Positions 1 to 64,000 are shown, counted from the first letter of the stretch. The stretch is DNA of 64,000 nucleotides from Candidatus Poseidoniaceae archaeon (GCA_964218365.1 CAXPMI010000041.1:1825-65824), one strand, 5' to 3'. Numbers and translations: made by a program. Notes: a model not told the origin generated them from the letters alone.

Positions 1-1535
1 CTGAAAACCTCCGCGGTGGTGTTCAACCAGAGAGGATTATGTGTATTGCAGAACATGACCTTGCAGGTAAATTGAATCCAGGAGACCGCGTCACGGCCAA
101 CGGCATGTTATTCGTTAGAAGTCAAAGAAAAGCAGGAAAGGACACACCAATCTTTGACATTTTCATGAGAATTCACAGCATTCAAAGAGATAATATTCCA
201 CTAGAAGAAATTCAAATTTCTGACGATGAAGAAAGGCAGATCAAGGAGTTAGCAAGGAGAGACGATATCCACGATTTATTGACTCGCTCAATCGCTCCGT
301 CGATTTTTGGAATGACGAGGCAAAAGGAATCCCTCATGCTACAATTGTTTGGAGGAGTTGCTTCCAAAGCCAAAGATGGTACAAGACTACGTGGAGACAT
401 ACACATTCTGTTGATGGGTGACCCTGGTGTTGCCAAGTCACAGTTACTATCCTACATGTCTCAAATCTCTCCTCGTGGCCGCTTTACTTCAGGTATGTCA
501 GCATCAGCAGCAGGTTTGACTGCAGCAGCAGTTCAAGATTCAGCGGCAGATGGAAGGTGGACACTAGAGGCCGGTGCACTAGCACTTGCAGACCTTGGAT
601 TAGCTGCAATTGACGAATTCGACAAGATGAATGAAAATGACCGCTCTTCGATGCACGAGGCGATGGAACAGCAGAGGATTTCGGTTTCAAAGGCGGGAAT
701 AAATGCAACACTGTCGACTAGGTGTGCTATTCTAGCCGCTGCAAACCCGAAAGCAGGGCGTTTTCAGGCGGTTTCTGAGGTGCCATTTACTCAACAAATC
801 AATCTTAAACCTGCACTGATTTCGAGATTTGATGTTATCTGGTTGCTAACCGACCAACCAGTTGCAGACCACGATTCTTTGATTGCGAATCATATCATGA
901 ACAATAGGGCGGATTCGACTCCAGAAATCCTGATTGAACAAGGAAGTGAAGTTGACCCTGCTAAATCTGCAATGCATGAGGGAGTTGACAATAAAGAAGG
1001 GATTATCAATAGAGAATTAATTAGAAAATATGTCGCATTCGCTAAAAGATCAATTCATCCTAGACTTACAGATGAATCACGGGAAGCACTCAGAGAATTT
1101 TATGTTGAAACCCGTAGGCAGAGTGGCGAATCAACAGATTCAATTTCAATCTCAGCCAGGGCAATTGAAGGCCTATACAGGTTAGCTCAGGCATCTGCTA
1201 GGGTGCGGCTATCCGAAATGGCAACTATCGAAGACGCCGAGAGATCTATCCGATTGACTCGATTTTGGCGCCACGAATTGATGGGAGAAAACTTCGATGA
1301 GACAACAATTCATTCTGGAAAGAAGCCGACAAAGAGAAACAGAGAAAGGGCGATTGTCGAAATTGTCAGAAGAATAACGCTCGAATCCGGTAATGCGGCG
1401 AATTTGAATGACGTTTTAACAGAAGTTGGTAGACTGGACATTAGTCAGGATGTTGCTATGGATATCATTGACGAGTTGGTAACAGCTGGTCAACTAATGC
1501 GTCCACAAGGTTATGAAACACTCGCACCTGTTTGA
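1..1535 (+). CDS. mcm: MCM replicative helicase, 5'-truncated by the window edge
   Basis: The frame-3 ORF is open back to nt 3 (ENLRGGVQPERI precedes the listed Met at 39). AAA+ motifs: Walker A MGDPGVAKSQ, Walker B AAIDEFDKM, arginine finger SRFD. Helical C-terminal tail. Confidence 0.95.
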   Translation, partial: ENLRGGVQPERIMCIAEHDLAGKLNPGDRVTANGMLFVRSQRKAGKDTPIFDIFMRIHSIQRDNIPLEEIQISDDEERQIKELARRDDIHDLLTRSIAPSIFGMTRQKESLMLQLFGGVASKAKDGTRLRGDIHILLMGDPGVAKSQLLSYMSQISPRGRFTSGMSASAAGLTAAAVQDSAADGRWTLEAGALALADLGLAAIDEFDKMNENDRSSMHEAMEQQRISVSKAGINATLSTRCAILAAANPKAGRFQAVSEVPFTQQINLKPALISRFDVIWLLTDQPVADHDSLIANHIMNNRADSTPEILIEQGSEVDPAKSAMHEGVDNKEGIINRELIRKYVAFAKRSIHPRLTDESREALREFYVETRRQSGESTDSISISARAIEGLYRLAQASARVRLSEMATIEDAERSIRLTRFWRHELMGENFDETTIHSGKKPTKRNRERAIVEIVRRITLESGNAANLNDVLTEVGRLDISQDVAMDIIDELVTAGQLMRPQGYETLAPV

Positions 1536-1574
1536 TACGATGCTTCATATCAAGGAAATATTTCAGGTGTCAAT

Positions 1575-3566
1575 ATGGAACCTATTGGTGATGTAGCAAA
1601 CCCTGCATCCCTTGACCCTGAAAGTTTAGGTTTCATGTGTGGAATAGAAGTCCATCAGCAATTGGCAACTGGAAAATTGCACTCTAGACAACCAGGTGAA
1701 CTTCATGACATCACTATCGAAACACTACCGGAAGATTGGCAGCGTTACTATCGCAAATTACGCTCATCATCAGGTGAAGGCGGTGCAGTGGACGTAGCTG
1801 CAAGATTTGAGGCTCGAAGAAACCGGTCATTCGTTTACTGTCAAGCACCGAATGCAGGCCTAATTGAATTGGATGAACAACCGCCTTTGCCCCACGACAA
1901 AGACGCGCTAGACATCTCACTAACAGTTTCTGGAATGCTTGGAGCGCATCCAGTTCCATTGCTGCAGACAATGCGCAAAACAGTAGTCGATGGTTCCAAT
2001 ACTAGCGGTTTCCAGAGAACGACCCTTGTCGCTACAGACGGGGTGTTGGAAACAGAGGGTGGCCCAGTTGGAATAGACGTGCTTTGTCTAGAAGAAGACA
2101 GTGCGCGTAAGCTAGACAGTGAGTTGACTCCATCGGGCGAAGTAGTAACTTGGAACTTGGACAGGCTCGGAATTCCACTCATCGAAATTGCAACAGCACC
2201 TGACGTAAAGACCCCAGACCACGCAAAGCAAACCTCGATTGCACTGGGAAGAACTCTACGAGATACTAGGCGGGTTCGCAGAGGACTTGGTAGCATTAGA
2301 CAAGACTTGAATGTCTCAATTATGTGTGGAGACAGAGTTGAAATCAAAGGTTGTCAGGACTTGGAATGGATTCCAAGAATTATTAGATGCGAGATGGCAA
2401 GGCAACTCCACTTTTTCAGATTAGCAAACCAACTTAGAGAGATGCACGGCCTTCCTTTGCTACCTAATGACCGACGAGAAGAATCAGAATCGATTACAGA
2501 TCAGGTTAGTGAACTACTCCCAATGAAAATGGTTGATGTTTCTTCACGATTTGCGTCTTGTGAGGCAAATAGAGTAAAACAAGGGCTTGCTGAAAAATCA
2601 GTAATGTTAGCGCTACCATTACCAGGGTTCTCAGGCTTGATTGGAACCAAAGAATTCGATGCAGATGGAGCACAAATGCCACGTCTAGGTAGGGAACTCG
2701 CAGGTGCAGCAAAATTAGCAGGCGTAGCCGGAGTATACCACTCGGATGAATTGCCTGCTTATGGAATCGAACAGGAATTTGTTGATGCAACAAAGGATGC
2801 ACTGGAAGGATGCGACGCATTCGTTCTGTGTCTAGCGCCTAAATGGCAAGCAGAGTTAGCACTTGAGAGTGTACTCAACAGGGCGCGCCTGGCATTCGAA
2901 AGAATTCCTCAAGAGGTTAGAAATGTAGTCATCCGTAAAGGTTCGCCTGAAGACGGAACTACAACTCCAATGCGACCGTTACCCGGCGGTGCGAGAATGT
3001 ACCCGGAGACCGACATTCCTCCACTATCTATCTCACAAAACATGTGGAAACAGGTAATGGAAAACCTACCAATGACTCAAGATGAAAGGCGTTCAAGGTT
3101 GGAAAAGTTCGACATTAGCGAGGACCAACTCAAGCAGTTACTGTCTAGAGAATTGGACGATCACTTCGTATCTCATTCACAAGGCCTTCCTCAGAAAGCA
3201 TGGGCTACGATGTTATTGGAAAATGAAGGCAATATAGGGCTGATGGCGCTAGTTCTTGCTGCAAAAGAAGCAGGACATGTCACCAGAGAAGGAATGCAAC
3301 CCTTGCTCGTAGAGTTTGACGGGAAAAATCCGACCATAGACCAACTTTCCTCTAAAGCAGAAGAATTGGGCCTAAAGCCTGCAGATGCCAGTGATTTAGC
3401 CGATATTGTTGCCAGGGTAGTCTCAGGCCGCCTTGATTTCGTTAAGGAAAGAGGCATGGGTGCCATGGGCCCGTTAATGGGACTTGTGATGAAGGAATGT
3501 GGTGGCGCTGCAGATGGAAAGCAAGTCAGTGCTCTATTGCGAGAAGAAATCATGAGGCATGTTTGA
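1575..3566 (+). CDS. gatE: Glu-tRNA(Gln) amidotransferase subunit E (archaeal GatE)
   Basis: 663 aa. GatB/E core motifs GIEVHQQL, IPLIEIATAPD, GLGSIRQDLNVS. C-terminal YqeY/GatB-like tail GAMGPLMGLVMKE. AGGTG box upstream of the ATG. Confidence 0.9.
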   Translation: MEPIGDVANPASLDPESLGFMCGIEVHQQLATGKLHSRQPGELHDITIETLPEDWQRYYRKLRSSSGEGGAVDVAARFEARRNRSFVYCQAPNAGLIELDEQPPLPHDKDALDISLTVSGMLGAHPVPLLQTMRKTVVDGSNTSGFQRTTLVATDGVLETEGGPVGIDVLCLEEDSARKLDSELTPSGEVVTWNLDRLGIPLIEIATAPDVKTPDHAKQTSIALGRTLRDTRRVRRGLGSIRQDLNVSIMCGDRVEIKGCQDLEWIPRIIRCEMARQLHFFRLANQLREMHGLPLLPNDRREESESITDQVSELLPMKMVDVSSRFASCEANRVKQGLAEKSVMLALPLPGFSGLIGTKEFDADGAQMPRLGRELAGAAKLAGVAGVYHSDELPAYGIEQEFVDATKDALEGCDAFVLCLAPKWQAELALESVLNRARLAFERIPQEVRNVVIRKGSPEDGTTTPMRPLPGGARMYPETDIPPLSISQNMWKQVMENLPMTQDERRSRLEKFDISEDQLKQLLSRELDDHFVSHSQGLPQKAWATMLLENEGNIGLMALVLAAKEAGHVTREGMQPLLVEFDGKNPTIDQLSSKAEELGLKPADASDLADIVARVVSGRLDFVKERGMGAMGPLMGLVMKECGGAADGKQVSALLREEIMRHV

Positions 3567-5212
3567 TGAGGCAAATACTCGTTGTACTTTGCTTGCTTAC
3601 TTGTTTATTGATTCCCAATTCAATTGCTGATTCTGATAATCAAGAAAATTGGGAAGTGGATCTTGAAAACGGATATATCTCCACGAAACCGATTTTTATC
3701 GATGACCAAGTAATCGTCAGAACCTCGGGCTTTTGGACAGGAGAAGATAGACCTCACGTATACTCATTCGATGTTCAAAGTGGGATCGAGAATTGGAGAT
3801 TTTCAAACCCTAATTCAACCAATCACGACATGAGCCCACTTCTCCATATCAGTGCAGGTCAAGGCGAATGTGGCACCTGGCCAGACTTGATTTTAGTAGC
3901 ATGGACAGATGGTAAAGTTACAGCCCTAAATCCGGATGATGGCGGCTTAATTTGGTCATCAAAAACAGAGGTTGTAACTTGGGGCATAACTGGAGCGATG
4001 GCACAAGATGGTGAAAATCTCGTTGTACCCACAAGACAGGGTTTGTCTAGATTTTGTTTGAGTGATGGCACTGAAAACCTTAGAGTCGACTTACCGCAAT
4101 TAGGTTGGAGAAACGGAGTAACGATTACAGATGACAGTTACTTGCTAGGTAATGAAGAAGGAGTTCTCAACATAGTTTCCAAAGATGGTAATGTCACAAA
4201 TTTCACGCTAAGTCAAGGCATGATCCGCCATCCGCCAATAGTCACGACAGCAGGTATAATTTCACACTTGCAAACAAGTTCAGGCTCTGCGATTTATCTC
4301 GATACTGAATTGATATCTGAAGAAGGAAGGTCCCCAGCGATTCCTGTCAAGATTGGAAATAAAGTCTACTTCGGAACCAGCGAGAGTGTCAGCGTGTGGG
4401 TTTGTGAAACTGATTGCGTTCTAGAAGGAAGGTCAGAATTCCATACGAACGGTGAAATTACCATCGAACCTAATGGAGAAGATTCCGTTTTGTGGTACCC
4501 AAGAAATACTCAGCAGGGAGGTTGGGGTTACGGAATTCCCAGTGAAGAAATCAAATTGTTTTCCTCAAGTCATGATACTTACACCACAGCAGGAATGTCC
4601 TTTGGCCCAAATGGTGAGATGGCTTTTGGGAATGATGCAGGAGTTTTAGTGGTAATTCTAAGTGATGAAAATCTAAAATCAATCAAACAAGAAGATAGCC
4701 GCAGTTCATCTTTCCAAGCACATCCGGCACATTTCTTGATGGTAGGATTACTCCTTGGAATTGCCTATTCAATTTACAATTCCAATCGTGATTTAACAAA
4801 TAAGTTAGGAGTGTTGCTGATACTTGTCATAGCAGTTTTCACACTACCATCCGTTTCAGAAATCTGGTCAAAGGAAGTTGGCAAACTTACGGAGGGTTCA
4901 GGAGATTGGAATGACGATTGGCCAGATTCATGGAAAGAAACTCAGGTAGTAGTCTTTGAATTACCAGACGGAGAAATTGCTATTGGCGGCTTAACTGGTT
5001 ACGAGAATGTTGAACAGTTGACTGATGCCGCAGCTGCGGAATTGGGCGTAATTATCGAAAAGGAATCTTACAGCCTAGGAACAATGGTTGTATCAGTCGA
5101 TGGACACGAATTAGAGGGCTGGGAATTTACCATAGATGGAGAGAGAACACCGGTAGGAATTTCTCAAGCAGAGGTAAGCGAAGACTCCGTTGTACGATGG
5201 TCGGCAGCGTGA
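3566..5212 (+). CDS. Secreted PQQ/BamB-like beta-propeller protein with two TM helices and a C-terminal DUF4430-like (transcobalamin-like) domain
   Basis: Start moved to ATG 3566, which overlaps the gatE stop as TGATG. Signal peptide MRQILVVLCLLTCLLIPNSIADS. Propeller-type repeats (IENWRF, GGLIWSS). Hydrophobic helices FLMVGLLLGIAYSIY and LGVLLILVIAVFTLPSV. The tail GWEFTIDGERTPVGISQAEVSEDSVVRW resembles DUF4430 from memory. Confidence 0.6.
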   Translation: MRQILVVLCLLTCLLIPNSIADSDNQENWEVDLENGYISTKPIFIDDQVIVRTSGFWTGEDRPHVYSFDVQSGIENWRFSNPNSTNHDMSPLLHISAGQGECGTWPDLILVAWTDGKVTALNPDDGGLIWSSKTEVVTWGITGAMAQDGENLVVPTRQGLSRFCLSDGTENLRVDLPQLGWRNGVTITDDSYLLGNEEGVLNIVSKDGNVTNFTLSQGMIRHPPIVTTAGIISHLQTSSGSAIYLDTELISEEGRSPAIPVKIGNKVYFGTSESVSVWVCETDCVLEGRSEFHTNGEITIEPNGEDSVLWYPRNTQQGGWGYGIPSEEIKLFSSSHDTYTTAGMSFGPNGEMAFGNDAGVLVVILSDENLKSIKQEDSRSSSFQAHPAHFLMVGLLLGIAYSIYNSNRDLTNKLGVLLILVIAVFTLPSVSEIWSKEVGKLTEGSGDWNDDWPDSWKETQVVVFELPDGEIAIGGLTGYENVEQLTDAAAAELGVIIEKESYSLGTMVVSVDGHELEGWEFTIDGERTPVGISQAEVSEDSVVRWSAA

Positions 5213-5244
5213 AGTTGAAATCTTGAACCCTACAGGGCCTAAAC

Positions 5245-5904
5245 ATGGTAATGACCGACGGGGCACATGGTACAACTCTTGGCCCTGTTGAAATGCTAGT
5301 TCTGAATGTAATACTGATTTCATTCTCATTCTTCTTGCTGTGCCGTCCTTCTCAATCTGCAAAGCGTGAGATTTTGGTGTTGACTAGCATAACTACAGCA
5401 GCAGCAGCAAGCCGTATTTTGCTTGAGCCATTCCCTAACGTTCAACCATTGACAGTAATGTGTTTAGTAATGGGTGCATCACTGGGTGCTCGAAGAGGAA
5501 TGGCGTTTGCTGTAATGGCTACAATGCTCTCTAACCTAGTCTTGTCACACGGACTTTGGACTTTCTTCCAAGCGACCGGTTGGGCCGCAGTAGCATTTGC
5601 AGGTTCAAAGTTAGGGCTTGTGTTAGAGTCACAGGTTGCAATGAAGAGACTCCTTTATTCAGCCGTAATTGCTTCAGTACTATTCGATTGGTGGGTCTCA
5701 CTCTCCGTCCTTTCAAGCCTAACAACGGTCTCTGATTTCGGAATATATCTTCTGAACGGACTACCATTCGATGCTATCCATGCTATCGCTAGCATTGCAA
5801 GTGCGGTATGTATCGCGCCATATCTAGCAAATCTACTGCACGTCGAGACTGCGACTATGGAAGAGCCACTCTCTATTGGTGAGGCTGATGTCATCATTGC
5901 CTAA
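5245..5904 (+). CDS. Polytopic membrane protein, ECF-type S-component-like
   Basis: 219 aa with about 6 hydrophobic helices. Small-residue-rich helix LLEPFPNVQPLTVMCLVMGASLGARRGMAF. Family call is from memory only. Sits directly downstream of the DUF4430-containing gene. Confidence 0.4.
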   Translation: MVMTDGAHGTTLGPVEMLVLNVILISFSFFLLCRPSQSAKREILVLTSITTAAAASRILLEPFPNVQPLTVMCLVMGASLGARRGMAFAVMATMLSNLVLSHGLWTFFQATGWAAVAFAGSKLGLVLESQVAMKRLLYSAVIASVLFDWWVSLSVLSSLTTVSDFGIYLLNGLPFDAIHAIASIASAVCIAPYLANLLHVETATMEEPLSIGEADVIIA

Positions 5905-5914
5905 TGAAGTCACG

Positions 5915-6256
5915 ATGGTCCTAGTGACTCGTGATGACTTGAAATTGTCCAAAGGCAAACTCGCTGCACAGTGTTCGCATGCTGCGGTCAACTGCGCAAT
6001 GAAAGCGAAGAGAAAGGCTACACGCCTCTATGAGCGTTGGAATAATTTCGGTGCTAGGAAAATAGTAGTCAGAGCTGATGATGAGAGCCATCTCAGGCGA
6101 TTATACGCAAAGGCACTGGAAGGTAGTTTGGTTTGTGATTTGGTGAAGGATGCCGGACACACTGAGATCCCACCTGGTACTGTTACTGTGTTGGGAATTG
6201 GTCCTGCTCCAAGAGCAGCGGTTGATGCGATAACTGGCGACCTGAAACTGCTTTGA
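5915..6256 (+). CDS. pth2: Peptidyl-tRNA hydrolase, archaeal/eukaryotic Pth2 type
   Basis: DLKLSKGKLAAQCSHAAV and VTVLGIGPAP motifs. About 113 aa from ATG 5915, which lies after the upstream stop at 5904. ATG 5888 or TTG 5876 are alternative starts. Confidence 0.85.
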   Translation: MVLVTRDDLKLSKGKLAAQCSHAAVNCAMKAKRKATRLYERWNNFGARKIVVRADDESHLRRLYAKALEGSLVCDLVKDAGHTEIPPGTVTVLGIGPAPRAAVDAITGDLKLL

Positions 6257-6278
6257 GTGAAGTCGGTTTAGCATAGCC

Positions 6279-7319
6279 ATGCGCGAGTATCCCTCAGACC
6301 GTGTCGATGTCAGAAGTGACACTGTTACCCAGCCGACGCAAGCCATGCGCTCCGTAATGGAGACGGCGAAAGTTGGCGATGACGTTCTTGGCGATGACCC
6401 AACTGTCATCAAATTACAAGATCGTCTTGCAAAGATGTTTGGCAAAGAAGCCGCCTTATTCGTGGCTAGTGGGACAATGGCAAACGCAATCGCACTCAGA
6501 ACTCATACCGTGCCAGGCGACGAAATTGTTTGTGACAAGACCGCTCATATCTACAAGTATGAAGGTGGAGGGTATGCTGCACTGTGTGGAGCGTCAATCT
6601 CTCTCGTTGAAGGTAAAGGCGGCCTAATGACGGCTCAACAAGTCAAGAAAGCAATCCGCAAGGCAGAAGGCTCTGGTTCACACTATCCTGATGGAACTCT
6701 AGTCTGTGTGGAAAACACCTCCAATCTCGGTGGCGGTGCATGCTATTCACAAGAGGCATTAGACGAAATTGCCGCGGTAGCCAAAGAAAACGGATGTGCT
6801 ACTCACATCGATGGCGCTAGAATATTCAACGCATCCATTGCAACAGGAGTAGATGTTGCTAGAATGTGTAGAGATTATGATTCGGTTTCAATTTGTCTTT
6901 CAAAGGGACTTGGCGCCCCTGTAGGCTCAGTATTGGTAGGCTCTCAAGAGTTCATCAACAAGGCTCACCGTTGGCGCAAGATGTTTGGCGGTGGTTGGAG
7001 GCAAGCAGGTGTTCTTGCGGCTGCTGGATTACACGCACTAGACCATCACATTGAGCGTTTGGCTGAAGATCACATTCGCGCAAGAAGAGTTGCAGAAGCG
7101 ATTGATTCGATGGATAATTTCAGCGTTGACTTGCAAGCAGTTCAATCGAACCTTGTCTACGTTAATTGCAACATACCTGCCTCGGAGGTTGTGGCATCAT
7201 TGGCTGAACATGGAGTTGACATGTTTGACTTACCATACAATCGTGTAAGGGTCGCAATTCATCTGCACATTACCGATGAAGATGTTGACAGAATTATTGC
7301 TGCTTTCGCTGCACAATAG
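6279..7319 (+). CDS. ltaE: Low-specificity L-threonine aldolase (PLP-dependent)
   Basis: DVRSDTVTQPT, GDDVLGDDPTV and SGTMAN motifs. PLP-lysine context SICLSKGLGAPVGS. 346 aa. Confidence 0.85.
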   Translation: MREYPSDRVDVRSDTVTQPTQAMRSVMETAKVGDDVLGDDPTVIKLQDRLAKMFGKEAALFVASGTMANAIALRTHTVPGDEIVCDKTAHIYKYEGGGYAALCGASISLVEGKGGLMTAQQVKKAIRKAEGSGSHYPDGTLVCVENTSNLGGGACYSQEALDEIAAVAKENGCATHIDGARIFNASIATGVDVARMCRDYDSVSICLSKGLGAPVGSVLVGSQEFINKAHRWRKMFGGGWRQAGVLAAAGLHALDHHIERLAEDHIRARRVAEAIDSMDNFSVDLQAVQSNLVYVNCNIPASEVVASLAEHGVDMFDLPYNRVRVAIHLHITDEDVDRIIAAFAAQ

Positions 7320-8196
7320 CCGCTGCAAACATTGTGATTCCAATTACTGCAACAAGTCCAATACTTGGCAAGCTATCATCGTCATCCTCTTCGGAGACTT
7401 GAGGTTCTTCCTCTGGTTCCTCTGCCTGTGGTAAAATGACTTCGTGAATTAGGTGGACCTCTAAATCATCGCCATCGTAGGCTGTTGGCATTGTGACTTC
7501 CATTGTACCGGTAGTTGCGTTTCCTAATTCGATGATACCTCTCACGCTCTTGTTGTAGTATTCTTCTTCGTTACCACCGTCTGGGAAGTAAGCAAGTTTT
7601 TCTACAATCCAAAGCGATGATACGATTTCACTATCTTCCGGGAAGTTAGCCATATCCACTACAAGATTCCAAGTAACTACAGGGTTTGAGCCATTGGAGA
7701 CAGCCCATCCTAGTGAGGATGAACCGATTCCCAAATCTAGTGAATTCGCTAGGTTCTGATTGTAATCATCTTGCAGAGAGTTACCGTCAGGGACACTACC
7801 TATTTGTCGAATAGTTCCGTTGAAAACAGCGGTCGGAGGTAGCCTCTGTTCGTATCTTTCTATCCACCTGTCATCTCCTTCTTGTGAGCCAAGAGGGTCC
7901 TCGGTTTCTCCGATAAATCTGTGAAAGTGGTACGTTTGCATATTGTTTTCAGGCTCGATATCTTTCAGAGCATTTTCCACCGATATGCAATTTGTGCACC
8001 ATGTTGCTGTGTAATCTTCAACAATTGCTGGTAAATCAGAAAGTGTGCTCGTAGCATTACCAGACACATTTGCATCTACATGCATTCCACCAAATACCGC
8101 TCCTAGGTCATCTAAGGTCTGAGGACTTCCTGCCTGAGAATTTGGCATTGGCGACAATAATAGAACCAATGCAACCAGTAAAATTCGAGTGCGCAT
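7294..8196 (-). CDS. Secreted thioredoxin-fold-like protein with C-terminal membrane anchor
   Basis: Signal peptide MRTRILLVALVLLLSPMPNSQAG. CxxC in YTATWCTNC. Acidic linker EEPEEEPQVSEEDDDD, then TM IGLVAVIGITMFAAAIV. 26-nt convergent overlap with ltaE. Confidence 0.5.
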   Translation of the reverse strand: MRTRILLVALVLLLSPMPNSQAGSPQTLDDLGAVFGGMHVDANVSGNATSTLSDLPAIVEDYTATWCTNCISVENALKDIEPENNMQTYHFHRFIGETEDPLGSQEGDDRWIERYEQRLPPTAVFNGTIRQIGSVPDGNSLQDDYNQNLANSLDLGIGSSSLGWAVSNGSNPVVTWNLVVDMANFPEDSEIVSSLWIVEKLAYFPDGGNEEEYYNKSVRGIIELGNATTGTMEVTMPTAYDGDDLEVHLIHEVILPQAEEPEEEPQVSEEDDDDSLPSIGLVAVIGITMFAAAIVQRKQQ

Positions 8197-8283
8197 ATTA
8201 CTCCCACCTTTCGCTTTATTTTCAATGGTTTTGTCTTTAGTTCAACGCGTGGGTTCAAGAACCACCGTCTCTGAGTTTGCCCG

Positions 8284-11200
8284 TTGGCGGGCCTGAATAT
8301 GTTGAGCGAGGTAGTCGTAGCGAAGACCCAACTGTCGATGGAGGCAGTTCCCGCAGGTCAAGCTATGCCAGATTGGTTGATCTCTTCCTTAGTAGAAGGT
8401 AAGCGATTGATGGTTATTCATCCGTCTGAACAATGTAGAAAGCAGTCCATTGAGATGCTGCATGAACTAGGTGGTGGAAAAGCAATTGATACATCTCACC
8501 ACTTGACAATTAATCGGTTAGTCGGCATTCTACACGTCGACCTTCGCCTCCCAGTATTACTTTCAGATGATGGAATTTTGTTTGAGAAAACCCATCGGGC
8601 CTTGAATGAAGAAGCATCCGGAGAAACCTTTTCGGATATTCTTTCAAGTCCCAATCAAAAGTGGTCTCGCTCGAGAACTCGAAGACTACTATCACTCTAC
8701 AAGGAGTTGACAAAACTCAAGAGACCGTGGGACTGGCAGGACGATCCAGGGGCAAGAACTTGTGATAAGGTACTACAAGCGATGGAATCAAAATTGCAAG
8801 CAACACACCCACTTCGTCTGAAAAGAATCGTTTGGCAAACTCTGAAGGAAACGGAGAAAATACCGTTTACAATATCTGATGTTGAAGGTATCATAATGTT
8901 GGACCACCCTTCCAATATCACAGAGGTTGAAATAGAAATCATTAGAGAAATATCGAGATTAAAACCCGTTCACCAATTGGTGAATCCTGGCTCACATAGG
9001 CTTGGTTACCATGGTGAATATATCGAAGATATCTCAACAACAAGAAGGAATGAGGACCTACCAAAATGGGTACCGCCTCATGATGTTTGGGCTCCAAGAT
9101 CACTCCCGGGATGGTCATCACCCATTTCTGAAAAACGAAACAGAGAAATCAATCACTTGATGTGTGAATCCAATAGCCAGACTCATCTGGCTTTAGCAAG
9201 TATCCTAAGTCAAATCGAGGGAGATGTTGTCGTAGTTACAGGCGATGTAGAGAGCCTGAATTTTCGGCTTGGACCCTATCTCCATTCAATCGGATATCAT
9301 TCCAAAGGAGAATCGGTGAAGGTAAGGGATACCAGTGGAGTAGCACGATTGCTTTCGATTGCCGAAATCTCTAGAGGACAAGAGGCGTGGTCTCTAAACA
9401 ATCTAACACAGTTATGGAACCAAATCGAATTACCAATGCTTTGGGATATATTTGATTTGCAACATCCAGTTCATCAAGATTGGAAACCAAGGCTGCATCC
9501 AGAAATCCTTTCAGAAATAGCGAGAGGTTTCCATCTACTTGGTGGGAGAGGTGCATTGAGAAGATGGCAGTCCACATTGAATACTGCAAGGCCAAGGGCC
9601 GGCGTCAATACAAAGCAAAGAGAACAAAAACTAGAGGAATGCCAATGGTGGATATCTTGCATTTCGAATTGGCTATACCCAACATTGTCAGGTTATGATA
9701 AAAAAGACGTGACCAGAGAATTAATTGGATGTTCTTCAGGAGAACAACTTCCCCTCCCAAACCAGCCAAAAGACGTGATAGGTTGGATTAATTCTTGTCT
9801 GAATCAAATAGATTGGGCGACCCTAGCATCACGGGATGAATTGTTTTCCAGTACTTTACCGGGCTTGCAGAATTTCACTGCCTCAATCAACAGGCTAAAA
9901 GAAGAAAATATTGAATTAAACTCTGAAGATTTCATTGAAATTTTGGATTTAGTTACTTCACATGATGAGATAAAAGGCAGTTCATCAAGTGATAACGGAA
10001 TCAAGATTCTCTCTCCTTCCCAAGCATATGGGATTCAAGCGGAGTATCTTATCCTGTGCGATATAGACGCAGAATCTTGGTCGATGAAGACCCCGCAAGT
10101 ACCTTGGTTGGATGAAGGCACTAGAATGAAAATAGGCCTGCATAGGCCTGATGAACCATTAAGGGTAGCAAGACATCAACTCAGACATTTTCTCAATTGT
10201 TCACAATACGTTGTGATCATTGATTCCAGTATCGAAGAGGGTATTGAACTCACAGGGCCATTAGATGAATGGTTCAATGAAATATCCAAAGATGGTGGCA
10301 TAAATAGCCTGAACGAAGCACCTAGTTATCTCGACTCTAGTCAATGGAGCCCCGAGACAGTCGATAGGTCCTGGGAATGGAAGATTGTTCGTAACCAATC
10401 GAAATTAGTCTACCGGGTAGCGTCGATGGAAATCGAAAAATCCGTAGTCAGAACTCACAGAAGTGGTTTCTTAGGCCGTGATGAAATACAGCGAGCAGGC
10501 TTAGCATCGATAGAATCTCGCAAGCCAAAACTTCAGCCTCTTAATCCAAATGGGCTAATTGTCGCTTCCGAAACTGAGGTACTGAGCGATCAACTATCAA
10601 GAAGAAGAACGGGTGACGATTTAGGGATTGGCCAAATTCATCCTTTCGCTAGTGCATCACAAAGAGTACTATCATCCGACATGAAATTACTTCCAACGAA
10701 AACGAAGCCAGCTGATGCCAGAGATTCAGAAGTATGGCCACATCTGGGGATAATGGGGAAAAAGGGCCTTGGAATTCCAATCGATCCGAGGCCGATTCAA
10801 CCTCCATCTACTACTTTGAAAGAGTTAGATGAAATCACTGGACGAAGTATGATAAAACTCAATTTACCAAAGGTTTGGTCACAAGGAAGACTCCAATCAT
10901 GGCTCGAATGTCCTCGCAGAGCATGGTTTGAGAAACACATGTATCTTGGAGACAGTGACCAAATGGAGGAAGATTTGGCAGCATCAACTCGTGGAAACAT
11001 CGTCCACGTTGTAGAAGAAGCAATTCTTCGAGCACACGGGCTTGACGAGAATGGTGTAGCACCTACTCCTTTTCCACTCTTTGCAGGTAGTTTAGGTAGT
11101 GTAGAAAATGCTTGGCAAATCGCTTTGGAGACTCTAGCGGAAAATGCAACATGGATGCAAAGAGAAGACGGCATTTCTGCGCATCGTTGCAGAGATTTGA

Positions 11201-11976
11201 TTGGGGTCAGTCCAATTCAATGGAAAGAGTGGCTAGAACATAGTACACCGATTCCAATAGGTGGAAGAATCGGGCGAATGATTGAGAGTGATTTTGCTCT
11301 AACCAACGTAGCACCAATCGCAACAGAGTGGGAACTTTCAGGTGAAGATGGTAAGCATGTAAGAATTGAATTACCAGAATCATCTGAAGATTCATTCCTC
11401 CTTCGTGGTCGTATTGATAGGGTTGATCAATTAGTCAACATTGGCACCGAAGAATCAGAAACTCAGGAAATTGTTCCATTAGATTTCAATTTAGATGAAC
11501 CTCCAAAATCTAACCGCTTGATTATTCTCAGAGATATCAAATCAATAGATGGCGCAAAAGATAATGGCGACAGTGAAAGGCACTTGAAGGGGATATTCAA
11601 TGAACTACAATTGGCTTTGTACGCAAGAGCCTGGGAGGTAGCAAATCCTGGAGACAGAGTGATCGGCGTAGGTGCAACTCAGGTAGGTAATCAAACCCAG
11701 CATTATGTTGAAATCGATCCAGAATATTTCGATTTATGCACCCAACTAAACGTTGGGATTGTAGGCGGAGACACACATGGACATTACAGGATGCCTGGTA
11801 ATTCAAAGGATGAGAAATCAAACCCATTCAGAGCTTGGATGAGAGAAAGAATCACTACAGCAATTCGTGTAATCAAGAGTGCAAAATCCGGCAATATCCA
11901 TCCTGAACCTTCACGCATGTGCAAATACTGTCCAATTAGTGACGCTTGTCCAAGCGCCCAAAGAGGTGGTTGGTGA
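8284..11976 (+). CDS. addB: AddB-like subunit: degenerate helicase-like body plus C-terminal RecB-family (PD-(D/E)XK) nuclease with iron-staple cysteines
   Basis: 1230 aa (TTG 8284; in-frame ATG at 8299). I found no GK[ST] Walker A. Nuclease motifs GNIVHVVEE, GRIDRVD, ILRDIKS, QLALYARAW. Cys in WLECPRRAW plus terminal CKYCPISDAC (C-x2-C-x5-C). Its stop overlaps the next gene's ATG. Confidence 0.75.
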   Translation: MAGLNMLSEVVVAKTQLSMEAVPAGQAMPDWLISSLVEGKRLMVIHPSEQCRKQSIEMLHELGGGKAIDTSHHLTINRLVGILHVDLRLPVLLSDDGILFEKTHRALNEEASGETFSDILSSPNQKWSRSRTRRLLSLYKELTKLKRPWDWQDDPGARTCDKVLQAMESKLQATHPLRLKRIVWQTLKETEKIPFTISDVEGIIMLDHPSNITEVEIEIIREISRLKPVHQLVNPGSHRLGYHGEYIEDISTTRRNEDLPKWVPPHDVWAPRSLPGWSSPISEKRNREINHLMCESNSQTHLALASILSQIEGDVVVVTGDVESLNFRLGPYLHSIGYHSKGESVKVRDTSGVARLLSIAEISRGQEAWSLNNLTQLWNQIELPMLWDIFDLQHPVHQDWKPRLHPEILSEIARGFHLLGGRGALRRWQSTLNTARPRAGVNTKQREQKLEECQWWISCISNWLYPTLSGYDKKDVTRELIGCSSGEQLPLPNQPKDVIGWINSCLNQIDWATLASRDELFSSTLPGLQNFTASINRLKEENIELNSEDFIEILDLVTSHDEIKGSSSSDNGIKILSPSQAYGIQAEYLILCDIDAESWSMKTPQVPWLDEGTRMKIGLHRPDEPLRVARHQLRHFLNCSQYVVIIDSSIEEGIELTGPLDEWFNEISKDGGINSLNEAPSYLDSSQWSPETVDRSWEWKIVRNQSKLVYRVASMEIEKSVVRTHRSGFLGRDEIQRAGLASIESRKPKLQPLNPNGLIVASETEVLSDQLSRRRTGDDLGIGQIHPFASASQRVLSSDMKLLPTKTKPADARDSEVWPHLGIMGKKGLGIPIDPRPIQPPSTTLKELDEITGRSMIKLNLPKVWSQGRLQSWLECPRRAWFEKHMYLGDSDQMEEDLAASTRGNIVHVVEEAILRAHGLDENGVAPTPFPLFAGSLGSVENAWQIALETLAENATWMQREDGISAHRCRDLIGVSPIQWKEWLEHSTPIPIGGRIGRMIESDFALTNVAPIATEWELSGEDGKHVRIELPESSEDSFLLRGRIDRVDQLVNIGTEESETQEIVPLDFNLDEPPKSNRLIILRDIKSIDGAKDNGDSERHLKGIFNELQLALYARAWEVANPGDRVIGVGATQVGNQTQHYVEIDPEYFDLCTQLNVGIVGGDTHGHYRMPGNSKDEKSNPFRAWMRERITTAIRVIKSAKSGNIHPEPSRMCKYCPISDACPSAQRGGW

Positions 11977-14900
11977 TGATTGAATTCAATGTCTCACAGA
12001 GTCTTGGTTTGGATATCAATCGACATATTGCAATAGATGCGGGAGCGGGTACTGGAAAGACCACTGTTATGGCTAGCAGATATCTGCAGCATCTCTTATC
12101 GGCAGACCAAAGAGCAACTCGGATTTTGCCTTCAGCTCCTAGAATCCCTTTGAAGGGAATGGGTGCAATTAGAGTACCATCTAAAGAAAGAACAGACCTA
12201 GAGGATTGGCAAGGACTGTTGCCTACTGAAACAGTTGCTATTACCTTCACAAAGAAAGCAGCAGCAGAATTGAAGGGTCGCATTAGAAGATTGATTGCAA
12301 ATTTAGATTCAGAATCAGAAAATCGTTTGACCAAACAAGGGGATGTAGCAATGCTATTATCGCTAGTCGATGACGCTCCTATTTCAACAATAGACTCGTT
12401 TTTGTCTTCGATTGTATCTCCGTGGATGGGATTGGTTTGTGAGGACCCCACCAGTGAGCAGTTAGAGGAAGATGGTGCTGTATTCCTGAGAGATGAGGCA
12501 ATTAGGACAGCATGGAGGCTGCAGAGAGGGTTAGAAGGTAAAGAGGTAGGAATGTCTGGCGACATTGAAGCCTTCCTCGAATCACGAGATAGACTCTCAG
12601 TACTACTCGGTGGCCAGGACTCATCTGCGAAAGTCGTCAAGGGTATGCTTAAGCGTTCTCTGTTCGTTGAAGAAGCCTCTAGGAAATTACAATTGAGCGC
12701 TGATGGCAGTCTTCAGGCTGAATCTTTAAATCAATTATTTTTGCAATCTGTGGCGAATTTTATCGACGATTGGTATCAATCATTCAGGGTACATGTCTGC
12801 GGTTGGGTAGACGCTTGGCTTGATGCAGGTGCTGCGTTTGTAATCGGAGCCGATGAACCCGTGGGAATGACTCGGTTCCGCTATGTTCAGTTCTTGAGCA
12901 CTCTAGAGCCCGAAGAACAAATTGAGAAATTACAGTGGATTTGGTTGGTATCTCACGCCGTTACAACGGCTTCCAACCTCAAAGATATAAATTGTAAATC
13001 TCTTTACAGAGCTAGGCCGCCAAAAGGTAACGGATGGCCTTCAGGCATTATGACAAAAGGAAACTGCCCTCTTCAAAATTCGGTTAAAGATATGATATCG
13101 GCGAATGCAGAATCCTATGCAGATTCTATCAGAATGATGTTACATACACCGATAGGATTGCTGATTAGGATTTTAGGGCAGTCATCTCATCTACTGAATC
13201 CTCAGATTTCTGACCCTGAACCGGTGCCCGGCCAAACAGCATATCCTCCTCGATTGGGTATTGATTTACCTCAAACTCCACCTTCACTAGAAATGAGGTT
13301 AACCACCGAATTAGAACTTCAAGTCGTTCGTGATTTGTTTATTGTGAACGCAGGGGTAGGAGAGATTTTGTCTCGATTGAAGTCTCAGGAGGGAGTTAGA
13401 GACCACGATGACATGCATCGATTGGCTGAAGATTTACTCCTAACTAGATGCCCATCTGTCTGCAGAGGATGGTATCCGAAATCTGTAGTTGACGCTTTGG
13501 ATTCTTTAGGGGAAAAACCATGGCAAGATGGGCATTTATTCCGTGCAATAAGCGCAAGTCAAGGCAATGAAGAAGTTCACAAAGATTTGATGCGAAGAAT
13601 AGGAATTCTCAGAGATTTGAGAAGACAATATCGGGCATTTATTATAGACGAGTACCAAGATACAAATCCTCAGCATTTCAGACTTTTAGCCAGGCTTTGG
13701 GGAAGAAGGAGATTGGAAGAAGGTGAACCTGCACCACCCGCCTCTGAATGGGACCCTACAATCTGCATTGTCGGCGATATGAAGCAATCGATCTATCGAT
13801 TTAGGCAAGCAGAAGTTACTGTTATGCGTAGGGCTGTTGCCGCAATTAGGGAAATGAATAGAGAAGAGTCGGCGATGGAGAATCGTACCGATTCGTTGAG
13901 GAGGCCAGACTTTGCAAAAGACCCAAGAGTGGTAAAGTCAATGTCATTCAACAAAGGAACTGAAATTAAAAATAAGGGTCAAGGAAGAAGGGAATGGATA
14001 CCTTTCTTAGAAAGCGATGATGGAGAAAATGTACCTCATGAATCTCTAATTCGACGCAGAGAAGGGCATATTGAAATGTCGACCAATCACAGAACTTTAG
14101 CTAAATTGATGAATACAATGAACGTGATTTTCCAAGATACATTTTCTCAAAGACATCACTTACTGCCTGGGCCTTGGCACGCTGAACCTCAAGATTTGAA
14201 CCCTGCTAGAGATTCTGAGAGGGTCGCAAAATTGGAGTGGGTACTTCCTGCAAGAACCGGAGTTGGCCCAAGGCCACTCGAGATGGGCACAGGTATCGAC
14301 CCATTCCAGTTTGATGGCTCTGATGATAGAGAACTCACTGCAAACTTACTCGCAAAGAGAATTGCAGCACTTGTTGATGGTAAATCAGCTCGAATATACA
14401 ATTCCAATGAAAAATCTTGGATCGATGTAAGCGAGGATAGGATCTACCGCCCAGAAGACATCATGATTCTAGTTGCATCTCATGCAAGGGTTCCCCTTTT
14501 GGTCAAAGCTCTAGATGAACACGGTGTTCCAGCAATTGCTGGTAAGCAAGGTTTGCTGATGTTTAGACCAGCAATTCAAACATTGATGTCACTTCTTTGG
14601 TTAATGACCTCTCCGTATAACAAGACTGCTGCGTTAGCAGTAACCCGTTCAGCAATCGTAGGAATGAACGATTCAGAAGTAATTACATACTTCCAAAAAA
14701 ATGAGGGAAATCATCTCAGCAATCTAGCAAAATACGCACCAACCGATGAAGCAAAATCTCTTTTCCAGAGGTTGAATTATTTTGTTGAGAATGGCAAGGT
14801 TAGGAAAGCGATAGACGTAGCAATAGACCATTCTGATTTATTGTATGCATTCCCAAGAGAGGGAGACCGGCAGGATGTTGAAAATTGGCTTTCGATGTAT

Positions 14901-16754
14901 GATAGAATCTCAGATGGTTGCGGTGGAGATGCTGCATTGGTTTTCAATCAACTCAGGGAATTAAGGAATCTGGAAAAAGATGGCCCAAAAAGCAGTTCAT
15001 CGGGTACCGGAGGCGCAGTTCAAATCATGACAATTCACGGCTCTAAAGGTCTTGAAGCACCAGTAGTGGTAGCCTATGACATATTTGCCACTGGAACAAG
15101 AGATTCATCGTTCTCATCATCGGATAACGTCCTTGTAACGCCCGATATTATTGCAGGTAGAATACATCCTTGGCGTGGCATTAGTAAGCCAAAGAGCGGC
15201 CTATGGACAGTTGCCCATTTATTCGATGATGGGCAACAGAGAGCGGAGAGAAGAAGGCAATTCTACGTCGCTTTGACTAGAGCCAGAGACCGCCTAATTA
15301 TCGCAGGTACTCCAAGCGAAGGTGCTGTAGTTGATGAAAATGAAAGAATCAGCTTCAAACGAGGAAAAGGTCGTCAAAACATGGGCTATATGTTCCTCGA
15401 TGGACTAGCTTACGCTAGCATCAATTCAGGAAATGGAGGATGTGCTTGGTCGCAAGGAGGGCTTGAGCAAGAAGGTAATACAATTGCACTAAATCCAGGT
15501 GAGTTAATCGGGCAATCCTATCTCGGAGATGGTTGCGTTGAGGGCATTTCCATATTCCACCATCCCGACTGCTTTGAGCAAAGCCAGAACATCGCAATAG
15601 TGGAATCTTGGAGGGAAAGGCTAGAGTTGGCAAAGAGCCCAGTCGGACTTGAAGATACTAGAGAATTGCGAAAAATCTCTTGTTCGGTTCCGATGGCATC
15701 ACATGGTTTAGACGCCGCTTGGTCCTGTAGAAGGCGTCATTGGCTTACAAACAAAATGAACTGGAATGCAGAGCGGTTCGACTTAATCGCTGATGAATTC
15801 CAGGAAGGAAAGTGGCCTAGTGCTGCAGAATTTGGTTCACTATTCCACAGGCTACTAGAGATTGGTTTGGCTAATCCTGGTTCCACAACTAAAGACCTCG
15901 ATACCAAGTGGACAGAGTCACAAAGCGATAATTTGACAGATTCCAAAACGATAGAAGAAGTAATGGCTCAATCCACTATTTCCGAGGAAGATGTTCTTGA
16001 AAGAACAAAATTACGACTATTGCACTTAGGAAAATTAGCAAGAAACGGGGCTTTAGGAAGACTCGTTGCTAGTGAAAAATATGACGGATTTGTAGTGGAG
16101 GGGTTGAGGACTGAATTGCCGTTTTACCTGTCGCTTGAACACAAACCAAAAGGTCTCCACAGAACTTCATGGAGTCCTCGTGGGGAGTTTGTTATATCAG
16201 AAATTGAAGCGATAAAATCCATTTTCAACGGTAGGGCTGATTTAGTGTTAGCACTCAGAGATGATGATGGCCAAGGTTGGCTTCAAGTCGTGGATGCTAA
16301 GACAAAACAGTGTTTGTACGGGTTTAATCCTTCAAACCCACTAGAAGGGAATGATCTGCAAATTTCCTTGGATGAGGATTCTCCCTATCCTGCTACGGAA
16401 GCAGAGGAAGAAATTCTCCAAGAACATAGGTTACAACTGACACTTTACAGTATTGCGCTTGAAGTTGGAGAGATGGCAAAGCCAGTAGAAGAGAGAAGGA
16501 GGATTTTGCCTCCTGCAATACAAGTATCAGCATCTGGCAGAATGATTAGGATGCGTGACGAAGAATTCGAATTAGCCAAGCGAGATTTGGATTCGTTAAT
16601 ACAATGGTCTGGAGAAGTGTCGGTTGCAGATGAAGGGAAAGAAGCACCAAAGAGGCTTCCTGTTGAACAAAAATCTACGTGTGAAAAATGCCCGTTCTAC
16701 ACTGGCACAATCAAGTTATGTGGCCCTATTGGTGAGAAGCTCGGCCCATCATGA
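11976..16754 (+). CDS. addA: AddA-like subunit: SF1A UvrD/Rep-type helicase fused to a C-terminal RecB-family nuclease
   Basis: Start at ATG 11976 (TGATG overlap, GAGGTGG box upstream). Helicase motifs: I DAGAGTGKTT, Ia ITFTKKAAAELKGRI, II IIDEYQDTNP, III VGDMKQSIYRFRQA, IV STNHRT, V TIHGSKGLEAP, VI YVALTRARDRLIIAG. Nuclease motifs: FGSLFHRLLE, GRADLVL, VVDAKTK, QLTLYSIAL, CEKCPFYTGTIKLC. Confidence 0.85.
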   Translation: MIEFNVSQSLGLDINRHIAIDAGAGTGKTTVMASRYLQHLLSADQRATRILPSAPRIPLKGMGAIRVPSKERTDLEDWQGLLPTETVAITFTKKAAAELKGRIRRLIANLDSESENRLTKQGDVAMLLSLVDDAPISTIDSFLSSIVSPWMGLVCEDPTSEQLEEDGAVFLRDEAIRTAWRLQRGLEGKEVGMSGDIEAFLESRDRLSVLLGGQDSSAKVVKGMLKRSLFVEEASRKLQLSADGSLQAESLNQLFLQSVANFIDDWYQSFRVHVCGWVDAWLDAGAAFVIGADEPVGMTRFRYVQFLSTLEPEEQIEKLQWIWLVSHAVTTASNLKDINCKSLYRARPPKGNGWPSGIMTKGNCPLQNSVKDMISANAESYADSIRMMLHTPIGLLIRILGQSSHLLNPQISDPEPVPGQTAYPPRLGIDLPQTPPSLEMRLTTELELQVVRDLFIVNAGVGEILSRLKSQEGVRDHDDMHRLAEDLLLTRCPSVCRGWYPKSVVDALDSLGEKPWQDGHLFRAISASQGNEEVHKDLMRRIGILRDLRRQYRAFIIDEYQDTNPQHFRLLARLWGRRRLEEGEPAPPASEWDPTICIVGDMKQSIYRFRQAEVTVMRRAVAAIREMNREESAMENRTDSLRRPDFAKDPRVVKSMSFNKGTEIKNKGQGRREWIPFLESDDGENVPHESLIRRREGHIEMSTNHRTLAKLMNTMNVIFQDTFSQRHHLLPGPWHAEPQDLNPARDSERVAKLEWVLPARTGVGPRPLEMGTGIDPFQFDGSDDRELTANLLAKRIAALVDGKSARIYNSNEKSWIDVSEDRIYRPEDIMILVASHARVPLLVKALDEHGVPAIAGKQGLLMFRPAIQTLMSLLWLMTSPYNKTAALAVTRSAIVGMNDSEVITYFQKNEGNHLSNLAKYAPTDEAKSLFQRLNYFVENGKVRKAIDVAIDHSDLLYAFPREGDRQDVENWLSMYDRISDGCGGDAALVFNQLRELRNLEKDGPKSSSSGTGGAVQIMTIHGSKGLEAPVVVAYDIFATGTRDSSFSSSDNVLVTPDIIAGRIHPWRGISKPKSGLWTVAHLFDDGQQRAERRRQFYVALTRARDRLIIAGTPSEGAVVDENERISFKRGKGRQNMGYMFLDGLAYASINSGNGGCAWSQGGLEQEGNTIALNPGELIGQSYLGDGCVEGISIFHHPDCFEQSQNIAIVESWRERLELAKSPVGLEDTRELRKISCSVPMASHGLDAAWSCRRRHWLTNKMNWNAERFDLIADEFQEGKWPSAAEFGSLFHRLLEIGLANPGSTTKDLDTKWTESQSDNLTDSKTIEEVMAQSTISEEDVLERTKLRLLHLGKLARNGALGRLVASEKYDGFVVEGLRTELPFYLSLEHKPKGLHRTSWSPRGEFVISEIEAIKSIFNGRADLVLALRDDDGQGWLQVVDAKTKQCLYGFNPSNPLEGNDLQISLDEDSPYPATEAEEEILQEHRLQLTLYSIALEVGEMAKPVEERRRILPPAIQVSASGRMIRMRDEEFELAKRDLDSLIQWSGEVSVADEGKEAPKRLPVEQKSTCEKCPFYTGTIKLCGPIGEKLGPS

Positions 16755-17346
16755 CTAGGGTTCCCGGGAAATTCTCTTTTCCAGCAACCTGATGAATCTC
16801 AACATCTTTGAATCCAGCATTAATCATTGCAGACTTCCAGTCATCGATAGATAGTGTTGTCATATGGACTCCAACATATTCTGGCCATGTGAGAGATTCT
16901 TCATGCTCTAGATAATGGTCTACACCTGCGACTAGGATTCCGTTTTCCTCCAACCACTCATCGTGAATAATCGAAATCATTCTAGCAGGGTCCTCGAGAT
17001 AATACAAGAATTCCATGGTATGCACTAGGTCAAACCTTCTACCTGGGCTCCAATCAGGAAGTAGTCCCTGAGAGTATTTGTGAGTCGAATCCTTTGATTT
17101 CGCTTTGTTTATCATTTCATTAGAGCCATCAACACCTTCGCTGTGGCCTGCTCCAAGTTCACTAAGCATTCGGGTTACCCAACCATTTCCACAACCGAGG
17201 TCAATAGCTGAAAAGCCGTTATTCAATTTTGGAATCGCCAACTCCAACATTGCTTGGACAGAAGCAGCATGTCCCCTTTCCATGCCCTCATCCTTGCCAA
17301 TTAGCGCCCATTGTGAGAAGACGTCTACAGCCGCTTTTTTCTCCAT
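16726..17346 (-). CDS. Class I SAM-dependent methyltransferase
   Basis: Motif I IDLGCGNGW, post-I EGVDGS. 206 aa. 29-nt convergent overlap with the addA-like 3' end. Confidence 0.75.
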   Translation of the reverse strand: MEKKAAVDVFSQWALIGKDEGMERGHAASVQAMLELAIPKLNNGFSAIDLGCGNGWVTRMLSELGAGHSEGVDGSNEMINKAKSKDSTHKYSQGLLPDWSPGRRFDLVHTMEFLYYLEDPARMISIIHDEWLEENGILVAGVDHYLEHEESLTWPEYVGVHMTTLSIDDWKSAMINAGFKDVEIHQVAGKENFPGTLVMMGRASHQ

Positions 17347-17426
17347 GGATATTGCGAGTTGAAGGCCGTCAATAAATCGTGCGGATTCATCGAAAGGAAC
17401 ATGTTCTGTTTATCTTTGCGCAATCT

Positions 17427-18389
17427 ATGCAAATCACTACACAAACCATTGACGAAGTACTCTATCCCAATATTGAGGCTTACAGTACAGGGTTTCTCGA
17501 GGTCTCAAAACTTCACACAATTGCATGGGAGCGATGTGGCAATCCAGACGGTATTCCAGTTATCGTTATTCATGGTGGACCGGGTGGAGGAAGTCAGCCA
17601 TCATACCGCAGATATTTCGACCCGATGAAGTTCGATATAATCCAATTTGACCAGCGTGGATGTGGAAAATCCACGCCTTATGCAGAGTTGGAGGACAACA
17701 ATACACATGCTTCAGTCTCAGATTTAGAGAAGTTGAGAGAACATTTCGGTATTGAAAAGTGGCACGTTTTTGGAGGGTCTTGGGGTTCAACTCTATCCCT
17801 AATTTATGCTCAAAATCACCCTTCTCGTGTTCTCAGTTTAACACTTAGAGGGATTTTCATGTGTCGAAAAAGCGAGCTACACTGGTTTTACCAAGATGGA
17901 GCAAGTCACGTATTTCCAGATGCTTTTGAACCATACCGTGACCACATTCCTTTCGAAGAACAAGGCGATCTAATCAAAGCCTATTATGCTAGGCTAACCA
18001 GTGATGATGTGGATGTTAGAAGAGGTGCAGCAAGGGAATGGACACGTTGGGAAATGGCAACAAGTAGGTTATTCCCTGACCCGGAGTATCTTGACAAAGC
18101 GGAAGATTTGGACTTTGCAGTAGCATTTGCGAGAATCGAATGCCATTATTTCATCAACGCAATATTTGTTGAAGAAGCATATATTCTCAATCATGCAGCA
18201 AAGATTCAGCACATTCCAACAACGATTGTACAGGGGCGCTATGACATGGTTTGCCCCCCTCGAAGTGCGTGGCAATTGCACAAGGCCCTTCCCGACAGTA
18301 ATCTGGTAATGGTTGGGGATGCAGGCCACTCTATGGGAGAGGTTAGCATTGCAAGGGAATTAGTTGCGGCTACCGATGCGATTCAATGA
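17427..18389 (+). CDS. pip: Proline iminopeptidase (alpha/beta hydrolase)
   Basis: HGGPGGG, nucleophile elbow GGSWGSTL, C-terminal GDAGHS. Start trimmed to ATG 17427 (MQITTQTIDEVLYPNIEAY matches the usual N-terminus). Confidence 0.85.
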   Translation: MQITTQTIDEVLYPNIEAYSTGFLEVSKLHTIAWERCGNPDGIPVIVIHGGPGGGSQPSYRRYFDPMKFDIIQFDQRGCGKSTPYAELEDNNTHASVSDLEKLREHFGIEKWHVFGGSWGSTLSLIYAQNHPSRVLSLTLRGIFMCRKSELHWFYQDGASHVFPDAFEPYRDHIPFEEQGDLIKAYYARLTSDDVDVRRGAAREWTRWEMATSRLFPDPEYLDKAEDLDFAVAFARIECHYFINAIFVEEAYILNHAAKIQHIPTTIVQGRYDMVCPPRSAWQLHKALPDSNLVMVGDAGHSMGEVSIARELVAATDAIQ

Positions 18390-18483
18390 TTGATAGAACG
18401 TGATATGGTGCCACTATCAAGCGTCGGCTTGATATGTAGGACCAATGTGGGTACAGAATAAGGCGTAGCCTTAGGTGAGAGAA

Positions 18484-19449
18484 ATGTCCGATGCAGGAAC
18501 CATCACTCCAGAAACTCAAATCAAAGAACTCACAGAGAAACTTGAGGAAGAAACAGACCGTTTGCTCAAGTTGTATGCTGCATATGAGCAGCAAGAAGCA
18601 GAGTTGAGAGATACCAAGGCTGAAGTTGAAGTTCTTGAGAAAGAAATCGTAGAACGTGAAATCGAAAAAGAGAGTCTTGAGGCTCTATTAACTGAAAAAG
18701 ACGCAAGGATCAGAGACTTGGAAATGAAGGCTAGTAAATCTAGCAAGCAGGTTGAGCACTTAGAACCAGAACTTCAGAAGATGGAAGAAAAATTCACTCG
18801 TGAAAAGGACCGCCTTGGAAAGGTATTCTCCATTGCTGAAGAATTGGACAATGACCTACGTCTAGCTGTTGTTGAACTTAACACCAGAGACGAATGGTAC
18901 ATGGCTCACATGTCTCTATTCGAGGACCTTAACAAAGCAATCAAGCGCCGCTATGAGATGATTGAGGCGGCTGCCGAAGCAGAGAGACAATCTCAGCACA
19001 TGGGCAGAGCAATTACGGAAAGAATGGAGGAAATGGTCGAAGCACGTGCTGCTGAAATGACCATCGAAGAAGCATCAGAAATCGAATCCACAACATCCGA
19101 ATCTGCTCCTGAAGCAACAGAAGAATCAGCGACAGAGGAAACTGCAGAAGATGAATGGAATTGGTCTGAGCAAGTCCTTCTTGGCGTTATGCAGAAGAAC
19201 GGAATTACTGACAGAGACGCATTCATCGAGTTCGCCAAGTCATACGATATGGACGGAAACAAGTATCTCAAGGGTTCAGAACTAGGTGCTGCAGCTGCAG
19301 ACTTTGTAGCAAAGGACGCACCTGTAGAAGAAGCGCCTGCTGAGGAAGCAGCAGTCGAAGAGCCTGCAGCAGAAGAATCCACAGAAAGTGAAGACAAAGA
19401 GCCAGCAGTCGTTTGGAGAAATTCCGGTGACTCAGAGAATTCTCAGTAG
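18484..19449 (+). CDS. Coiled-coil protein with acidic C-terminal half and one EF-hand-like loop
   Basis: ATG 18484 preceded by AGGTGAG. The first ~170 aa are heptad-like and E/K/L-rich. Loop DMDGNKYLKGSE has Asp/Asn at positions 1, 3 and 5 and Glu at 12, but Lys at 6. E/A/P-rich tail. Confidence 0.5.
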   Translation: MSDAGTITPETQIKELTEKLEEETDRLLKLYAAYEQQEAELRDTKAEVEVLEKEIVEREIEKESLEALLTEKDARIRDLEMKASKSSKQVEHLEPELQKMEEKFTREKDRLGKVFSIAEELDNDLRLAVVELNTRDEWYMAHMSLFEDLNKAIKRRYEMIEAAAEAERQSQHMGRAITERMEEMVEARAAEMTIEEASEIESTTSESAPEATEESATEETAEDEWNWSEQVLLGVMQKNGITDRDAFIEFAKSYDMDGNKYLKGSELGAAAADFVAKDAPVEEAPAEEAAVEEPAAEESTESEDKEPAVVWRNSGDSENSQ

Positions 19450-19458
19450 GTGAGTTAG

Positions 19459-20298
19459 TTGGCTTTCTTGGCCAGAGGCGGTTTTCTGCCAGTAATCACT
19501 CCCGCACTCATGGGTACTGGATTTATTCTGGTTGGTTGGTTTGTTGACCCACTTTACGGCTTAGCACCAGGATTTGGAGTCCTGATGTTGATGCTTGCAG
19601 CATTCTTTGCTAATTTCTGGCGAGACCCAGACCGACCAATTCCAAGAGATGAGGGAATCATTGTATCTCCAGCCGATGGACACGTAATGTTTGCAAAGAG
19701 AGAGAGAGCGACAGGACGAAGGCCATCCAACGAAGAAATGGCGAATGCTGAGGAAGACGAACATACTGGAACTTGGCACCCTGAACCGTGTGAAAATCCA
19801 CTCTCTTTCTCTACAGAACAAAGATTCGAGGCAGTACCCGAAGGTGAAGAATCGGACACGGATGTTTGGAGAATCGCAGTTTTCATGTCTCCACTCGACG
19901 TTCACGTAAACCGCTCACCAATCGCTGGAAAGATCATTAGAATGGAACATAGAACAGGAAAAGGCCGCAAAAGAGGCCCTTTCCTGCCTGCATTCCGTAA
20001 GGAAAGCGAATACAATGAGAGGGTTAGAACTCTGTTTGAGAGAGAAGATGGCTTGATTGTCGAAGTCATGCAAATTTCAGGTGCACTTGCTCGCACAATA
20101 ATTCCATGGACTGGAGAAGGAGATGAACTCAGACGTGGAGAAAGATTTGGAATGATTAGACTAGGAAGCAGAGTCGATGTTCGAGTACCTGCATCGAAGT
20201 TCACACCGAACGTTATCAGTGCCGAAGACGGTCACAAGGACCATCCTAAAGGCGAGTTTGTAAAAGCAGGTTCAACAATTTTGTACAGAGGGATTTGA
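19459..20298 (+). CDS. psd: Phosphatidylserine (archaetidylserine) decarboxylase proenzyme, small type
   Basis: PADGHV and the self-cleavage-type motif IRLGSRVDV. TTG 19459 lies 6 nt after AGGTGA. Contains an acidic insertion of about 60 aa. Confidence 0.8.
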   Translation: MAFLARGGFLPVITPALMGTGFILVGWFVDPLYGLAPGFGVLMLMLAAFFANFWRDPDRPIPRDEGIIVSPADGHVMFAKRERATGRRPSNEEMANAEEDEHTGTWHPEPCENPLSFSTEQRFEAVPEGEESDTDVWRIAVFMSPLDVHVNRSPIAGKIIRMEHRTGKGRKRGPFLPAFRKESEYNERVRTLFEREDGLIVEVMQISGALARTIIPWTGEGDELRRGERFGMIRLGSRVDVRVPASKFTPNVISAEDGHKDHPKGEFVKAGSTILYRGI

Positions 20299-21353
20299 TG
20301 GGAGTCAAAAAAGAATTGATGCCTTTTTTTGTTATGTTATTTGCAATGCTGCCTTTTGGATACTACATGGCAGGCTCAATAGTTTACAATGGTGTGGCAT
20401 TCACTAACACTGACTGTTGGGGTAATTTTGATCAAAACACTCCTGAACAGTTCGCGCCTTTAAGAAACGAGGTGCCATTGAATGAATCAGAAAATCCAGA
20501 AAATATCTCGTCTGAAATCATGACAGGACTCTCTGATTATTGGTGGCATGGTTACGAGTCTGCAACAATAAATGTCGAAAGTGAAGATATCTACCTTTCT
20601 GCGTGGTATCTAAAACAAAACGAATCGATGCCTTGGGTTATGTTCGTGCATGGCATAAGAGGTTGCAAAGCAGATGGGTCAATATTGCTACCGTCGGGAA
20701 TGCTTGCGAACGCTGGATTCAATGTGATAGTTTTCGATTTAAGGGATCACGGTGAGTCTTCTTTAGACGATGACCGTGTATCGGGTGGACAAGATGAATG
20801 GGTGGACGTGATTGCGATTTTCGATTGGCTTGTCGAAGAACAAAACGCAGATCCAGACAAGATCGGTGTTTATGGAAATTCAATGGGAGCAGGGACTGCC
20901 GCAATCGCATTCACATTAGATGAAAGAATCCAATCCGTTTGGTTAGAATCTGGTTACTCGGACATGGGCGACATTGTCGTCGAAGAGTTAGAATTTCAGG
21001 GATATCCAACATTTTTGGGGCCAGCTGGTATTTTTGCGGGCAAGATAATTGCAAATCAAAATTTAATAGAACATTTCCCGATAGATGCAGCAACAGAAAT
21101 TGGGGACAGACACATGTATGTTGTTCATGGAAATCAAGACAAGAGAGTACGTGTTCATCACGGAGAAAAAATGTGTAACGAAGCATTAGAGCATGGTAAC
21201 GAAAGCAAAATCACGTGTTGGTTTGATGATTCTGTAATTCGTTATGATGTTGGAAGAGGTATGGAAAGCGACGAACATCAAACTCTCATGCTGACACAAA
21301 CTAGCGAATACGAAATCAGAATCGTTGATTTCTTCTCGAATTCGCTCATGTAA
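20298..21353 (+). CDS. Membrane-anchored alpha/beta hydrolase
   Basis: ATG 20298 overlaps the psd stop (TGATG). N-terminal TM FFVMLFAMLPFGYYMAGSIV. GxSxG elbow GNSMGAG. HGNQD near the C-terminus. Confidence 0.7.
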   Translation: MGVKKELMPFFVMLFAMLPFGYYMAGSIVYNGVAFTNTDCWGNFDQNTPEQFAPLRNEVPLNESENPENISSEIMTGLSDYWWHGYESATINVESEDIYLSAWYLKQNESMPWVMFVHGIRGCKADGSILLPSGMLANAGFNVIVFDLRDHGESSLDDDRVSGGQDEWVDVIAIFDWLVEEQNADPDKIGVYGNSMGAGTAAIAFTLDERIQSVWLESGYSDMGDIVVEELEFQGYPTFLGPAGIFAGKIIANQNLIEHFPIDAATEIGDRHMYVVHGNQDKRVRVHHGEKMCNEALEHGNESKITCWFDDSVIRYDVGRGMESDEHQTLMLTQTSEYEIRIVDFFSNSLM

Positions 21354-21382
21354 ACATATTAATTGAATTCAGGGGAATAAAA

Positions 21383-22549
21383 ATGTCTAGTGGCAAGTTG
21401 ACTATGGTTGGAGATGCTGACAAGAAGCCAGCTAGAATCCACGATTTAGTCAAAGCACCAGCGAACACTCCATGGGCTCAGGAAAGAAAGCACTCCTGGG
21501 ATGCAAGATACCCTGCAACGGTCTACTACACACCTGAAACGCTTGCTGATGGGACGCCCACCACCGCTTTAACCGTCATTTTGAGAACAAAAGGCTGCCA
21601 TTGGTGGTGGTCGAGTGGTTGTACATTCTGCGGTTATTTCAACGACACTCGTGACGATGTAACAAGCGAAGACCTTCATTCTCAGTGGGAAAAATCGTTG
21701 GCAAAATTCGATGATTTTGATTCGATGGGCATGGTAAAAGTCTACACCTCAGGGAGTCTTCTTGAAGATCGGGAAATACCAATCGATTTCCAAGAGAGAG
21801 TTTTGAGAGATTGTCATGAGATGGGCAAAGAGTTGGTCGTCGAAAGCAGAACAGAACAACTCAGTGAGGAAAAACTGTCTTGGGCTACAAAAATCAATCC
21901 AAAATTTTCTGTAGCAATCGGTCTCGAAGCATATGATGATGAAGTTTTGAGATTCCATGTCAATAAAGGATTCAGCACAAAAAGTTGGGATAGAGCTGTT
22001 GAAAACCTAGAGAAATTCGGTCTGAGAATCAAGACATATCTGATGTTTAAACCTCCATTCATGAGTGAAGGAGATGCTTTGACTCATGGCGCAAAATGGA
22101 TCAGAGACGTAGCAGAAAGAAGTGATGAAATAAGCGTGAATCCAATGAATATCCAAAAAGGCACAGTAATCGATAGATTGTTCCGTGCAAACGAATACCG
22201 CCCGCCTTGGTTGTGGTCACTTATTCAATTGATTAAAGACGTTCATTATGATATCCACCCGACCAATTCAGGAAATGGTTCAGATGACCAAGTCAGCCGA
22301 TTAATAATCCATCCAACCGCTGGAGGCAAAGTCCGTGGCGCCCACAACTGTGGGTCATGCGACGATGAGGTTGTAGCAGCCATTGAGAGATATTCTGTTA
22401 GCGGTGATATTCACGATTTGGATGGTCTGTCATGCGATTGCCAAGGTGTGTGGAAGACTGAGGTGGAATTAGACCAGAGGATGCCGATTCCACTAGGGTC
22501 GGGTAAAAATCGCAGAGGAGATGCGCTTTTGCATCTCCGTTCACCATGA
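21383..22549 (+). CDS. Radical SAM protein, RaSEA-like (archaeosine biosynthesis family)
   Basis: Cys motif GCHWWWSSGCTFCGY followed by a TIM-barrel-like core. 388 aa. Resemblance to the archaeal RaSEA family is from memory and unverified. Confidence 0.5.
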   Translation: MSSGKLTMVGDADKKPARIHDLVKAPANTPWAQERKHSWDARYPATVYYTPETLADGTPTTALTVILRTKGCHWWWSSGCTFCGYFNDTRDDVTSEDLHSQWEKSLAKFDDFDSMGMVKVYTSGSLLEDREIPIDFQERVLRDCHEMGKELVVESRTEQLSEEKLSWATKINPKFSVAIGLEAYDDEVLRFHVNKGFSTKSWDRAVENLEKFGLRIKTYLMFKPPFMSEGDALTHGAKWIRDVAERSDEISVNPMNIQKGTVIDRLFRANEYRPPWLWSLIQLIKDVHYDIHPTNSGNGSDDQVSRLIIHPTAGGKVRGAHNCGSCDDEVVAAIERYSVSGDIHDLDGLSCDCQGVWKTEVELDQRMPIPLGSGKNRRGDALLHLRSP

Positions 22550-22594
22550 CATTTGTTAGTGAATGTTTATGACCGTATCATCGGTGGCGTAAAT

Positions 22595-22609
22595 GACCCC
22601 TACGGGGTC
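22595..22609. promoter_or_regulatory. GC hairpin GACCCC-TAC-GGGGTC, 12 nt upstream of the ATG at 22621
   Basis: Perfect 6-bp stem with a 3-nt loop, followed by the AAGGTGA SD box. The core ACCCCTACGGGGT is the reverse complement of the core at 55240-55252. Confidence 0.35.
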
Positions 22610-22620
22610 AAGGTGATGAG

Positions 22621-22893
22621 ATGACGAATAACACTATACTGCCCGATGTATCTGAAGGAGTCGCAGAACCCTCTGCATCTCGTGTAATTCTTGTCTTGAT
22701 GAGCGTTGGTCTTGTTGGCCTAATCGCCTTATTTAGCAACATTTTCGGTTGGGATACAGTTCCAGTAATTGGCGACATAATTCCGTTCATGGATAACCTA
22801 GGTGGCTCAGGAATCTGGTACTACCTCATTGGTATCCTTGTCGGTTGTGGAATGATCGTCGCAAATCTAGTTGGAGGCGTCCTTTCGGACTGA
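22621..22893 (+). CDS. Small two-TM membrane protein
   Basis: 90 aa. Helices VILVLMSVGLVGLIALF and IWYYLIGILVGCGMIVANLV. GGTGA box upstream. Immediately precedes the large membrane protein. Confidence 0.55.
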   Translation: MTNNTILPDVSEGVAEPSASRVILVLMSVGLVGLIALFSNIFGWDTVPVIGDIIPFMDNLGGSGIWYYLIGILVGCGMIVANLVGGVLSD

Positions 22894-22906
22894 AGGTGGG
22901 ATACAA

Positions 22907-25111
22907 ATGTCAGAAGCATTCACAACATCTGGAATCTTACTTGCAACAATCCTTCTGTTCACTTATTACATTCAGAAGGGATTTGGCGGAATGAGTGTAC
23001 CATTGCGCCAATTTGGTATGTTCTTATTGACCAAAGCTGCCGGTCCAGCAGCCGATTTATTCCAAGAAAGGGAAGGTAGCGGTGCAAAGACTTGGATGCA
23101 AACCGGTGTATTCTGGTTAATCCTCGCTGGTGTAGGCGGTTTCCTGTCTGCTTGGCATAATTACGACCCAACCGCACTTGATTCCCTTTCCAACATCGGA
23201 TGGGGATATGATGATGGAAGTGCACTTGCTTACTTCAACGAAGTAGCAATGTCAACCGCAATATTCGCAATTCTGGTTGGTGGTGCTTTGGTAGCGCACA
23301 CTCGCACAACAGGTGCAAAGTTAGCCAGTGAAGCAAACGCTTCGATGATTGCGATGGCATGGACTGCTCAAGTTCTAGTCGGACTTGTTTTGTGCGTTCT
23401 AAACCACTGGGATTGGATTGTATACGGAACTAGTGAAGCCGCACTGTACGGATTGGTTTCCGGACTTCTTGTTCTAAGCCTTCTAGTCAACTCACTGATC
23501 ACTCTTGGAAGCAGAGGCAACTCACCGATTTCTGTACCATCGTGGTTCTTGGTCCTTGCACTATTTGTTCTAATTTTCAGCAGATTTGCAAATGCACTTG
23601 GCGAGACACTAGACTGGACAGGAACAGTTTGGGTTGCTGGTGTAATGGCCTCGGGATGGGTTCCATTGGCACTGATGTTCGGTGTTGGATACCACGTTCT
23701 ATCCCATGTTACCGGACAACCAATTTGGTCAGGAAGCATGACAAAGGCTTCCATGCTTCTTCTATTCGTAACAATTCCACCATTCTTCCTTACAGAATCC
23801 ACACACGCTGACAACTTCACTCAGTCGATTGGTGCGATTCTAGTGACAGTTGGATTGATGCCAATCATGGCAGCATCCGCAAACATGCTTGCAACAATCA
23901 GAGGCAATGCAAGTGCCGTGGTTGACAGCCCAGGTGCAACTGCAGCAGCAGGAGCAGCAATTTTACTTCCAATCTATGCACTTCTTGGTTATTTCACCGG
24001 ACTGAATGTCATGGTTGGAGACGGTAGTCTTGCAGGTGTTGCAGACACAGTCAACTCTTCTTATCTCTACGTAATTGGAGGACTATTTGCACTAGCAGCA
24101 CTTTTCCATTCATATCCACTAGCATCCGGAAAATCATTGACAGGTTCTGCTGGTACAGCAACTTGGATGGTAATTGCAGGCGGATTACTTTCCACAATTC
24201 TGTTCTTAATGAGTGACTGGACTGAAAAGTCACTTATCGATGCTGAGGTAGAGGACTTATCCACCCTTTCTGGATTCGCTCTAACTGGAGCATTTGCGTT
24301 CTATGGTGTAGTAATTGGTTTCATCCTAGCAGGAAACAGCGTTGTCAAGACACTACTGTTTGGAAACGTACAGGCTTCTGGAACATCAAACACAAGCGAC
24401 ATCTCTGCATACAACTTGGTTGAGGGCACGACAACAATCAGAGCATTGTTCGGCCGCGGAGTTGGAATTGACACCACACTGATTATCGGCGAATCTGAGG
24501 AAGAAGGCTCAAGCGGGTCTACAGTAATCGAAGTGTCCGCAGATCTTCACAACGACGAAGTTGACGAATTCCCAGTTTCCTTTGACGAAGACCTAGTGAA
24601 ATTGACAGAGTGGCTGTGTGGTAGAGGCACAACAACTGCTCAGTTCTTCTCTTGGGCAGATGTTGATAACTCTGGTGAAATCGACATGTTCGAGTTCGCT
24701 AATGCACTACGTGTTGCAGACATCGCAGACTTGCCTCCATGGGACATCGAGGAATTAGTCAAGGTAATGGACATCAACTCAGACGGTAGAATCAACCTAC
24801 CAGAATTAGACATCGCTCTACTAAATATTCGAAACACTCTAGGCATCGAATTCGTACCATTCGAAGAAGAAACAACTGAAGAAGAAGTTGCTGAAGAGGA
24901 AGCCATAGAGGAAGAAGCCGTTGAAGAAGCGACTGAGGAAGCAACTGAGGAAGCGGATGATGAGGCAGCGGAAGAAGATGCAACAGAAGCTCCTTCGGAA
25001 GCAGAACTCAAGAAGATGAAGAAGGCAGAATTGGTAGAAGTTGCAGACTCAATGGGTCTAGACACATCGGGAACCAAGGCTGACTTGATTGAGAGAATAA
25101 CCAAGGCGTGA
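22907..25111 (+). CDS. Polytopic membrane protein with C-terminal EF-hand pair, acidic linker and SAP/Rho_N-like helix-extended-helix tail
   Basis: ATG 22907 follows GAAGGTGGG. More than 10 hydrophobic helices over about 520 aa. Canonical EF loops DVDNSGEIDMFE (24659-24694) and DINSDGRINLPE (24770-24805). E-rich stretch. Tail KKAELVEVADSMGLDTSGTKADLIERI. Confidence 0.65.
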   Translation: MSEAFTTSGILLATILLFTYYIQKGFGGMSVPLRQFGMFLLTKAAGPAADLFQEREGSGAKTWMQTGVFWLILAGVGGFLSAWHNYDPTALDSLSNIGWGYDDGSALAYFNEVAMSTAIFAILVGGALVAHTRTTGAKLASEANASMIAMAWTAQVLVGLVLCVLNHWDWIVYGTSEAALYGLVSGLLVLSLLVNSLITLGSRGNSPISVPSWFLVLALFVLIFSRFANALGETLDWTGTVWVAGVMASGWVPLALMFGVGYHVLSHVTGQPIWSGSMTKASMLLLFVTIPPFFLTESTHADNFTQSIGAILVTVGLMPIMAASANMLATIRGNASAVVDSPGATAAAGAAILLPIYALLGYFTGLNVMVGDGSLAGVADTVNSSYLYVIGGLFALAALFHSYPLASGKSLTGSAGTATWMVIAGGLLSTILFLMSDWTEKSLIDAEVEDLSTLSGFALTGAFAFYGVVIGFILAGNSVVKTLLFGNVQASGTSNTSDISAYNLVEGTTTIRALFGRGVGIDTTLIIGESEEEGSSGSTVIEVSADLHNDEVDEFPVSFDEDLVKLTEWLCGRGTTTAQFFSWADVDNSGEIDMFEFANALRVADIADLPPWDIEELVKVMDINSDGRINLPELDIALLNIRNTLGIEFVPFEEETTEEEVAEEEAIEEEAVEEATEEATEEADDEAAEEDATEAPSEAELKKMKKAELVEVADSMGLDTSGTKADLIERITKA

Positions 25112-25115
25112 TGCA

Positions 25116-26390
25116 ATGCGAATTGGCTTGGTAGGTAAGCCAAACGTAGGCAAATCGACCTTTTTCAGTGCTGCTACATTAGCGAAGGTTGACATTGCAA
25201 ACTATCCATTCTGTACCATTGAAGCAAATGTTGGTGTCGCATTTATTGCGGCACCACAACCTTGCCCATGTAAAGAATTACGAGTAAAATTAGAGTCAGA
25301 TGGCCGCCTTGAGCCAGCCGCTGAGGATGATGATAGGCAGGGGAGTATTTGTGAGCCAAGAACAGGTTCTTGCATTGGCCACGTGCGCCTTGTTCCTACT
25401 TTCCTAGTCGATGTAGCAGGCCTTGTCCCTGGCGCTGCAGAAGGAAGGGGAAGAGGAAACGCCTTCCTTTCTGACTTGGCTAATTGTGATGCCCTAATTC
25501 AGGTAGTAGATGCAGCTGGACTAACCGACATTGAAGGCAATCCAATTGCAGCAGTTAGCGATGTTGAATCAGCATTGAAAGATGAGACATCATTCCTAAC
25601 CGAAGAATTAGATTCATGGATTTACGGAATTCTTGACGATGGATGGTCAAGAGGTTCGCGTCGAGTACAAGCAGAAGGGGAGAAAGGACTCAGCACATTC
25701 CTGCATGAGAGATTCACTGGTTTAGGCGCATCACTACCTTTGGTGCTTCAAGCACTTGATGAATTTAGAAATCAGTGGGGTGATTTGGATACTCCTTGGA
25801 TGTGGTCAGAGGAGAAAATGAGATCACTTTCTTACCACATACGTCGCCAATTATTCCCAATTCATATTTCAGCAAATAAGGCTGACTCGGCCAAAGGTAC
25901 ACCTTGGAATGCAATCGAGTCAAATGGCATTATCCAACCAACGATGGCGGATATGGAACTGGCCCTGCGAAGAGCCGACTCTGGCGGCATGATTTCTTAC
26001 AACCCTGGAGAAGATACATTCGAAATTCAGGATGAGTCGAAATTGAACTCTGCCCAATTGAATGCATTAGCAGGAATGAAGGAGAAACTGTCTGAAGCAG
26101 GAGGCACTGGTGTTGCCCAATTGCTTAGCAAAGTTTTGTTCGATGCACTCGACCATGTTGTTGTCTATCCAGTAGCTGATGAAAACGGTTGGAAGGATGG
26201 AGAAGGAAGAGTTCTTCCCGATGCATTTGTAGTTCCAAATAATATCGAAGCCAAGCAACTGGCTTACAAGGTTCATTCAGACCTTGGAGACGGCTTCATC
26301 AAAGCTGTAGATGGTCGAAGCCGCAGAGTAGTAGGTGCAGATCACGAATGCAGTGATAGCGACGTAATCAAAATCCACGCCAAATCATAG
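25116..26390 (+). CDS. Obg/YchF-family P-loop GTPase with C-terminal TGS-like domain
   Basis: P-loop GKPNVGKST, DVAGLV, NKAD. N-terminal YPFCTIEANVG as in YchF/OLA1. CxC...Cx6C insertion at residues 50-86. Confidence 0.8.
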   Translation: MRIGLVGKPNVGKSTFFSAATLAKVDIANYPFCTIEANVGVAFIAAPQPCPCKELRVKLESDGRLEPAAEDDDRQGSICEPRTGSCIGHVRLVPTFLVDVAGLVPGAAEGRGRGNAFLSDLANCDALIQVVDAAGLTDIEGNPIAAVSDVESALKDETSFLTEELDSWIYGILDDGWSRGSRRVQAEGEKGLSTFLHERFTGLGASLPLVLQALDEFRNQWGDLDTPWMWSEEKMRSLSYHIRRQLFPIHISANKADSAKGTPWNAIESNGIIQPTMADMELALRRADSGGMISYNPGEDTFEIQDESKLNSAQLNALAGMKEKLSEAGGTGVAQLLSKVLFDALDHVVVYPVADENGWKDGEGRVLPDAFVVPNNIEAKQLAYKVHSDLGDGFIKAVDGRSRRVVGADHECSDSDVIKIHAKS

Positions 26391-26457
26391 GCTAGTCCCT
26401 GAGTAATCCCCTTGTGAAGATACGCAGCCCCCTGCAAACTTTCTTTAGCCTCTAGTC

Positions 26458-27786
26458 TCAATTTGCTGCCGACATCATCAATTCACCCAGAACTGGCCAA
26501 TTGATATTGCCGATTGCGTCTGCTTTTTGTGGGATATCAATTACTGCCTTTCCTTTCTTGATTGACCCTGGGATCTTTTCAGGGATCTCGCCATCATATT
26601 CAAAGGTAATTTGGAGTTTAGTGGATTGGGCCTGCATTGTAATACTAATGTCATCACCTTTTTTGAAAATTATTGTTGGCTTTTCTGCTTCAGGGTCAAT
26701 AGACATTGGCGCCAACTTGTGTATGGCCAGCATTGGTTCACGCATCGCAGTAAATATGTGCAAGAACTTATCCGGCATTTTGCCTACTGTTGGGACCCAA
26801 ATGTCATTGTTCCAAGCTAACTGTTTCAATCCATCTACACTTAACTCCCCGGATGCGCGCTTGATGTTTGCATCCATTCTAGCAATACCCTGTTCAATTG
26901 CCGTTCTCAACGAACCTGTAGAGGTGTGAATTGTTGCAATATTCTTTGCAGTAGCCGCTAAGATACTTGATGCAGATTGCTCAATCTTTCCAAGCAAAGA
27001 AGTGGTATCAGAGAATACTTTGAGATCAACGCTAAGATCTTTTACCAGAGTTGTCAAAACATCGTTTTCACCTGTTTTGATTTGCTTACCCATTAGAGTT
27101 AGTCTCGCAATTTCTCGCATCATTGCATAAGCAACTAGGTGGCGCATCTGATTTTGTGATTCATTGTATACAAGTATGCCATACTTTCCGTTTCGGACTT
27201 CCAAGGTTATGCACTGTGGTTGATTGGCAATACTATTGTTCAGTGAAACAAAGAGGCCAAATTTGTGGTGGTTTCCCTCCAAGTCTTTCCAGAACTTGTC
27301 CACTTCTTGTTGCCCTACAGTAGTTTCATACAGTTTTGCTTCAATCAATGCTGGAATTGGTTCAGTAACTCCTGAAGATGTTTCAATCATCATTGTAGCC
27401 TCGATATCCATGGAATGGCCTTCATCACCCTTAGATCTAAACTGATCTCCTTTTGTTCCCGTATAGGCACTAGACAAATGTCCAATTACAATTTGTTCAC
27501 CGATTTCACCTTTTGTTGATGACCCTTGTGCCCCCTTTAGGAGGGTGTTTACAGTATCGGTTAAGGTATCAATTCTTTCATCTAATGGACTCATTAATGA
27601 CTTCAATGACTCTTGGCTAGTCTGAAATGTTGCAGCCAAATGTACGCTATGTCCTAGCCGTAGATAGTTCTGTATTTGTTCATTTAAACGGCCGCCTTGT
27701 TCTGCCCTCTCCAATTCCTCAATCAAGGCCTCATCATTCTCTGCCGAGAGAGAAAATGTGTATTCTACGTTATCATCATCGCCCAT
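26458..27786 (-). CDS. DUF2130-like PD-(D/E)XK nuclease-fold protein with coiled-coil N-terminus and unknown C-terminal half
   Basis: KGEIGEQIVIGHL, then SMDIEA, then ALIEAKLY, then VDKFWKDL, then FGLFVS. This follows the G-E/D/ExK order of the DUF2130/RmuC-like core as I remember it. Monocistronic, flanked by 67- and 129-nt spacers. Confidence 0.45.
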   Translation of the reverse strand: MGDDDNVEYTFSLSAENDEALIEELERAEQGGRLNEQIQNYLRLGHSVHLAATFQTSQESLKSLMSPLDERIDTLTDTVNTLLKGAQGSSTKGEIGEQIVIGHLSSAYTGTKGDQFRSKGDEGHSMDIEATMMIETSSGVTEPIPALIEAKLYETTVGQQEVDKFWKDLEGNHHKFGLFVSLNNSIANQPQCITLEVRNGKYGILVYNESQNQMRHLVAYAMMREIARLTLMGKQIKTGENDVLTTLVKDLSVDLKVFSDTTSLLGKIEQSASSILAATAKNIATIHTSTGSLRTAIEQGIARMDANIKRASGELSVDGLKQLAWNNDIWVPTVGKMPDKFLHIFTAMREPMLAIHKLAPMSIDPEAEKPTIIFKKGDDISITMQAQSTKLQITFEYDGEIPEKIPGSIKKGKAVIDIPQKADAIGNINWPVLGELMMSAAN

Positions 27787-27915
27787 GGTGGGTGGGTTTG
27801 TTTAACCCGGTATCAAGGTGACGGATTTAGACATTATACCTTAGACCCCTTTCAAATAGGTGAAAACGCATTGATTCAAGTAGTATGAATCAGGGTGTAC
27901 CCTTTGTTTTGGGGC

Positions 27916-29574
27916 TTAGTCGTAGTCTTCTCTGATTGCTTCGAGTTCAATCATTGGAATATATTCGAATGACATCTCCTCTCCACCAGACGGTTTGACA
28001 GAGGTAAGGATACCGTTTCCTTCGTACAGACTTGGACCGGTGTCAAGCATGAACATCATACCGAGTTTGTCCCTTGAATTAGCGGGTGTACGATTGCTTG
28101 GGTCAGTTGCACAAATTCCTGTGCAACCATCAGCAATAGCGATGAAAACTCTGCCTTCTCTGTCAATGTGTAGGTCATTGAAATCGAGCAGGTTTCTATT
28201 TGAGCCACCTTGGTCACTTCTACAATCTCCACTGTTTAGACAGATAGCTCCGACCTGCACTGGGTCGGTAGTTAGCCTCCTAGTGTGGAATACTGGCTCT
28301 TCATCAAGGGCATTCAAACTGAAGGTGACGTAAAGGTGGTAATGAACTTCGTTTGGTGCGTAGTGCCCATTGCCATCCCATGGATTTCCATCAAGGTCGG
28401 GTTCACCGATCAAAGAAGCATTCTCGCTCCCAAGATAAGTAACAGCAAATCTTCCTGGGTCACCTGCATCAGTTTGTGGGAAAGCGGTTGAGATAACTCC
28501 AGCAGGACTTACTCTGAGGCTTTCCTGTTCCCAACTCTCTCCAGAATCTGTGCTCCTTGCTAGATAAATTCCCTCATCAGCACCTGTCCATAGGTGATAT
28601 GCATTAGAATCTGTATCGGTTGAAACTTCGGAATTCTTTCTAGGATTAGGCGTACTAGCATCCTCCCCCATCGTTCTTTCAAACCATGTGAATCCATTGT
28701 CCTTTGAGACGATTACAGTAGGTGTGGCTACTCTAGGAGTTACGTATACAGTGCCGTCAGGTGCGGTTGAGATAGCACCGTGCAGTCCGCCGTTAGTTGT
28801 TGCTAATCCGACGATTAGGCCACCAGTGTCGAATGTTGCTCCACCGTCAAAACTAGTGAAACAGAAAATGCCAGCTAGTTTGTTGTAACAATAGTACACG
28901 GCTGTTTCATAGATTACGCTGCCAGTGATTTGGCCTACTGCGCCATAACCCGCACTTGTCCAAGGTCCGGTAGCGAGTTTGATGTGGTCGTTGAGAGGAG
29001 TGGTTCCAGAATCGTGAGGATTTCCTAACCAAGTCTCTCCATCATCATCACTCCAACAAATCCAAGATGTTTCTAATCCTATCATTTGCACACCAAACAC
29101 TCTGTCTGTTATCGGGTCAACCCAACCGTAAGGGTCACTTGTTGTTGGTGAACACGCAACAGGGTCTTGTTTTGCTTCCCAAGTTCCGCCATAATCACAA
29201 GACCTCATAACTTTCTCAAAGGCTATGAAGAATACACAACCAGTAGAAGTTATTCCAATACTTGGTTCAGCAGCGTCTTCTCCAACGCTACTGGAAAAGA
29301 ATGTCATTTCGATTGGATCTATGTCTATCGATTCACCTGTTCCGTCGGTGACAAATATCGAAGGATCTGCTGCTGTAATTTCGTTTTCAGACGATGTTAT
29401 GTTCTGGTCATTATCGGACAAAATTGTGTAGAGGATTGTAGAAGATAGAAGCAGAGCAACAAGACCTAACGAAACAATTTGACCAACGTTTGTTTGCCTG
29501 CTGAGTGTAATTTCTTCTCCGAGGAAAAAGTCGTCATCTTCGACAAGTTCAGCATCATGAATTTCCTCAGACAC
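27916..29574 (-). CDS. Membrane-anchored BNR/Asp-box repeat (sialidase-like beta-propeller) protein
   Basis: N-terminal TM IVSLGLVALLLSSTILYTIL. Five Asp-boxes: SCDYGGTW, SDDDGETW, SFDGGATF, SKDNGFTW, STDSGESW. Confidence 0.75.
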   Translation of the reverse strand: MSEEIHDAELVEDDDFFLGEEITLSRQTNVGQIVSLGLVALLLSSTILYTILSDNDQNITSSENEITAADPSIFVTDGTGESIDIDPIEMTFFSSSVGEDAAEPSIGITSTGCVFFIAFEKVMRSCDYGGTWEAKQDPVACSPTTSDPYGWVDPITDRVFGVQMIGLETSWICWSDDDGETWLGNPHDSGTTPLNDHIKLATGPWTSAGYGAVGQITGSVIYETAVYYCYNKLAGIFCFTSFDGGATFDTGGLIVGLATTNGGLHGAISTAPDGTVYVTPRVATPTVIVSKDNGFTWFERTMGEDASTPNPRKNSEVSTDTDSNAYHLWTGADEGIYLARSTDSGESWEQESLRVSPAGVISTAFPQTDAGDPGRFAVTYLGSENASLIGEPDLDGNPWDGNGHYAPNEVHYHLYVTFSLNALDEEPVFHTRRLTTDPVQVGAICLNSGDCRSDQGGSNRNLLDFNDLHIDREGRVFIAIADGCTGICATDPSNRTPANSRDKLGMMFMLDTGPSLYEGNGILTSVKPSGGEEMSFEYIPMIELEAIREDYD

Positions 29575-29594
29575 TAAATCACCTTCGAAATCGA

Positions 29595-29981
29595 TCAGTG
29601 GCCTTTTGGTCTCTCGTAATCAGGAGTAAGTCTTGCCATTACCGCCATGTGCTTGGAAGAGAAGAATAACATGTATACAGGAACAATTAGTGTGAATACG
29701 GCGAGTAGAATTAGAGTGTAAAGTCCCCATGGATCTACTTCATTCAGGAACACAATCCATGCCGTCCAAAGCACTGAGAGCCACATTAGAGGTGACCATC
29801 TGCGCGCTAGAGCTGAGAATCTTGCGTTTGCATTCGAATTGGTGTAAAGCGATGCAACCTCATCTTCACTTACCAGTCCCTTTTCTACGCCGCAGCGAAC
29901 GCAGACTTGCGCTTTTGGTCCATTTCCGTGAATGAATTGTTCACGGGGGTAGACACTGTAGCAATGGCGGCAGGTCGGCAT
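29595..29981 (-). CDS. Zinc-ribbon membrane protein
   Basis: Start trimmed to ATG 29981. CRHC...CVRC ribbon followed by two TM helices (LMWLSVLWTAWIVFL, LYTLILLAVFTLIVPVYMLFF). Confidence 0.5.
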   Translation of the reverse strand: MPTCRHCYSVYPREQFIHGNGPKAQVCVRCGVEKGLVSEDEVASLYTNSNANARFSALARRWSPLMWLSVLWTAWIVFLNEVDPWGLYTLILLAVFTLIVPVYMLFFSSKHMAVMARLTPDYERPKGH

Positions 29982-30007
29982 GAAACACCCGAGCGATAAT
30001 CTGCACT

Positions 30008-31966
30008 TCAAGCATGCGCTACTCGACGCAAAAATTCAGCAAGCACAAGCATTCCTTTCTGTGAGCCGATAGACTCTGGATGGAATTGAATCCCGTAGGT
30101 ATTCCCATCTCTAATTTCCATGGGTAAAACGCCCGTTTCATCACTTGCAGTGACTTCCAATTCGCCTGAACCAGCCAAGATTAGAGAGTTGTATCTGGTC
30201 ATCTCATAGTGACCTTCTTCCATTAGCCCACTACCGTTTGAGATAATAGCTGAAGGAACTCCATGTACGGGTCCATATGGGCTTTCAATCAAATCCATTC
30301 CTCTTGACAATCCGATTGCTTGATGTCCTAGACAGATTCCTAAAACTGGAATTTCCAATTTGGCAGCATGCATTGTAACTGGAGAAATTTCAGGTCTGCC
30401 GGGGCCCGGTCCGATAACAACAGCATCATGGTCGAAGTCAACAATTGGTCCACGTCCGTCGATTACATCCACTTCGCATCCAAACATTTGCAAAGCATGG
30501 ATGATGTTGTATGAGAATGAATCTAAATTATCGATGAACGCAATTCGCAGGTCGAATTTTTCTTCGATTTCGAATTTTTGTTGTTCTAGGTAAAGAGGAT
30601 AGATGCCCAATTCACCTTTGGCCATCGGCTTAGTATCATTGCTTAACCAACCACAAGCCCTTCGCAAAGCTGCTGCTTTCCACACTGCCTCTGCAACCTC
30701 TGATTCAGGATTACTTTCGATGGTAATCCCTCCTCCCGCAACAACAGTACCTTGCCAGCCATCCGTAGAGTATCTCGCCTCAAGCGTTCTAATCATTATA
30801 TTCCAAGTGGAGTCGCCAGAATGAAGATCAATCCAACCCATTGAGCCTGTCCAAAATGACCTCGGCCTCTGTTCCAATTCGTCGATTGCAGCACATACAA
30901 CAGTCTTTGGACAGCCGGTTATACTGCCGCCTGGAAATAGTGCTTGTAATGCATCAATTCCATCCTTATCGTCATCGAGTACCCCTCTTACTTGCGAGAC
31001 TAAATGCTGCACGTTAGCATATGCTTCAACATCAAATCTTGATTGATGTACGCTGCCAGGTTTGGAAACAATCCCCAGGTCGTTGCGTTCAAGGTCAACT
31101 AGCATTCTATGCTCTGCACGCTCTTTTTGGTCGTGAACTAGGTCCCTTCTAAGGAGAGATTCTTGGTCAGGATCTGAGCCTCTTGGTCTAGTTCCTTTGA
31201 TTGGAGCAGTCATTACTTCTCCATTATTTGTCTCTAACAGTATTTCTGGAGAAGATGATGCTAGAGCCAAGCCTAGGTCTGCAGCCTCGATGTATCCGCT
31301 AAATGGTGCGGGGTTATTGATTGACAATCTGTGGAATATTTTTGCAGGCTCTTCTGCTAATGGCCCTTTCCAAGTTCTTCCAAAATTCAGTTGATACAAT
31401 TCTCCTGCCACAATTGAGTCCTTTATTCGCTTGACAATATTTGCATGCTCTAAATCTGTGTGGGATGATTTTTCCCCATCTATTCGAACAGGATTAGGTA
31501 ATTCAGGATAGACTACATCATCCTCAATCCATTCATCGACTAGCCATAGTATTGCTAAGATTTCTCCTTCCTTTGGTGGATGTTGTAATGCGAGGGGCTG
31601 AGTCCATTGTACTAAGTCATAGGATAGGGCTCCTGCCCATTTTGAGCCCTTTGTTGTGTGCGGCTTTAACGAGCGAAACATTTCATCCAGGGACTTAGCA
31701 TGGATTAGGTTGGTCACCTTCCATGCGCCGTTTCTTAGCTCTTGCAAACTGGCGTGCATTGGAACTTGCGAATCTCGCAGTTTTGTCTCACCGTTAAGCG
31801 GTGAGTGTTTTTCTGCAGCATCGATTTTTGGTTGAGTAATTACAACTCTTTTTTTCATGCCAATAGCCATCATACTATTTCTGGCAAGATGAGATTTAGG
31901 ACCACCAGATAGTAGTAAAATTCTGTCCTCTCCCTCAGATTGGATTAATCTGTCAATCATCGCCAA
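30008..31966 (-). CDS. pabB: Aminodeoxychorismate synthase, fused component I (PabB-like, N-terminal) and glutamine amidotransferase (PabA-like, C-terminal)
   Basis: Chorismate-utilising core: SSSPEILLE, APIKGTRPRG, FPGGSITGCPK, SFWTGSMGW. GATase triad context LGICLGHQ and IQFHPES. Lys in PIKGT is PabB-type rather than the TrpE-type PIAGT. Confidence 0.8.
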   Translation of the reverse strand: MAMIDRLIQSEGEDRILLLSGGPKSHLARNSMMAIGMKKRVVITQPKIDAAEKHSPLNGETKLRDSQVPMHASLQELRNGAWKVTNLIHAKSLDEMFRSLKPHTTKGSKWAGALSYDLVQWTQPLALQHPPKEGEILAILWLVDEWIEDDVVYPELPNPVRIDGEKSSHTDLEHANIVKRIKDSIVAGELYQLNFGRTWKGPLAEEPAKIFHRLSINNPAPFSGYIEAADLGLALASSSPEILLETNNGEVMTAPIKGTRPRGSDPDQESLLRRDLVHDQKERAEHRMLVDLERNDLGIVSKPGSVHQSRFDVEAYANVQHLVSQVRGVLDDDKDGIDALQALFPGGSITGCPKTVVCAAIDELEQRPRSFWTGSMGWIDLHSGDSTWNIMIRTLEARYSTDGWQGTVVAGGGITIESNPESEVAEAVWKAAALRRACGWLSNDTKPMAKGELGIYPLYLEQQKFEIEEKFDLRIAFIDNLDSFSYNIIHALQMFGCEVDVIDGRGPIVDFDHDAVVIGPGPGRPEISPVTMHAAKLEIPVLGICLGHQAIGLSRGMDLIESPYGPVHGVPSAIISNGSGLMEEGHYEMTRYNSLILAGSGELEVTASDETGVLPMEIRDGNTYGIQFHPESIGSQKGMLVLAEFLRRVAHA

Positions 31967-32661
31967 TCCTCTCCAAGTGCTTCAATGCAAACTTGTTGCA
32001 GGAATGAACTTCCGTCTCCAATGTCGACGTCATCTAGGACGGTTAGTCTGGCAGCGCCCATGCCGGTTCCTAGGAGAACAATCTCCTTTGCACGTGCGAC
32101 CAACCTCTCATTTAGTCTCCCTTCACTAATGACAAAACCAGATTTCTCAATGTGCGGTTTGACTACGTCATATGTCACTGAATCTACACCGCCAAATTCT
32201 GGACCACTAATCCACACAACACCGTCTTCGTCTAGCACTATCGGCATTACTCTATCACCATCTACTATGCAATGCTCGTGAACTAATAGTGCGACATCTG
32301 CTCCTTTGCTGAATGCATCGGTGGTTATTTTCCTGTAAGCGTCCCAGTCGCCGTGTTTAGTACCAGAAATCTTCCTTGTCCATCGAGGTGCAGGTGCTGT
32401 TACGCCCTCGGCCTCCATGTGAATTTCCTGGTAGAATGGTTTGGTCGAAAACTGGGCGCCATTTGCGTCTACTTGGATTCGAACTAAGCCATTGAGCCCT
32501 TCTGGTATATCGAAATCAGGAATTTCAATTCCTAGTTTCTCAGCATGACGTGATAATCTAGCAAGGTGGTAATCCAAATGGAATAGGTTCCCATCTCTGG
32601 CCCTAACGGTTGTGAAAACCGCACTTTTTGGTCCCACCATCATGGCATCACAACAGGTCAT
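31957..32661 (-). CDS. pabC: Class IV aminotransferase-fold protein, aminodeoxychorismate lyase-like
   Basis: 234 aa. DYHLARLSRHAEKLGI, GTKHGDW (candidate PLP Lys), GADVALLV, IVDGDRVMPIV, KEIVLLGTGMG. 10-nt overlap with the pabB-like start. Confidence 0.6.
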   Translation of the reverse strand: MTCCDAMMVGPKSAVFTTVRARDGNLFHLDYHLARLSRHAEKLGIEIPDFDIPEGLNGLVRIQVDANGAQFSTKPFYQEIHMEAEGVTAPAPRWTRKISGTKHGDWDAYRKITTDAFSKGADVALLVHEHCIVDGDRVMPIVLDEDGVVWISGPEFGGVDSVTYDVVKPHIEKSGFVISEGRLNERLVARAKEIVLLGTGMGAARLTVLDDVDIGDGSSFLQQVCIEALGEDWR

Positions 32662-35600
32662 CCAAGAAGGAAGTGTCTATTCCACCTTGCGGTTGTTGTT
32701 GTTGCAATGGTTGGGTTTGTTGTTCCCAACGCTGTGGCATAGCAGGCTGACTTGGCTGCTGTATTCTTTGAGCAGCTGCATAGATGTCATTTTGTTGGGC
32801 AGGTTGGATTGAAGGTGGTGGTGCGACTGGTGGTGCAGCCTGTCCACCGAATGAACCCACATCATCCCATCCAGAGCGTGCTTCAATACCCCAAGTAGCC
32901 TCTTGTAATTCCCACTCTTTGTTTCTAGCAGGTTTCTTGCCTCTTCCTCTTACCACGAGTAGTAGGAGCAGTAGAGAAATTAGTACCATTCCTGCAATAA
33001 TCATGTTATCAGTAGTCAGTAATTCTCCTAAATCAGTTGTAGAATCCTTATCTTCTTCACCATCTCCGGAGCCCACATTAGAATCAACAGGACCTATTCT
33101 CAATGATTCGATGACTTTTCTATTATTCACATCATCCTTTGCAGAAACTCCGACCCACCACGAAGAGTCATTCGATAACTCCGGGAAGATTTCTGGGGTG
33201 ATAAGGAAAGTATTGGATACACTTGCGTTACCAACATTTGTAGCATCGGCGACGTTCTCAAATTCTGAGTCAGAGATGTATACAACATATCTCCTTACGT
33301 TTGGATCAGTTGTGTGCTCCCATGAAACTAGAATAGAGTCATCTATCCATTCGAGTGACACGCCTTCAATATCGGGGAGGTAAGCACCTACGTCCTCTAT
33401 TCCATCGTCTATCGCAATTGCTGTGGATGTGACCAGGTTATCTCTGAACGCATTACCGGACCAATCTACAGGAACTACCGCAACAGTAACCGGTGTATTT
33501 GGAACAACCAATGTGTCAAACACTAGAATGTCGATTGTAAGCGGTAGTGTTGGAGACCTATCGAGGGTTGCGACAGGAGATTTTACAGTTCCACTCTGGC
33601 CTACAGATGTGAATGTAAATGCAGCAGCGTATACTTCGTAGTAAGCAACATCGCTATCTTCAGACAAATCAAATTCTAGCATTACTGCAGTACCATCATC
33701 CCCTGCTCTGTCATAGAGGTTTAATCCAGACAGTCTTGCTGGAGGCGTTGTATCTGCTAAGTTGTCAATAGGTGTGGCAGTAGCAGTGTTTAGATTGTCA
33801 AGATGTACATTTCCTTTCACGTCGTGTACTGTAATCGCAACGTATAGTGGAACATCAGGCATTATTTGTTGCGGGATTGATGTTGCAAGATTATTCCCAC
33901 CGTAAAGAGCAGTATTCAATGTCAGTTCAATAGGACTCTTCTCGGTATCAATCCATTGTTTGTCCATCACTATGCATCCACAGATTCCAGGTTCAGTCCC
34001 TGCTCTTTCCCAAGTTTCAGTTAGGTCATCCAATGGATACTCAGACGCCCAAATTACGTAGTAATCGAAATCATCAACCTGTGACGGAGCCCATGAGATG
34101 TCAATTGCAGTGCCGTCATCATCAGGATGGTCATAAGCGTTCAACTCGCTGATTCTTTCAGGCTCTGAAGGGCCGTTTAGATTGTTAACAAATGGAGTGA
34201 CTTCTAGAACTGTGACATCTCCTATGTCTCCATTTAGCCATTTGTCAAATGCTACAGCACCTATCCAGTATGCTTGGCCATCGATTAAGGAATCTTCACC
34301 AATTGAATCGATAATTGTCATGTTGGTTTCACAATCAGGAACGATTGCTACTTCTTCCATATCGACAACATTTGTTGGGACGTTTTCTCCATCTTGGGCA
34401 GGTATCATGTAAACTGTTACGAAGGCACAGTCATCAGCAACCGAGTTCGTCCATCCAATCTGCACACGACCTCCATCATCGTTTGGAACGTCTTCTGCCC
34501 AAACATCGGCTAGTTTCGGAGGAGGTACTCCATCGTCTATTCCTCCGGTTGGAACAACCGGCCCGATAACCGTGGCATTGACTAGATCTTCTTGTCCGCC
34601 CTCATCTGAACATGTGAAGGCAAGCCAATGTGGCTTCCCTGCTTCGAGGGTCATTACACTTGAATTACCAATTTGAGGAATGAATTGGGTGTGAACATCA
34701 AGTCCTAAAGCATCGGTGATTTCAGTGGTTGATGCGTAAACGTTCGTAGTAGACAAGTCAAGCGCTTCACATCGTGCCCACTCAGCGAATACTTCACCAT
34801 CAGCGCTAACCACTGTTGAGCCCGAGGTCGCTGTTGCCCATTTTGGTGGAGTTGGAACTTCATCGCTCGGGCTTGCAGGACCAAACGGGGTCGAAGGTGT
34901 TCCAAACCTTCCGTCGTTGTATTCTACAACTACAACAGCCCAGTACTCTGTACCGTCTTGTAGAGGTTGTCCGTTGATTGTGGAAACTTCTGTTTGTAGT
35001 CTAGAGTGCAAACTCACTGTTGCATCTGGTGCACGGGGCTGGAGGTCAGCAGCAGTAGGCTGAGTTGTCCATGGACCTTCGTTTAGGTATACCGCATATC
35101 TAGCAAAGTCATCATCATGAACTAGTGTCCAATTTGCCATGAGTGTTTGACCACCATCATCGGGTCTATCCCATAGAGATAGGCCTTGGACTGGGGTCTC
35201 TGTTCTGAACCAGTCGTAGGTTAATTTCACCCACATACTGCCATTAGAGGGGGAGTTCAGACTTAGTGTCACAATTCTAGTTCCGTTGAGAAGAACACCA
35301 TTGTCAACTGCATATTGTAAGCTAGTGATAAACGTTGGATCGTTAGATAGATTGACAGTAGCGTTGTACTTCAACTCAACCAACTTAGCCCATGTTGCAG
35401 CACCATCTACTGGAGATGAGAATGTTAGGGCTGATGTTTGGACAGGGATTCCGTGAGGACCCGGAGTACCGTCAGTTGAGAGCGTAACAGGATTACTTGG
35501 GTCTACGATTGAGACTTGCATTCCTGGGTGTGTGAATTCAGTAATGTCTTGGAATTGCAATTCAAATCCAACCGATAGTGGGTCAGCCCTGCGCATTGAG

Positions 35601-38600
35601 GTCGGTGGAACTTCATCGCCAGTATTCAAATCCCACATTCGCAATCCGTCTGTAGAAGAAACTGTAACGAAAGAATTGCTAACTACACTTCCTCCTGTTG
35701 ATTCAATTACCGAATAACGCCCAATGATTTGCCCTCCATTGATACCAGCCTGAATTACGGTAGCACCATTTTCGCCAACTGTAATGAGATAGTTTCCATC
35801 AGATCGCATATTGTAGACAGGCCAGTCTTGCATGGCAAAGACATTGACTCCGGCATTGAAATCACCAGTACTGCGAATCCAGTGAACAAGAGGCCCAATA
35901 TCTGTAGCGATATGGATTCCATACAAATCTGCAGTAACAGCGGTTACTGTATTGGATGGTAATTGGTCGAATTGATGTAATTCAGAAACAGACTGAGAGC
36001 CCGTATCGAATTGCGTAATTCCAGGTCTGTCAGTACCTCTTCCATCGTGTGAGATGAATAGGCTATTCTGCGTAGTTGTGACTCCTGAAGAATTGGTAGA
36101 ACTCGTTGTCGCTCCTACTAGCGCCCATGTAGAAGTTCCCATTAGTCCGTCAGCCTTGCCGTAATTTGTAATCGACATAGCCACAGGGTCATATTGCGAT
36201 ATTCCATTTGGCGTTGCCATCCAGATGTCGCCATCAAATTCGATGATGTCTTCAACGAATGAAATTGGCAAGCCATCAAGAGCAGTCCATGCAGTCTCCC
36301 ACTTGTCACCTGTGGCATTCCACCTTGCAACACCATTATTTGTTGCAATGTAAATTGTTTCAGAAGTGATTTGGCCAAATTGGGTTGTCTCAGTCACTGT
36401 AAGGAAGGAGTTGATATTATTCGATGGAAGGCCTGCTAGTAGCCTTCCAGCAGTGTAATTATTAGTTGTTGTATTGAATATTTGAATTCCTGCAGAGGAC
36501 GAACCGGAACCTTGCAATCCAATGAATAGTTCATCGCCAACAAGTTTCAATCCATCTTGGAAATTATGAATTCCTGTTGGCACAGGTTGAATTGTTCCAG
36601 AAAGAGTATCTAGCATTCTCATTCCCCTGTTATTACTCGCAAGATACAGATTTGTTCCGACAATTTCGATGTCGGTAACGTATGCATTAGCCGGTATTGT
36701 CCATCCTTTCTGCCATTCAACAGATCCATTGGATAATTTGAGCCCTTGAAGCACACCAGAACCAGTACTCTGCCAAGAAGCAGAGGCTACCCAAACATGA
36801 GTTTGGTTACCTGCAATCGATGTTATTTGGCCGCTTACTAAATTTGGTAGAGCGTGGATTGTGTTCTGGCCTGTCTGATCGATGGTATCGACATGAGAAT
36901 ATCCAGATGTCCCTCCAGCTTGTCCAATTATCCATTGTGTTCCAATATAGTCAACCGAGGATACTGGAGACCCAGTGGACCTGATTCCAGCGTTTCCAAC
37001 AGTAGCGCCGTTTGCAGACAGAATAGCAAGACCGCCACCGATTACATTGTTACCCTGAGTTCCAATGTCATAGCCGATAACTAGTTTGCCAGCAGCGTAG
37101 GTCATCGCTCCCCACCAAACCGGGTCACTTGGGATGTTGTGGGAAGACGAAGTTAGGCTGGTCAACCACTGGTCGTTAGTGTAGTCGTATCTTGAAATGG
37201 GTTCCCCATCGTCGTGGTATGCGACGTATAGGATCTCATTTGCATCATCACATGCAACTGCAGCTGCATTTCCATCATCTAGTCTAGTAGAGGTGGTGAA
37301 GGCAGATTCAACGGTTCCAGTATCCAAATCGAAGCGAGCCACACCACCGTTATTGGAGGTCATTGATACGTGGAATAATCCTCCACACATTTCCATTCCA
37401 ATTGGATATCCGTTTGGTATTCCGTTGGAGCCACCGTCCCAAGAGACCCAGTTTCCACTTGAGTCGAGGTGCATGATTTCACCGTCAATGCCCTGCCAAC
37501 CTTGGTTTCTTGCAGTACCAACAACTAGGTCTGTACCGTTAGTCCACAATTCGTAGACAGTATCGTCTGCAGAGTTAGGCAATCCGTTTCCTGCAGTCCA
37601 ATCAGATAACCATTGTTCGGAGGATTCATCGAATCTTGCAACTCCATCTTCTGTTGCGAATAGGGTTTCCCCGTCGAAGTCAACAATTTCTCTGATTGGG
37701 AATTCTAGGTCATCCCATTCGCCGAGTTTTGTTCCATTTGGGTAAAACGCCTCTAGTTTTTCTTCACCCCATGATATCCATTCTATACCGTTGGAAGATA
37801 TGTGAGATGTAACTCTGTTTACTGCTCCACTAGGCAGCAATTCTGCCTGCCAAGAGTCGGTTGTTAGGTTGTATAGGGCGATTCCACCGCTACCTTGCGT
37901 TTGCCACCATTGTCCACTTGCTACAGAGACATATAGCACGTCGCCAATAATCTCCATGCCGTATACGTCGCCACCATTTTCATCTAACTGAGCTCCTGCG
38001 TCGAGGATGGATTTAGTAGTGAAATTAACGATATCAATTCTGTAAACACTGTCTGAAGAAAACTGCTGGTGGTAGTACAACGTATCTCCATAAATTGCTA
38101 GGTCGTAAGGGTCGCCACTTCCAATATATAGACTTCCAGTCTTTTCTATATCATATACCTCAGAACCTGTTGTGACGTTTATCAGTTGGAATCCGTCTGC
38201 TCCTCCGATCCATATTTGTCCCGGCCTAATATCAGCCACAAGTCCAGTTAAATCTCCGTTGCCACCGTCAAGGACATTGCTTTCAGTCCATGTTGGCAAC
38301 CATTGATTGTTTGGTATATCGTATCTAGCGACTCCGATTCCATTCAGGCCGATGTAAGCGATATCGTCGATTACTTCGACAAGTGCGTTGTCGGTGTCTT
38401 CTCCAGCTTCCCACGTATCGTAAACAGAAAGTGATGATTTGTCGATTAATCCTACTCCGTTACTCGTTCCACCGAAAATCGTAGTTCCGTTAAATCCTAC
38501 TGCGCTAACACCCCAATTCGGCATTCCATCTTGGGCGTTAACACAGTCATTGAGGCCAAGGGTTGCAACCGAATATTGGCAAACACCTATGTTTGTTCCT

Positions 38601-40972
38601 GCATAAATGGATCCTCCAGCAATTCCAGAATCTATTGCAAAATCAAAGAATTGTGATGGCTGTAGATTCCAAGTGCTCCCTCTTGGAAGTGCAGTCGCAG
38701 TATTTCCATCCCATCTGATGGCGCCGTTCGAAGTCCCTATGATCATCGCAGAATTGCCAGAGTAGGATTCTAAAGCGTACACTTGGTTTGTGGGTAAAAC
38801 TTCAGTGGCGCCTGTGTTTGGAGAATTTGGTTTTTGAGTAAGTGGAATCAAAATTTCGCCTGTGGAAAGGTCTTTTCTCGCAACACCATATCCAGGCAAT
38901 CCCATGTGCAGTACTTGTGGATTGGAGCCAAGTATTGCCACAGGTGCGAAGCCTACGTCATTTATTCCGGTTGAAACCCAGGCACCAAGGAATGTTTGAT
39001 TTGCGATTATGTATCTGTTAAGTCCATTGGATTGAGTTCCAATGTAAGCAATGCCATTGTGGATTGCAACGCCTGTGGGGCTGTCAGAATCCAAGTCGGT
39101 TGTTGCTTCATTTAGTGAAACAACAGTTCCTGCCACTGAAGTATTGAAGACGGAGGCACCATCTTCTGGATGGATTGCTACAACCCAGTCTCCTTCTACG
39201 TCGAGACCAGATACATCATCGGATTGTAATCCATCTGATGAATCCCATGTATCGATGACATTTCCGAACGTATCGACGATGTGAATACCACTACCCATAG
39301 TTCCAACCATGACATTTGTTCCATCGTTCACAATTTGGGAGACAGTATCTCCCATGTCAATCGGAGAAAGCCATCTTGATTGACCTAATGAGTATCTATC
39401 AAGGTAATTTTCGCTTCCAACGTAAATCATTCCGTTGAACTGCATGGCGTCTTCCATATCCCCCGAACTAGGGCTACTTCCAATTACGAAGTCACCAGTG
39501 TAGAGTGGTGAATTACCTGGCTCAAGCATTGCTAGGATTGCACTACCATCTGTTACCATGACAGTGTCGTTAGCGGGACTTCTAGGTCCGGAATTGGGCC
39601 AGTATACGATGTTTCGTGCATCGTTGATAAGACCTAAATCGCTGAGAGGAATAGAAGATGAAAACGTACCAGAATTAGTGTTGTAGATGTGAACAGTATC
39701 CCTTGTAAGAATCTGAATTTCGTTATTGACAACAGTCAAACCAGGCACTTCGTCCGAGGACAACCAGTTTCCGCTATTCCAAGTTGCAAGCCAGAAATTG
39801 TTTGATAGGTCACGTCTAGCGATTCCAGCATCAAAAGAGGAGATGAGAAGTTGGTTTCCAGCTACTGCGAAATCGCTGATAAAATCCGAATGGAGGTTGT
39901 TAGCAGTTGACCAAGGCGATAGGGGAGTCATCGATGATACATCCCATCTTCCGACTCCGCCATCTAACAATGAAACGTAGATTACGCCGTTATACTCGAA
40001 AACCTTCCAAGGCGTACCAGCAGGCCAGTTACTTGTGGAACTTGCTTGTTCTAAAGTCCAGCCAGTTCCGGCAGTGTTCAGTGTAAACACACCAGATTCA
40101 CTGAATGCAAACAAGTCACCGTTTGTGCCTATGTGCGCTTTGCTCCAAGCGCCACCAGAAGGTTCGGCTGGCAAATCTGGGTTCAGGCTTGTATCTGTTA
40201 GGTTGATGGAATGCATTACACCTTTTGCAGTAGTAATCAGCATTCGATTATTTGAGTCATCCATTACCAAATCTGTGATGTAATTATCATCAGGGTTCTC
40301 GATTTCAAACAGGTCAATTGCGTTGGGTGAAGATTGTGCGTCAAATACGATTACAAATGTGCCAATGGCAGCATACATCCTTCCATCTGCAGGATGAATT
40401 TCGTAATCTTGGATGTATAGTTCTACTGGCTCAAGAGAAGTGAAAGGATCAGCAGGTGCTAACGCCTCCAAGACGAATTCGGTAATTTCGCTACCTGAAG
40501 GCATGGTAACCGTTGCCCCAACGTCAGCATTCGGACCGAGCCTTCCCTGGTGAGGATTATCGGAATCAAAGCCGAAGTTCTGACCCATCCATCCATTTCC
40601 TCTCCAGTCAAACAGAACTTGGCCAGTATCGGGAGATAATAGCAGAGGCTGTTGTATGGTAACACCGTCTGTTCCGTCGACCATAATTTCCATGGAAACA
40701 TTGCCCAGAATCGCACCGGGGGCGAACTCTAGAGTCCAGTCAGTGCTAGCCTGTGTGCCGTTTGCAGGGTCTGCTCCTGTAGCGTTCAGAAGGACCCATC
40801 CGGTGTCTTCATCACCACCCATTGGCCATATTACGTTATTTGGGCCATCATGAGCACTGACTGTTGGAGAATATAGGATTGGACCCAATGATGCCAGGAT
40901 CATTATCATGACAAGATTGACAGCTTTCGTGCTGGATTTAGCAGGGCCTACGGCCCTGTGGGACTCGGTCAT
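32648..40972 (-). CDS. Giant (2774 aa) cell-surface protein: signal/anchor, long beta-propeller-type repeat region, five FN3-like modules, C-terminal TM and Q/P-rich cytoplasmic tail
   Basis: N-terminal hydrophobic AVNLVMIMILASLGPILYSPTVSA. At least 10 copies of a [AG]T.xG[VIL].R[WFY][DN]-like strand motif (IATNNGVARW, GTSNGAIRW, ATEDGVARFD, MATPNGISQYD, SNNGGVARFDL). Repeated D.P.DDGG..[IVL]..W...[DE]D...Y.[IV][WY] modules. TM MIIAGMVLISLLLLLLVV. 100-aa tail. Confidence 0.85.
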   Translation of the reverse strand: MTESHRAVGPAKSSTKAVNLVMIMILASLGPILYSPTVSAHDGPNNVIWPMGGDEDTGWVLLNATGADPANGTQASTDWTLEFAPGAILGNVSMEIMVDGTDGVTIQQPLLLSPDTGQVLFDWRGNGWMGQNFGFDSDNPHQGRLGPNADVGATVTMPSGSEITEFVLEALAPADPFTSLEPVELYIQDYEIHPADGRMYAAIGTFVIVFDAQSSPNAIDLFEIENPDDNYITDLVMDDSNNRMLITTAKGVMHSINLTDTSLNPDLPAEPSGGAWSKAHIGTNGDLFAFSESGVFTLNTAGTGWTLEQASSTSNWPAGTPWKVFEYNGVIYVSLLDGGVGRWDVSSMTPLSPWSTANNLHSDFISDFAVAGNQLLISSFDAGIARRDLSNNFWLATWNSGNWLSSDEVPGLTVVNNEIQILTRDTVHIYNTNSGTFSSSIPLSDLGLINDARNIVYWPNSGPRSPANDTVMVTDGSAILAMLEPGNSPLYTGDFVIGSSPSSGDMEDAMQFNGMIYVGSENYLDRYSLGQSRWLSPIDMGDTVSQIVNDGTNVMVGTMGSGIHIVDTFGNVIDTWDSSDGLQSDDVSGLDVEGDWVVAIHPEDGASVFNTSVAGTVVSLNEATTDLDSDSPTGVAIHNGIAYIGTQSNGLNRYIIANQTFLGAWVSTGINDVGFAPVAILGSNPQVLHMGLPGYGVARKDLSTGEILIPLTQKPNSPNTGATEVLPTNQVYALESYSGNSAMIIGTSNGAIRWDGNTATALPRGSTWNLQPSQFFDFAIDSGIAGGSIYAGTNIGVCQYSVATLGLNDCVNAQDGMPNWGVSAVGFNGTTIFGGTSNGVGLIDKSSLSVYDTWEAGEDTDNALVEVIDDIAYIGLNGIGVARYDIPNNQWLPTWTESNVLDGGNGDLTGLVADIRPGQIWIGGADGFQLINVTTGSEVYDIEKTGSLYIGSGDPYDLAIYGDTLYYHQQFSSDSVYRIDIVNFTTKSILDAGAQLDENGGDVYGMEIIGDVLYVSVASGQWWQTQGSGGIALYNLTTDSWQAELLPSGAVNRVTSHISSNGIEWISWGEEKLEAFYPNGTKLGEWDDLEFPIREIVDFDGETLFATEDGVARFDESSEQWLSDWTAGNGLPNSADDTVYELWTNGTDLVVGTARNQGWQGIDGEIMHLDSSGNWVSWDGGSNGIPNGYPIGMEMCGGLFHVSMTSNNGGVARFDLDTGTVESAFTTSTRLDDGNAAAVACDDANEILYVAYHDDGEPISRYDYTNDQWLTSLTSSSHNIPSDPVWWGAMTYAAGKLVIGYDIGTQGNNVIGGGLAILSANGATVGNAGIRSTGSPVSSVDYIGTQWIIGQAGGTSGYSHVDTIDQTGQNTIHALPNLVSGQITSIAGNQTHVWVASASWQSTGSGVLQGLKLSNGSVEWQKGWTIPANAYVTDIEIVGTNLYLASNNRGMRMLDTLSGTIQPVPTGIHNFQDGLKLVGDELFIGLQGSGSSSAGIQIFNTTTNNYTAGRLLAGLPSNNINSFLTVTETTQFGQITSETIYIATNNGVARWNATGDKWETAWTALDGLPISFVEDIIEFDGDIWMATPNGISQYDPVAMSITNYGKADGLMGTSTWALVGATTSSTNSSGVTTTQNSLFISHDGRGTDRPGITQFDTGSQSVSELHQFDQLPSNTVTAVTADLYGIHIATDIGPLVHWIRSTGDFNAGVNVFAMQDWPVYNMRSDGNYLITVGENGATVIQAGINGGQIIGRYSVIESTGGSVVSNSFVTVSSTDGLRMWDLNTGDEVPPTSMRRADPLSVGFELQFQDITEFTHPGMQVSIVDPSNPVTLSTDGTPGPHGIPVQTSALTFSSPVDGAATWAKLVELKYNATVNLSNDPTFITSLQYAVDNGVLLNGTRIVTLSLNSPSNGSMWVKLTYDWFRTETPVQGLSLWDRPDDGGQTLMANWTLVHDDDFARYAVYLNEGPWTTQPTAADLQPRAPDATVSLHSRLQTEVSTINGQPLQDGTEYWAVVVVEYNDGRFGTPSTPFGPASPSDEVPTPPKWATATSGSTVVSADGEVFAEWARCEALDLSTTNVYASTTEITDALGLDVHTQFIPQIGNSSVMTLEAGKPHWLAFTCSDEGGQEDLVNATVIGPVVPTGGIDDGVPPPKLADVWAEDVPNDDGGRVQIGWTNSVADDCAFVTVYMIPAQDGENVPTNVVDMEEVAIVPDCETNMTIIDSIGEDSLIDGQAYWIGAVAFDKWLNGDIGDVTVLEVTPFVNNLNGPSEPERISELNAYDHPDDDGTAIDISWAPSQVDDFDYYVIWASEYPLDDLTETWERAGTEPGICGCIVMDKQWIDTEKSPIELTLNTALYGGNNLATSIPQQIMPDVPLYVAITVHDVKGNVHLDNLNTATATPIDNLADTTPPARLSGLNLYDRAGDDGTAVMLEFDLSEDSDVAYYEVYAAAFTFTSVGQSGTVKSPVATLDRSPTLPLTIDILVFDTLVVPNTPVTVAVVPVDWSGNAFRDNLVTSTAIAIDDGIEDVGAYLPDIEGVSLEWIDDSILVSWEHTTDPNVRRYVVYISDSEFENVADATNVGNASVSNTFLITPEIFPELSNDSSWWVGVSAKDDVNNRKVIESLRIGPVDSNVGSGDGEEDKDSTTDLGELLTTDNMIIAGMVLISLLLLLLVVRGRGKKPARNKEWELQEATWGIEARSGWDDVGSFGGQAAPPVAPPPSIQPAQQNDIYAAAQRIQQPSQPAMPQRWEQQTQPLQQQQPQGGIDTSFLDDLL
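33060..35200 (-). repeat. Five tandem FN3-like protein modules inside the giant surface-protein gene (protein-level repeat, diverged at DNA level)
   Basis: Module starts: LWDRPDDGGQTLMANWT..YAVYL; AEDVPNDDGGRVQIGWT..FVTVYM; AYDHPDDDGTAIDISWA..YYVIWA; LYDRAGDDGTAVMLEFD..YYEVYA; SLEWIDDSILVSWE..RYVVYI. Coordinates are approximate. Confidence 0.5.
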
Positions 40973-40993
40973 GAATTGCTATCCAAATTCAAT

Positions 40994-41046
40994 GGTATAT
41001 CAAGCGAATGCTCTGATGTTTTTCAAAAACGTCGGGTGTATCAAGC
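40994..41046. promoter_or_regulatory. Direct repeat GGT[A/G]TATCAAGC x2 in the divergent spacer between the giant surface-protein gene and maeB
   Basis: Copies at 40994-41005 and 41035-41046 match at 11 of 12 positions, 41 nt apart, in a 200-nt AT-rich intergenic region. Confidence 0.25.
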
Positions 41047-41173
41047 CTCGTTAACGGAATTATGTCGTCAATAAGGCTTCAATTGACATTCTTTCACACA
41101 AAGGTCAAACCCTTTCTCGTATCGAAGGATGATTGGAGAGATAACTTTGGATGAAAATTGGCGTGAACGCACA

Positions 41174-43447
41174 ATGAAAAAAGAGGCTCTTGACTATCAT
41201 GAGGCGTCTCCGCGAGGTAAGATCAAAGTTGTTCCAACCAAGCCACACTCTACTTCTCATGAACTATCATTAGCTTATTCTCCTGGTGTTGCATATCCTT
41301 GTCTCGAAATCGCCGAAAATCCAGATGATGCATACCGTTACACGTCCAAGGGTAACCTAGTTGCAGTTATCTCAAATGGCACTGCGGTATTGGGTCTTGG
41401 TAACATAGGCGCTCTTGCATCAAAACCGGTAATGGAAGGCAAGGGTTTGCTGTTGAAAACATTCGCTGATATCGATGTTTTCGACATACAGGTGGACACA
41501 GAAGACCCGGAAGAATTCATCAAAACGGTTTGCAATATTGCACCTACATTTGGCGGCATTAATCTAGAGGATATCAAAGCACCAGAGTGCTTCGAAATTG
41601 AGAGGAGAATTGCTGAGGCAACCGACATACCTGTAATGCATGATGACCAACATGGTACTGCGATAATTTCCGGCGCCGCATTACTCAACGCAGCAGAACT
41701 CCAGGGCAAGGATTTGGCGAGTATCAAAGTCGTTGTCGCAGGGGCGGGCGCATCTGCGATTGCATGTGCAAATCATTACGTCGCATTAGGTGTACACAGA
41801 AGCAACATCACAATGTGTGATTCCAATGGAATCATGACCAAGAAAAGGTTAGAATCCGGCGAATTAAATGAATTCAAAGCACCGTTCTCTGTTGACCGCC
41901 CTGAAGGAGATTTAGCTGATGCGTTGGTGGATGCAGATGTTCTACTTGGCCTTTCCAGAGGTGGATTAGTTACAGGGGAAATGGTTGCAAAAATGGCTTC
42001 AAAACCAATCATTTTTGCATTAGCAAACCCAACACCTGAGATTATGCCTCACGAGGTTACAGCGGTCCGCAGCGATGCAATAATTGCAACCGGGCGCTCG
42101 GATTATTCAAATCAAGTGAACAATGTTCTAGGTTTCCCATACATTTTTCGTGGAGCGCTGGATGTCCGCGCTAGGGACATAACTCAGGGTATGAAAATGG
42201 CTGCAACTAAGGCATTAGCAGACCTAGCTAAAGAACCAGTTCCAGATTACATCGCACACGCATACTCTGGGGAAGAGATGCAATATGGGCCTGAGTACAT
42301 TATTCCAAAACCATTCGACCGAAGAGTTCTGATTTGGGAAGCTGCAGATGTGGCAGAAGCGGCAGTTATGGAAGGAGTAGCGGCAATTAAGCCAGAGGAT
42401 TTCGACAAACAAGCGTACAAGGAGTCCTTGGAAGCAAGACTTGGAATGTCTTACTCTGTTATGAGAGGAGTATTCAATCAGGTGAAGGGGAAGAAGAAGA
42501 AAATCGTCTTCCCCGAAGGTGACCATGAGAAGGTCATTAGGGCCGCAGCACAGTGTATTGAACAAGACATATGCCAACCAATTCTTCTAGGCAATGTAGA
42601 GAGTATCAAGGAGAAAATGGCTGATTTGAATATCGAATTTGAATGTGAAATCACAAACCCGCGATATGATGATCGCAGAATTGGAGATTACGACTTGAAA
42701 CTGCTAGAAAATCGCAGCAGAAAAGGAATGACAATGGTTGACGCTCAGAGGCTGCTGAAAAGTAGACCTTACTTTGCAGCACAAATGGTAGAATCCGGTG
42801 ATGCAGACGGTTTCCTTGGTGGGATTAGCAGAAATTATGCCGATGTATTACGTCCATGTTTGGAAGTTATCGGTAGTGATGCGGACAGTCATTGTGCAAT
42901 TGGCTGTTACATGATGGTAGTCAAGGGCAGGTTGATTTTCCTAGGAGATGCAACAGTGAATGTTTATCCTGACAGCAAGACACTTGCGGATATCGCAGTA
43001 CAAACCGCGAAGGTTGCTAGAAGATTCGGACTTGACCCGAAGGTTGCAATGCTATCATTTTCTAATTTTGGAAGCAGTCGTGCTCAGCGCTCCGAGAGAA
43101 TTGAAGAAGCTATTGAGATGGCTCTACAGATGGATCCAACGCTGAATATTGATGGTCCAATGCAAGCAGACACAGCACTTGACATCGATGTTCAATCAGA
43201 ATATCCATTCATGTCATTTGATGGTCCTGCGAACGTACTTATTTGCCCGAATTTAGCCTCTGCAAATATTGCTTACAAACTGCTTGAGAAATTAGGAGAT
43301 GCAGAAATGACAGGACCAATTCTTGACGGTTTGGATAAGCCTGTACAACTTCTAGCAAGAGCGGATGGAGTAAGACACATTGTGAACATGGCAGCAATTT
43401 GTGCGCTCGATGCAATAAGGCAGGAATCCTACTGGACTAGTCTTTGA
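41174..43447 (+). CDS. maeB: NADP-dependent malic enzyme, MaeB type (malic enzyme plus phosphate-acetyltransferase-like domain)
   Basis: Start trimmed to ATG 41174 (MKKEALDYHEASPRGKIKVVPTKP parallels the MaeB N-terminus). LAYSPGVA, GGINLEDI, VVAGAGASAIA. C-terminal PTA-like half of about 330 aa. Confidence 0.9.
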   Translation: MKKEALDYHEASPRGKIKVVPTKPHSTSHELSLAYSPGVAYPCLEIAENPDDAYRYTSKGNLVAVISNGTAVLGLGNIGALASKPVMEGKGLLLKTFADIDVFDIQVDTEDPEEFIKTVCNIAPTFGGINLEDIKAPECFEIERRIAEATDIPVMHDDQHGTAIISGAALLNAAELQGKDLASIKVVVAGAGASAIACANHYVALGVHRSNITMCDSNGIMTKKRLESGELNEFKAPFSVDRPEGDLADALVDADVLLGLSRGGLVTGEMVAKMASKPIIFALANPTPEIMPHEVTAVRSDAIIATGRSDYSNQVNNVLGFPYIFRGALDVRARDITQGMKMAATKALADLAKEPVPDYIAHAYSGEEMQYGPEYIIPKPFDRRVLIWEAADVAEAAVMEGVAAIKPEDFDKQAYKESLEARLGMSYSVMRGVFNQVKGKKKKIVFPEGDHEKVIRAAAQCIEQDICQPILLGNVESIKEKMADLNIEFECEITNPRYDDRRIGDYDLKLLENRSRKGMTMVDAQRLLKSRPYFAAQMVESGDADGFLGGISRNYADVLRPCLEVIGSDADSHCAIGCYMMVVKGRLIFLGDATVNVYPDSKTLADIAVQTAKVARRFGLDPKVAMLSFSNFGSSRAQRSERIEEAIEMALQMDPTLNIDGPMQADTALDIDVQSEYPFMSFDGPANVLICPNLASANIAYKLLEKLGDAEMTGPILDGLDKPVQLLARADGVRHIVNMAAICALDAIRQESYWTSL

Positions 43448-44258
43448 GTTGGATGACATTTCCTTCATCATCCAATCCCCATGTCGGCCTTTTAGGCCTC
43501 CAAAATGCTCCGGTTACAAACCCGGCACAGAGGCCTCCGAACAGTAGATTAGCCCAACCATCCACTGCATATGAGGAGAATCCTCTCAAAATTGGGATGG
43601 TAAAACTGGGAATGATACCAAGAATTGTAGTCCAGAATAATTCACTTCTGATGTTTGATGACAAGTTTGCATTATCGGGCACTCTAGGTACATCACCTTC
43701 TCTCTTTGGAGAAACGACTAATCTGAAGCCTACTTTTGGTAATGGCCTGTCCCCAGGCGTCGCAACTTGAGCATAGATGCCCTCCTTGGTAGGATGTGCA
43801 GACTGTGAGACTCTGTGTCCAGCCATTGGCCCGATCATCTCTCCTAACCTTGGTCTACCATCGAGGCTTGCACCTCTGTGATTACCAGTCGCTTCATCCG
43901 CCAATAATTCGGTCCATCCACAGGGAAGGGAAATCACTCCTTCAGCTGCCTTCCATTCGGATTGAGTAGGTCTTCTGACCTCTTCATCGAAATGCTGTGA
44001 AACTATGTCAGAAATCTTCTTGACATCTTCGTTTGTTATCATGTCTTTGAGTTCTTTAGAATCATTTTCTTCGCCGAGAATCTTGGAATATTGAGATTCG
44101 GTAATTGGCGATTCCATAATCATGAATGATGGTAAATTTACTCGGTGTCTCGGTCTTTCACTAGCATAAACCCAAGCACCTTTGTTGGTACCGAGATAGA
44201 TATCAGTTGCTTTGACTTTCACAAAGCGAAGGCCAAACGGCCCTTCGATAATTTCCAT
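43437..44258 (-). CDS. SUMF1/FGE-like domain protein with C-terminal TM helices
   Basis: RVNLPSFMIMESPITESQY and RRPTQSEWKAAEG resemble formylglycine-generating-enzyme-family motifs, but the GNVWEW-type motif is degenerate. Two C-terminal hydrophobic helices. 11-nt convergent overlap with maeB. Confidence 0.35.
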   Translation of the reverse strand: MEIIEGPFGLRFVKVKATDIYLGTNKGAWVYASERPRHRVNLPSFMIMESPITESQYSKILGEENDSKELKDMITNEDVKKISDIVSQHFDEEVRRPTQSEWKAAEGVISLPCGWTELLADEATGNHRGASLDGRPRLGEMIGPMAGHRVSQSAHPTKEGIYAQVATPGDRPLPKVGFRLVVSPKREGDVPRVPDNANLSSNIRSELFWTTILGIIPSFTIPILRGFSSYAVDGWANLLFGGLCAGFVTGAFWRPKRPTWGLDDEGNVIQLKD

Positions 44259-44260
44259 GC

Positions 44261-44956
44261 TTACACCTTCAGAGTTGCTTCAACTGCCTTGTACCAATTC
44301 ATACCAGCTTGATGGTCTTCAATTTGGGAGAATTGTGGATATGGTGAGATAGAGCGTACGTAACCAAATGCTGCTAGGTCAACTAGGTTCGGTGAATCCC
44401 CCCCAAAGAACGTTTTTCCACCGAATTCGTTTGTGAATTCACTCAGCAAATCATGCCACAATTTCTTCGGAGTTCTTCCATCTTTCTTGACACGTTTTCT
44501 TGCAATGATTCCCCACATAATCGGGAAACCTGCCCATGCGTACAATCGCTTAGAGATGAAACCAAATTTCTCTAATTTTGAAACACGGGTTGTGGTTTTG
44601 AGAGCAGAACCAAGGCTCCCATACAGAATCGGGATAGTTGCTTTTGACATGTGTAGGTCGACCCATTCCATCCATTCATCCCTCCTTGCTTCATCATCCG
44701 CAGCCCACAATTTCCCATCGTTGTGAGCGGCATCGATTTGCTTCATTATCGGTGTTGAATCAACATGAACGCCGCTATTAGAATCAACCCATACGGGAAC
44801 TTTTGTCCACTCAGGAGCACTAGGTAGTGTCTTCTTCTGCTTCATTGGATTGACTTGCACTCTTTCATGCGGTATGTCAAGGTGTTCTAGCAGACCTCGT
44901 ACCTTCCAACAGAAGGGACAAGTGTACAACATGTGCAACTGCCCAACGTTCGTCAT
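44261..44956 (-). CDS. Glutaredoxin-2/GST-like protein
   Basis: N-terminal thioredoxin-fold CPxC (LYTCPFCWKVRGLLE), VPVWVD, then a helical GST-C-like half. 231 aa. Confidence 0.6.
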   Translation of the reverse strand: MTNVGQLHMLYTCPFCWKVRGLLEHLDIPHERVQVNPMKQKKTLPSAPEWTKVPVWVDSNSGVHVDSTPIMKQIDAAHNDGKLWAADDEARRDEWMEWVDLHMSKATIPILYGSLGSALKTTTRVSKLEKFGFISKRLYAWAGFPIMWGIIARKRVKKDGRTPKKLWHDLLSEFTNEFGGKTFFGGDSPNLVDLAAFGYVRSISPYPQFSQIEDHQAGMNWYKAVEATLKV

Positions 44957-44980
44957 GAATCCGGCTGGTATGCCACCCCT

Positions 44981-45319
44981 TCATGATTCATCCGACTCTC
45001 TGACTCCCTCTGGTCTCCAACCAGGTTTCCAGAAATTAAGGTCGTCTAACCACCTTGAAAATTCGTCATCTGTGCAGTTCAGTAGCCTGTATGCACGCAT
45101 GTTTAGCCCTTCGAGTAGTGAGTCCTCCATAACACCTTCACGGTTTGCATCAATCCATTCTCCAGCCATTTGCCGAATTTGCCTTCTTGCTTCCTCTGGA
45201 GCATCGAAATTTCTCTCACAGATTTCCTGCAAATCTGACAACCATGACCTAGTGTCTCTCCTAATTACGTCAGGGATAGGCCGAGACTGCTCCTTTTTCT
45301 TGAACGGCCACCAACCCAT
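44981..45319 (-). CDS. Hypothetical protein (112 aa)
   Basis: ORF at the head of a three-gene minus-strand string with short gaps (2 and 24 nt). No recognisable motif. Confidence 0.4.
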   Translation of the reverse strand: MGWWPFKKKEQSRPIPDVIRRDTRSWLSDLQEICERNFDAPEEARRQIRQMAGEWIDANREGVMEDSLLEGLNMRAYRLLNCTDDEFSRWLDDLNFWKPGWRPEGVRESDES

Positions 45320-45375
45320 GCTTGCCCCTTGAGTTCAATGTCAATAGTCTTGGGGTCGACCTGCGTGGGAAGAGC

Positions 45376-45789
45376 ATGGGCCGAGTTATTGTTCATCTAC
45401 ACGGAAATCCTTCTAACGCTCAAATGCGTAGTCTTATTGATGAATACTCGAGCAGAATTAGATCAAAAGTAAAAATCGAAATTCATAATTCTAAACTTTC
45501 AGATGAAGAGTACCTTGCAAAGCTACCCAACTCTGTAATCGTTTTAGACGAAGGCGGAGAAGAAATGACGTCCATTGAATTTTCAAAGAAATTTGAAAAT
45601 TGGATAATTTCTACAGAAGATGTCCATCTTGCAATTGGTCCGGCAGACGGCTTCCCAAAAGGGCACGGAAGACAATCCATATCATTATCCAAGATGACTT
45701 TCCCACATGAACTTGCTACGGTTTTATTGATTGAGCAGTTATACAGAGCACACGAAATATCACGAGGCAGTTCATATCACAAATCATGA
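45376..45789 (+). CDS. rlmH: 23S rRNA (pseudouridine-N3)-methyltransferase RlmH (SPOUT)
   Basis: Start trimmed to ATG 45376. VLDEGGEEMTSIEFS, HLAIGPADG and ISLSKMTFPHELATVLLIEQLYRAHEI closely follow the RlmH C-terminal knot motif. Confidence 0.8.
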   Translation: MGRVIVHLHGNPSNAQMRSLIDEYSSRIRSKVKIEIHNSKLSDEEYLAKLPNSVIVLDEGGEEMTSIEFSKKFENWIISTEDVHLAIGPADGFPKGHGRQSISLSKMTFPHELATVLLIEQLYRAHEISRGSSYHKS

Positions 45790-45825
45790 CAAAAGGTCAA
45801 GAATAGTAGGCCACACCGATTAATC

Positions 45826-46545
45826 ATGGAGAATTGGTGGTTTCTTCTATTAGAGTTCGCAGTTGCGATTACTCTGATTCTAATGAGTGGCCGCCAACCG
45901 TTTCCCGGTCCTTCCAAGCGATATGGTGTTACTCTGCTGATAATCGCCTTGTTACTACTGATTGGAGAGACTGGACCTCGCCCTACGGATGTACAAGTTC
46001 ATCTCTTTGTGATGTTAGTCTACGGTTCATTGGGTCTAGTAAGGGGGGTCCACAACATGCTAATCTCCAGAGATGAGGTAATTGTTGCACCATTCGCAGG
46101 TGTACTATTTTCTGTTTCGGCAACTGCAATGATGGCAGAGCAATGGGAATCTCTTTCAGCATTCGAAGAGTATGCTGCTTTCGCAACAATTGTAGTTATT
46201 GGGGGTTGCCAAACATGGTTGGTATTCCGTGGACTGCTGATTGGACGTCTACCACTCGCTTGGTCTAAAGCGGGTCTTGTAGCTCTTGAAAGAGGTCAAA
46301 TTTCAGGTCCGCATGGCGCAGTAGAATGCTTTGAGAAATCATGGGATTTGGAAGAAGAGCACCTTAATCCAATGGCTTGGTTGGCATTACACAGGATTCA
46401 CTCATTCTTAGAAAACTCTGAGGAATCAGAACATTGGGGAAAGAGGCTTGCTGAATCTGGTGGCGAAGATGCCGTTGCAATAGAATGGATTGAAGCAATC
46501 GAAAATGCACTATCAAAACTCTCTCCTGAATTGGAAGAAAAGTGA
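45826..46545 (+). CDS. Membrane protein with soluble helical C-terminal domain
   Basis: 239 aa. About 5 hydrophobic helices, then about 80 aa that are hydrophilic and helical. No family recognised. Confidence 0.5.
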   Translation: MENWWFLLLEFAVAITLILMSGRQPFPGPSKRYGVTLLIIALLLLIGETGPRPTDVQVHLFVMLVYGSLGLVRGVHNMLISRDEVIVAPFAGVLFSVSATAMMAEQWESLSAFEEYAAFATIVVIGGCQTWLVFRGLLIGRLPLAWSKAGLVALERGQISGPHGAVECFEKSWDLEEEHLNPMAWLALHRIHSFLENSEESEHWGKRLAESGGEDAVAIEWIEAIENALSKLSPELEEK

Positions 46546-46618
46546 TATTTCCAGTAAACAAACAATCTCTGAATCAAAACGGGGTTTCATTTAATAGGTT
46601 ACATGCATATGTAATACC

Positions 46619-46915
46619 ATGAGCGATAATATCGGAAGAGGAGACTGGGCTCTCTCGACCATGTGTTGGTACGCAGTATTCATTTGGTTTGGAGCCTCTT
46701 TGTTCTCTCAAAGCCTGTATATGGCATTCAACGGTTCCCCGTATGATGCTAACATGTTGCTAGATTCTGTAGGACCATTTGCTTGGGTTGTTATTGGAAT
46801 CGAGTTATTTGTATGGGTATTCTTGGCCTTAGCCCTAGGTGGAAAATTCGTAAATCGCTTCAGCGTTCCTACTCAAGAAATCGCTTCCCAAGAGAATGTT
46901 TCACCGCAGGCTTGA
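46619..46915 (+). CDS. Small two-TM membrane protein
   Basis: 98 aa. Helices MCWYAVFIWFGASLF and FAWVVIGIELFVWVFLALALGG. Confidence 0.45.
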   Translation: MSDNIGRGDWALSTMCWYAVFIWFGASLFSQSLYMAFNGSPYDANMLLDSVGPFAWVVIGIELFVWVFLALALGGKFVNRFSVPTQEIASQENVSPQA

Positions 46916-46927
46916 ATAAGCCTCAGT

Positions 46928-47425
46928 TTGAGTGAGCCGTTCGTGCAGAACGAATGGAATCCTCCACCACTTGCAGGACAACCAATGTCCATTACAGAAT
47001 TATTGGATGAGATGGCACTACTTGCTTTACCGGACGGATGTAAGGTTGTAACGATAGAGGAAGCAAGAGAACAGTTGCCAATGGCTGAGAAAGTGCTTAT
47101 CGCAATGCAATGCTTGCAGGACCAGGCACATGACCTCACAGAAGAGCTTGAGGCTCTTGTCGAACAACTACCGCCCCACCACGAGCATGTCGTTGAAGTG
47201 GCAGACCAATTGGGCAATCTCGTAAAAGAATGGCAATTCCTCGGCGACGCTCTTGAAGAAACAGGTGCTAGAATTGCAGGATTTGACCCCGGTTATCTAG
47301 AATGGCACGGCGTTGTTGACGGATACCTAGTCCTGTATTCTTGGTCTCAAGGCGAAGAAGATATCGAGTGGTGGCATCCGCTAGATACGGGTATTAACGG
47401 CCGCAGACCTCTTGTTGAAGCATGA
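46928..47425 (+). CDS. DUF2203-like protein
   Basis: C-terminal LVLYSWSQGEEDIEWWHPLDTGINGRRPL matches my memory of the DUF2203 motif (LCW..GE..I.WH....GF.GR.P). TTG start; internal ATG at 46985 is possible. Confidence 0.5.
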   Translation: MSEPFVQNEWNPPPLAGQPMSITELLDEMALLALPDGCKVVTIEEAREQLPMAEKVLIAMQCLQDQAHDLTEELEALVEQLPPHHEHVVEVADQLGNLVKEWQFLGDALEETGARIAGFDPGYLEWHGVVDGYLVLYSWSQGEEDIEWWHPLDTGINGRRPLVEA

Positions 47426-47437
47426 TGTCGGAGGGGC

Positions 47438-48097
47438 ATGGTCCGAATCACCAAGGTTCACACCGGCGGCGGAGACGGAGGCGAAACTTCGTTAGTGGAC
47501 GGTAGTAGAGTTTCAAAGAGTAATGCCCGTATAGAAATCGTAGGAACATGTGATGAGGTCAACGCTTTGCTAGGCATGATAATGATGGAAGTCAACAGAC
47601 TTCCAGATACCCATCCCGATGGTGGAACTCGAATTACAGTAAGGCGTGTAAAGGATGTCTGTGCATCCGCTTTAGGTAGAATGCAGAGCGAGTTGTTTGA
47701 CTTAGGAGCCGAATTAGCTTGCCCGCCCGACCAGATTCCAGAATACATGCAACTGATCGATCAACAAGATTCTGATAGATTATGTGAAGAGATGGATGCC
47801 TGGATTGAAGAATTAGATCCGTTGGAGAGTTTCATTCTTCCAACCGGCTCAGGACCAATCGCTGCAATGCATCTGGCTAGAACTGTTACAAGAAGACTGG
47901 AGAGGTCAATGGTTGCGATTAAGGAAGAGATGCGTCCGTTGTCACTTCAATATGTCAACAGATTGTCAGATTGGATATTCGTGCTTACAAGATGGACTTC
48001 AGCAAGGCTTGGTGAGGATGAAACCTTGTGGACTCCAAAGGGGAAGAGAGAGGCCGGTACAGCAGATATGACACGTCGCCAGAATGCTAACATTTAG
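47438..48097 (+). CDS. pduO: PduO-type ATP:cob(I)alamin adenosyltransferase
   Basis: N-terminal ITKVHTGGGDGGETSL..G.RVSK and GTCDEVNALLG motifs. GGAGGGG box upstream. 219 aa. Confidence 0.85.
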   Translation: MVRITKVHTGGGDGGETSLVDGSRVSKSNARIEIVGTCDEVNALLGMIMMEVNRLPDTHPDGGTRITVRRVKDVCASALGRMQSELFDLGAELACPPDQIPEYMQLIDQQDSDRLCEEMDAWIEELDPLESFILPTGSGPIAAMHLARTVTRRLERSMVAIKEEMRPLSLQYVNRLSDWIFVLTRWTSARLGEDETLWTPKGKREAGTADMTRRQNANI

Positions 48098-48168
48098 GCT
48101 GATTTCAGTAAGGCAGTAGCGATAACTTCAGACATAATTGCCAAGAAAAGGTAGACCCAATCGTTCAT
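48094..48168 (-). pseudogene. 24-codon relic of an SMR (EmrE/QacC-type) transporter N-terminus
   Basis: The minus strand reads ATG..TAA = MNDWVYLFLAIMSEVIATALLKSA*. This parallels TM1 of QacC/EmrE (YIYLIIAISTEVIGSAFLKSSEGF) including Glu at position 14. No continuation in any frame. The stop overlaps the pduO stop codon. Confidence 0.45.
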
Positions 48169-48208
48169 GAGTTTACGCCACAATTAAGAAATATGATCTT
48201 TGTTGAAA

Positions 48209-48700
48209 TCACGAAAGGTCATTCCAGTACAATTCAACCGTTGATTGATTTTTGATTCCTACCATTGTGTGTTTTATATTGCCATCGCTGTCGATAAAGA
48301 ACATAGTTGGTATTCCTGTCACTTCAAGTGAGGCAGCTAGGTCAGGCGCATGAATGAATGGGTGGTAGAGGGTTCTCTCTAACTCCGATTCCATGTTATC
48401 TTTCCACTCTTGCATGTCTTCTTCACTCGGGTCTTTGTTGAATATCAGAACTTGTCCTGAAGGGACAGTATCATCCAGAGCGCCTAATGCTGGTTTGCAA
48501 TGTGTGCACCATGTAGCGGAGAAGTATGCAACAAAGGGTTCTCCAACGTACATGCTGCTTTCTTGAACATTGTTACTCTCATCCACTAGGCTAAACGAAG
48601 GAAAGGGGACTGCATCATCTTCTTCAGATGAAACACATCCAGATAAAGCGGAACAGAACATAATCAACGTCAGAAATAAGCATTTTTTCATAATCATCAC
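48209..48700 (-). CDS. TlpA-like thioredoxin-fold lipoprotein
   Basis: Lipobox-like FCSALSGC. CxxC in SATWCTHCKP. Thioredoxin-fold tail GIPTMFFIDSDG. Confidence 0.7.
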   Translation of the reverse strand: MMIMKKCLFLTLIMFCSALSGCVSSEEDDAVPFPSFSLVDESNNVQESSMYVGEPFVAYFSATWCTHCKPALGALDDTVPSGQVLIFNKDPSEEDMQEWKDNMESELERTLYHPFIHAPDLAASLEVTGIPTMFFIDSDGNIKHTMVGIKNQSTVELYWNDLS

Positions 48701-48715
48701 ACCAATAGTCTTCCT

Positions 48716-49258
48716 TCACTTTATTTGTTTGTAAACTAGAGTAAGTATAGTTATTTCAGCGACTTTAGTCGTTATGCCCAAGTAGTCTTCCACTAGGTAG
48801 TGTAAATCATGGTTTGATACAAAGTATCCAATCAACATGATAGCAGCATTTAGGCATAGACCGATCTGGAATAATTTTTCATTTGTTTTTGCAAAGTTGA
48901 GGACTAAGGGCGCAAAACCTAGGCAAATAATGCCTATTCCACCAACCATGAAAATGATATCTCCTAATCCTAGCATGATATGGACCGCACCGGTATATAC
49001 AACAGCACTTAGCATGATTTTACTCAAGGTATTTAATTCCCATAACATAGGTGTCAAAAAGAACGCAACCACAGATAATCCTAGTGAGATTAGGGTGATT
49101 TGTAAATTGGACAAACCATCTGTTGGTTCACCTCCATGAGCTGCAGCATTCCCAAGAAACAATAATCCTGTAAAAACTGTAGCCAAGAAGTATGTTCTGT
49201 TCACGTGTGAGCGTTGTATAAGATTGGATATAAACTCTTGTAAATTGAATAAACTCAA
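48716..49258 (-). CDS. Membrane protein (about 5 TM)
   Basis: 180 aa. Hydrophobic helices throughout. AAAHGGEP after the first helix. 15-nt gap to the thioredoxin-like gene. Confidence 0.5.
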   Translation of the reverse strand: MSLFNLQEFISNLIQRSHVNRTYFLATVFTGLLFLGNAAAHGGEPTDGLSNLQITLISLGLSVVAFFLTPMLWELNTLSKIMLSAVVYTGAVHIMLGLGDIIFMVGGIGIICLGFAPLVLNFAKTNEKLFQIGLCLNAAIMLIGYFVSNHDLHYLVEDYLGITTKVAEITILTLVYKQIK

Positions 49259-49299
49259 TTCGCCTACTAATCAGTAACCAAGACAGTCTAGCTAGGATT

Positions 49300-49764
49300 C
49301 TAAAGCCTACCAATTGAATCCATGTGGTTCTTTGCTGCGGCTAATACTCCTTTGCTTTCATCATGAGTTAGTTGAGACATTGCGCTATCCCATTCAAGCC
49401 ATAGATGCTCCCTATGTTCATGACTTATGTCAACTGACATTGTTTCGGTTTCTGCAATATACCAGAAAACCTCTTTGTCGATTCTTTTCCCTTTGTGTCG
49501 GAAGTTGTACGCAGTTCTGTATTGGAAATCATCTACGAAGACTGCATCTGAAATTCCAGTTTCTTCCTTTAATTCTCTTTCTGCAGTGGCGCGTCTGTCA
49601 GCGTCACCTTCCTCTACGTGGCCCTTTGGGAAGTCCCAGTGTCCTTGTGGGTATTGCAAGAGTAGAATGGAACCGAAGTTCACCAAAACCACTCCACAAG
49701 AGGTCTCCATGAATACAGGGCACAATCCCCTATTCATAGCCTCATCGCTTTTATCCGACCCCAC
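49300..49764 (-). CDS. Nudix hydrolase (Ap4A-hydrolase-like)
   Basis: PKGHVEEGD...RELKEETGI Nudix box. By my count the spacer is one residue longer than the consensus. Confidence 0.8.
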   Translation of the reverse strand: MGSDKSDEAMNRGLCPVFMETSCGVVLVNFGSILLLQYPQGHWDFPKGHVEEGDADRRATAERELKEETGISDAVFVDDFQYRTAYNFRHKGKRIDKEVFWYIAETETMSVDISHEHREHLWLEWDSAMSQLTHDESKGVLAAAKNHMDSIGRL

Positions 49765-49797
49765 ATCTTCAAGACATGGACTCTCTCGGAGAATGTC

Positions 49798-50787
49798 ATG
49801 TCACCACTGGAGGGGATTGTGAGGGTCGTCGCAGATTCAGATTTGGATGGCTTAATGGCTGCAGCCGTATTGAAGGCGAGTAAGCCAGAAATTGAAGTTC
49901 ATTTTGCACATCCTGCCCTACTCAGGTCAGGTAATCTAGACCATCTAATCGACAGACAAACAGCGATTTGCGATTTACCATTTCACAAGGATTGTGGCCT
50001 ATACTTAGACCATCATCTGACAAACAGGCCAACGCATGAAGAAGAAGTTGAGTTCGAAAGTACTGGTGGAATTTGTCACTGGAGAGATACACCTTCAGCA
50101 GCAAGGGCGGCCTATGATTTGATGAAGGACGAGTTAGACTTGTCCCATTTAGAAGAAGTAATGCCTATTGTTGACGCATTGGATTCTGGAGGTATCTCTT
50201 TGGAGGAATTCATGAATGATGGTCCAATAATTCGATTGTCAAGGTCACTTTCGATGTCTGACCCCGAGCATATGCAGGAAGTGATGCAACAATTCGCTTC
50301 TGGAATGCACTTGGAAGACATTCTAGAATCTCACAAACCTCGCCTTAACGAGCTCAAGCAAGAAAGAGAAATCATGGCAGAGATAGTGCGCGAACATACC
50401 AAGATAATCGATGGATTAGCGATTTGTGATCTGAGTGAAACAGGACACCGCAGTAATGGGTATCTCGTAACTGCCTTAGCGGGTAGTGCTGCGATTGCTT
50501 GCTGTGTTATTCATGGATACATGGATGGTAGCATTGAGGATGTTAACCGTCCAGCATTGGGAGCATCATTCTATGCTAATTCATTCAGAGGAGAAGACAA
50601 TCCATACGACTTGTCTATTCTTGCAACTCTTCTAGATGAAACTGGAGGAGGCCATGCAAACGCTTGTGGTTGTAGAATACAACCTTCGGACGGTTCAAAG
50701 AGGAATTTAATCAAGGGCGATAAGGAATCAAACCTGGAAAATTGGATTGAAAAATGGTCAAAGCGCGATTCGGAAATGAAGCGATAA
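49798..50787 (+). CDS. DHH/DHHA1-family phosphoesterase
   Basis: DSDLDG, LDHH and GGGHANACG motifs. 329 aa. Confidence 0.7.
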   Translation: MSPLEGIVRVVADSDLDGLMAAAVLKASKPEIEVHFAHPALLRSGNLDHLIDRQTAICDLPFHKDCGLYLDHHLTNRPTHEEEVEFESTGGICHWRDTPSAARAAYDLMKDELDLSHLEEVMPIVDALDSGGISLEEFMNDGPIIRLSRSLSMSDPEHMQEVMQQFASGMHLEDILESHKPRLNELKQEREIMAEIVREHTKIIDGLAICDLSETGHRSNGYLVTALAGSAAIACCVIHGYMDGSIEDVNRPALGASFYANSFRGEDNPYDLSILATLLDETGGGHANACGCRIQPSDGSKRNLIKGDKESNLENWIEKWSKRDSEMKR

Positions 50788-52350
50788 TCAATTCTCATCG
50801 CTGAGAACATCATCATTTGGTAATTTCCACTTTACGATAATTGCAGCAATAATCGCAACACATGCTGCAACTAAGCAAGCAGCGATCATTCCCTCAAGGA
50901 ATGATTCCTTCGCACTCGCAATCAATTCTGCACCTTCCATATTTCCGTCAGCAATCATTTGTTTACCTACATTTATTGCGGACGGAAAAGAACTCTCAAT
51001 CGTGTCGGCCTGACCCAATGCTGAGTCAGGAATTTTGATAGAACTCTGGTAAATTTGGTTTAGAACACTTCCTCCAACAGCTATCCCTAGTGCACCACCA
51101 ACCTCTCTACTAGCATCATTTGTTGCACTTCCTACTCCTGCTTTTGATTCTGGAACTGAATCCATCACTGCGGTTGTAGAAGGTGCCATTGTTAGCCCCA
51201 TCCCTAATCCGATTAGCACAAAGGTTGCTGCAATATACCAATAACTCGTATCGATTTCAATCAAAGAAAACAATAGCAGGCCAGTAGCAATAAGTAGAAT
51301 TCCTGTTGAGATGACGTTTGGTCTACCAAACCTCTCGGCTAACTTGTCACTATTTGTTGCTGCAGGTAACAGTGCTACCGGTAATGGCAGGGCTTTCAAT
51401 GCAGCATTAAAAGGAGACATTTCTCTAACCAACTGGAAATGTAGCATTTGCATGAATATGAATGATAACATTACGAACATGGTGAATGAAATCGCTATTA
51501 ATCCGATGGTGAATCGTTCTACCCTGAAGAATTCCAGGGGTAAAAGGGGATGTTCGATTCTATTCTCCCAATAGAGGAAAACCGAACCAGATATTATTGC
51601 AAGGGATAGTGATACTAATACCTCGAAACTTGTCCATCCAAAGTTTGGACCTTCTATAATTGCATACAAAAAGCATCCCAAAGAAACCACAGAAAGAATA
51701 GCACCAAATATGTCTAGAGGTCTTCCGGTTTCGTCTTTTGATTTTGGGATGATGAAAAACCCTGAAATTAGTGCTATAATGATGAAAGGAACATTGATCA
51801 AAAACACCATCTGCCAATCATAATTTTCAACAGCCCATCCTCCAACTAAAATACCAATAGGGCCTCCTATTCCCGCCATTGCTGCCCAGATTCCAATTGC
51901 TTTACCTCTTTCATTTTCAGGGAAAACTACCAGCACTACTGAAAGCGTTGAAGGCATAACTAAAGCGGCACCTAAACCCATACCCGCTCTTGCAAAAATA
52001 ACCTGGCTCGAAGTTTCAGCAAAAAACGCTGTCCAAGCAGAAAATAATCCAATAATTACCAGGCCAGTATGAAGGGTTCCTTTTCTACCAAATCTATCAC
52101 CTAGGGCCCCCATCAAGAGCAACGTCCCTCCGAAAACAAGCACGTAGGAGTCCATAATCCATTGTAGTTCGGAGTTATCTGCATTGAGATCGGTTGACAA
52201 CTCAGGTAATGCAACATTCAATGTAAGGTTATTCAGCATTACAATAATCAAACCAAGGTTCAATATTGCAAGAATATACCATCTATTTTTTGGATATGAA
52301 ACAGATTCAGTTTGCATCATATCCATGCTCCTCCCCAATTTTGTTAGCAT
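50788..52350 (-). CDS. MFS transporter, DHA2-like (14 TM)
   Basis: 520 aa. Motif-A-like GALGDRFGRKG. Hydrophobic profile consistent with 14 helices. Confidence 0.8.
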   Translation of the reverse strand: MLTKLGRSMDMMQTESVSYPKNRWYILAILNLGLIIVMLNNLTLNVALPELSTDLNADNSELQWIMDSYVLVFGGTLLLMGALGDRFGRKGTLHTGLVIIGLFSAWTAFFAETSSQVIFARAGMGLGAALVMPSTLSVVLVVFPENERGKAIGIWAAMAGIGGPIGILVGGWAVENYDWQMVFLINVPFIIIALISGFFIIPKSKDETGRPLDIFGAILSVVSLGCFLYAIIEGPNFGWTSFEVLVSLSLAIISGSVFLYWENRIEHPLLPLEFFRVERFTIGLIAISFTMFVMLSFIFMQMLHFQLVREMSPFNAALKALPLPVALLPAATNSDKLAERFGRPNVISTGILLIATGLLLFSLIEIDTSYWYIAATFVLIGLGMGLTMAPSTTAVMDSVPESKAGVGSATNDASREVGGALGIAVGGSVLNQIYQSSIKIPDSALGQADTIESSFPSAINVGKQMIADGNMEGAELIASAKESFLEGMIAACLVAACVAIIAAIIVKWKLPNDDVLSDEN

Positions 52351-52411
52351 TTAATTATGATGCAAGGGAGCCCATACATCCCTTCATATACTATATTTTG
52401 AGCCACAGGAC

Positions 52412-54769
52412 ATGGAAAGCATCACTGACCCTAACATGCTTGAGGACAGAGCTTTCTACAAACTTGGGCTTTTCACCTATGACAATAGGAAGGCTGTTTT
52501 TATCACAGGTCTTCTATCATGCTTCTTGATGTCATCGTTGATGATTATGGGTCCAAACTGGGCTGAATCCTGGGGCGAAGGCGACCTTGAATCAATTGAA
52601 GCAGGAGATAAGTTAGAGGATGCATTTTTCGGAGAAGAAGAAGATGTTGAAGGCTTCATATTCCTCGTTTACCACGACTCATTGAATGATTCAGATGAGG
52701 AATGGAGGAAAGAAGTAACCGAGGCTTTGTCAGTCTTTGCAAAGATGGACGAGGTCGAAATAGAGTATTCATGGAACCAAGCAGGCGATGAAAGGAACGA
52801 ATTTGTTTACGAAGATGAAGACGGATTCTGGGCGAAAAATCGAGTAACCATAAGCCTTGACAGAAAAGAAGCAAAATCACTCTATGCAGAAAATTACGAG
52901 TCGATTGAAATTGATTCGGACTTTGAGTCATGGCGTACAGGAAATGTAGCGATAGACGTTACCTTCGACACAAGGATTCAGGATGATTTAATCAAAGCAG
53001 AATTGGTTTCTGGACCTTTGACGCTGATAATTTTAGGAATAGTATTCGGCACACTAATCGCAGCACTCCTGCCGCTAGGTGTCGCAGTCCTCACAGTACT
53101 AGCTGCAATGGGAATTACAATTTGGCTTTCTAACACAACTGATGTAACGCAATACGCTTTGAACATCATCACACTGATTGGAATCGGAGTTTCTGTGGAC
53201 TACTCACTATTCATGGTTAATCGTTTCAGAGAAGAACTCAACCGAGGTAGAGATCTGAGAATCTCAACTGCAATGACTGTGGCAACCGCTGGTAAGGCGG
53301 TATTCTTCAGTGGAGTAACCGTTGCAATCGGCCTGATGGGCATGCTATTCTTCGAAAATACAGGTCTTCCGAGTTTGGGTATTGGTGGTACATTGGCCGT
53401 TTCGGTAGCGATGATATTCTCAATTATTGTTCTACCAGCAGTTTTGGCAATGCTTGGCCACAGGTTATTCAAGTACAAAATTCCGTTTGCTTTTAGCACC
53501 GATAACGATGATGGAGACGGAATTTGGTCTAAGATTGCAAAAACTGTGATGGACAGGCCGTGGGCTGTATTAATTCCAACACTGATTATCCTGCTCGGTG
53601 CAGGATTGCCTTTCTTACAGGCGGACTTCTCGATAGCGTCAAGAGATGCACTGCCCCCGGATGATGAAACAAGAGTTGGTTTTGAGCACATGGATGAGAA
53701 GTGGCCTGAGGGGGCCGTCAACTCTGCTACGGTGGTTGTAGACTTTGACGGTGAGGATCCACTAGCCGAACAAAATATTCGGGCGATGTACAATTGGATG
53801 GCAGGGCAGTTAGACGATGACAGGGTTCTGGAGACGTTTGGATATGCGATGCCATACCCTGGCGTGACCGAGTCTGAAGCAGTAGCATACTGGCAGACTC
53901 CTAACGAGGATTTGACTCCAGAACAGGTAGCAACTAGGGAATATATCAAGCAGCAATTCGTATCTGATAATGTAACGTACATCGTATTCTCATTGGACGG
54001 ACCAATTACTGGTGAAGATAGTCGCAACTTTGTTAATGATGTAAGAGAAGATCGCTCAGACCTTATTGATGATCTGGTGATCGGCAAGGAAGGAAAGTTG
54101 CTAGTGGCTGGATTTGCCGCATATAGCGTCGACGTCTTGGATGCTATTGTTGAGAATCTACCAATTGCACTCGTTTTCATCTTCACCTCAACAATTGTCC
54201 TGATTTTCATTCAGGTTAGAAGCGTAATCATCCCAATCAAAGCAATAGTCATGAACATCTTATCGATATCAGCCTCTTTCGGAATGCTTGTGTTTGTATT
54301 CCAATGGGGTAATGGAGCTGAATTGTTAAACTTCACACCTCAGCCTATCGAAGCAACAAATCCTGTGATAATGTTCTGTATTGTATTTGGCCTTTCAATG
54401 GATTATGAAGTATTGATGCTATCAAGGATTCACGAGGAATGGGAAGTAACTGGAGACAACACACAAGCTGTAGCAAATGGCTTGCAGAAGACTGGCAGGC
54501 TGATTACAGGGGCTGCAGCGATTATGGTCGTTGTCTTCATGGCGTTTGGTCTATCATCGGTTGTAATTCTGAAACAAATTGGATTTGGTTTAGCACTAGC
54601 AATTCTTCTTGACGCCACAATAGTTAGAGCGTTAGTTGTACCTTCAACAATGAGATTGATGGGTAAGTGGAACTGGTGGAGTCCGAGTTGGTTGGGTGGT
54701 AAGACAGATACTCACTCTACAGGCACAGGATTAAACAACCTCGAAGATGTACAAAAATCCGAGGAATGA
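52412..54769 (+). CDS. MMPL/RND-superfamily exporter
   Basis: 785 aa. Two TM bundles, each preceded by a soluble loop. Duplicated motifs GVSVDYSLFMVNRFREE and GLSMDYEVLMLSRIHEE. Confidence 0.8.
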   Translation: MESITDPNMLEDRAFYKLGLFTYDNRKAVFITGLLSCFLMSSLMIMGPNWAESWGEGDLESIEAGDKLEDAFFGEEEDVEGFIFLVYHDSLNDSDEEWRKEVTEALSVFAKMDEVEIEYSWNQAGDERNEFVYEDEDGFWAKNRVTISLDRKEAKSLYAENYESIEIDSDFESWRTGNVAIDVTFDTRIQDDLIKAELVSGPLTLIILGIVFGTLIAALLPLGVAVLTVLAAMGITIWLSNTTDVTQYALNIITLIGIGVSVDYSLFMVNRFREELNRGRDLRISTAMTVATAGKAVFFSGVTVAIGLMGMLFFENTGLPSLGIGGTLAVSVAMIFSIIVLPAVLAMLGHRLFKYKIPFAFSTDNDDGDGIWSKIAKTVMDRPWAVLIPTLIILLGAGLPFLQADFSIASRDALPPDDETRVGFEHMDEKWPEGAVNSATVVVDFDGEDPLAEQNIRAMYNWMAGQLDDDRVLETFGYAMPYPGVTESEAVAYWQTPNEDLTPEQVATREYIKQQFVSDNVTYIVFSLDGPITGEDSRNFVNDVREDRSDLIDDLVIGKEGKLLVAGFAAYSVDVLDAIVENLPIALVFIFTSTIVLIFIQVRSVIIPIKAIVMNILSISASFGMLVFVFQWGNGAELLNFTPQPIEATNPVIMFCIVFGLSMDYEVLMLSRIHEEWEVTGDNTQAVANGLQKTGRLITGAAAIMVVVFMAFGLSSVVILKQIGFGLALAILLDATIVRALVVPSTMRLMGKWNWWSPSWLGGKTDTHSTGTGLNNLEDVQKSEE

Positions 54770-55183
54770 ATGAAAGACCATTAGAGCAATTAGTAGGTCA
54801 GCCGCTCTACCGTGTTTTGCTTTCTGTAACTTATCTCTCCTAGCGTTTCTCCCCCATCTCGCCATGATCCATAGCAAGATTATCCCGAGGGGTCCTGTGA
54901 ATCCGTGCAGGCTTCCGGGTAATAACCCCAGCCCTGTGTAATATCGAGCAAAGAATGCGATAAATACAGAAATTATGGCTGCTTGTAGAATTCTCTCTCC
55001 TATCTTTTCATGCCTCTCTAATTCTTCTTGGCGGCTAACGCCTTTCAATTCTCGACTTTTTTTCTTCCAGCCATATTGCCACCACATCCATCCAAGAATT
55101 GCAACAGCCGTAATAGGGTGCAGTAGTAGGATAACGGTGTCTGCAGCCCCCATCAATTTGAAGTCGAAAGGCTTCTCTTTCAT
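54731..55183 (-). CDS. Four-TM membrane protein with conserved-looking histidines (cytochrome b561/DUF4079-like?)
   Basis: 150 aa. His in LLLHPI, SLHGF and VFHSF helices. The family guess is weak. 39-nt convergent overlap with the MMPL gene. Confidence 0.35.
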   Translation of the reverse strand: MKEKPFDFKLMGAADTVILLLHPITAVAILGWMWWQYGWKKKSRELKGVSRQEELERHEKIGERILQAAIISVFIAFFARYYTGLGLLPGSLHGFTGPLGIILLWIMARWGRNARRDKLQKAKHGRAADLLIALMVFHSFLGFLYIFEVV

Positions 55184-55238
55184 TGTTGTTTGGAAGAAAT
55201 TAGAGCCGGTGGCTCTAAAGAGGTCCGACTGAGGCCCT

Positions 55239-55253
55239 CACCCCGTAGGGGTG
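55239..55253. promoter_or_regulatory. GC hairpin CACCCC-GTA-GGGGTG, immediately upstream of the ATG at 55257
   Basis: Perfect 6-bp stem with a 3-nt loop. A second 6-bp/3-nt hairpin AGAGCC-GGT-GGCTCT lies at 55202-55216 in the same 73-nt divergent spacer. Confidence 0.35.
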
Positions 55254-55256
55254 AAA

Positions 55257-58200
55257 ATGCTGCAAGAGAATAACCTCGCTGTTTGTCTCAAAACGGGCAT
55301 GTTAGAACACCTACCTCCAAGAACTAGACAATCCAAAGTTGCGAAAACAGCAGAGTGGAGGGCTCTTGATAAACCGTGGAAATCATTACTTCTAATCTGT
55401 CTTCATGAGGTACAGATTCCTGACGAAGAAGAAGGTAATTCTACACCTATTGTGCGAAATCGTAGAGTTCAGAGAGGCAGGAGAGGGGCTAAATCAAATT
55501 CAGGACCCCTTGAGTGGTTACCAAAGGCTGAGGATGTCTTGATCGATGATGGTTCGCCGATAGCTTACAGACTAGCGGTTTTGCTAATCAGAAAGACTCT
55601 TTTTTCAGACGATTGGGAAGAAAGTTGGGACAGTATCCTTGAATCATTAAGAGAAGATGCAACAAGCCAAGGTGTCCATCCAGTTTGGTCAAAAATGGCT
55701 GAAGCAACTCCAATTCTAGCTCAATTTGCAGCATTCCCTAAGTCCGAAGTTAAGGAACAAGAGGCGGATAAGTTTGACACTGCAATAGCGAGAATTGACC
55801 CTGCAAATGGAAAATCACTCGCAAAAGCACTCTCGACTTTTGAGGCAAATTCCTCGGATGCTAAAGTAAAGATGGCGCTCAGAACAGCAGTTGCTCAATT
55901 GAATGGAAAGAGAGGACTAAGAGATATTGGAGGACTTGAGAACCTAGAAGGAGATTCATCTATTATCAGTGTGTTAATACACATAAACTTAGGAAATGAT
56001 GCAACTGCTTCACTCAAAGAATTGTCAAAGTCAAATGCAGAATTAGCAAACGCATTCTCAGATTTGTTGGATTTGAGGAATGGTATTTGTAAGGATTGGA
56101 ATAACTCAATAAAACTTACTGGGGATGATGAACTATCCTTAGTTCGCAAGACAGAGGCATGGGCTTTGTTACCCGAAGAAGCATCAGAACTCTCTAGCGA
56201 CGAGTTACAATCAGGTTTAGATTTGGGACTAACTACACAGCAAAAGGAGACTATTACCTGGTGGAGATTAGCTGCCTTGGTTCGTGAAGGTTCTTCGGAA
56301 TTAGCCTTAGAGTTGTTGACTTCTTTGAGTGTAGAACCAGATGCAGAAATGTCGACCTTGATTCCACTAGTCAAAGAACTTGGACATGATGCGACAGAAT
56401 GGTTGGTCAAGCAAACAGAAATATTGGCTGAGGAAGGGCTATCTTCAATTGTAAACGATACTAGTCTGGGAACCGATTTACGCTCAGCCGCAGCAAGGAA
56501 ACTCCACGATAGTGAAGCATCTATTGGTATTGATTCATCCATTGATTTGTTCTCTAGAAATCTCGACCTGAACAGGCTTGCAGAAGTCTTACTTGTAGAT
56601 GAACAAAGATGTATTGACCACCCATATGCTACTCTTTTAGTTGCACATCTTCTACCTGCAAAGTCAAAAGGTTGGGACTTCGAAACAATCAGGAAAGCAA
56701 GAAGAAATGCACTGACTACAGTTGAGAATGCAGAGGTTCCAAGCGCATTCTCGCCCGCTAGTAAAGGACTCATTTTGATGTTGGATGGAGCAGCTCAATC
56801 AGATGATGATTGGGTTGTCGATACTCTAGACAAAAACGGTATCAAGGCATTCAATAATTGCAAGCAGGCGTTGAAGGATGGAGGAGATGGTTTAGCAGAT
56901 TCGAAGGTCCTTGATACCCTCGCAAAGAGTGTCTCAGAGGCTGAGTTATCCGATATTGAATCTAGATTGTTCAGCGCTGTTATCGACACATTGCGTTTGA
57001 ACAGAGCCTCGTGGTTATTGCAAACTGGTAAGTCAAAAGGCGTTGTTGAGTTACTCGATGGCCTACTCTCAGGTGATGTAACAGCCATGCCAATGATGCA
57101 GGCAGTCAGGCATCTTGTTTTGGAACACGACATCGGTTTGACTAACTTGGTATCTTGGTATCAAGAAAATGACCCGCAATCGCCGTGGCACACACTCGCA
57201 CGTGCCGCCATGCACGTCAGTAACCAAGACGAACTGAACGCTGCTAGAGATTACAAGAAAGCAGGAGACCACGAGGAATTCGATTACGAACACAGGATTT
57301 TGCTCCACAGGAAGGCATTGATTCACCTCGCACATGCGGAGCAATGGTCTGAGGCAGTTTCACTTCTAGAGAATCAACCTGCTCTTAAGTCAGCGCTTAC
57401 AAAGAGATTCCAACTGTACCTGAATGTCTCTCATGTCGCAGCAAATAAACGCAACACAGACGAAGCTACCAGAATGCTGACAAACTTCGTAAAGCGAACT
57501 GAAATGGTCGAACAAGAAGACCAATTTGGTAATCTCCAGAATGTGGAGAGAGTCAGACATTCAGAAGAAGAATTAGACATGCTGAGGAATTATCCAAGAT
57601 CACACCCACGTCATCTACCAATAGAGCCATTCTCTGGCAGAGTAAAAGCGGCATTGAATTCATTACAAAGAGAGAGACGAAGAAACCGTCATACCTTTGA
57701 GAATCGATATGCAACAGCAATGCTACATGACCCGTCAGGAGAAGAAATTTACGAAATCGCTCTTGCAGCAGCAGAAGAGAAACCGCTTGAAGGTTTGATG
57801 CTACTAGAAAGGGCACAAAACTCCGGTAAATTTGGTGTTCTAGACATCAAGAGACTTGCTGATGCAGAGAGGGGATTGTTCGCAACTCACAGGCACAATC
57901 TTCCTGTTAAGCAGAGGTCATATCTGAGAAACCTGGCATTAACTCCTCTAGTGATTATTGACACCAATATCCTGGTCGATGAACTTCAAAACAGAATTTC
58001 AGAGAGATTAGGAATTAATTCAGAAGCTTCTCTTGACGTTGGAGGTAGAGGAAGATTCCATCGAATCTTAAAGCACCGCTCTGCAGAAGGAGTCATCAAA
58101 TTGTGGCTACCAAAGATTGTTCAAAATGAACTGATTTCTATCGCAACAGATGTGGAGAGAATCAGAGAGAGATTCTCAGAAACCCTAGTTTCTGGTAAAG

Positions 58201-58628
58201 AATTGAACTCAATCTTGAACGAGAAGTCACTACTCGAAATAGCGAATGGGGTAATCTCTGAATTCTCAAATTGGAAACCATTAGATTTGCACATTGAAGA
58301 CGAAGCTGACGATGAAGACATTCGCGCAGGATTGAGGACATTCTTGTTAGAGCACACTGAAGTTTATGATGAAATTACGGCAATGAAGAGGTTGCATGGT
58401 GAACCTATGCGTGAAGTTATTGACGGCAAGGACATCTATCCAGAAAAGGCAGACCAGTCACTAATGTGCCTCTCTACGGCTATGGCAAACCGCCCGCTTG
58501 GAGAAATTGGTAGTATTCTAATTGCTACAAGAGATTCGGATTTCGCTTTGGTCGCAAGAGCGATTGAAGAGAGATTTGGATTCGGAGTCATAGCAAGTAG
58601 CCGCGACCTAAACTCATGGCTTAGATGA
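55257..58628 (+). CDS. Large all-alpha (HEAT/TPR-like) protein with C-terminal PIN-domain nuclease
   Basis: ATG 55257 (GTG 55251 lies inside a hairpin). About 890 aa are predicted helical by composition. C-terminal acidic tetrad candidates: VIIDTN, VQNEL, EKADQS, IATRDSDF. Confidence 0.6.
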   Translation: MLQENNLAVCLKTGMLEHLPPRTRQSKVAKTAEWRALDKPWKSLLLICLHEVQIPDEEEGNSTPIVRNRRVQRGRRGAKSNSGPLEWLPKAEDVLIDDGSPIAYRLAVLLIRKTLFSDDWEESWDSILESLREDATSQGVHPVWSKMAEATPILAQFAAFPKSEVKEQEADKFDTAIARIDPANGKSLAKALSTFEANSSDAKVKMALRTAVAQLNGKRGLRDIGGLENLEGDSSIISVLIHINLGNDATASLKELSKSNAELANAFSDLLDLRNGICKDWNNSIKLTGDDELSLVRKTEAWALLPEEASELSSDELQSGLDLGLTTQQKETITWWRLAALVREGSSELALELLTSLSVEPDAEMSTLIPLVKELGHDATEWLVKQTEILAEEGLSSIVNDTSLGTDLRSAAARKLHDSEASIGIDSSIDLFSRNLDLNRLAEVLLVDEQRCIDHPYATLLVAHLLPAKSKGWDFETIRKARRNALTTVENAEVPSAFSPASKGLILMLDGAAQSDDDWVVDTLDKNGIKAFNNCKQALKDGGDGLADSKVLDTLAKSVSEAELSDIESRLFSAVIDTLRLNRASWLLQTGKSKGVVELLDGLLSGDVTAMPMMQAVRHLVLEHDIGLTNLVSWYQENDPQSPWHTLARAAMHVSNQDELNAARDYKKAGDHEEFDYEHRILLHRKALIHLAHAEQWSEAVSLLENQPALKSALTKRFQLYLNVSHVAANKRNTDEATRMLTNFVKRTEMVEQEDQFGNLQNVERVRHSEEELDMLRNYPRSHPRHLPIEPFSGRVKAALNSLQRERRRNRHTFENRYATAMLHDPSGEEIYEIALAAAEEKPLEGLMLLERAQNSGKFGVLDIKRLADAERGLFATHRHNLPVKQRSYLRNLALTPLVIIDTNILVDELQNRISERLGINSEASLDVGGRGRFHRILKHRSAEGVIKLWLPKIVQNELISIATDVERIRERFSETLVSGKELNSILNEKSLLEIANGVISEFSNWKPLDLHIEDEADDEDIRAGLRTFLLEHTEVYDEITAMKRLHGEPMREVIDGKDIYPEKADQSLMCLSTAMANRPLGEIGSILIATRDSDFALVARAIEERFGFGVIASSRDLNSWLR

Positions 58629-58946
58629 TTCAGAGTTTAGGATTTTAATCAAATCTTGACCGATAAGTAATGGTGTAGCTAACGCTTCCCTATTTGCCCC
58701 TGATAGTTGAACGGTATACTTCTTGGAACCAATTCTAAATGTTGTCTCATACAATGGTCGAATCTGTTTCCCCATTGCATTTTTGACTTTTACAGTTCCA
58801 ATCAAAGGCAATCTTAGAGCCCTCGCTAGCGAATCATCAATAGAACACCGAGCAGCGCCCGTGTCAATTTTGGCTTTCATTCGAATCCACCATTTCACGT
58901 CAGACCCAGTCTTCACTGATACCCAACGCGAATCATAATCTGGCAT
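58614..58946 (-). CDS. Retropepsin-like aspartic protease (family historically annotated as 'putative ATP-dependent zinc protease')
   Basis: 110 aa. KAKIDTGAARCSI (D-T-G-A) and C-terminal LLIGQDLI. 15-nt convergent overlap with the PIN gene. Confidence 0.6.
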   Translation of the reverse strand: MPDYDSRWVSVKTGSDVKWWIRMKAKIDTGAARCSIDDSLARALRLPLIGTVKVKNAMGKQIRPLYETTFRIGSKKYTVQLSGANREALATPLLIGQDLIKILNSESSKP

Positions 58947-58955
58947 TTGACCGCC

Positions 58956-60182
58956 TCACATGTGAGAAATGATTGCCTTCCCAAATGCTGAACAAGATAG
59001 TAGTTCAGCGTCATCCATCAGCCTTTCAAAGTCATAAGTAACTGTCTTGGCTGAAATCGCTCCTTCCATTCCACCAACGATTAGGTCAGCAGCTTCACTC
59101 CAACCCATGTGACGCAGCATCATTTCAGCAGACAGGATTAGGGAGCCGGGATTTACCTTGTCTTGTCCGGCATACTTTGGAGCAGTTCCGTGGGTTGCTT
59201 CAAAAATTGAGATTCCAGTATCGTAATTGATGTTGGCACCAGGTGCAATTCCAATTCCACCTACTTGAGCAGCTAAAGCATCAGAAATGTAGTCACCGTT
59301 CAAGTTCATTGTGGCTAATACACCATACTCTGCTGGTCTAGTGATAATTTGTTGAAGCATAGCATCTGCGATTACATCTTTGATGGTGATGGTGGTCCCT
59401 GTGTTCGGATTTTCGAACGTGCACCATGGTCCTCCATCAAGCTCTGTAGCACCAAATTCATCTTTTGCTAATTGGTATCCCCAATCTCTGAAACCACCTT
59501 CTGTGAACTTCATGATGTTGCCTTTGTGAACAAGAGTGACACTGTCCTTGTCATTGTCTACTGCGTATTGGATAGCAGCGCGAACTATTCTCGCAGTCCC
59601 CTCTTTGCTGATTGGCTTAATTCCGATTCCAGAGGTATCTGGGAATCTTATTTTGTCTACACCCATTTCATTAACCAAGAAATCGATTACTTTCGCAACG
59701 CCTTCTGAACCCGCTTCCCATTCGATACCAGCGTAAACGTCTTCGCTGTTCTCTCTAAAGATGATCATATCAACATCTCCAGGCGCCTTTACTGGGGAAG
59801 GTGTTCCTTCATACCAGCGCACTGGTCTAACACATGCGAATAAATCCAACTTCTGTCGAAGAGCGACATTTAGAGAGCGAATACCTCCACCGACAGGTGT
59901 GGTAAGTGGGCCTTTTATCGAGACCAAACCGGTCTTCATTGCATCTAGAGTTGCCTCTGGTAACCATTCACCAGTGTGGTTGAACGCTTTTTCACCTGCA
60001 AGGGTTTCGCTCCAAGTTATTTGCTTGCTACCGGAGTATGCTTTCTCAACTGCAGCATCGACAACCTCTATCATTACTGGTGTGATATCAACTCCAATTC
60101 CATCGCCTTCAATGTAGTGAACAATTGGATTATCTGGTACAACTAAAACTCCGTTTTCCATTGTGATTGGACTGCCTGACAT
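58956..60182 (-). CDS. icd: NADP-dependent isocitrate dehydrogenase
   Basis: [23 protein letters not shown] and [26 protein letters not shown] are nearly identical to the E. coli Icd motifs. 408 aa. Confidence 0.97.
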
Positions 60183-60267
60183 GGTGCTCGTTACACGCCA
60201 ACTTGACCCCCTTCATCAACACAGCGGTCGACGGTGGTTTCTTCCCCTAGCGACATTTGGCCGATTT

Positions 60268-60660
60268 ATGCAGGGAACCGTCGAATGGACAGGTGGTAAG
60301 AACATGGTTGGAATCAATTCCAACGGTCAAAGAATAGAGATGAACTGGGAAGACGGGCCAAGTCCAATGCAATTAGCGCTGCAGATGATAGGTGCATGTT
60401 CAATCGTAGATGTTGTAATAGGGCTTAAAGAAAGAGATTTTTCTAAAGTGTGGGTAGAGATGGATTCTACTCGTAATGACGAATCTCCTCGCTATTTCAC
60501 TACGATTCATCTCGTATACCACGTTGAGGGAAATGTACCTCAGAAGTTGGTTGAAAGAGTAGTACACAAGTCTCATGAAAAATATTGCAGTGTATCCAAC
60601 AGTTTGAGGAAAGACTGCAAGATTACTTCTGAAGTAATCATTCATCAAAGTCAAGAGTAA
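60268..60660 (+). CDS. osmC: OsmC/Ohr-family peroxiredoxin-like protein
   Basis: Start trimmed to ATG 60268. Two conserved-position Cys (IGACSIVD, EKYCSVSNSL). About 130 aa. Confidence 0.7.
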   Translation: MQGTVEWTGGKNMVGINSNGQRIEMNWEDGPSPMQLALQMIGACSIVDVVIGLKERDFSKVWVEMDSTRNDESPRYFTTIHLVYHVEGNVPQKLVERVVHKSHEKYCSVSNSLRKDCKITSEVIIHQSQE

Positions 60661-61687
60661 TCCAACCATCTTCAACAGAGACATTCTTGAAATTATTATT
60701 CAACCCTGCAGCTTGTGAAAGTTGTAGAGGTAGTGTTTCTAGAGCGTTTAGAACTAGATTTCCAACAGCATCGTGAATCCTTACCCAACTCTCTCCAAGG
60801 CCTTCCGGAGCAGGATTCAATTTCGCAAAACCGTTGACATTTACGGTTGCAAAAGGACGCACTAAGCCAGATTCTCCCAAGTCGACGATCATTGAAATTT
60901 TTAGGTTATTTCCATCAATTTCTAACTCACTAGAAGAAGGCATAATTTGGAAACCATCAGGAATACCATCTAGTCCTTTTTCACCACGCTTGTGTCTCAT
61001 GGAGATGAATCTTCTTACCCATGCTAATAGTACGGAACTGCAGAAGACCAAGTCTTTCTTAGGAGCAGGTGTTGAGACAGCATGCTCACCTTTCCAACCC
61101 CATCCACATTTCTCGTGCTTGACAGGAATCAGTTCAGGCATCCAAGAAAGGTGGCTTGGTTTTGCTTCCGGGTGGTCGATGACCACAAATGCGTCCCCTT
61201 CAGAAAGTTCAGCATCCTTTTTGTGGACTGTTTTTGGTACAGACAAGACGAGGCCGAGAATTATTGCAAGCGGGTCGAGCGCTGCAGGCCATCCATCTAA
61301 TGGTTCAGCCTCTTTTTCTAGCCAAACTCCATTCGCAAGGTCTTCTCCTAGGCCAAGGCCTTGAGCGAAAACAAATGCATCCCTCCAAGCGGATTTTGAA
61401 AGTCCAACGTCAAGGGCAGCCCTTCCCATTGAACGCGCACTTTGTCCTAGATTTTCTTTATCGCTTAGTCCATCTAGCCATTCTCTGAGAATTTGGTCTC
61501 CGTCACCAAAAGACCTTCTTTTGTTCTTTGAGATGTCATTCAACCATTCCTGTTCTTGCTCAGCCCTTTCCTTGTCACTCAAACCAAGTTGGATTTGCAG
61601 AGATTCGAGCATTAACGCACCTTCTCTTGATAGTGCGCCATCTGACCAAGCGAGTGCTAGGCCGTGCTCGAATGGGGTAGGGGCCAT
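60638..61687 (-). CDS. Hypothetical protein with N-terminal TerB-like helical module
   Basis: 349 aa. LAWSDGALSREGALMLESLQIQLGLSDKER parallels the C-terminus of the upstream gene product. Possible TM LDPLAIILGLVLSV. 3-nt gap to the upstream gene. Confidence 0.45.
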   Translation of the reverse strand: MAPTPFEHGLALAWSDGALSREGALMLESLQIQLGLSDKERAEQEQEWLNDISKNKRRSFGDGDQILREWLDGLSDKENLGQSARSMGRAALDVGLSKSAWRDAFVFAQGLGLGEDLANGVWLEKEAEPLDGWPAALDPLAIILGLVLSVPKTVHKKDAELSEGDAFVVIDHPEAKPSHLSWMPELIPVKHEKCGWGWKGEHAVSTPAPKKDLVFCSSVLLAWVRRFISMRHKRGEKGLDGIPDGFQIMPSSSELEIDGNNLKISMIVDLGESGLVRPFATVNVNGFAKLNPAPEGLGESWVRIHDAVGNLVLNALETLPLQLSQAAGLNNNFKNVSVEDGWITLDFDE

Positions 61688-61690
61688 CGG

Positions 61691-62179
61691 TCAGCCTCCG
61701 ATGATATCTCTCACAAGTTGCAAGTGCCTTTCAAAACTAAGTCCGAGTTCTCCGCGCTTTCTTGCTAGTAGTTCAACCTCTGAAGGGTCGAGTATGTCAT
61801 CAACCCAAACGGTTTCCAAGAGTAATTTGTATGTAGCTTCTGACGGATTAGTTTCCGTTGCTCCGTTTTTCAATTCAGGTACTTTCTCATCAGTGAAGGA
61901 AATTACGGTTTCTTCAACCAAATTTTCATCCTCATCCGCGAAAGAAGACAGAAGATCATCATCCTCCGTAAATGCAGCAAGGGGATCGTCGTCGCCCTCA
62001 AAGATAGAAAGCGCATCATTGCCTCCTTGATAGGATGATTTTGTGCCTATCTCAAGTTCTGCGAAAGGGTCGATTTCTTCTTCATCTTCAGGTGGTAAAT
62101 CAGTTGTCTCAAACGGTAACACATTACTCACTAAAAATAACAATATACTCATAGTTATTGAAACCATGTATTGGTGCAT
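61691..62179 (-). CDS. Signal-anchored acidic protein with four D-x-[LF]-x-x-F motifs and a C-terminal TerB-like module
   Basis: 162 aa. N-terminal SITMSILLFLVSNVL. Motifs DPFAEL, DALSIF, DPLAAF, DLLSSF. C-terminal VWVDDILDPSEVELLARKRGELGLSFER. Confidence 0.45.
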   Translation of the reverse strand: MHQYMVSITMSILLFLVSNVLPFETTDLPPEDEEEIDPFAELEIGTKSSYQGGNDALSIFEGDDDPLAAFTEDDDLLSSFADEDENLVEETVISFTDEKVPELKNGATETNPSEATYKLLLETVWVDDILDPSEVELLARKRGELGLSFERHLQLVRDIIGG

Positions 62180-62261
62180 CGTTATTTTTCAGCATTAATT
62201 GACACAAATTAAAGCCACTAGTTGTAGATTGTATTATTTACAAATTCCACTTAGGACTTTC

Positions 62262-62846
62262 ATGAAAAGATTGCTTGTGCTGCTTCTGTCGCTTGCAATC
62301 ATGATTCAAGTCGAGGCACTCCCCACAGGAATTGGTGATGTTGGCGATAAGGGATGTGTTTGTCATGGTGCATCCTCGGAAGAGACAAATGTGTCTTTGT
62401 CGGGACTACCTGATGTGTATAACTCATCTCAGACTTACAACTTGAGTCTCACAATCGAATCAAGTCTAGAGGCTAATGACCCTCAAGGTGGATTTAGAAT
62501 ATTGATTTCACACGGCGAAATATCAGGCGATGTGCAAGAATTGGAAGGAGGTTATACCCACTCTTCTTCAAACAATAATCAACGTACTTGGGAGTTTAAC
62601 TGGACTGCACCAGAGTCGGATGCAGAACTTGTTACTTTCATCACTTACGGAAATGCTGTAAACGGAAACGGTGCTGCAACTGGAGACGAATGGAACTCAA
62701 ATTCATATGCGATTCCGGGTCCAAATTACAAAGGTGAAATAGTTACTCCAACCACAGAAGACTCTCCTTCCTCTGGACAACTAGCAGTTGGAGTAATCGG
62801 CATAATTGGTGTACTATCCTTAGCAGTAATGGCAATCAAGGACTAG
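62262..62846 (+). CDS. Secreted, C-terminally anchored protein, reeler/DOMON-like pattern
   Basis: Start trimmed to ATG 62262 (MKRLLVLLLSLAIMIQVEA signal). GCVCHG near the mature N-terminus, GGFRILISHG, WTAPESDAELVTF. C-terminal TM LAVGVIGIIGVLSLAVMAI. Confidence 0.4.
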   Translation: MKRLLVLLLSLAIMIQVEALPTGIGDVGDKGCVCHGASSEETNVSLSGLPDVYNSSQTYNLSLTIESSLEANDPQGGFRILISHGEISGDVQELEGGYTHSSSNNNQRTWEFNWTAPESDAELVTFITYGNAVNGNGAATGDEWNSNSYAIPGPNYKGEIVTPTTEDSPSSGQLAVGVIGIIGVLSLAVMAIKD

Positions 62847-63976
62847 TTGACAAATTCGATATTTCTTGATTTTAGAGCACGCAGTTGCCTGTTCTCGCTC
62901 GCTCCGTGAATCTGGTCCGAACGCACACCAGTGAGTACTAACATTACGCGGATGTCCTCGCCTAGGTTTTCGTCAACTGCAGCTCCCCAAATTATTCTGG
63001 CATTTTCACCAACCTTGCTCTGGATTAGTTGGGCGCATTTTTCAGCTTCACCCAATGTCAAACTAGAGCCTCCAACAACGTTGATTAGAGCACCTCTTGC
63101 ATCTGAAACATCTAGATCGAGTAGCGGTGAATGCAATGCTTCCAAAGTAGCAGCTTCTGCTCTTCCAGGGCCACTTGCTGCACCTAGGCCAATCATGGCA
63201 ACTCCTGAACCCGAGTTAATGACGGCCTTCAGATCTTCAAAGTCAAGATTGACCATGCCGTCTGTGGTTAACAACTCAGTAACTCCTGTGATTGCTCTGA
63301 CTAACAATTCGTCTCCAACTCGGAAGGCGCTAGCGATTGGCAGGTCTCTGACTCCTTCGATTTCTAACAATCTTTCATTTGGAATCACTAGAATAGTGTC
63401 ACAGTATTCTCTTAACCTTTCAAGTCCCCATTCTGCATTCTGCTTTCTAAGAGTTCCTTCTGAGTTGAATGGATATGTGACTACAGCAACTGTTAGTGCG
63501 CCCTGTTCCTTGGCAAGTCGGGCGATATGACCTGCTGCTCCGGTACCAGAACCGCCTCCCATACCTGCTGTTATGATTGCCAATTGTGTGTCATCTGTGA
63601 TTTTTCTCAGATTGTTCTCACTCTCTAGAGCAGCCGCTTCACCCTTTGTAGGGTCTCCACCAGCTCCTCTTCCTCTTGCGGTTCTGCCAATCAGAATTTT
63701 ATTCTCAAGGGGACTCATCAACAAAGCCTGTGCATCGGTATTGATTGCATGGCCTGTGACGTAGCGGTTTTCGAATAGCCCTTCCTCGTGGAGGCGACTT
63801 ACTGCGTTACATCCAGCTCCACCCACGCCATATACTCGAATTCTAGGCTGAAGTGACTCAAGAAGGCGCTTAAGTTCAGCGTCATTTGAGTCCATCTCTT
63901 CGACACTAGTTGGTCGAATTGATGGTCCTTCTTCTTCATCGGCAAGCTCGAGTACACGCTCAATGAGGTGTCGCAT
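62843..63976 (-). CDS. ftsZ: Cell division GTPase FtsZ
   Basis: GVGGAGCNAV, tubulin signature GMGGGSGTGAAG, VNLDFEDL (T7 loop). 377 aa. Confidence 0.95.
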   Translation of the reverse strand: MRHLIERVLELADEEEGPSIRPTSVEEMDSNDAELKRLLESLQPRIRVYGVGGAGCNAVSRLHEEGLFENRYVTGHAINTDAQALLMSPLENKILIGRTARGRGAGGDPTKGEAAALESENNLRKITDDTQLAIITAGMGGGSGTGAAGHIARLAKEQGALTVAVVTYPFNSEGTLRKQNAEWGLERLREYCDTILVIPNERLLEIEGVRDLPIASAFRVGDELLVRAITGVTELLTTDGMVNLDFEDLKAVINSGSGVAMIGLGAASGPGRAEAATLEALHSPLLDLDVSDARGALINVVGGSSLTLGEAEKCAQLIQSKVGENARIIWGAAVDENLGEDIRVMLVLTGVRSDQIHGASENRQLRALKSRNIEFVN

Positions 63977-64000
63977 GGCGCATCATCCTATTTGCACCTA

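Follow-up and report, generated by a model that had tools for sequence, protein, structure and literature searches.

Introduction

The mechanistic roles of AddB and AdnA, and of their Fe-S clusters, have been described for the AddAB and AdnAB helicase-nucleases (PMC3321194, PMC13000450). In AdnAB, AdnA keeps Walker A and Walker B and binds nucleotide, and AdnB is the active motor and has been described without an Fe-S cluster (PMC3321194, PMC13000450). In archaea, the canonical resection that provides RadA with 3' tails at double-strand breaks is performed by HerA-NurA with Mre11-Rad50 (PMC12977600); at least one mesophile, H. volcanii, lacks HerA-NurA (PMC7776575). Archaeal AddAB as such is no novelty, as AddAB-like pairs also occur on haloarchaeal plasmids; a remark by Cromie on transfer "even into the archaea" is relayed in a passage of PMC2887965. 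Our literature searches found no prior description of AddAB in Marine Group II.

Little is understood of how mesophilic archaea resect DNA ends, and here a conserved helicase-nuclease of bacterial type is a core gene pair of an entire, ecologically dominant archaeal order. In the surface ocean, no planktonic archaea are more abundant than the Poseidoniales. Our study analyzed a stretch of 64,000 nucleotides (hereafter the window) from a Candidatus Poseidoniaceae archaeon (GCA_964218365.1, CAXPMI010000041.1:1825-65824), in which two large adjacent genes probably encode a highly diverged AddAB-type heterodimeric helicase-nuclease, part of the chromosomal core of Ca. Poseidoniales (Marine Group II archaea). 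In bacteria, AddAB degrades DNA from broken ends.

Organization and conservation of the locus

The two genes and the elements at their junction are the following:

8299 to 11976, plus strand: AddB-like gene (ORF1), 1225 aa from the ATG at 8299, or 1230 aa from an upstream TTG at 8284
11963 to 11969, plus strand: Shine-Dalgarno-like GAGGTGG, read from the sequence, 6 nt before the ATG of ORF2 at 11976
11974 to 11978, plus strand: TGATG, overlap of the ORF1 stop with the ORF2 start (translational coupling)
11976 to 16754, plus strand: AddA-like gene (ORF2), 1592 aa, predicted SF1A UvrD-type motor with a C-terminal nuclease

The ORF call returned the two open frames that the initial annotation had described (8284 to 11976 and 11946/11976 to 16754), and the TGATG and the GAGGTGG that it had pointed out are both in the sequence. 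Its length of 1230 aa for the first protein is that of the open frame from the TTG, but the start is likely the ATG at 8299, giving 1225 aa, which is also the length of the closest homologues. ORF1 residues are numbered here from the 8284 TTG; the closest homologue of ORF2 has 1592 aa as well. The order addB-addA, proposed to match that of bacteria, is the same in the Bacillus, Listeria and Pusillibacter loci compared. AddA directly follows AddB in 76 of 79 loci, and a 1-nt overlap like the present one, or an ATGA overlap, is found in 55 of 67 related loci. The genes flanking the pair are unrelated to it and lie on the opposite strand on both sides.

The archaeal character of the neighbourhood, likewise claimed at the outset, agrees with the presence of MCM and GatE close upstream and with the fact that all named homologues of the pair belong to the Poseidoniales or Marine Group II. 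The synteny MCM-GatE...AddB-AddA...PSD recurs in about 80 independent Poseidoniales assemblies, with threonine aldolase also in the conserved context, and species-representative genomes hold relatives at 451 places. The composition of the pair is native: its tetranucleotide usage correlates with the remainder of the window at 0.928 (window mean 0.932 +/- 0.035), GC is flat across the window, and the GC3 values of 0.356 (ORF1) and 0.365 (ORF2) are at the low end compared with the other large genes (0.369-0.426). The comparison with the flanks thus found the pair typical of the window, with no sign of a chimera.

These data bear directly on the reading that the segment is contaminating bacterial DNA, was assembled as a chimera or was acquired horizontally in recent times, a reading whose probability we consider negligible. 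The enzyme type is typically bacterial, and two related contigs carry the labels Flavobacteriales and Verrucomicrobiales; however, the archaeal MCM and GatE lie upstream in the roughly 80 assemblies, including both of these "bacterial" bins, which, because they share the archaeal synteny, are mis-binned archaeal contigs. The flat GC and the native GC3 and tetranucleotide values also argue against it, as does a tblastn search with ORF1 and the ORF2 nuclease domain, which gave no match in PLSDB (7.3 Gb of plasmid records, including some whole bacterial chromosomes). Misassembly and recent transfer are ruled out by native composition together with synteny in about 80 assemblies, and a recent date for the horizontal acquisition that had been suggested is contradicted by the same observations.

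Because the synteny is order-wide, the composition native and the relatives present at 451 places, the pair is, as judged from genome sequences, an old, vertically inherited core operon of the Poseidoniales order. Its origin is presumably bacterial. The initial annotation had allowed that AddAB could already be common and annotated in this lineage; the pair is common across it, but it is annotated under generic names only ("PD-(D/E)XK nuclease family protein" and "UvrD-helicase domain-containing protein").

The ORF1 protein

The following features were identified in ORF1:

8374 to 10593, plus strand: N-terminal part with a degenerate SF1 (UvrD-like) helicase fold that has neither Walker A nor any other motor motif; boundaries approximate
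10606 to 10794, plus strand: low-confidence linker from the helicase-like part to the nuclease (pLDDT <50, model residues 745-807), probably flexible
10876 to 11973, plus strand: AddB-type iron-staple RecB-family nuclease domain, from Pfam PDDEXK_1 and hhalign to AddB
10909 to 10911, plus strand: distal predicted Fe-S ligand Cys876 in WLECPRRAW (motif start aa 873), invariant in the family
11407 to 11427, plus strand: GRIDRVD (aa 1042) with catalytic Asp1045, invariant; same heptad in the Firmicutes AddB consensus
11524 to 11544, plus strand: ILRDIKS (aa 1081), D1084-x-K1086, invariant
11608 to 11634, plus strand: QxxxY motif QLALYARAW (aa 1109), Q1109 and Y1113 invariant
11920 to 11949, plus strand: CKYCPISDAC, C-x2-C-x5-C (C1213, C1216, C1222), C1216 invariant and C1222 at least 90% conserved

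The first protein had been described as lacking a P-loop, and our motif scan found no GK[ST] in its entire length. Pfam recognizes a sole domain, the C-terminal PDDEXK_1 (E 1e-14). The AF2 model (pLDDT 81.7, helicase-like part confident) and Foldseek give ORF1 the same four-subdomain UvrD-like helicase fold as ORF2, devoid of motor motifs, and many W, H and R residues of this part are invariant across the family. By analogy with AddB and RecC, the helicase-like domain might be a module that scans single-stranded DNA, that is, a Chi-reading module.

All of the RecB-family motifs listed in the initial annotation (GNIVHVVEE, at aa 904, GRIDRVD, ILRDIKS and QLALYARAW) are present and conserved, and so are the cysteines of WLECPRRAW and CKYCPISDAC, whose AddB-like 1+3 spacing is the same in Firmicutes and haloarchaeal AddB proteins. 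Judged by these motifs, the nuclease is catalytically intact and carries the iron-staple cysteines of AddB, with which it is predicted to bind a [4Fe-4S] cluster. Since the key residues of both ORF1 and ORF2 are invariant or nearly so in family members down to 28-41% identity, these motifs are not due to chance.

The AddB-type nature of ORF1, also proposed earlier, is supported by structure and by a chain of profiles. With the ORF1 model, the top five Foldseek matches were AddB chains (E 7.5e-20 to 5.7e-18; best 4cei_B), followed by AdnA (3e-15), PcrA/UvrD (~1e-10) and RecC (7e-10); ORF1 aligns over its full length to AddB, AdnA and RecC, and over about 700 columns to PcrA/UvrD. The low global TM-scores to AddB (0.35-0.38) are not surprising in a flexible model with several domains but still limit structural certainty. 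In hhalign, the ORF1 family matches haloarchaeal AddB-like proteins with a probability of 97.8% (E 9e-13; the 519 aligned columns take in the nuclease and the Cys cluster), and these in turn match Firmicutes AddB with a probability of 99.6% (E 1.5e-24). The direct comparison of the ORF1 family with Firmicutes AddB reaches E 1.3e-5 in the N-terminal half of the nuclease, where it aligns the first Cys and GRIDRVD.

Among PDB sequences, phmmer and the family profile found no AddB for ORF1, giving a weak Cas4 match and noise instead. Of the addB equivalog HMMs TIGR02773, TIGR02774 and TIGR02786, whose cut-offs range from 486 to 904 bits, the sole match was TIGR02786, with 24.2 bits against a cut-off of 486.5. 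A real Bacillus AddB likewise scores just 24 bits on this model, so the AddB subfamilies are mutually very divergent. Sequence-only evidence for ORF1 as an AddB looked negative before the structural and profile-profile comparisons. A profile search with the trimmed ORF1 alignment in 1.84 billion representatives gave 435 with E<=1e-3, and the best 150 of these 435 (E<=2e-19) are short fragments as well as full-length proteins whose length is that of the family. Most bacterial AddB proteins evidently lay outside the reach of this search, which therefore points to no bacterial donor lineage.

The ORF2 protein

The features of ORF2 are listed below:

12036 to 12065, plus strand: helicase motif I / Walker A, DAGAGTGKTT, at least 90% conserved
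13638 to 13673, plus strand: helicase motif II, FIIDEYQDTNPQ, invariant
13770 to 13811, plus strand: helicase motif III, VGDMKQSIYRFRQA, invariant
15030 to 15056, plus strand: helicase motif V, TIHGSKGLE, core residues invariant
15264 to 15296, plus strand: helicase motif VI, YVALTRARDRL, core residues invariant
15693 to 16751, plus strand: nuclease domain of predicted iron-staple (Fe-S) type (model pLDDT 87.8; Foldseek)
15726 to 15728, plus strand: distal Cys1251 (AWSCRRRHWL), at least 90% conserved
16230 to 16247, plus strand: nuclease motif GRADLV, catalytic residue D1422 invariant
16287 to 16304, plus strand: nuclease motif VVDAKT, D1440 and K1442 invariant
16434 to 16448, plus strand: nuclease motif QLTLY, Q1487 and Y1491 invariant
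16680 to 16721, plus strand: C-x2-C-x9-C CEKCPFYTGTIKLC (C1569, C1572, C1582), C1569 and C1572 at least 90% conserved, LCGP in the consensus

Together with motif Ia (VAITFTKKAAAELKGRI) and motif IV (EMSTNHRTL), all of the SF1A motifs I-VI and the additional nuclease that had been assigned to the second protein were found and are conserved in its family; by these motifs, ORF2 is a complete conserved SF1A motor (UvrD/PcrA-type, 3'->5') joined to a catalytically intact RecB-family nuclease. Pfam identifies UvrD-helicase, UvrD_C and PDDEXK_1, and the best sequence match with a solved structure is AddA (3u44_A, E 5e-20). The profile-HMM searches suggested in the initial annotation gave a mixed result: AddA and RecB models match ORF2, namely addA_Gpos TIGR02785 (140.3 bits, cut-off 707.65), TIGR02784 (113.4 bits, cut-off 860.75) and recB TIGR00609 (141.5 bits, cut-off 696.05), but both proteins of the pair remain far below the equivalog cut-offs.

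The conserved 1+3 cysteine set of ORF2 had escaped the initial annotation. Its C-terminal cluster is also present in a deep-branching relative and is absent from the Firmicutes and haloarchaeal AddA proteins compared. Foldseek with the model of the ORF2 nuclease returned ten matches at E<=1e-3, all of them Fe-S nucleases (AdnA, AddB, Dna2 and the Cas4-family ACE1), AdnA being the best, and no AddA, RecB or AdnB nuclease is among these ten. Both nuclease domains of the pair thus carry the cysteines for a predicted [4Fe-4S] cluster, which is unusual.

It is very unlikely that the pair is a dual-motor enzyme of the AdnAB or RecBCD kind instead of a single-motor AddAB type, even though AdnA comes second among the structural matches of ORF1 (E 3e-15), RecC is matched too and the ORF2 nuclease most resembles that of AdnA. 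ORF1 has neither Walker A nor Walker B, both of which are present in AdnA (PMC3321194, PMC13000450), and the sequence matches of ORF2 include AddA but not AdnB. As for RecBCD, no RecD-like gene adjoins the pair or lies elsewhere in the 64-kb window (such a gene would be SF1B, and the flanking genes are unrelated and on the opposite strand), and the nuclease of ORF1 is intact, unlike that of RecC.

A second alternative, that the pair serves mainly in defence, as a nuclease against the linear DNA of invading viruses or plasmids, and not as an enzyme of recombinational repair, seems improbable to us, though less so. Bacterial RecBCD and AddAB enzymes degrade phage DNA, and of the haloarchaeal plasmid pairs one lies beside BREX-5 pglZ and a MutH/Sau3AI endonuclease and another beside a DEAD-box helicase; because these relatives are on plasmids and some adjoin defence genes, a defence-centred role keeps a small probability for the pair. 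PADLOC matches ORF2 to GajB models and, weakly, ORF1 to Cas4, and UvrD-Cas4 fusions have been tied to defence islands (PMC5704561). However, the PADLOC matches of ORF2 reach at most 65 bits, the level of generic UvrD homology, against 141 bits with recB/addA, and no partner such as GajA is present. The contexts reported for Gabija and UvrD-Cas4 comprise GajA, or type III R-M or Dcm-Vsr genes in variable defence islands (PMC5704561), whereas the neighbourhood in the Poseidoniales is conserved, of housekeeping type and free of defence genes, and the pair is lineage-wide instead of patchy. A Gabija-like reading was rejected on these points (generic UvrD-level PADLOC matches, no GajA, and a conserved housekeeping context).

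Proposed mechanism and significance

The AddAB-type reading given in the initial annotation is supported by the structure match, the profile chain, the AddA/RecB models and motif conservation, and we consider it the probable one. We infer heterodimer formation, Fe-S binding and strand assignment by analogy. As in AddAB of B. subtilis and mycobacterial AdnAB, a duplex DNA end would be bound by the ORF1-ORF2 complex, and the 3' strand, pulled by the single motor of ORF2, would pass first through that motor and next through the dead helicase domain of ORF1. The 3' strand would be cut by the ORF2 nuclease and the displaced 5' strand by the ORF1 nuclease. While the 3' strand passes, the dead helicase domain may scan it for a Chi-like signal specific to the lineage, at which 3' cutting would be attenuated; the resulting 3' tail would here serve RadA, the archaeal recombinase, a cooperation that we purely infer. 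Destruction of linear foreign DNA would be a side effect. Among 6- to 8-mers in the 64-kb window, which is too small to be informative, no Chi-like word stood out (maximum z ~4.6; the top words are mostly palindromes and none is strand-skewed).

Mre11, Rad50, HerA and NurA are not encoded in the 64-kb window, and literature searches gave nothing on them for the Poseidoniales. A wider proposal, which we find conceivable but doubtful, is that the Poseidoniales replaced the canonical long-range resection by HerA-NurA, possibly with Mre11-Rad50, by an anciently acquired AddAB-type enzyme that feeds RadA, with its own Chi-like sequence read by the strongly conserved dead-helicase domain and with redox- or iron-sensitive control added by the second, lineage-specific [4Fe-4S] site on the nuclease of the motor subunit. 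If true, such Fe-S control of the 3'-strand nuclease would be unlike any characterized AddAB, AdnAB or RecBCD enzyme.

The pair is a testable candidate for starting recombination, restarting broken forks, and limiting or permitting the uptake of foreign DNA in the uncultured Poseidoniales. The latter bears on the homologous replacement of proteorhodopsin genes that has been proposed for this order (PMC6461757). In addition, an AddAB-type enzyme with one motor, Fe-S clusters predicted in each nuclease and a B subunit without a nucleotide site is a natural variant with which the structural roles of the iron staple could be told apart from its possible regulatory ones.

Comparison with known systems

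HerA-NurA (with Mre11-Rad50) would share with the pair the presumed cellular task, 3' tails at breaks for RadA, but its proteins and mechanism are unrelated, consisting of a hexameric FtsK-like translocase and a NurA dimer. RecBCD differs in its third subunit, the SF1B RecD, and in RecC, whose nuclease-like domain is degenerate, while the nuclease motifs of ORF1 are intact. Mycobacterial AdnAB is, like the predicted complex, a heterodimer of two subunits with UvrD-like and RecB-nuclease domains and has its Fe-S cluster in the subunit that is not the driving motor, AdnA, which ranks second structurally for ORF1 and first for the ORF2 nuclease; it differs in the Walker motifs of AdnA, neither of which ORF1 has, and in AdnB, in place of whose cluster-free nuclease ORF2 has four cysteines.

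The haloarchaeal plasmid pairs (e.g. those of Halobacterium salinarum R1 PHS3, Haloferax lucentense pSVX82-3 and Haladaptatus sp. QDMS2) share with our locus the archaeal host, the gene order, a P-loop-less B subunit with C-x2-C-x5-C, and the A-subunit Walker A, AGAGTGKT, identical to that of ORF2. Beyond the family of ORF1 itself, no closer sequence relatives of ORF1 than their AddB-like proteins were detected (hhalign E 9e-13), and their AddA proteins are the best non-Poseidoniales BLAST matches of ORF2 within a small set (two haloarchaeal and three Firmicutes AddA). They differ in being plasmid-borne and patchy, with defence-type or helicase genes in two of the three contexts examined, in being much nearer to bacterial AddAB (331-341 bits with the addA models; hhalign to Firmicutes AddB E 1.5e-24), and in an A subunit without the C-terminal cysteine cluster found in ORF2.

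Firmicutes AddAB (RexAB, e.g. of Bacillus subtilis) ranks first both in the structural comparison of ORF1 and among the solved structures matched by the sequence of ORF2. Both systems are two-gene operons with addB first and a stop/start overlap; in both, the A subunit is an SF1A motor with a RecB nuclease and the B subunit a dead UvrD-like fold with a nuclease bearing the distal Cys and C-x2-C-x5-C. The three Firmicutes AddB proteins compared, however, have a GxxGxGK[ST] Walker A that ORF1 does not have, and ORF2 is about 350 aa longer than Firmicutes AddA, with large insertions. Firmicutes AddA stops right after QxxxY, whereas ORF2 adds the C-x2-C-x9-C module and the distal Cys, which would make its nuclease one of the Fe-S type. 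In the archaeal host the recombinase would be RadA instead of RecA. What differs here from canonical AddAB, as read from the sequences, is the second predicted Fe-S site, on the A subunit, the missing Walker A in the B subunit and the insertions in the A subunit.

Organization of the gene pair

Our study identified two long open reading frames in the window, which encode an AddB-like protein (ORF1, with residues numbered from position 8284) and an AddA-like protein (ORF2).

8284..11976, same strand as ORF2: ORF1, long open reading frame
11946/11976..16754, same strand as ORF1: ORF2, long open reading frame

At their junction (...AAAGAGGTGGTTGGTGATGATT...), the last base of the ORF1 stop codon TGA (11974-11976) is the first base of the ORF2 ATG (11976), and GAGGTGG lies 6 nt 5' of this ATG; the TGATG overlap and the upstream GAGGTGG described in the initial annotation are both seen there. 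A regular-expression scan detected no GK[ST] in the whole ORF1 protein, in agreement with the reported lack of a P-loop, and recovered all the RecB-family nuclease motifs and the distal and terminal cysteines previously noticed (motifs at residues 873, 904, 1042, 1081, 1109, and 1213; cysteines at 876, 1213, 1216, and 1222). ORF2 possesses the Walker A DAGAGTGKTT and motifs Ia, II (DEYQD), III, IV, V, and VI, which is the full SF1A set attributed to it, together with its own nuclease triad (GRADLV / VVDAKT / QLTLY). In alignments of 29-47 family members, reaching down to 28% identity for ORF1 and ~40% for ORF2, the motif residues of both proteins either do not vary or show conservation of 90% or more; the two-ORF observation is therefore real and under selection. 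The likely start of ORF1 differs from the TTG at 8284: its closest homologues are 1225 aa long, in favour of the ATG at 8299.

Identity of the two proteins

Pfam recognizes only a C-terminal PD-(D/E)XK domain in ORF1, and neither the protein nor its family profile matched AddB among PDB sequences. On the alphaproteobacterial AddB model of NCBIfam, ORF1 obtains 24 bits against a cut-off of 486; this low score is not disqualifying, since a genuine Bacillus AddB scores just as low (24 bits) on the alphaproteobacterial model while reaching 1502 bits on its own. We then relied on structure and on profile-profile comparisons. The five best PDB matches of an AlphaFold2 model of ORF1 (residues 31-1230, built from 47 family sequences, mean pLDDT 81.7) are AddB chains of B. 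subtilis AddAB structures, with full-length alignments and E values from 7.5e-20 to 5.7e-18, followed by AdnA (3e-15), PcrA/UvrD (~1e-10, ~700 columns), and RecC (7e-10). The global TM-scores are modest (0.35-0.38), as expected because a multidomain protein was modelled without its partner or DNA. The ORF1 family aligns with the AddB-like proteins of haloarchaeal plasmids (probability 97.8%, E 9e-13) over 519 columns, starting at the second helicase-like lobe, spanning the nuclease, and reaching the terminal cysteines, and these proteins align in turn with Firmicutes AddB (probability 99.6%, E 1.5e-24, 798 columns). When the ORF1 family is compared directly with Firmicutes AddB, the alignment covers the first half of the nuclease (E 1.3e-5) and matches the WLECPRR cysteine and GRIDRVD of ORF1 to their AddB counterparts. 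Taken together, the structure matches and this chain of profiles indicate that ORF1 is an AddB homologue, as the initial annotation had proposed, with a predicted dead UvrD-like fold and a predicted live iron-staple nuclease, that is, a [4Fe-4S] domain with one distal and three terminal cysteines. Firmicutes AddB, in contrast, carries GxxGxGK[ST] at its N-terminus, whereas ORF1 has no nucleotide-binding loop.

The assignment of ORF2 to the AddA/RecB type is upheld. Pfam finds UvrD-helicase, UvrD_C, and PDDEXK_1 in this protein; the NCBIfam models recB (141.5 bits) and Gram-positive addA (140.3) score above pcrA (81.8) and uvrD (49), all of them below their equivalog cut-offs, and AddA (3u44_A, E 4.9e-20) is its top sequence match among solved structures.

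A native operon of Poseidoniales

Directly upstream of the pair lie genes for MCM and a GatE-type amidotransferase, and the remaining part of the window is an ordinary housekeeping region, with genes such as those for FtsZ, isocitrate dehydrogenase, and a malic enzyme-PTA fusion. All named homologues of both ORFs belong to Candidatus Poseidoniales, Poseidoniaceae, Thalassarchaeaceae, or "Euryarchaeota archaeon" MAGs; therefore, the window is a Marine Group II archaeal chromosome. The GC content is flat across it, and the GC3 of the two ORFs (0.356 and 0.365) is at the low end compared with other large genes (0.369-0.426). The tetranucleotide check suggested earlier gave r = 0.928 between 8284-16754 and the remaining window, typical of equal-sized segments (mean 0.932, sd 0.035; 10th lowest of 56).

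When one genome was scanned for each GTDB species, 451 places encoding an ORF1 relative were located; the pair is thus common across the lineage, a situation in which the initial annotation considered its novelty lost, although its proteins carry only generic names in public records. The best 80 of the 451 are all Poseidoniales, with both families represented, and even at 34% identity they retain the order MCM - GatE - PQQ-repeat protein - DUF6580 - threonine aldolase - (membrane protein, minus strand) - AddB-like - AddA-like - (methyltransferase, minus strand) - hydrolase - ... - PS decarboxylase (PSD) - radical SAM. In 76 of 79 loci, the AddA-like gene comes after the AddB-like one, the exceptions being contigs that end there, and the stop/start overlap is retained in 55 of 67. 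A distant relative on a 3.0-Mb metagenomic contig presents the same MCM-GatE ... pair ... PSD-radical SAM frame. Native composition and synteny across Poseidoniales loci thus exclude misassembly, contamination, and recent transfer. In Poseidoniales, the two genes form a core operon that is old and has been inherited vertically.

Two loci have bacterial MAG names: L004 (PAZG01000017.1, 'Flavobacteriales bacterium SP80'), with GatE and MCM and then the AddB-like gene, and L079 (NZEQ01000040.1, 'Verrucomicrobiales bacterium ARS100'), with GatE and then the AddB-like gene. Given this archaeal synteny, both evidently come from Poseidoniales and were mis-binned into bacterial genomes. The 3.0-Mb contig mentioned above (L080, ENA ERZ26167216, 2865113-2888607) holds the full-length pair that diverges most among those found, at 26-30% identity to the proteins of the window. 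Five proteins of this contig were located in the protein collection, all of them unnamed singletons, and the contig may thus stem from a deep, unsampled relative of Poseidoniales.

Other observations in the window include a 2774-aa ORF at 32648-40972 (minus strand), a giant among housekeeping genes with no Pfam match at E<=1e-3, and a 1125-aa ORF at 55251-58628 (plus strand), also with no Pfam match. A 746-aa protein (22871-25111, plus strand) combines EF-hand calcium-binding motifs (aa 591-646) with a C-terminal SAP DNA-binding motif (aa 713-746), a pairing that is eukaryote-flavoured for an archaeon. The cumulative GC skew climbs to ~26 kb and then drops (about 24000-28000), coinciding with a switch from mostly plus- to mostly minus-strand genes; it may mark a replication landmark or reflect transcription-linked skew alone.

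Proposed mechanism and role

What is established is that the pair combines a single intact SF1A motor and a dead helicase fold with two intact nucleases, and that the operon is tightly coupled. By analogy with AddAB and AdnAB, the heterodimer would bind a duplex end, and ORF2 would move 3'->5' along the 3' strand, which would be threaded via the dead helicase domain of ORF1 to the ORF2 nuclease; the ORF1 nuclease would cut the displaced 5' strand, with its Fe-S module aiding strand splitting. The dead domain has many invariant aromatic and basic residues, which are compatible with a role in scanning DNA sequence, similar to Chi recognition; a k-mer scan of the 64-kb window gave no candidate Chi-like word.

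A role in repair and at replication forks is favoured, given the conserved housekeeping context of the Poseidoniales pair and the lack of a defence partner in its locus context. A defence-first role is a minor alternative: the haloarchaeal relatives reside on plasmids, and one of three contexts adjoins BREX-5 pglZ and a MutH/Sau3AI endonuclease while another adjoins a DEAD-box helicase; no obvious defence gene neighbours the third (H. salinarum PHS3). In a repair role, the enzyme would break down foreign linear DNA as a side effect.

Relation to known systems

In the literature, RecBCD/AddAB are bacterial and Mre11-Rad50 with HerA-NurA archaeal (PMC12977600; PMC9960219). The initial annotation is in line with these reports, but its view of AddAB as bacterial does not extend to haloarchaeal plasmids, where AddB/AddA-like pairs also exist, including Halobacterium salinarum R1 PHS3; therefore, AddAB in an archaeon is not new in itself. 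Cromie 2009, as cited in PMC2887965, suggested addAB transfer "even into the archaea". The haloarchaeal pairs (L084, 1280-8325; L085, 1436-8616; L086, 1770-8454) are annotated merely as 'PD-(D/E)XK nuclease family protein' and 'UvrD-helicase domain-containing protein', and the plasmid records with a match (n=29) are mostly haloarchaeal. Two chromosome-sized bacterial records labelled 'plasmid' (NZ_CP093325.1, Bacillus sp., 5.5 Mb; NZ_CP030101.1, Listeria monocytogenes, 2.9 Mb) hold genuine chromosomal addB-addA operons. Our literature search found no description of the Poseidoniales AddB-like/AddA-like family, nor of how it is conserved across the order as a core operon of the chromosome, how extremely it has diverged, or its two Fe-S cysteine sets. 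HerA-NurA is missing in at least one other mesophilic archaeon (PMC7776575). The key question about the pair concerns its possible role as a replacement for HerA-NurA/Mre11-Rad50 in Poseidoniales genomes.

ORF2 (1592 aa) exceeds the Firmicutes AddA proteins compared by ~350 residues. Past QLTLY, it continues for ~100 residues ending in C1569-x2-C1572-x9-C1582, and a fourth cysteine (C1251, within AWSCRRRHW) lies where the nuclease domain begins. All four residues are conserved, and the cluster is found in the deep-branching relative (L080) too. This cysteine set of its own is new relative to the initial annotation. At E<=1e-3, the ORF2 nuclease model (residues 1120-1592, pLDDT 87.8) matches AdnA, AddB, Dna2, and a Cas4-family protein, all iron-staple Fe-S nucleases; the AddA, RecB, and AdnB nucleases are not among its matches at this threshold. 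In contrast, Firmicutes AddA (n=3) and haloarchaeal AddA-like proteins (n=2) stop directly past QxxxY, without such cysteines, and published AddAB and AdnAB structures describe the Fe-S cluster solely in AddB and AdnA (PMC3321194; PMC13000450). These cysteines and Fe-S-only matches argue that a predicted second Fe-S site, in the motor subunit, distinguishes the Poseidoniales enzyme from the Firmicutes and haloarchaeal AddA compared, with no claim of uniqueness. The pair is relevant to the archaeal recombination and Fe-S nuclease fields: the enzyme type is familiar, and its fixed presence in dominant surface-ocean archaea and its putative dual iron-staple design are what make it noteworthy.
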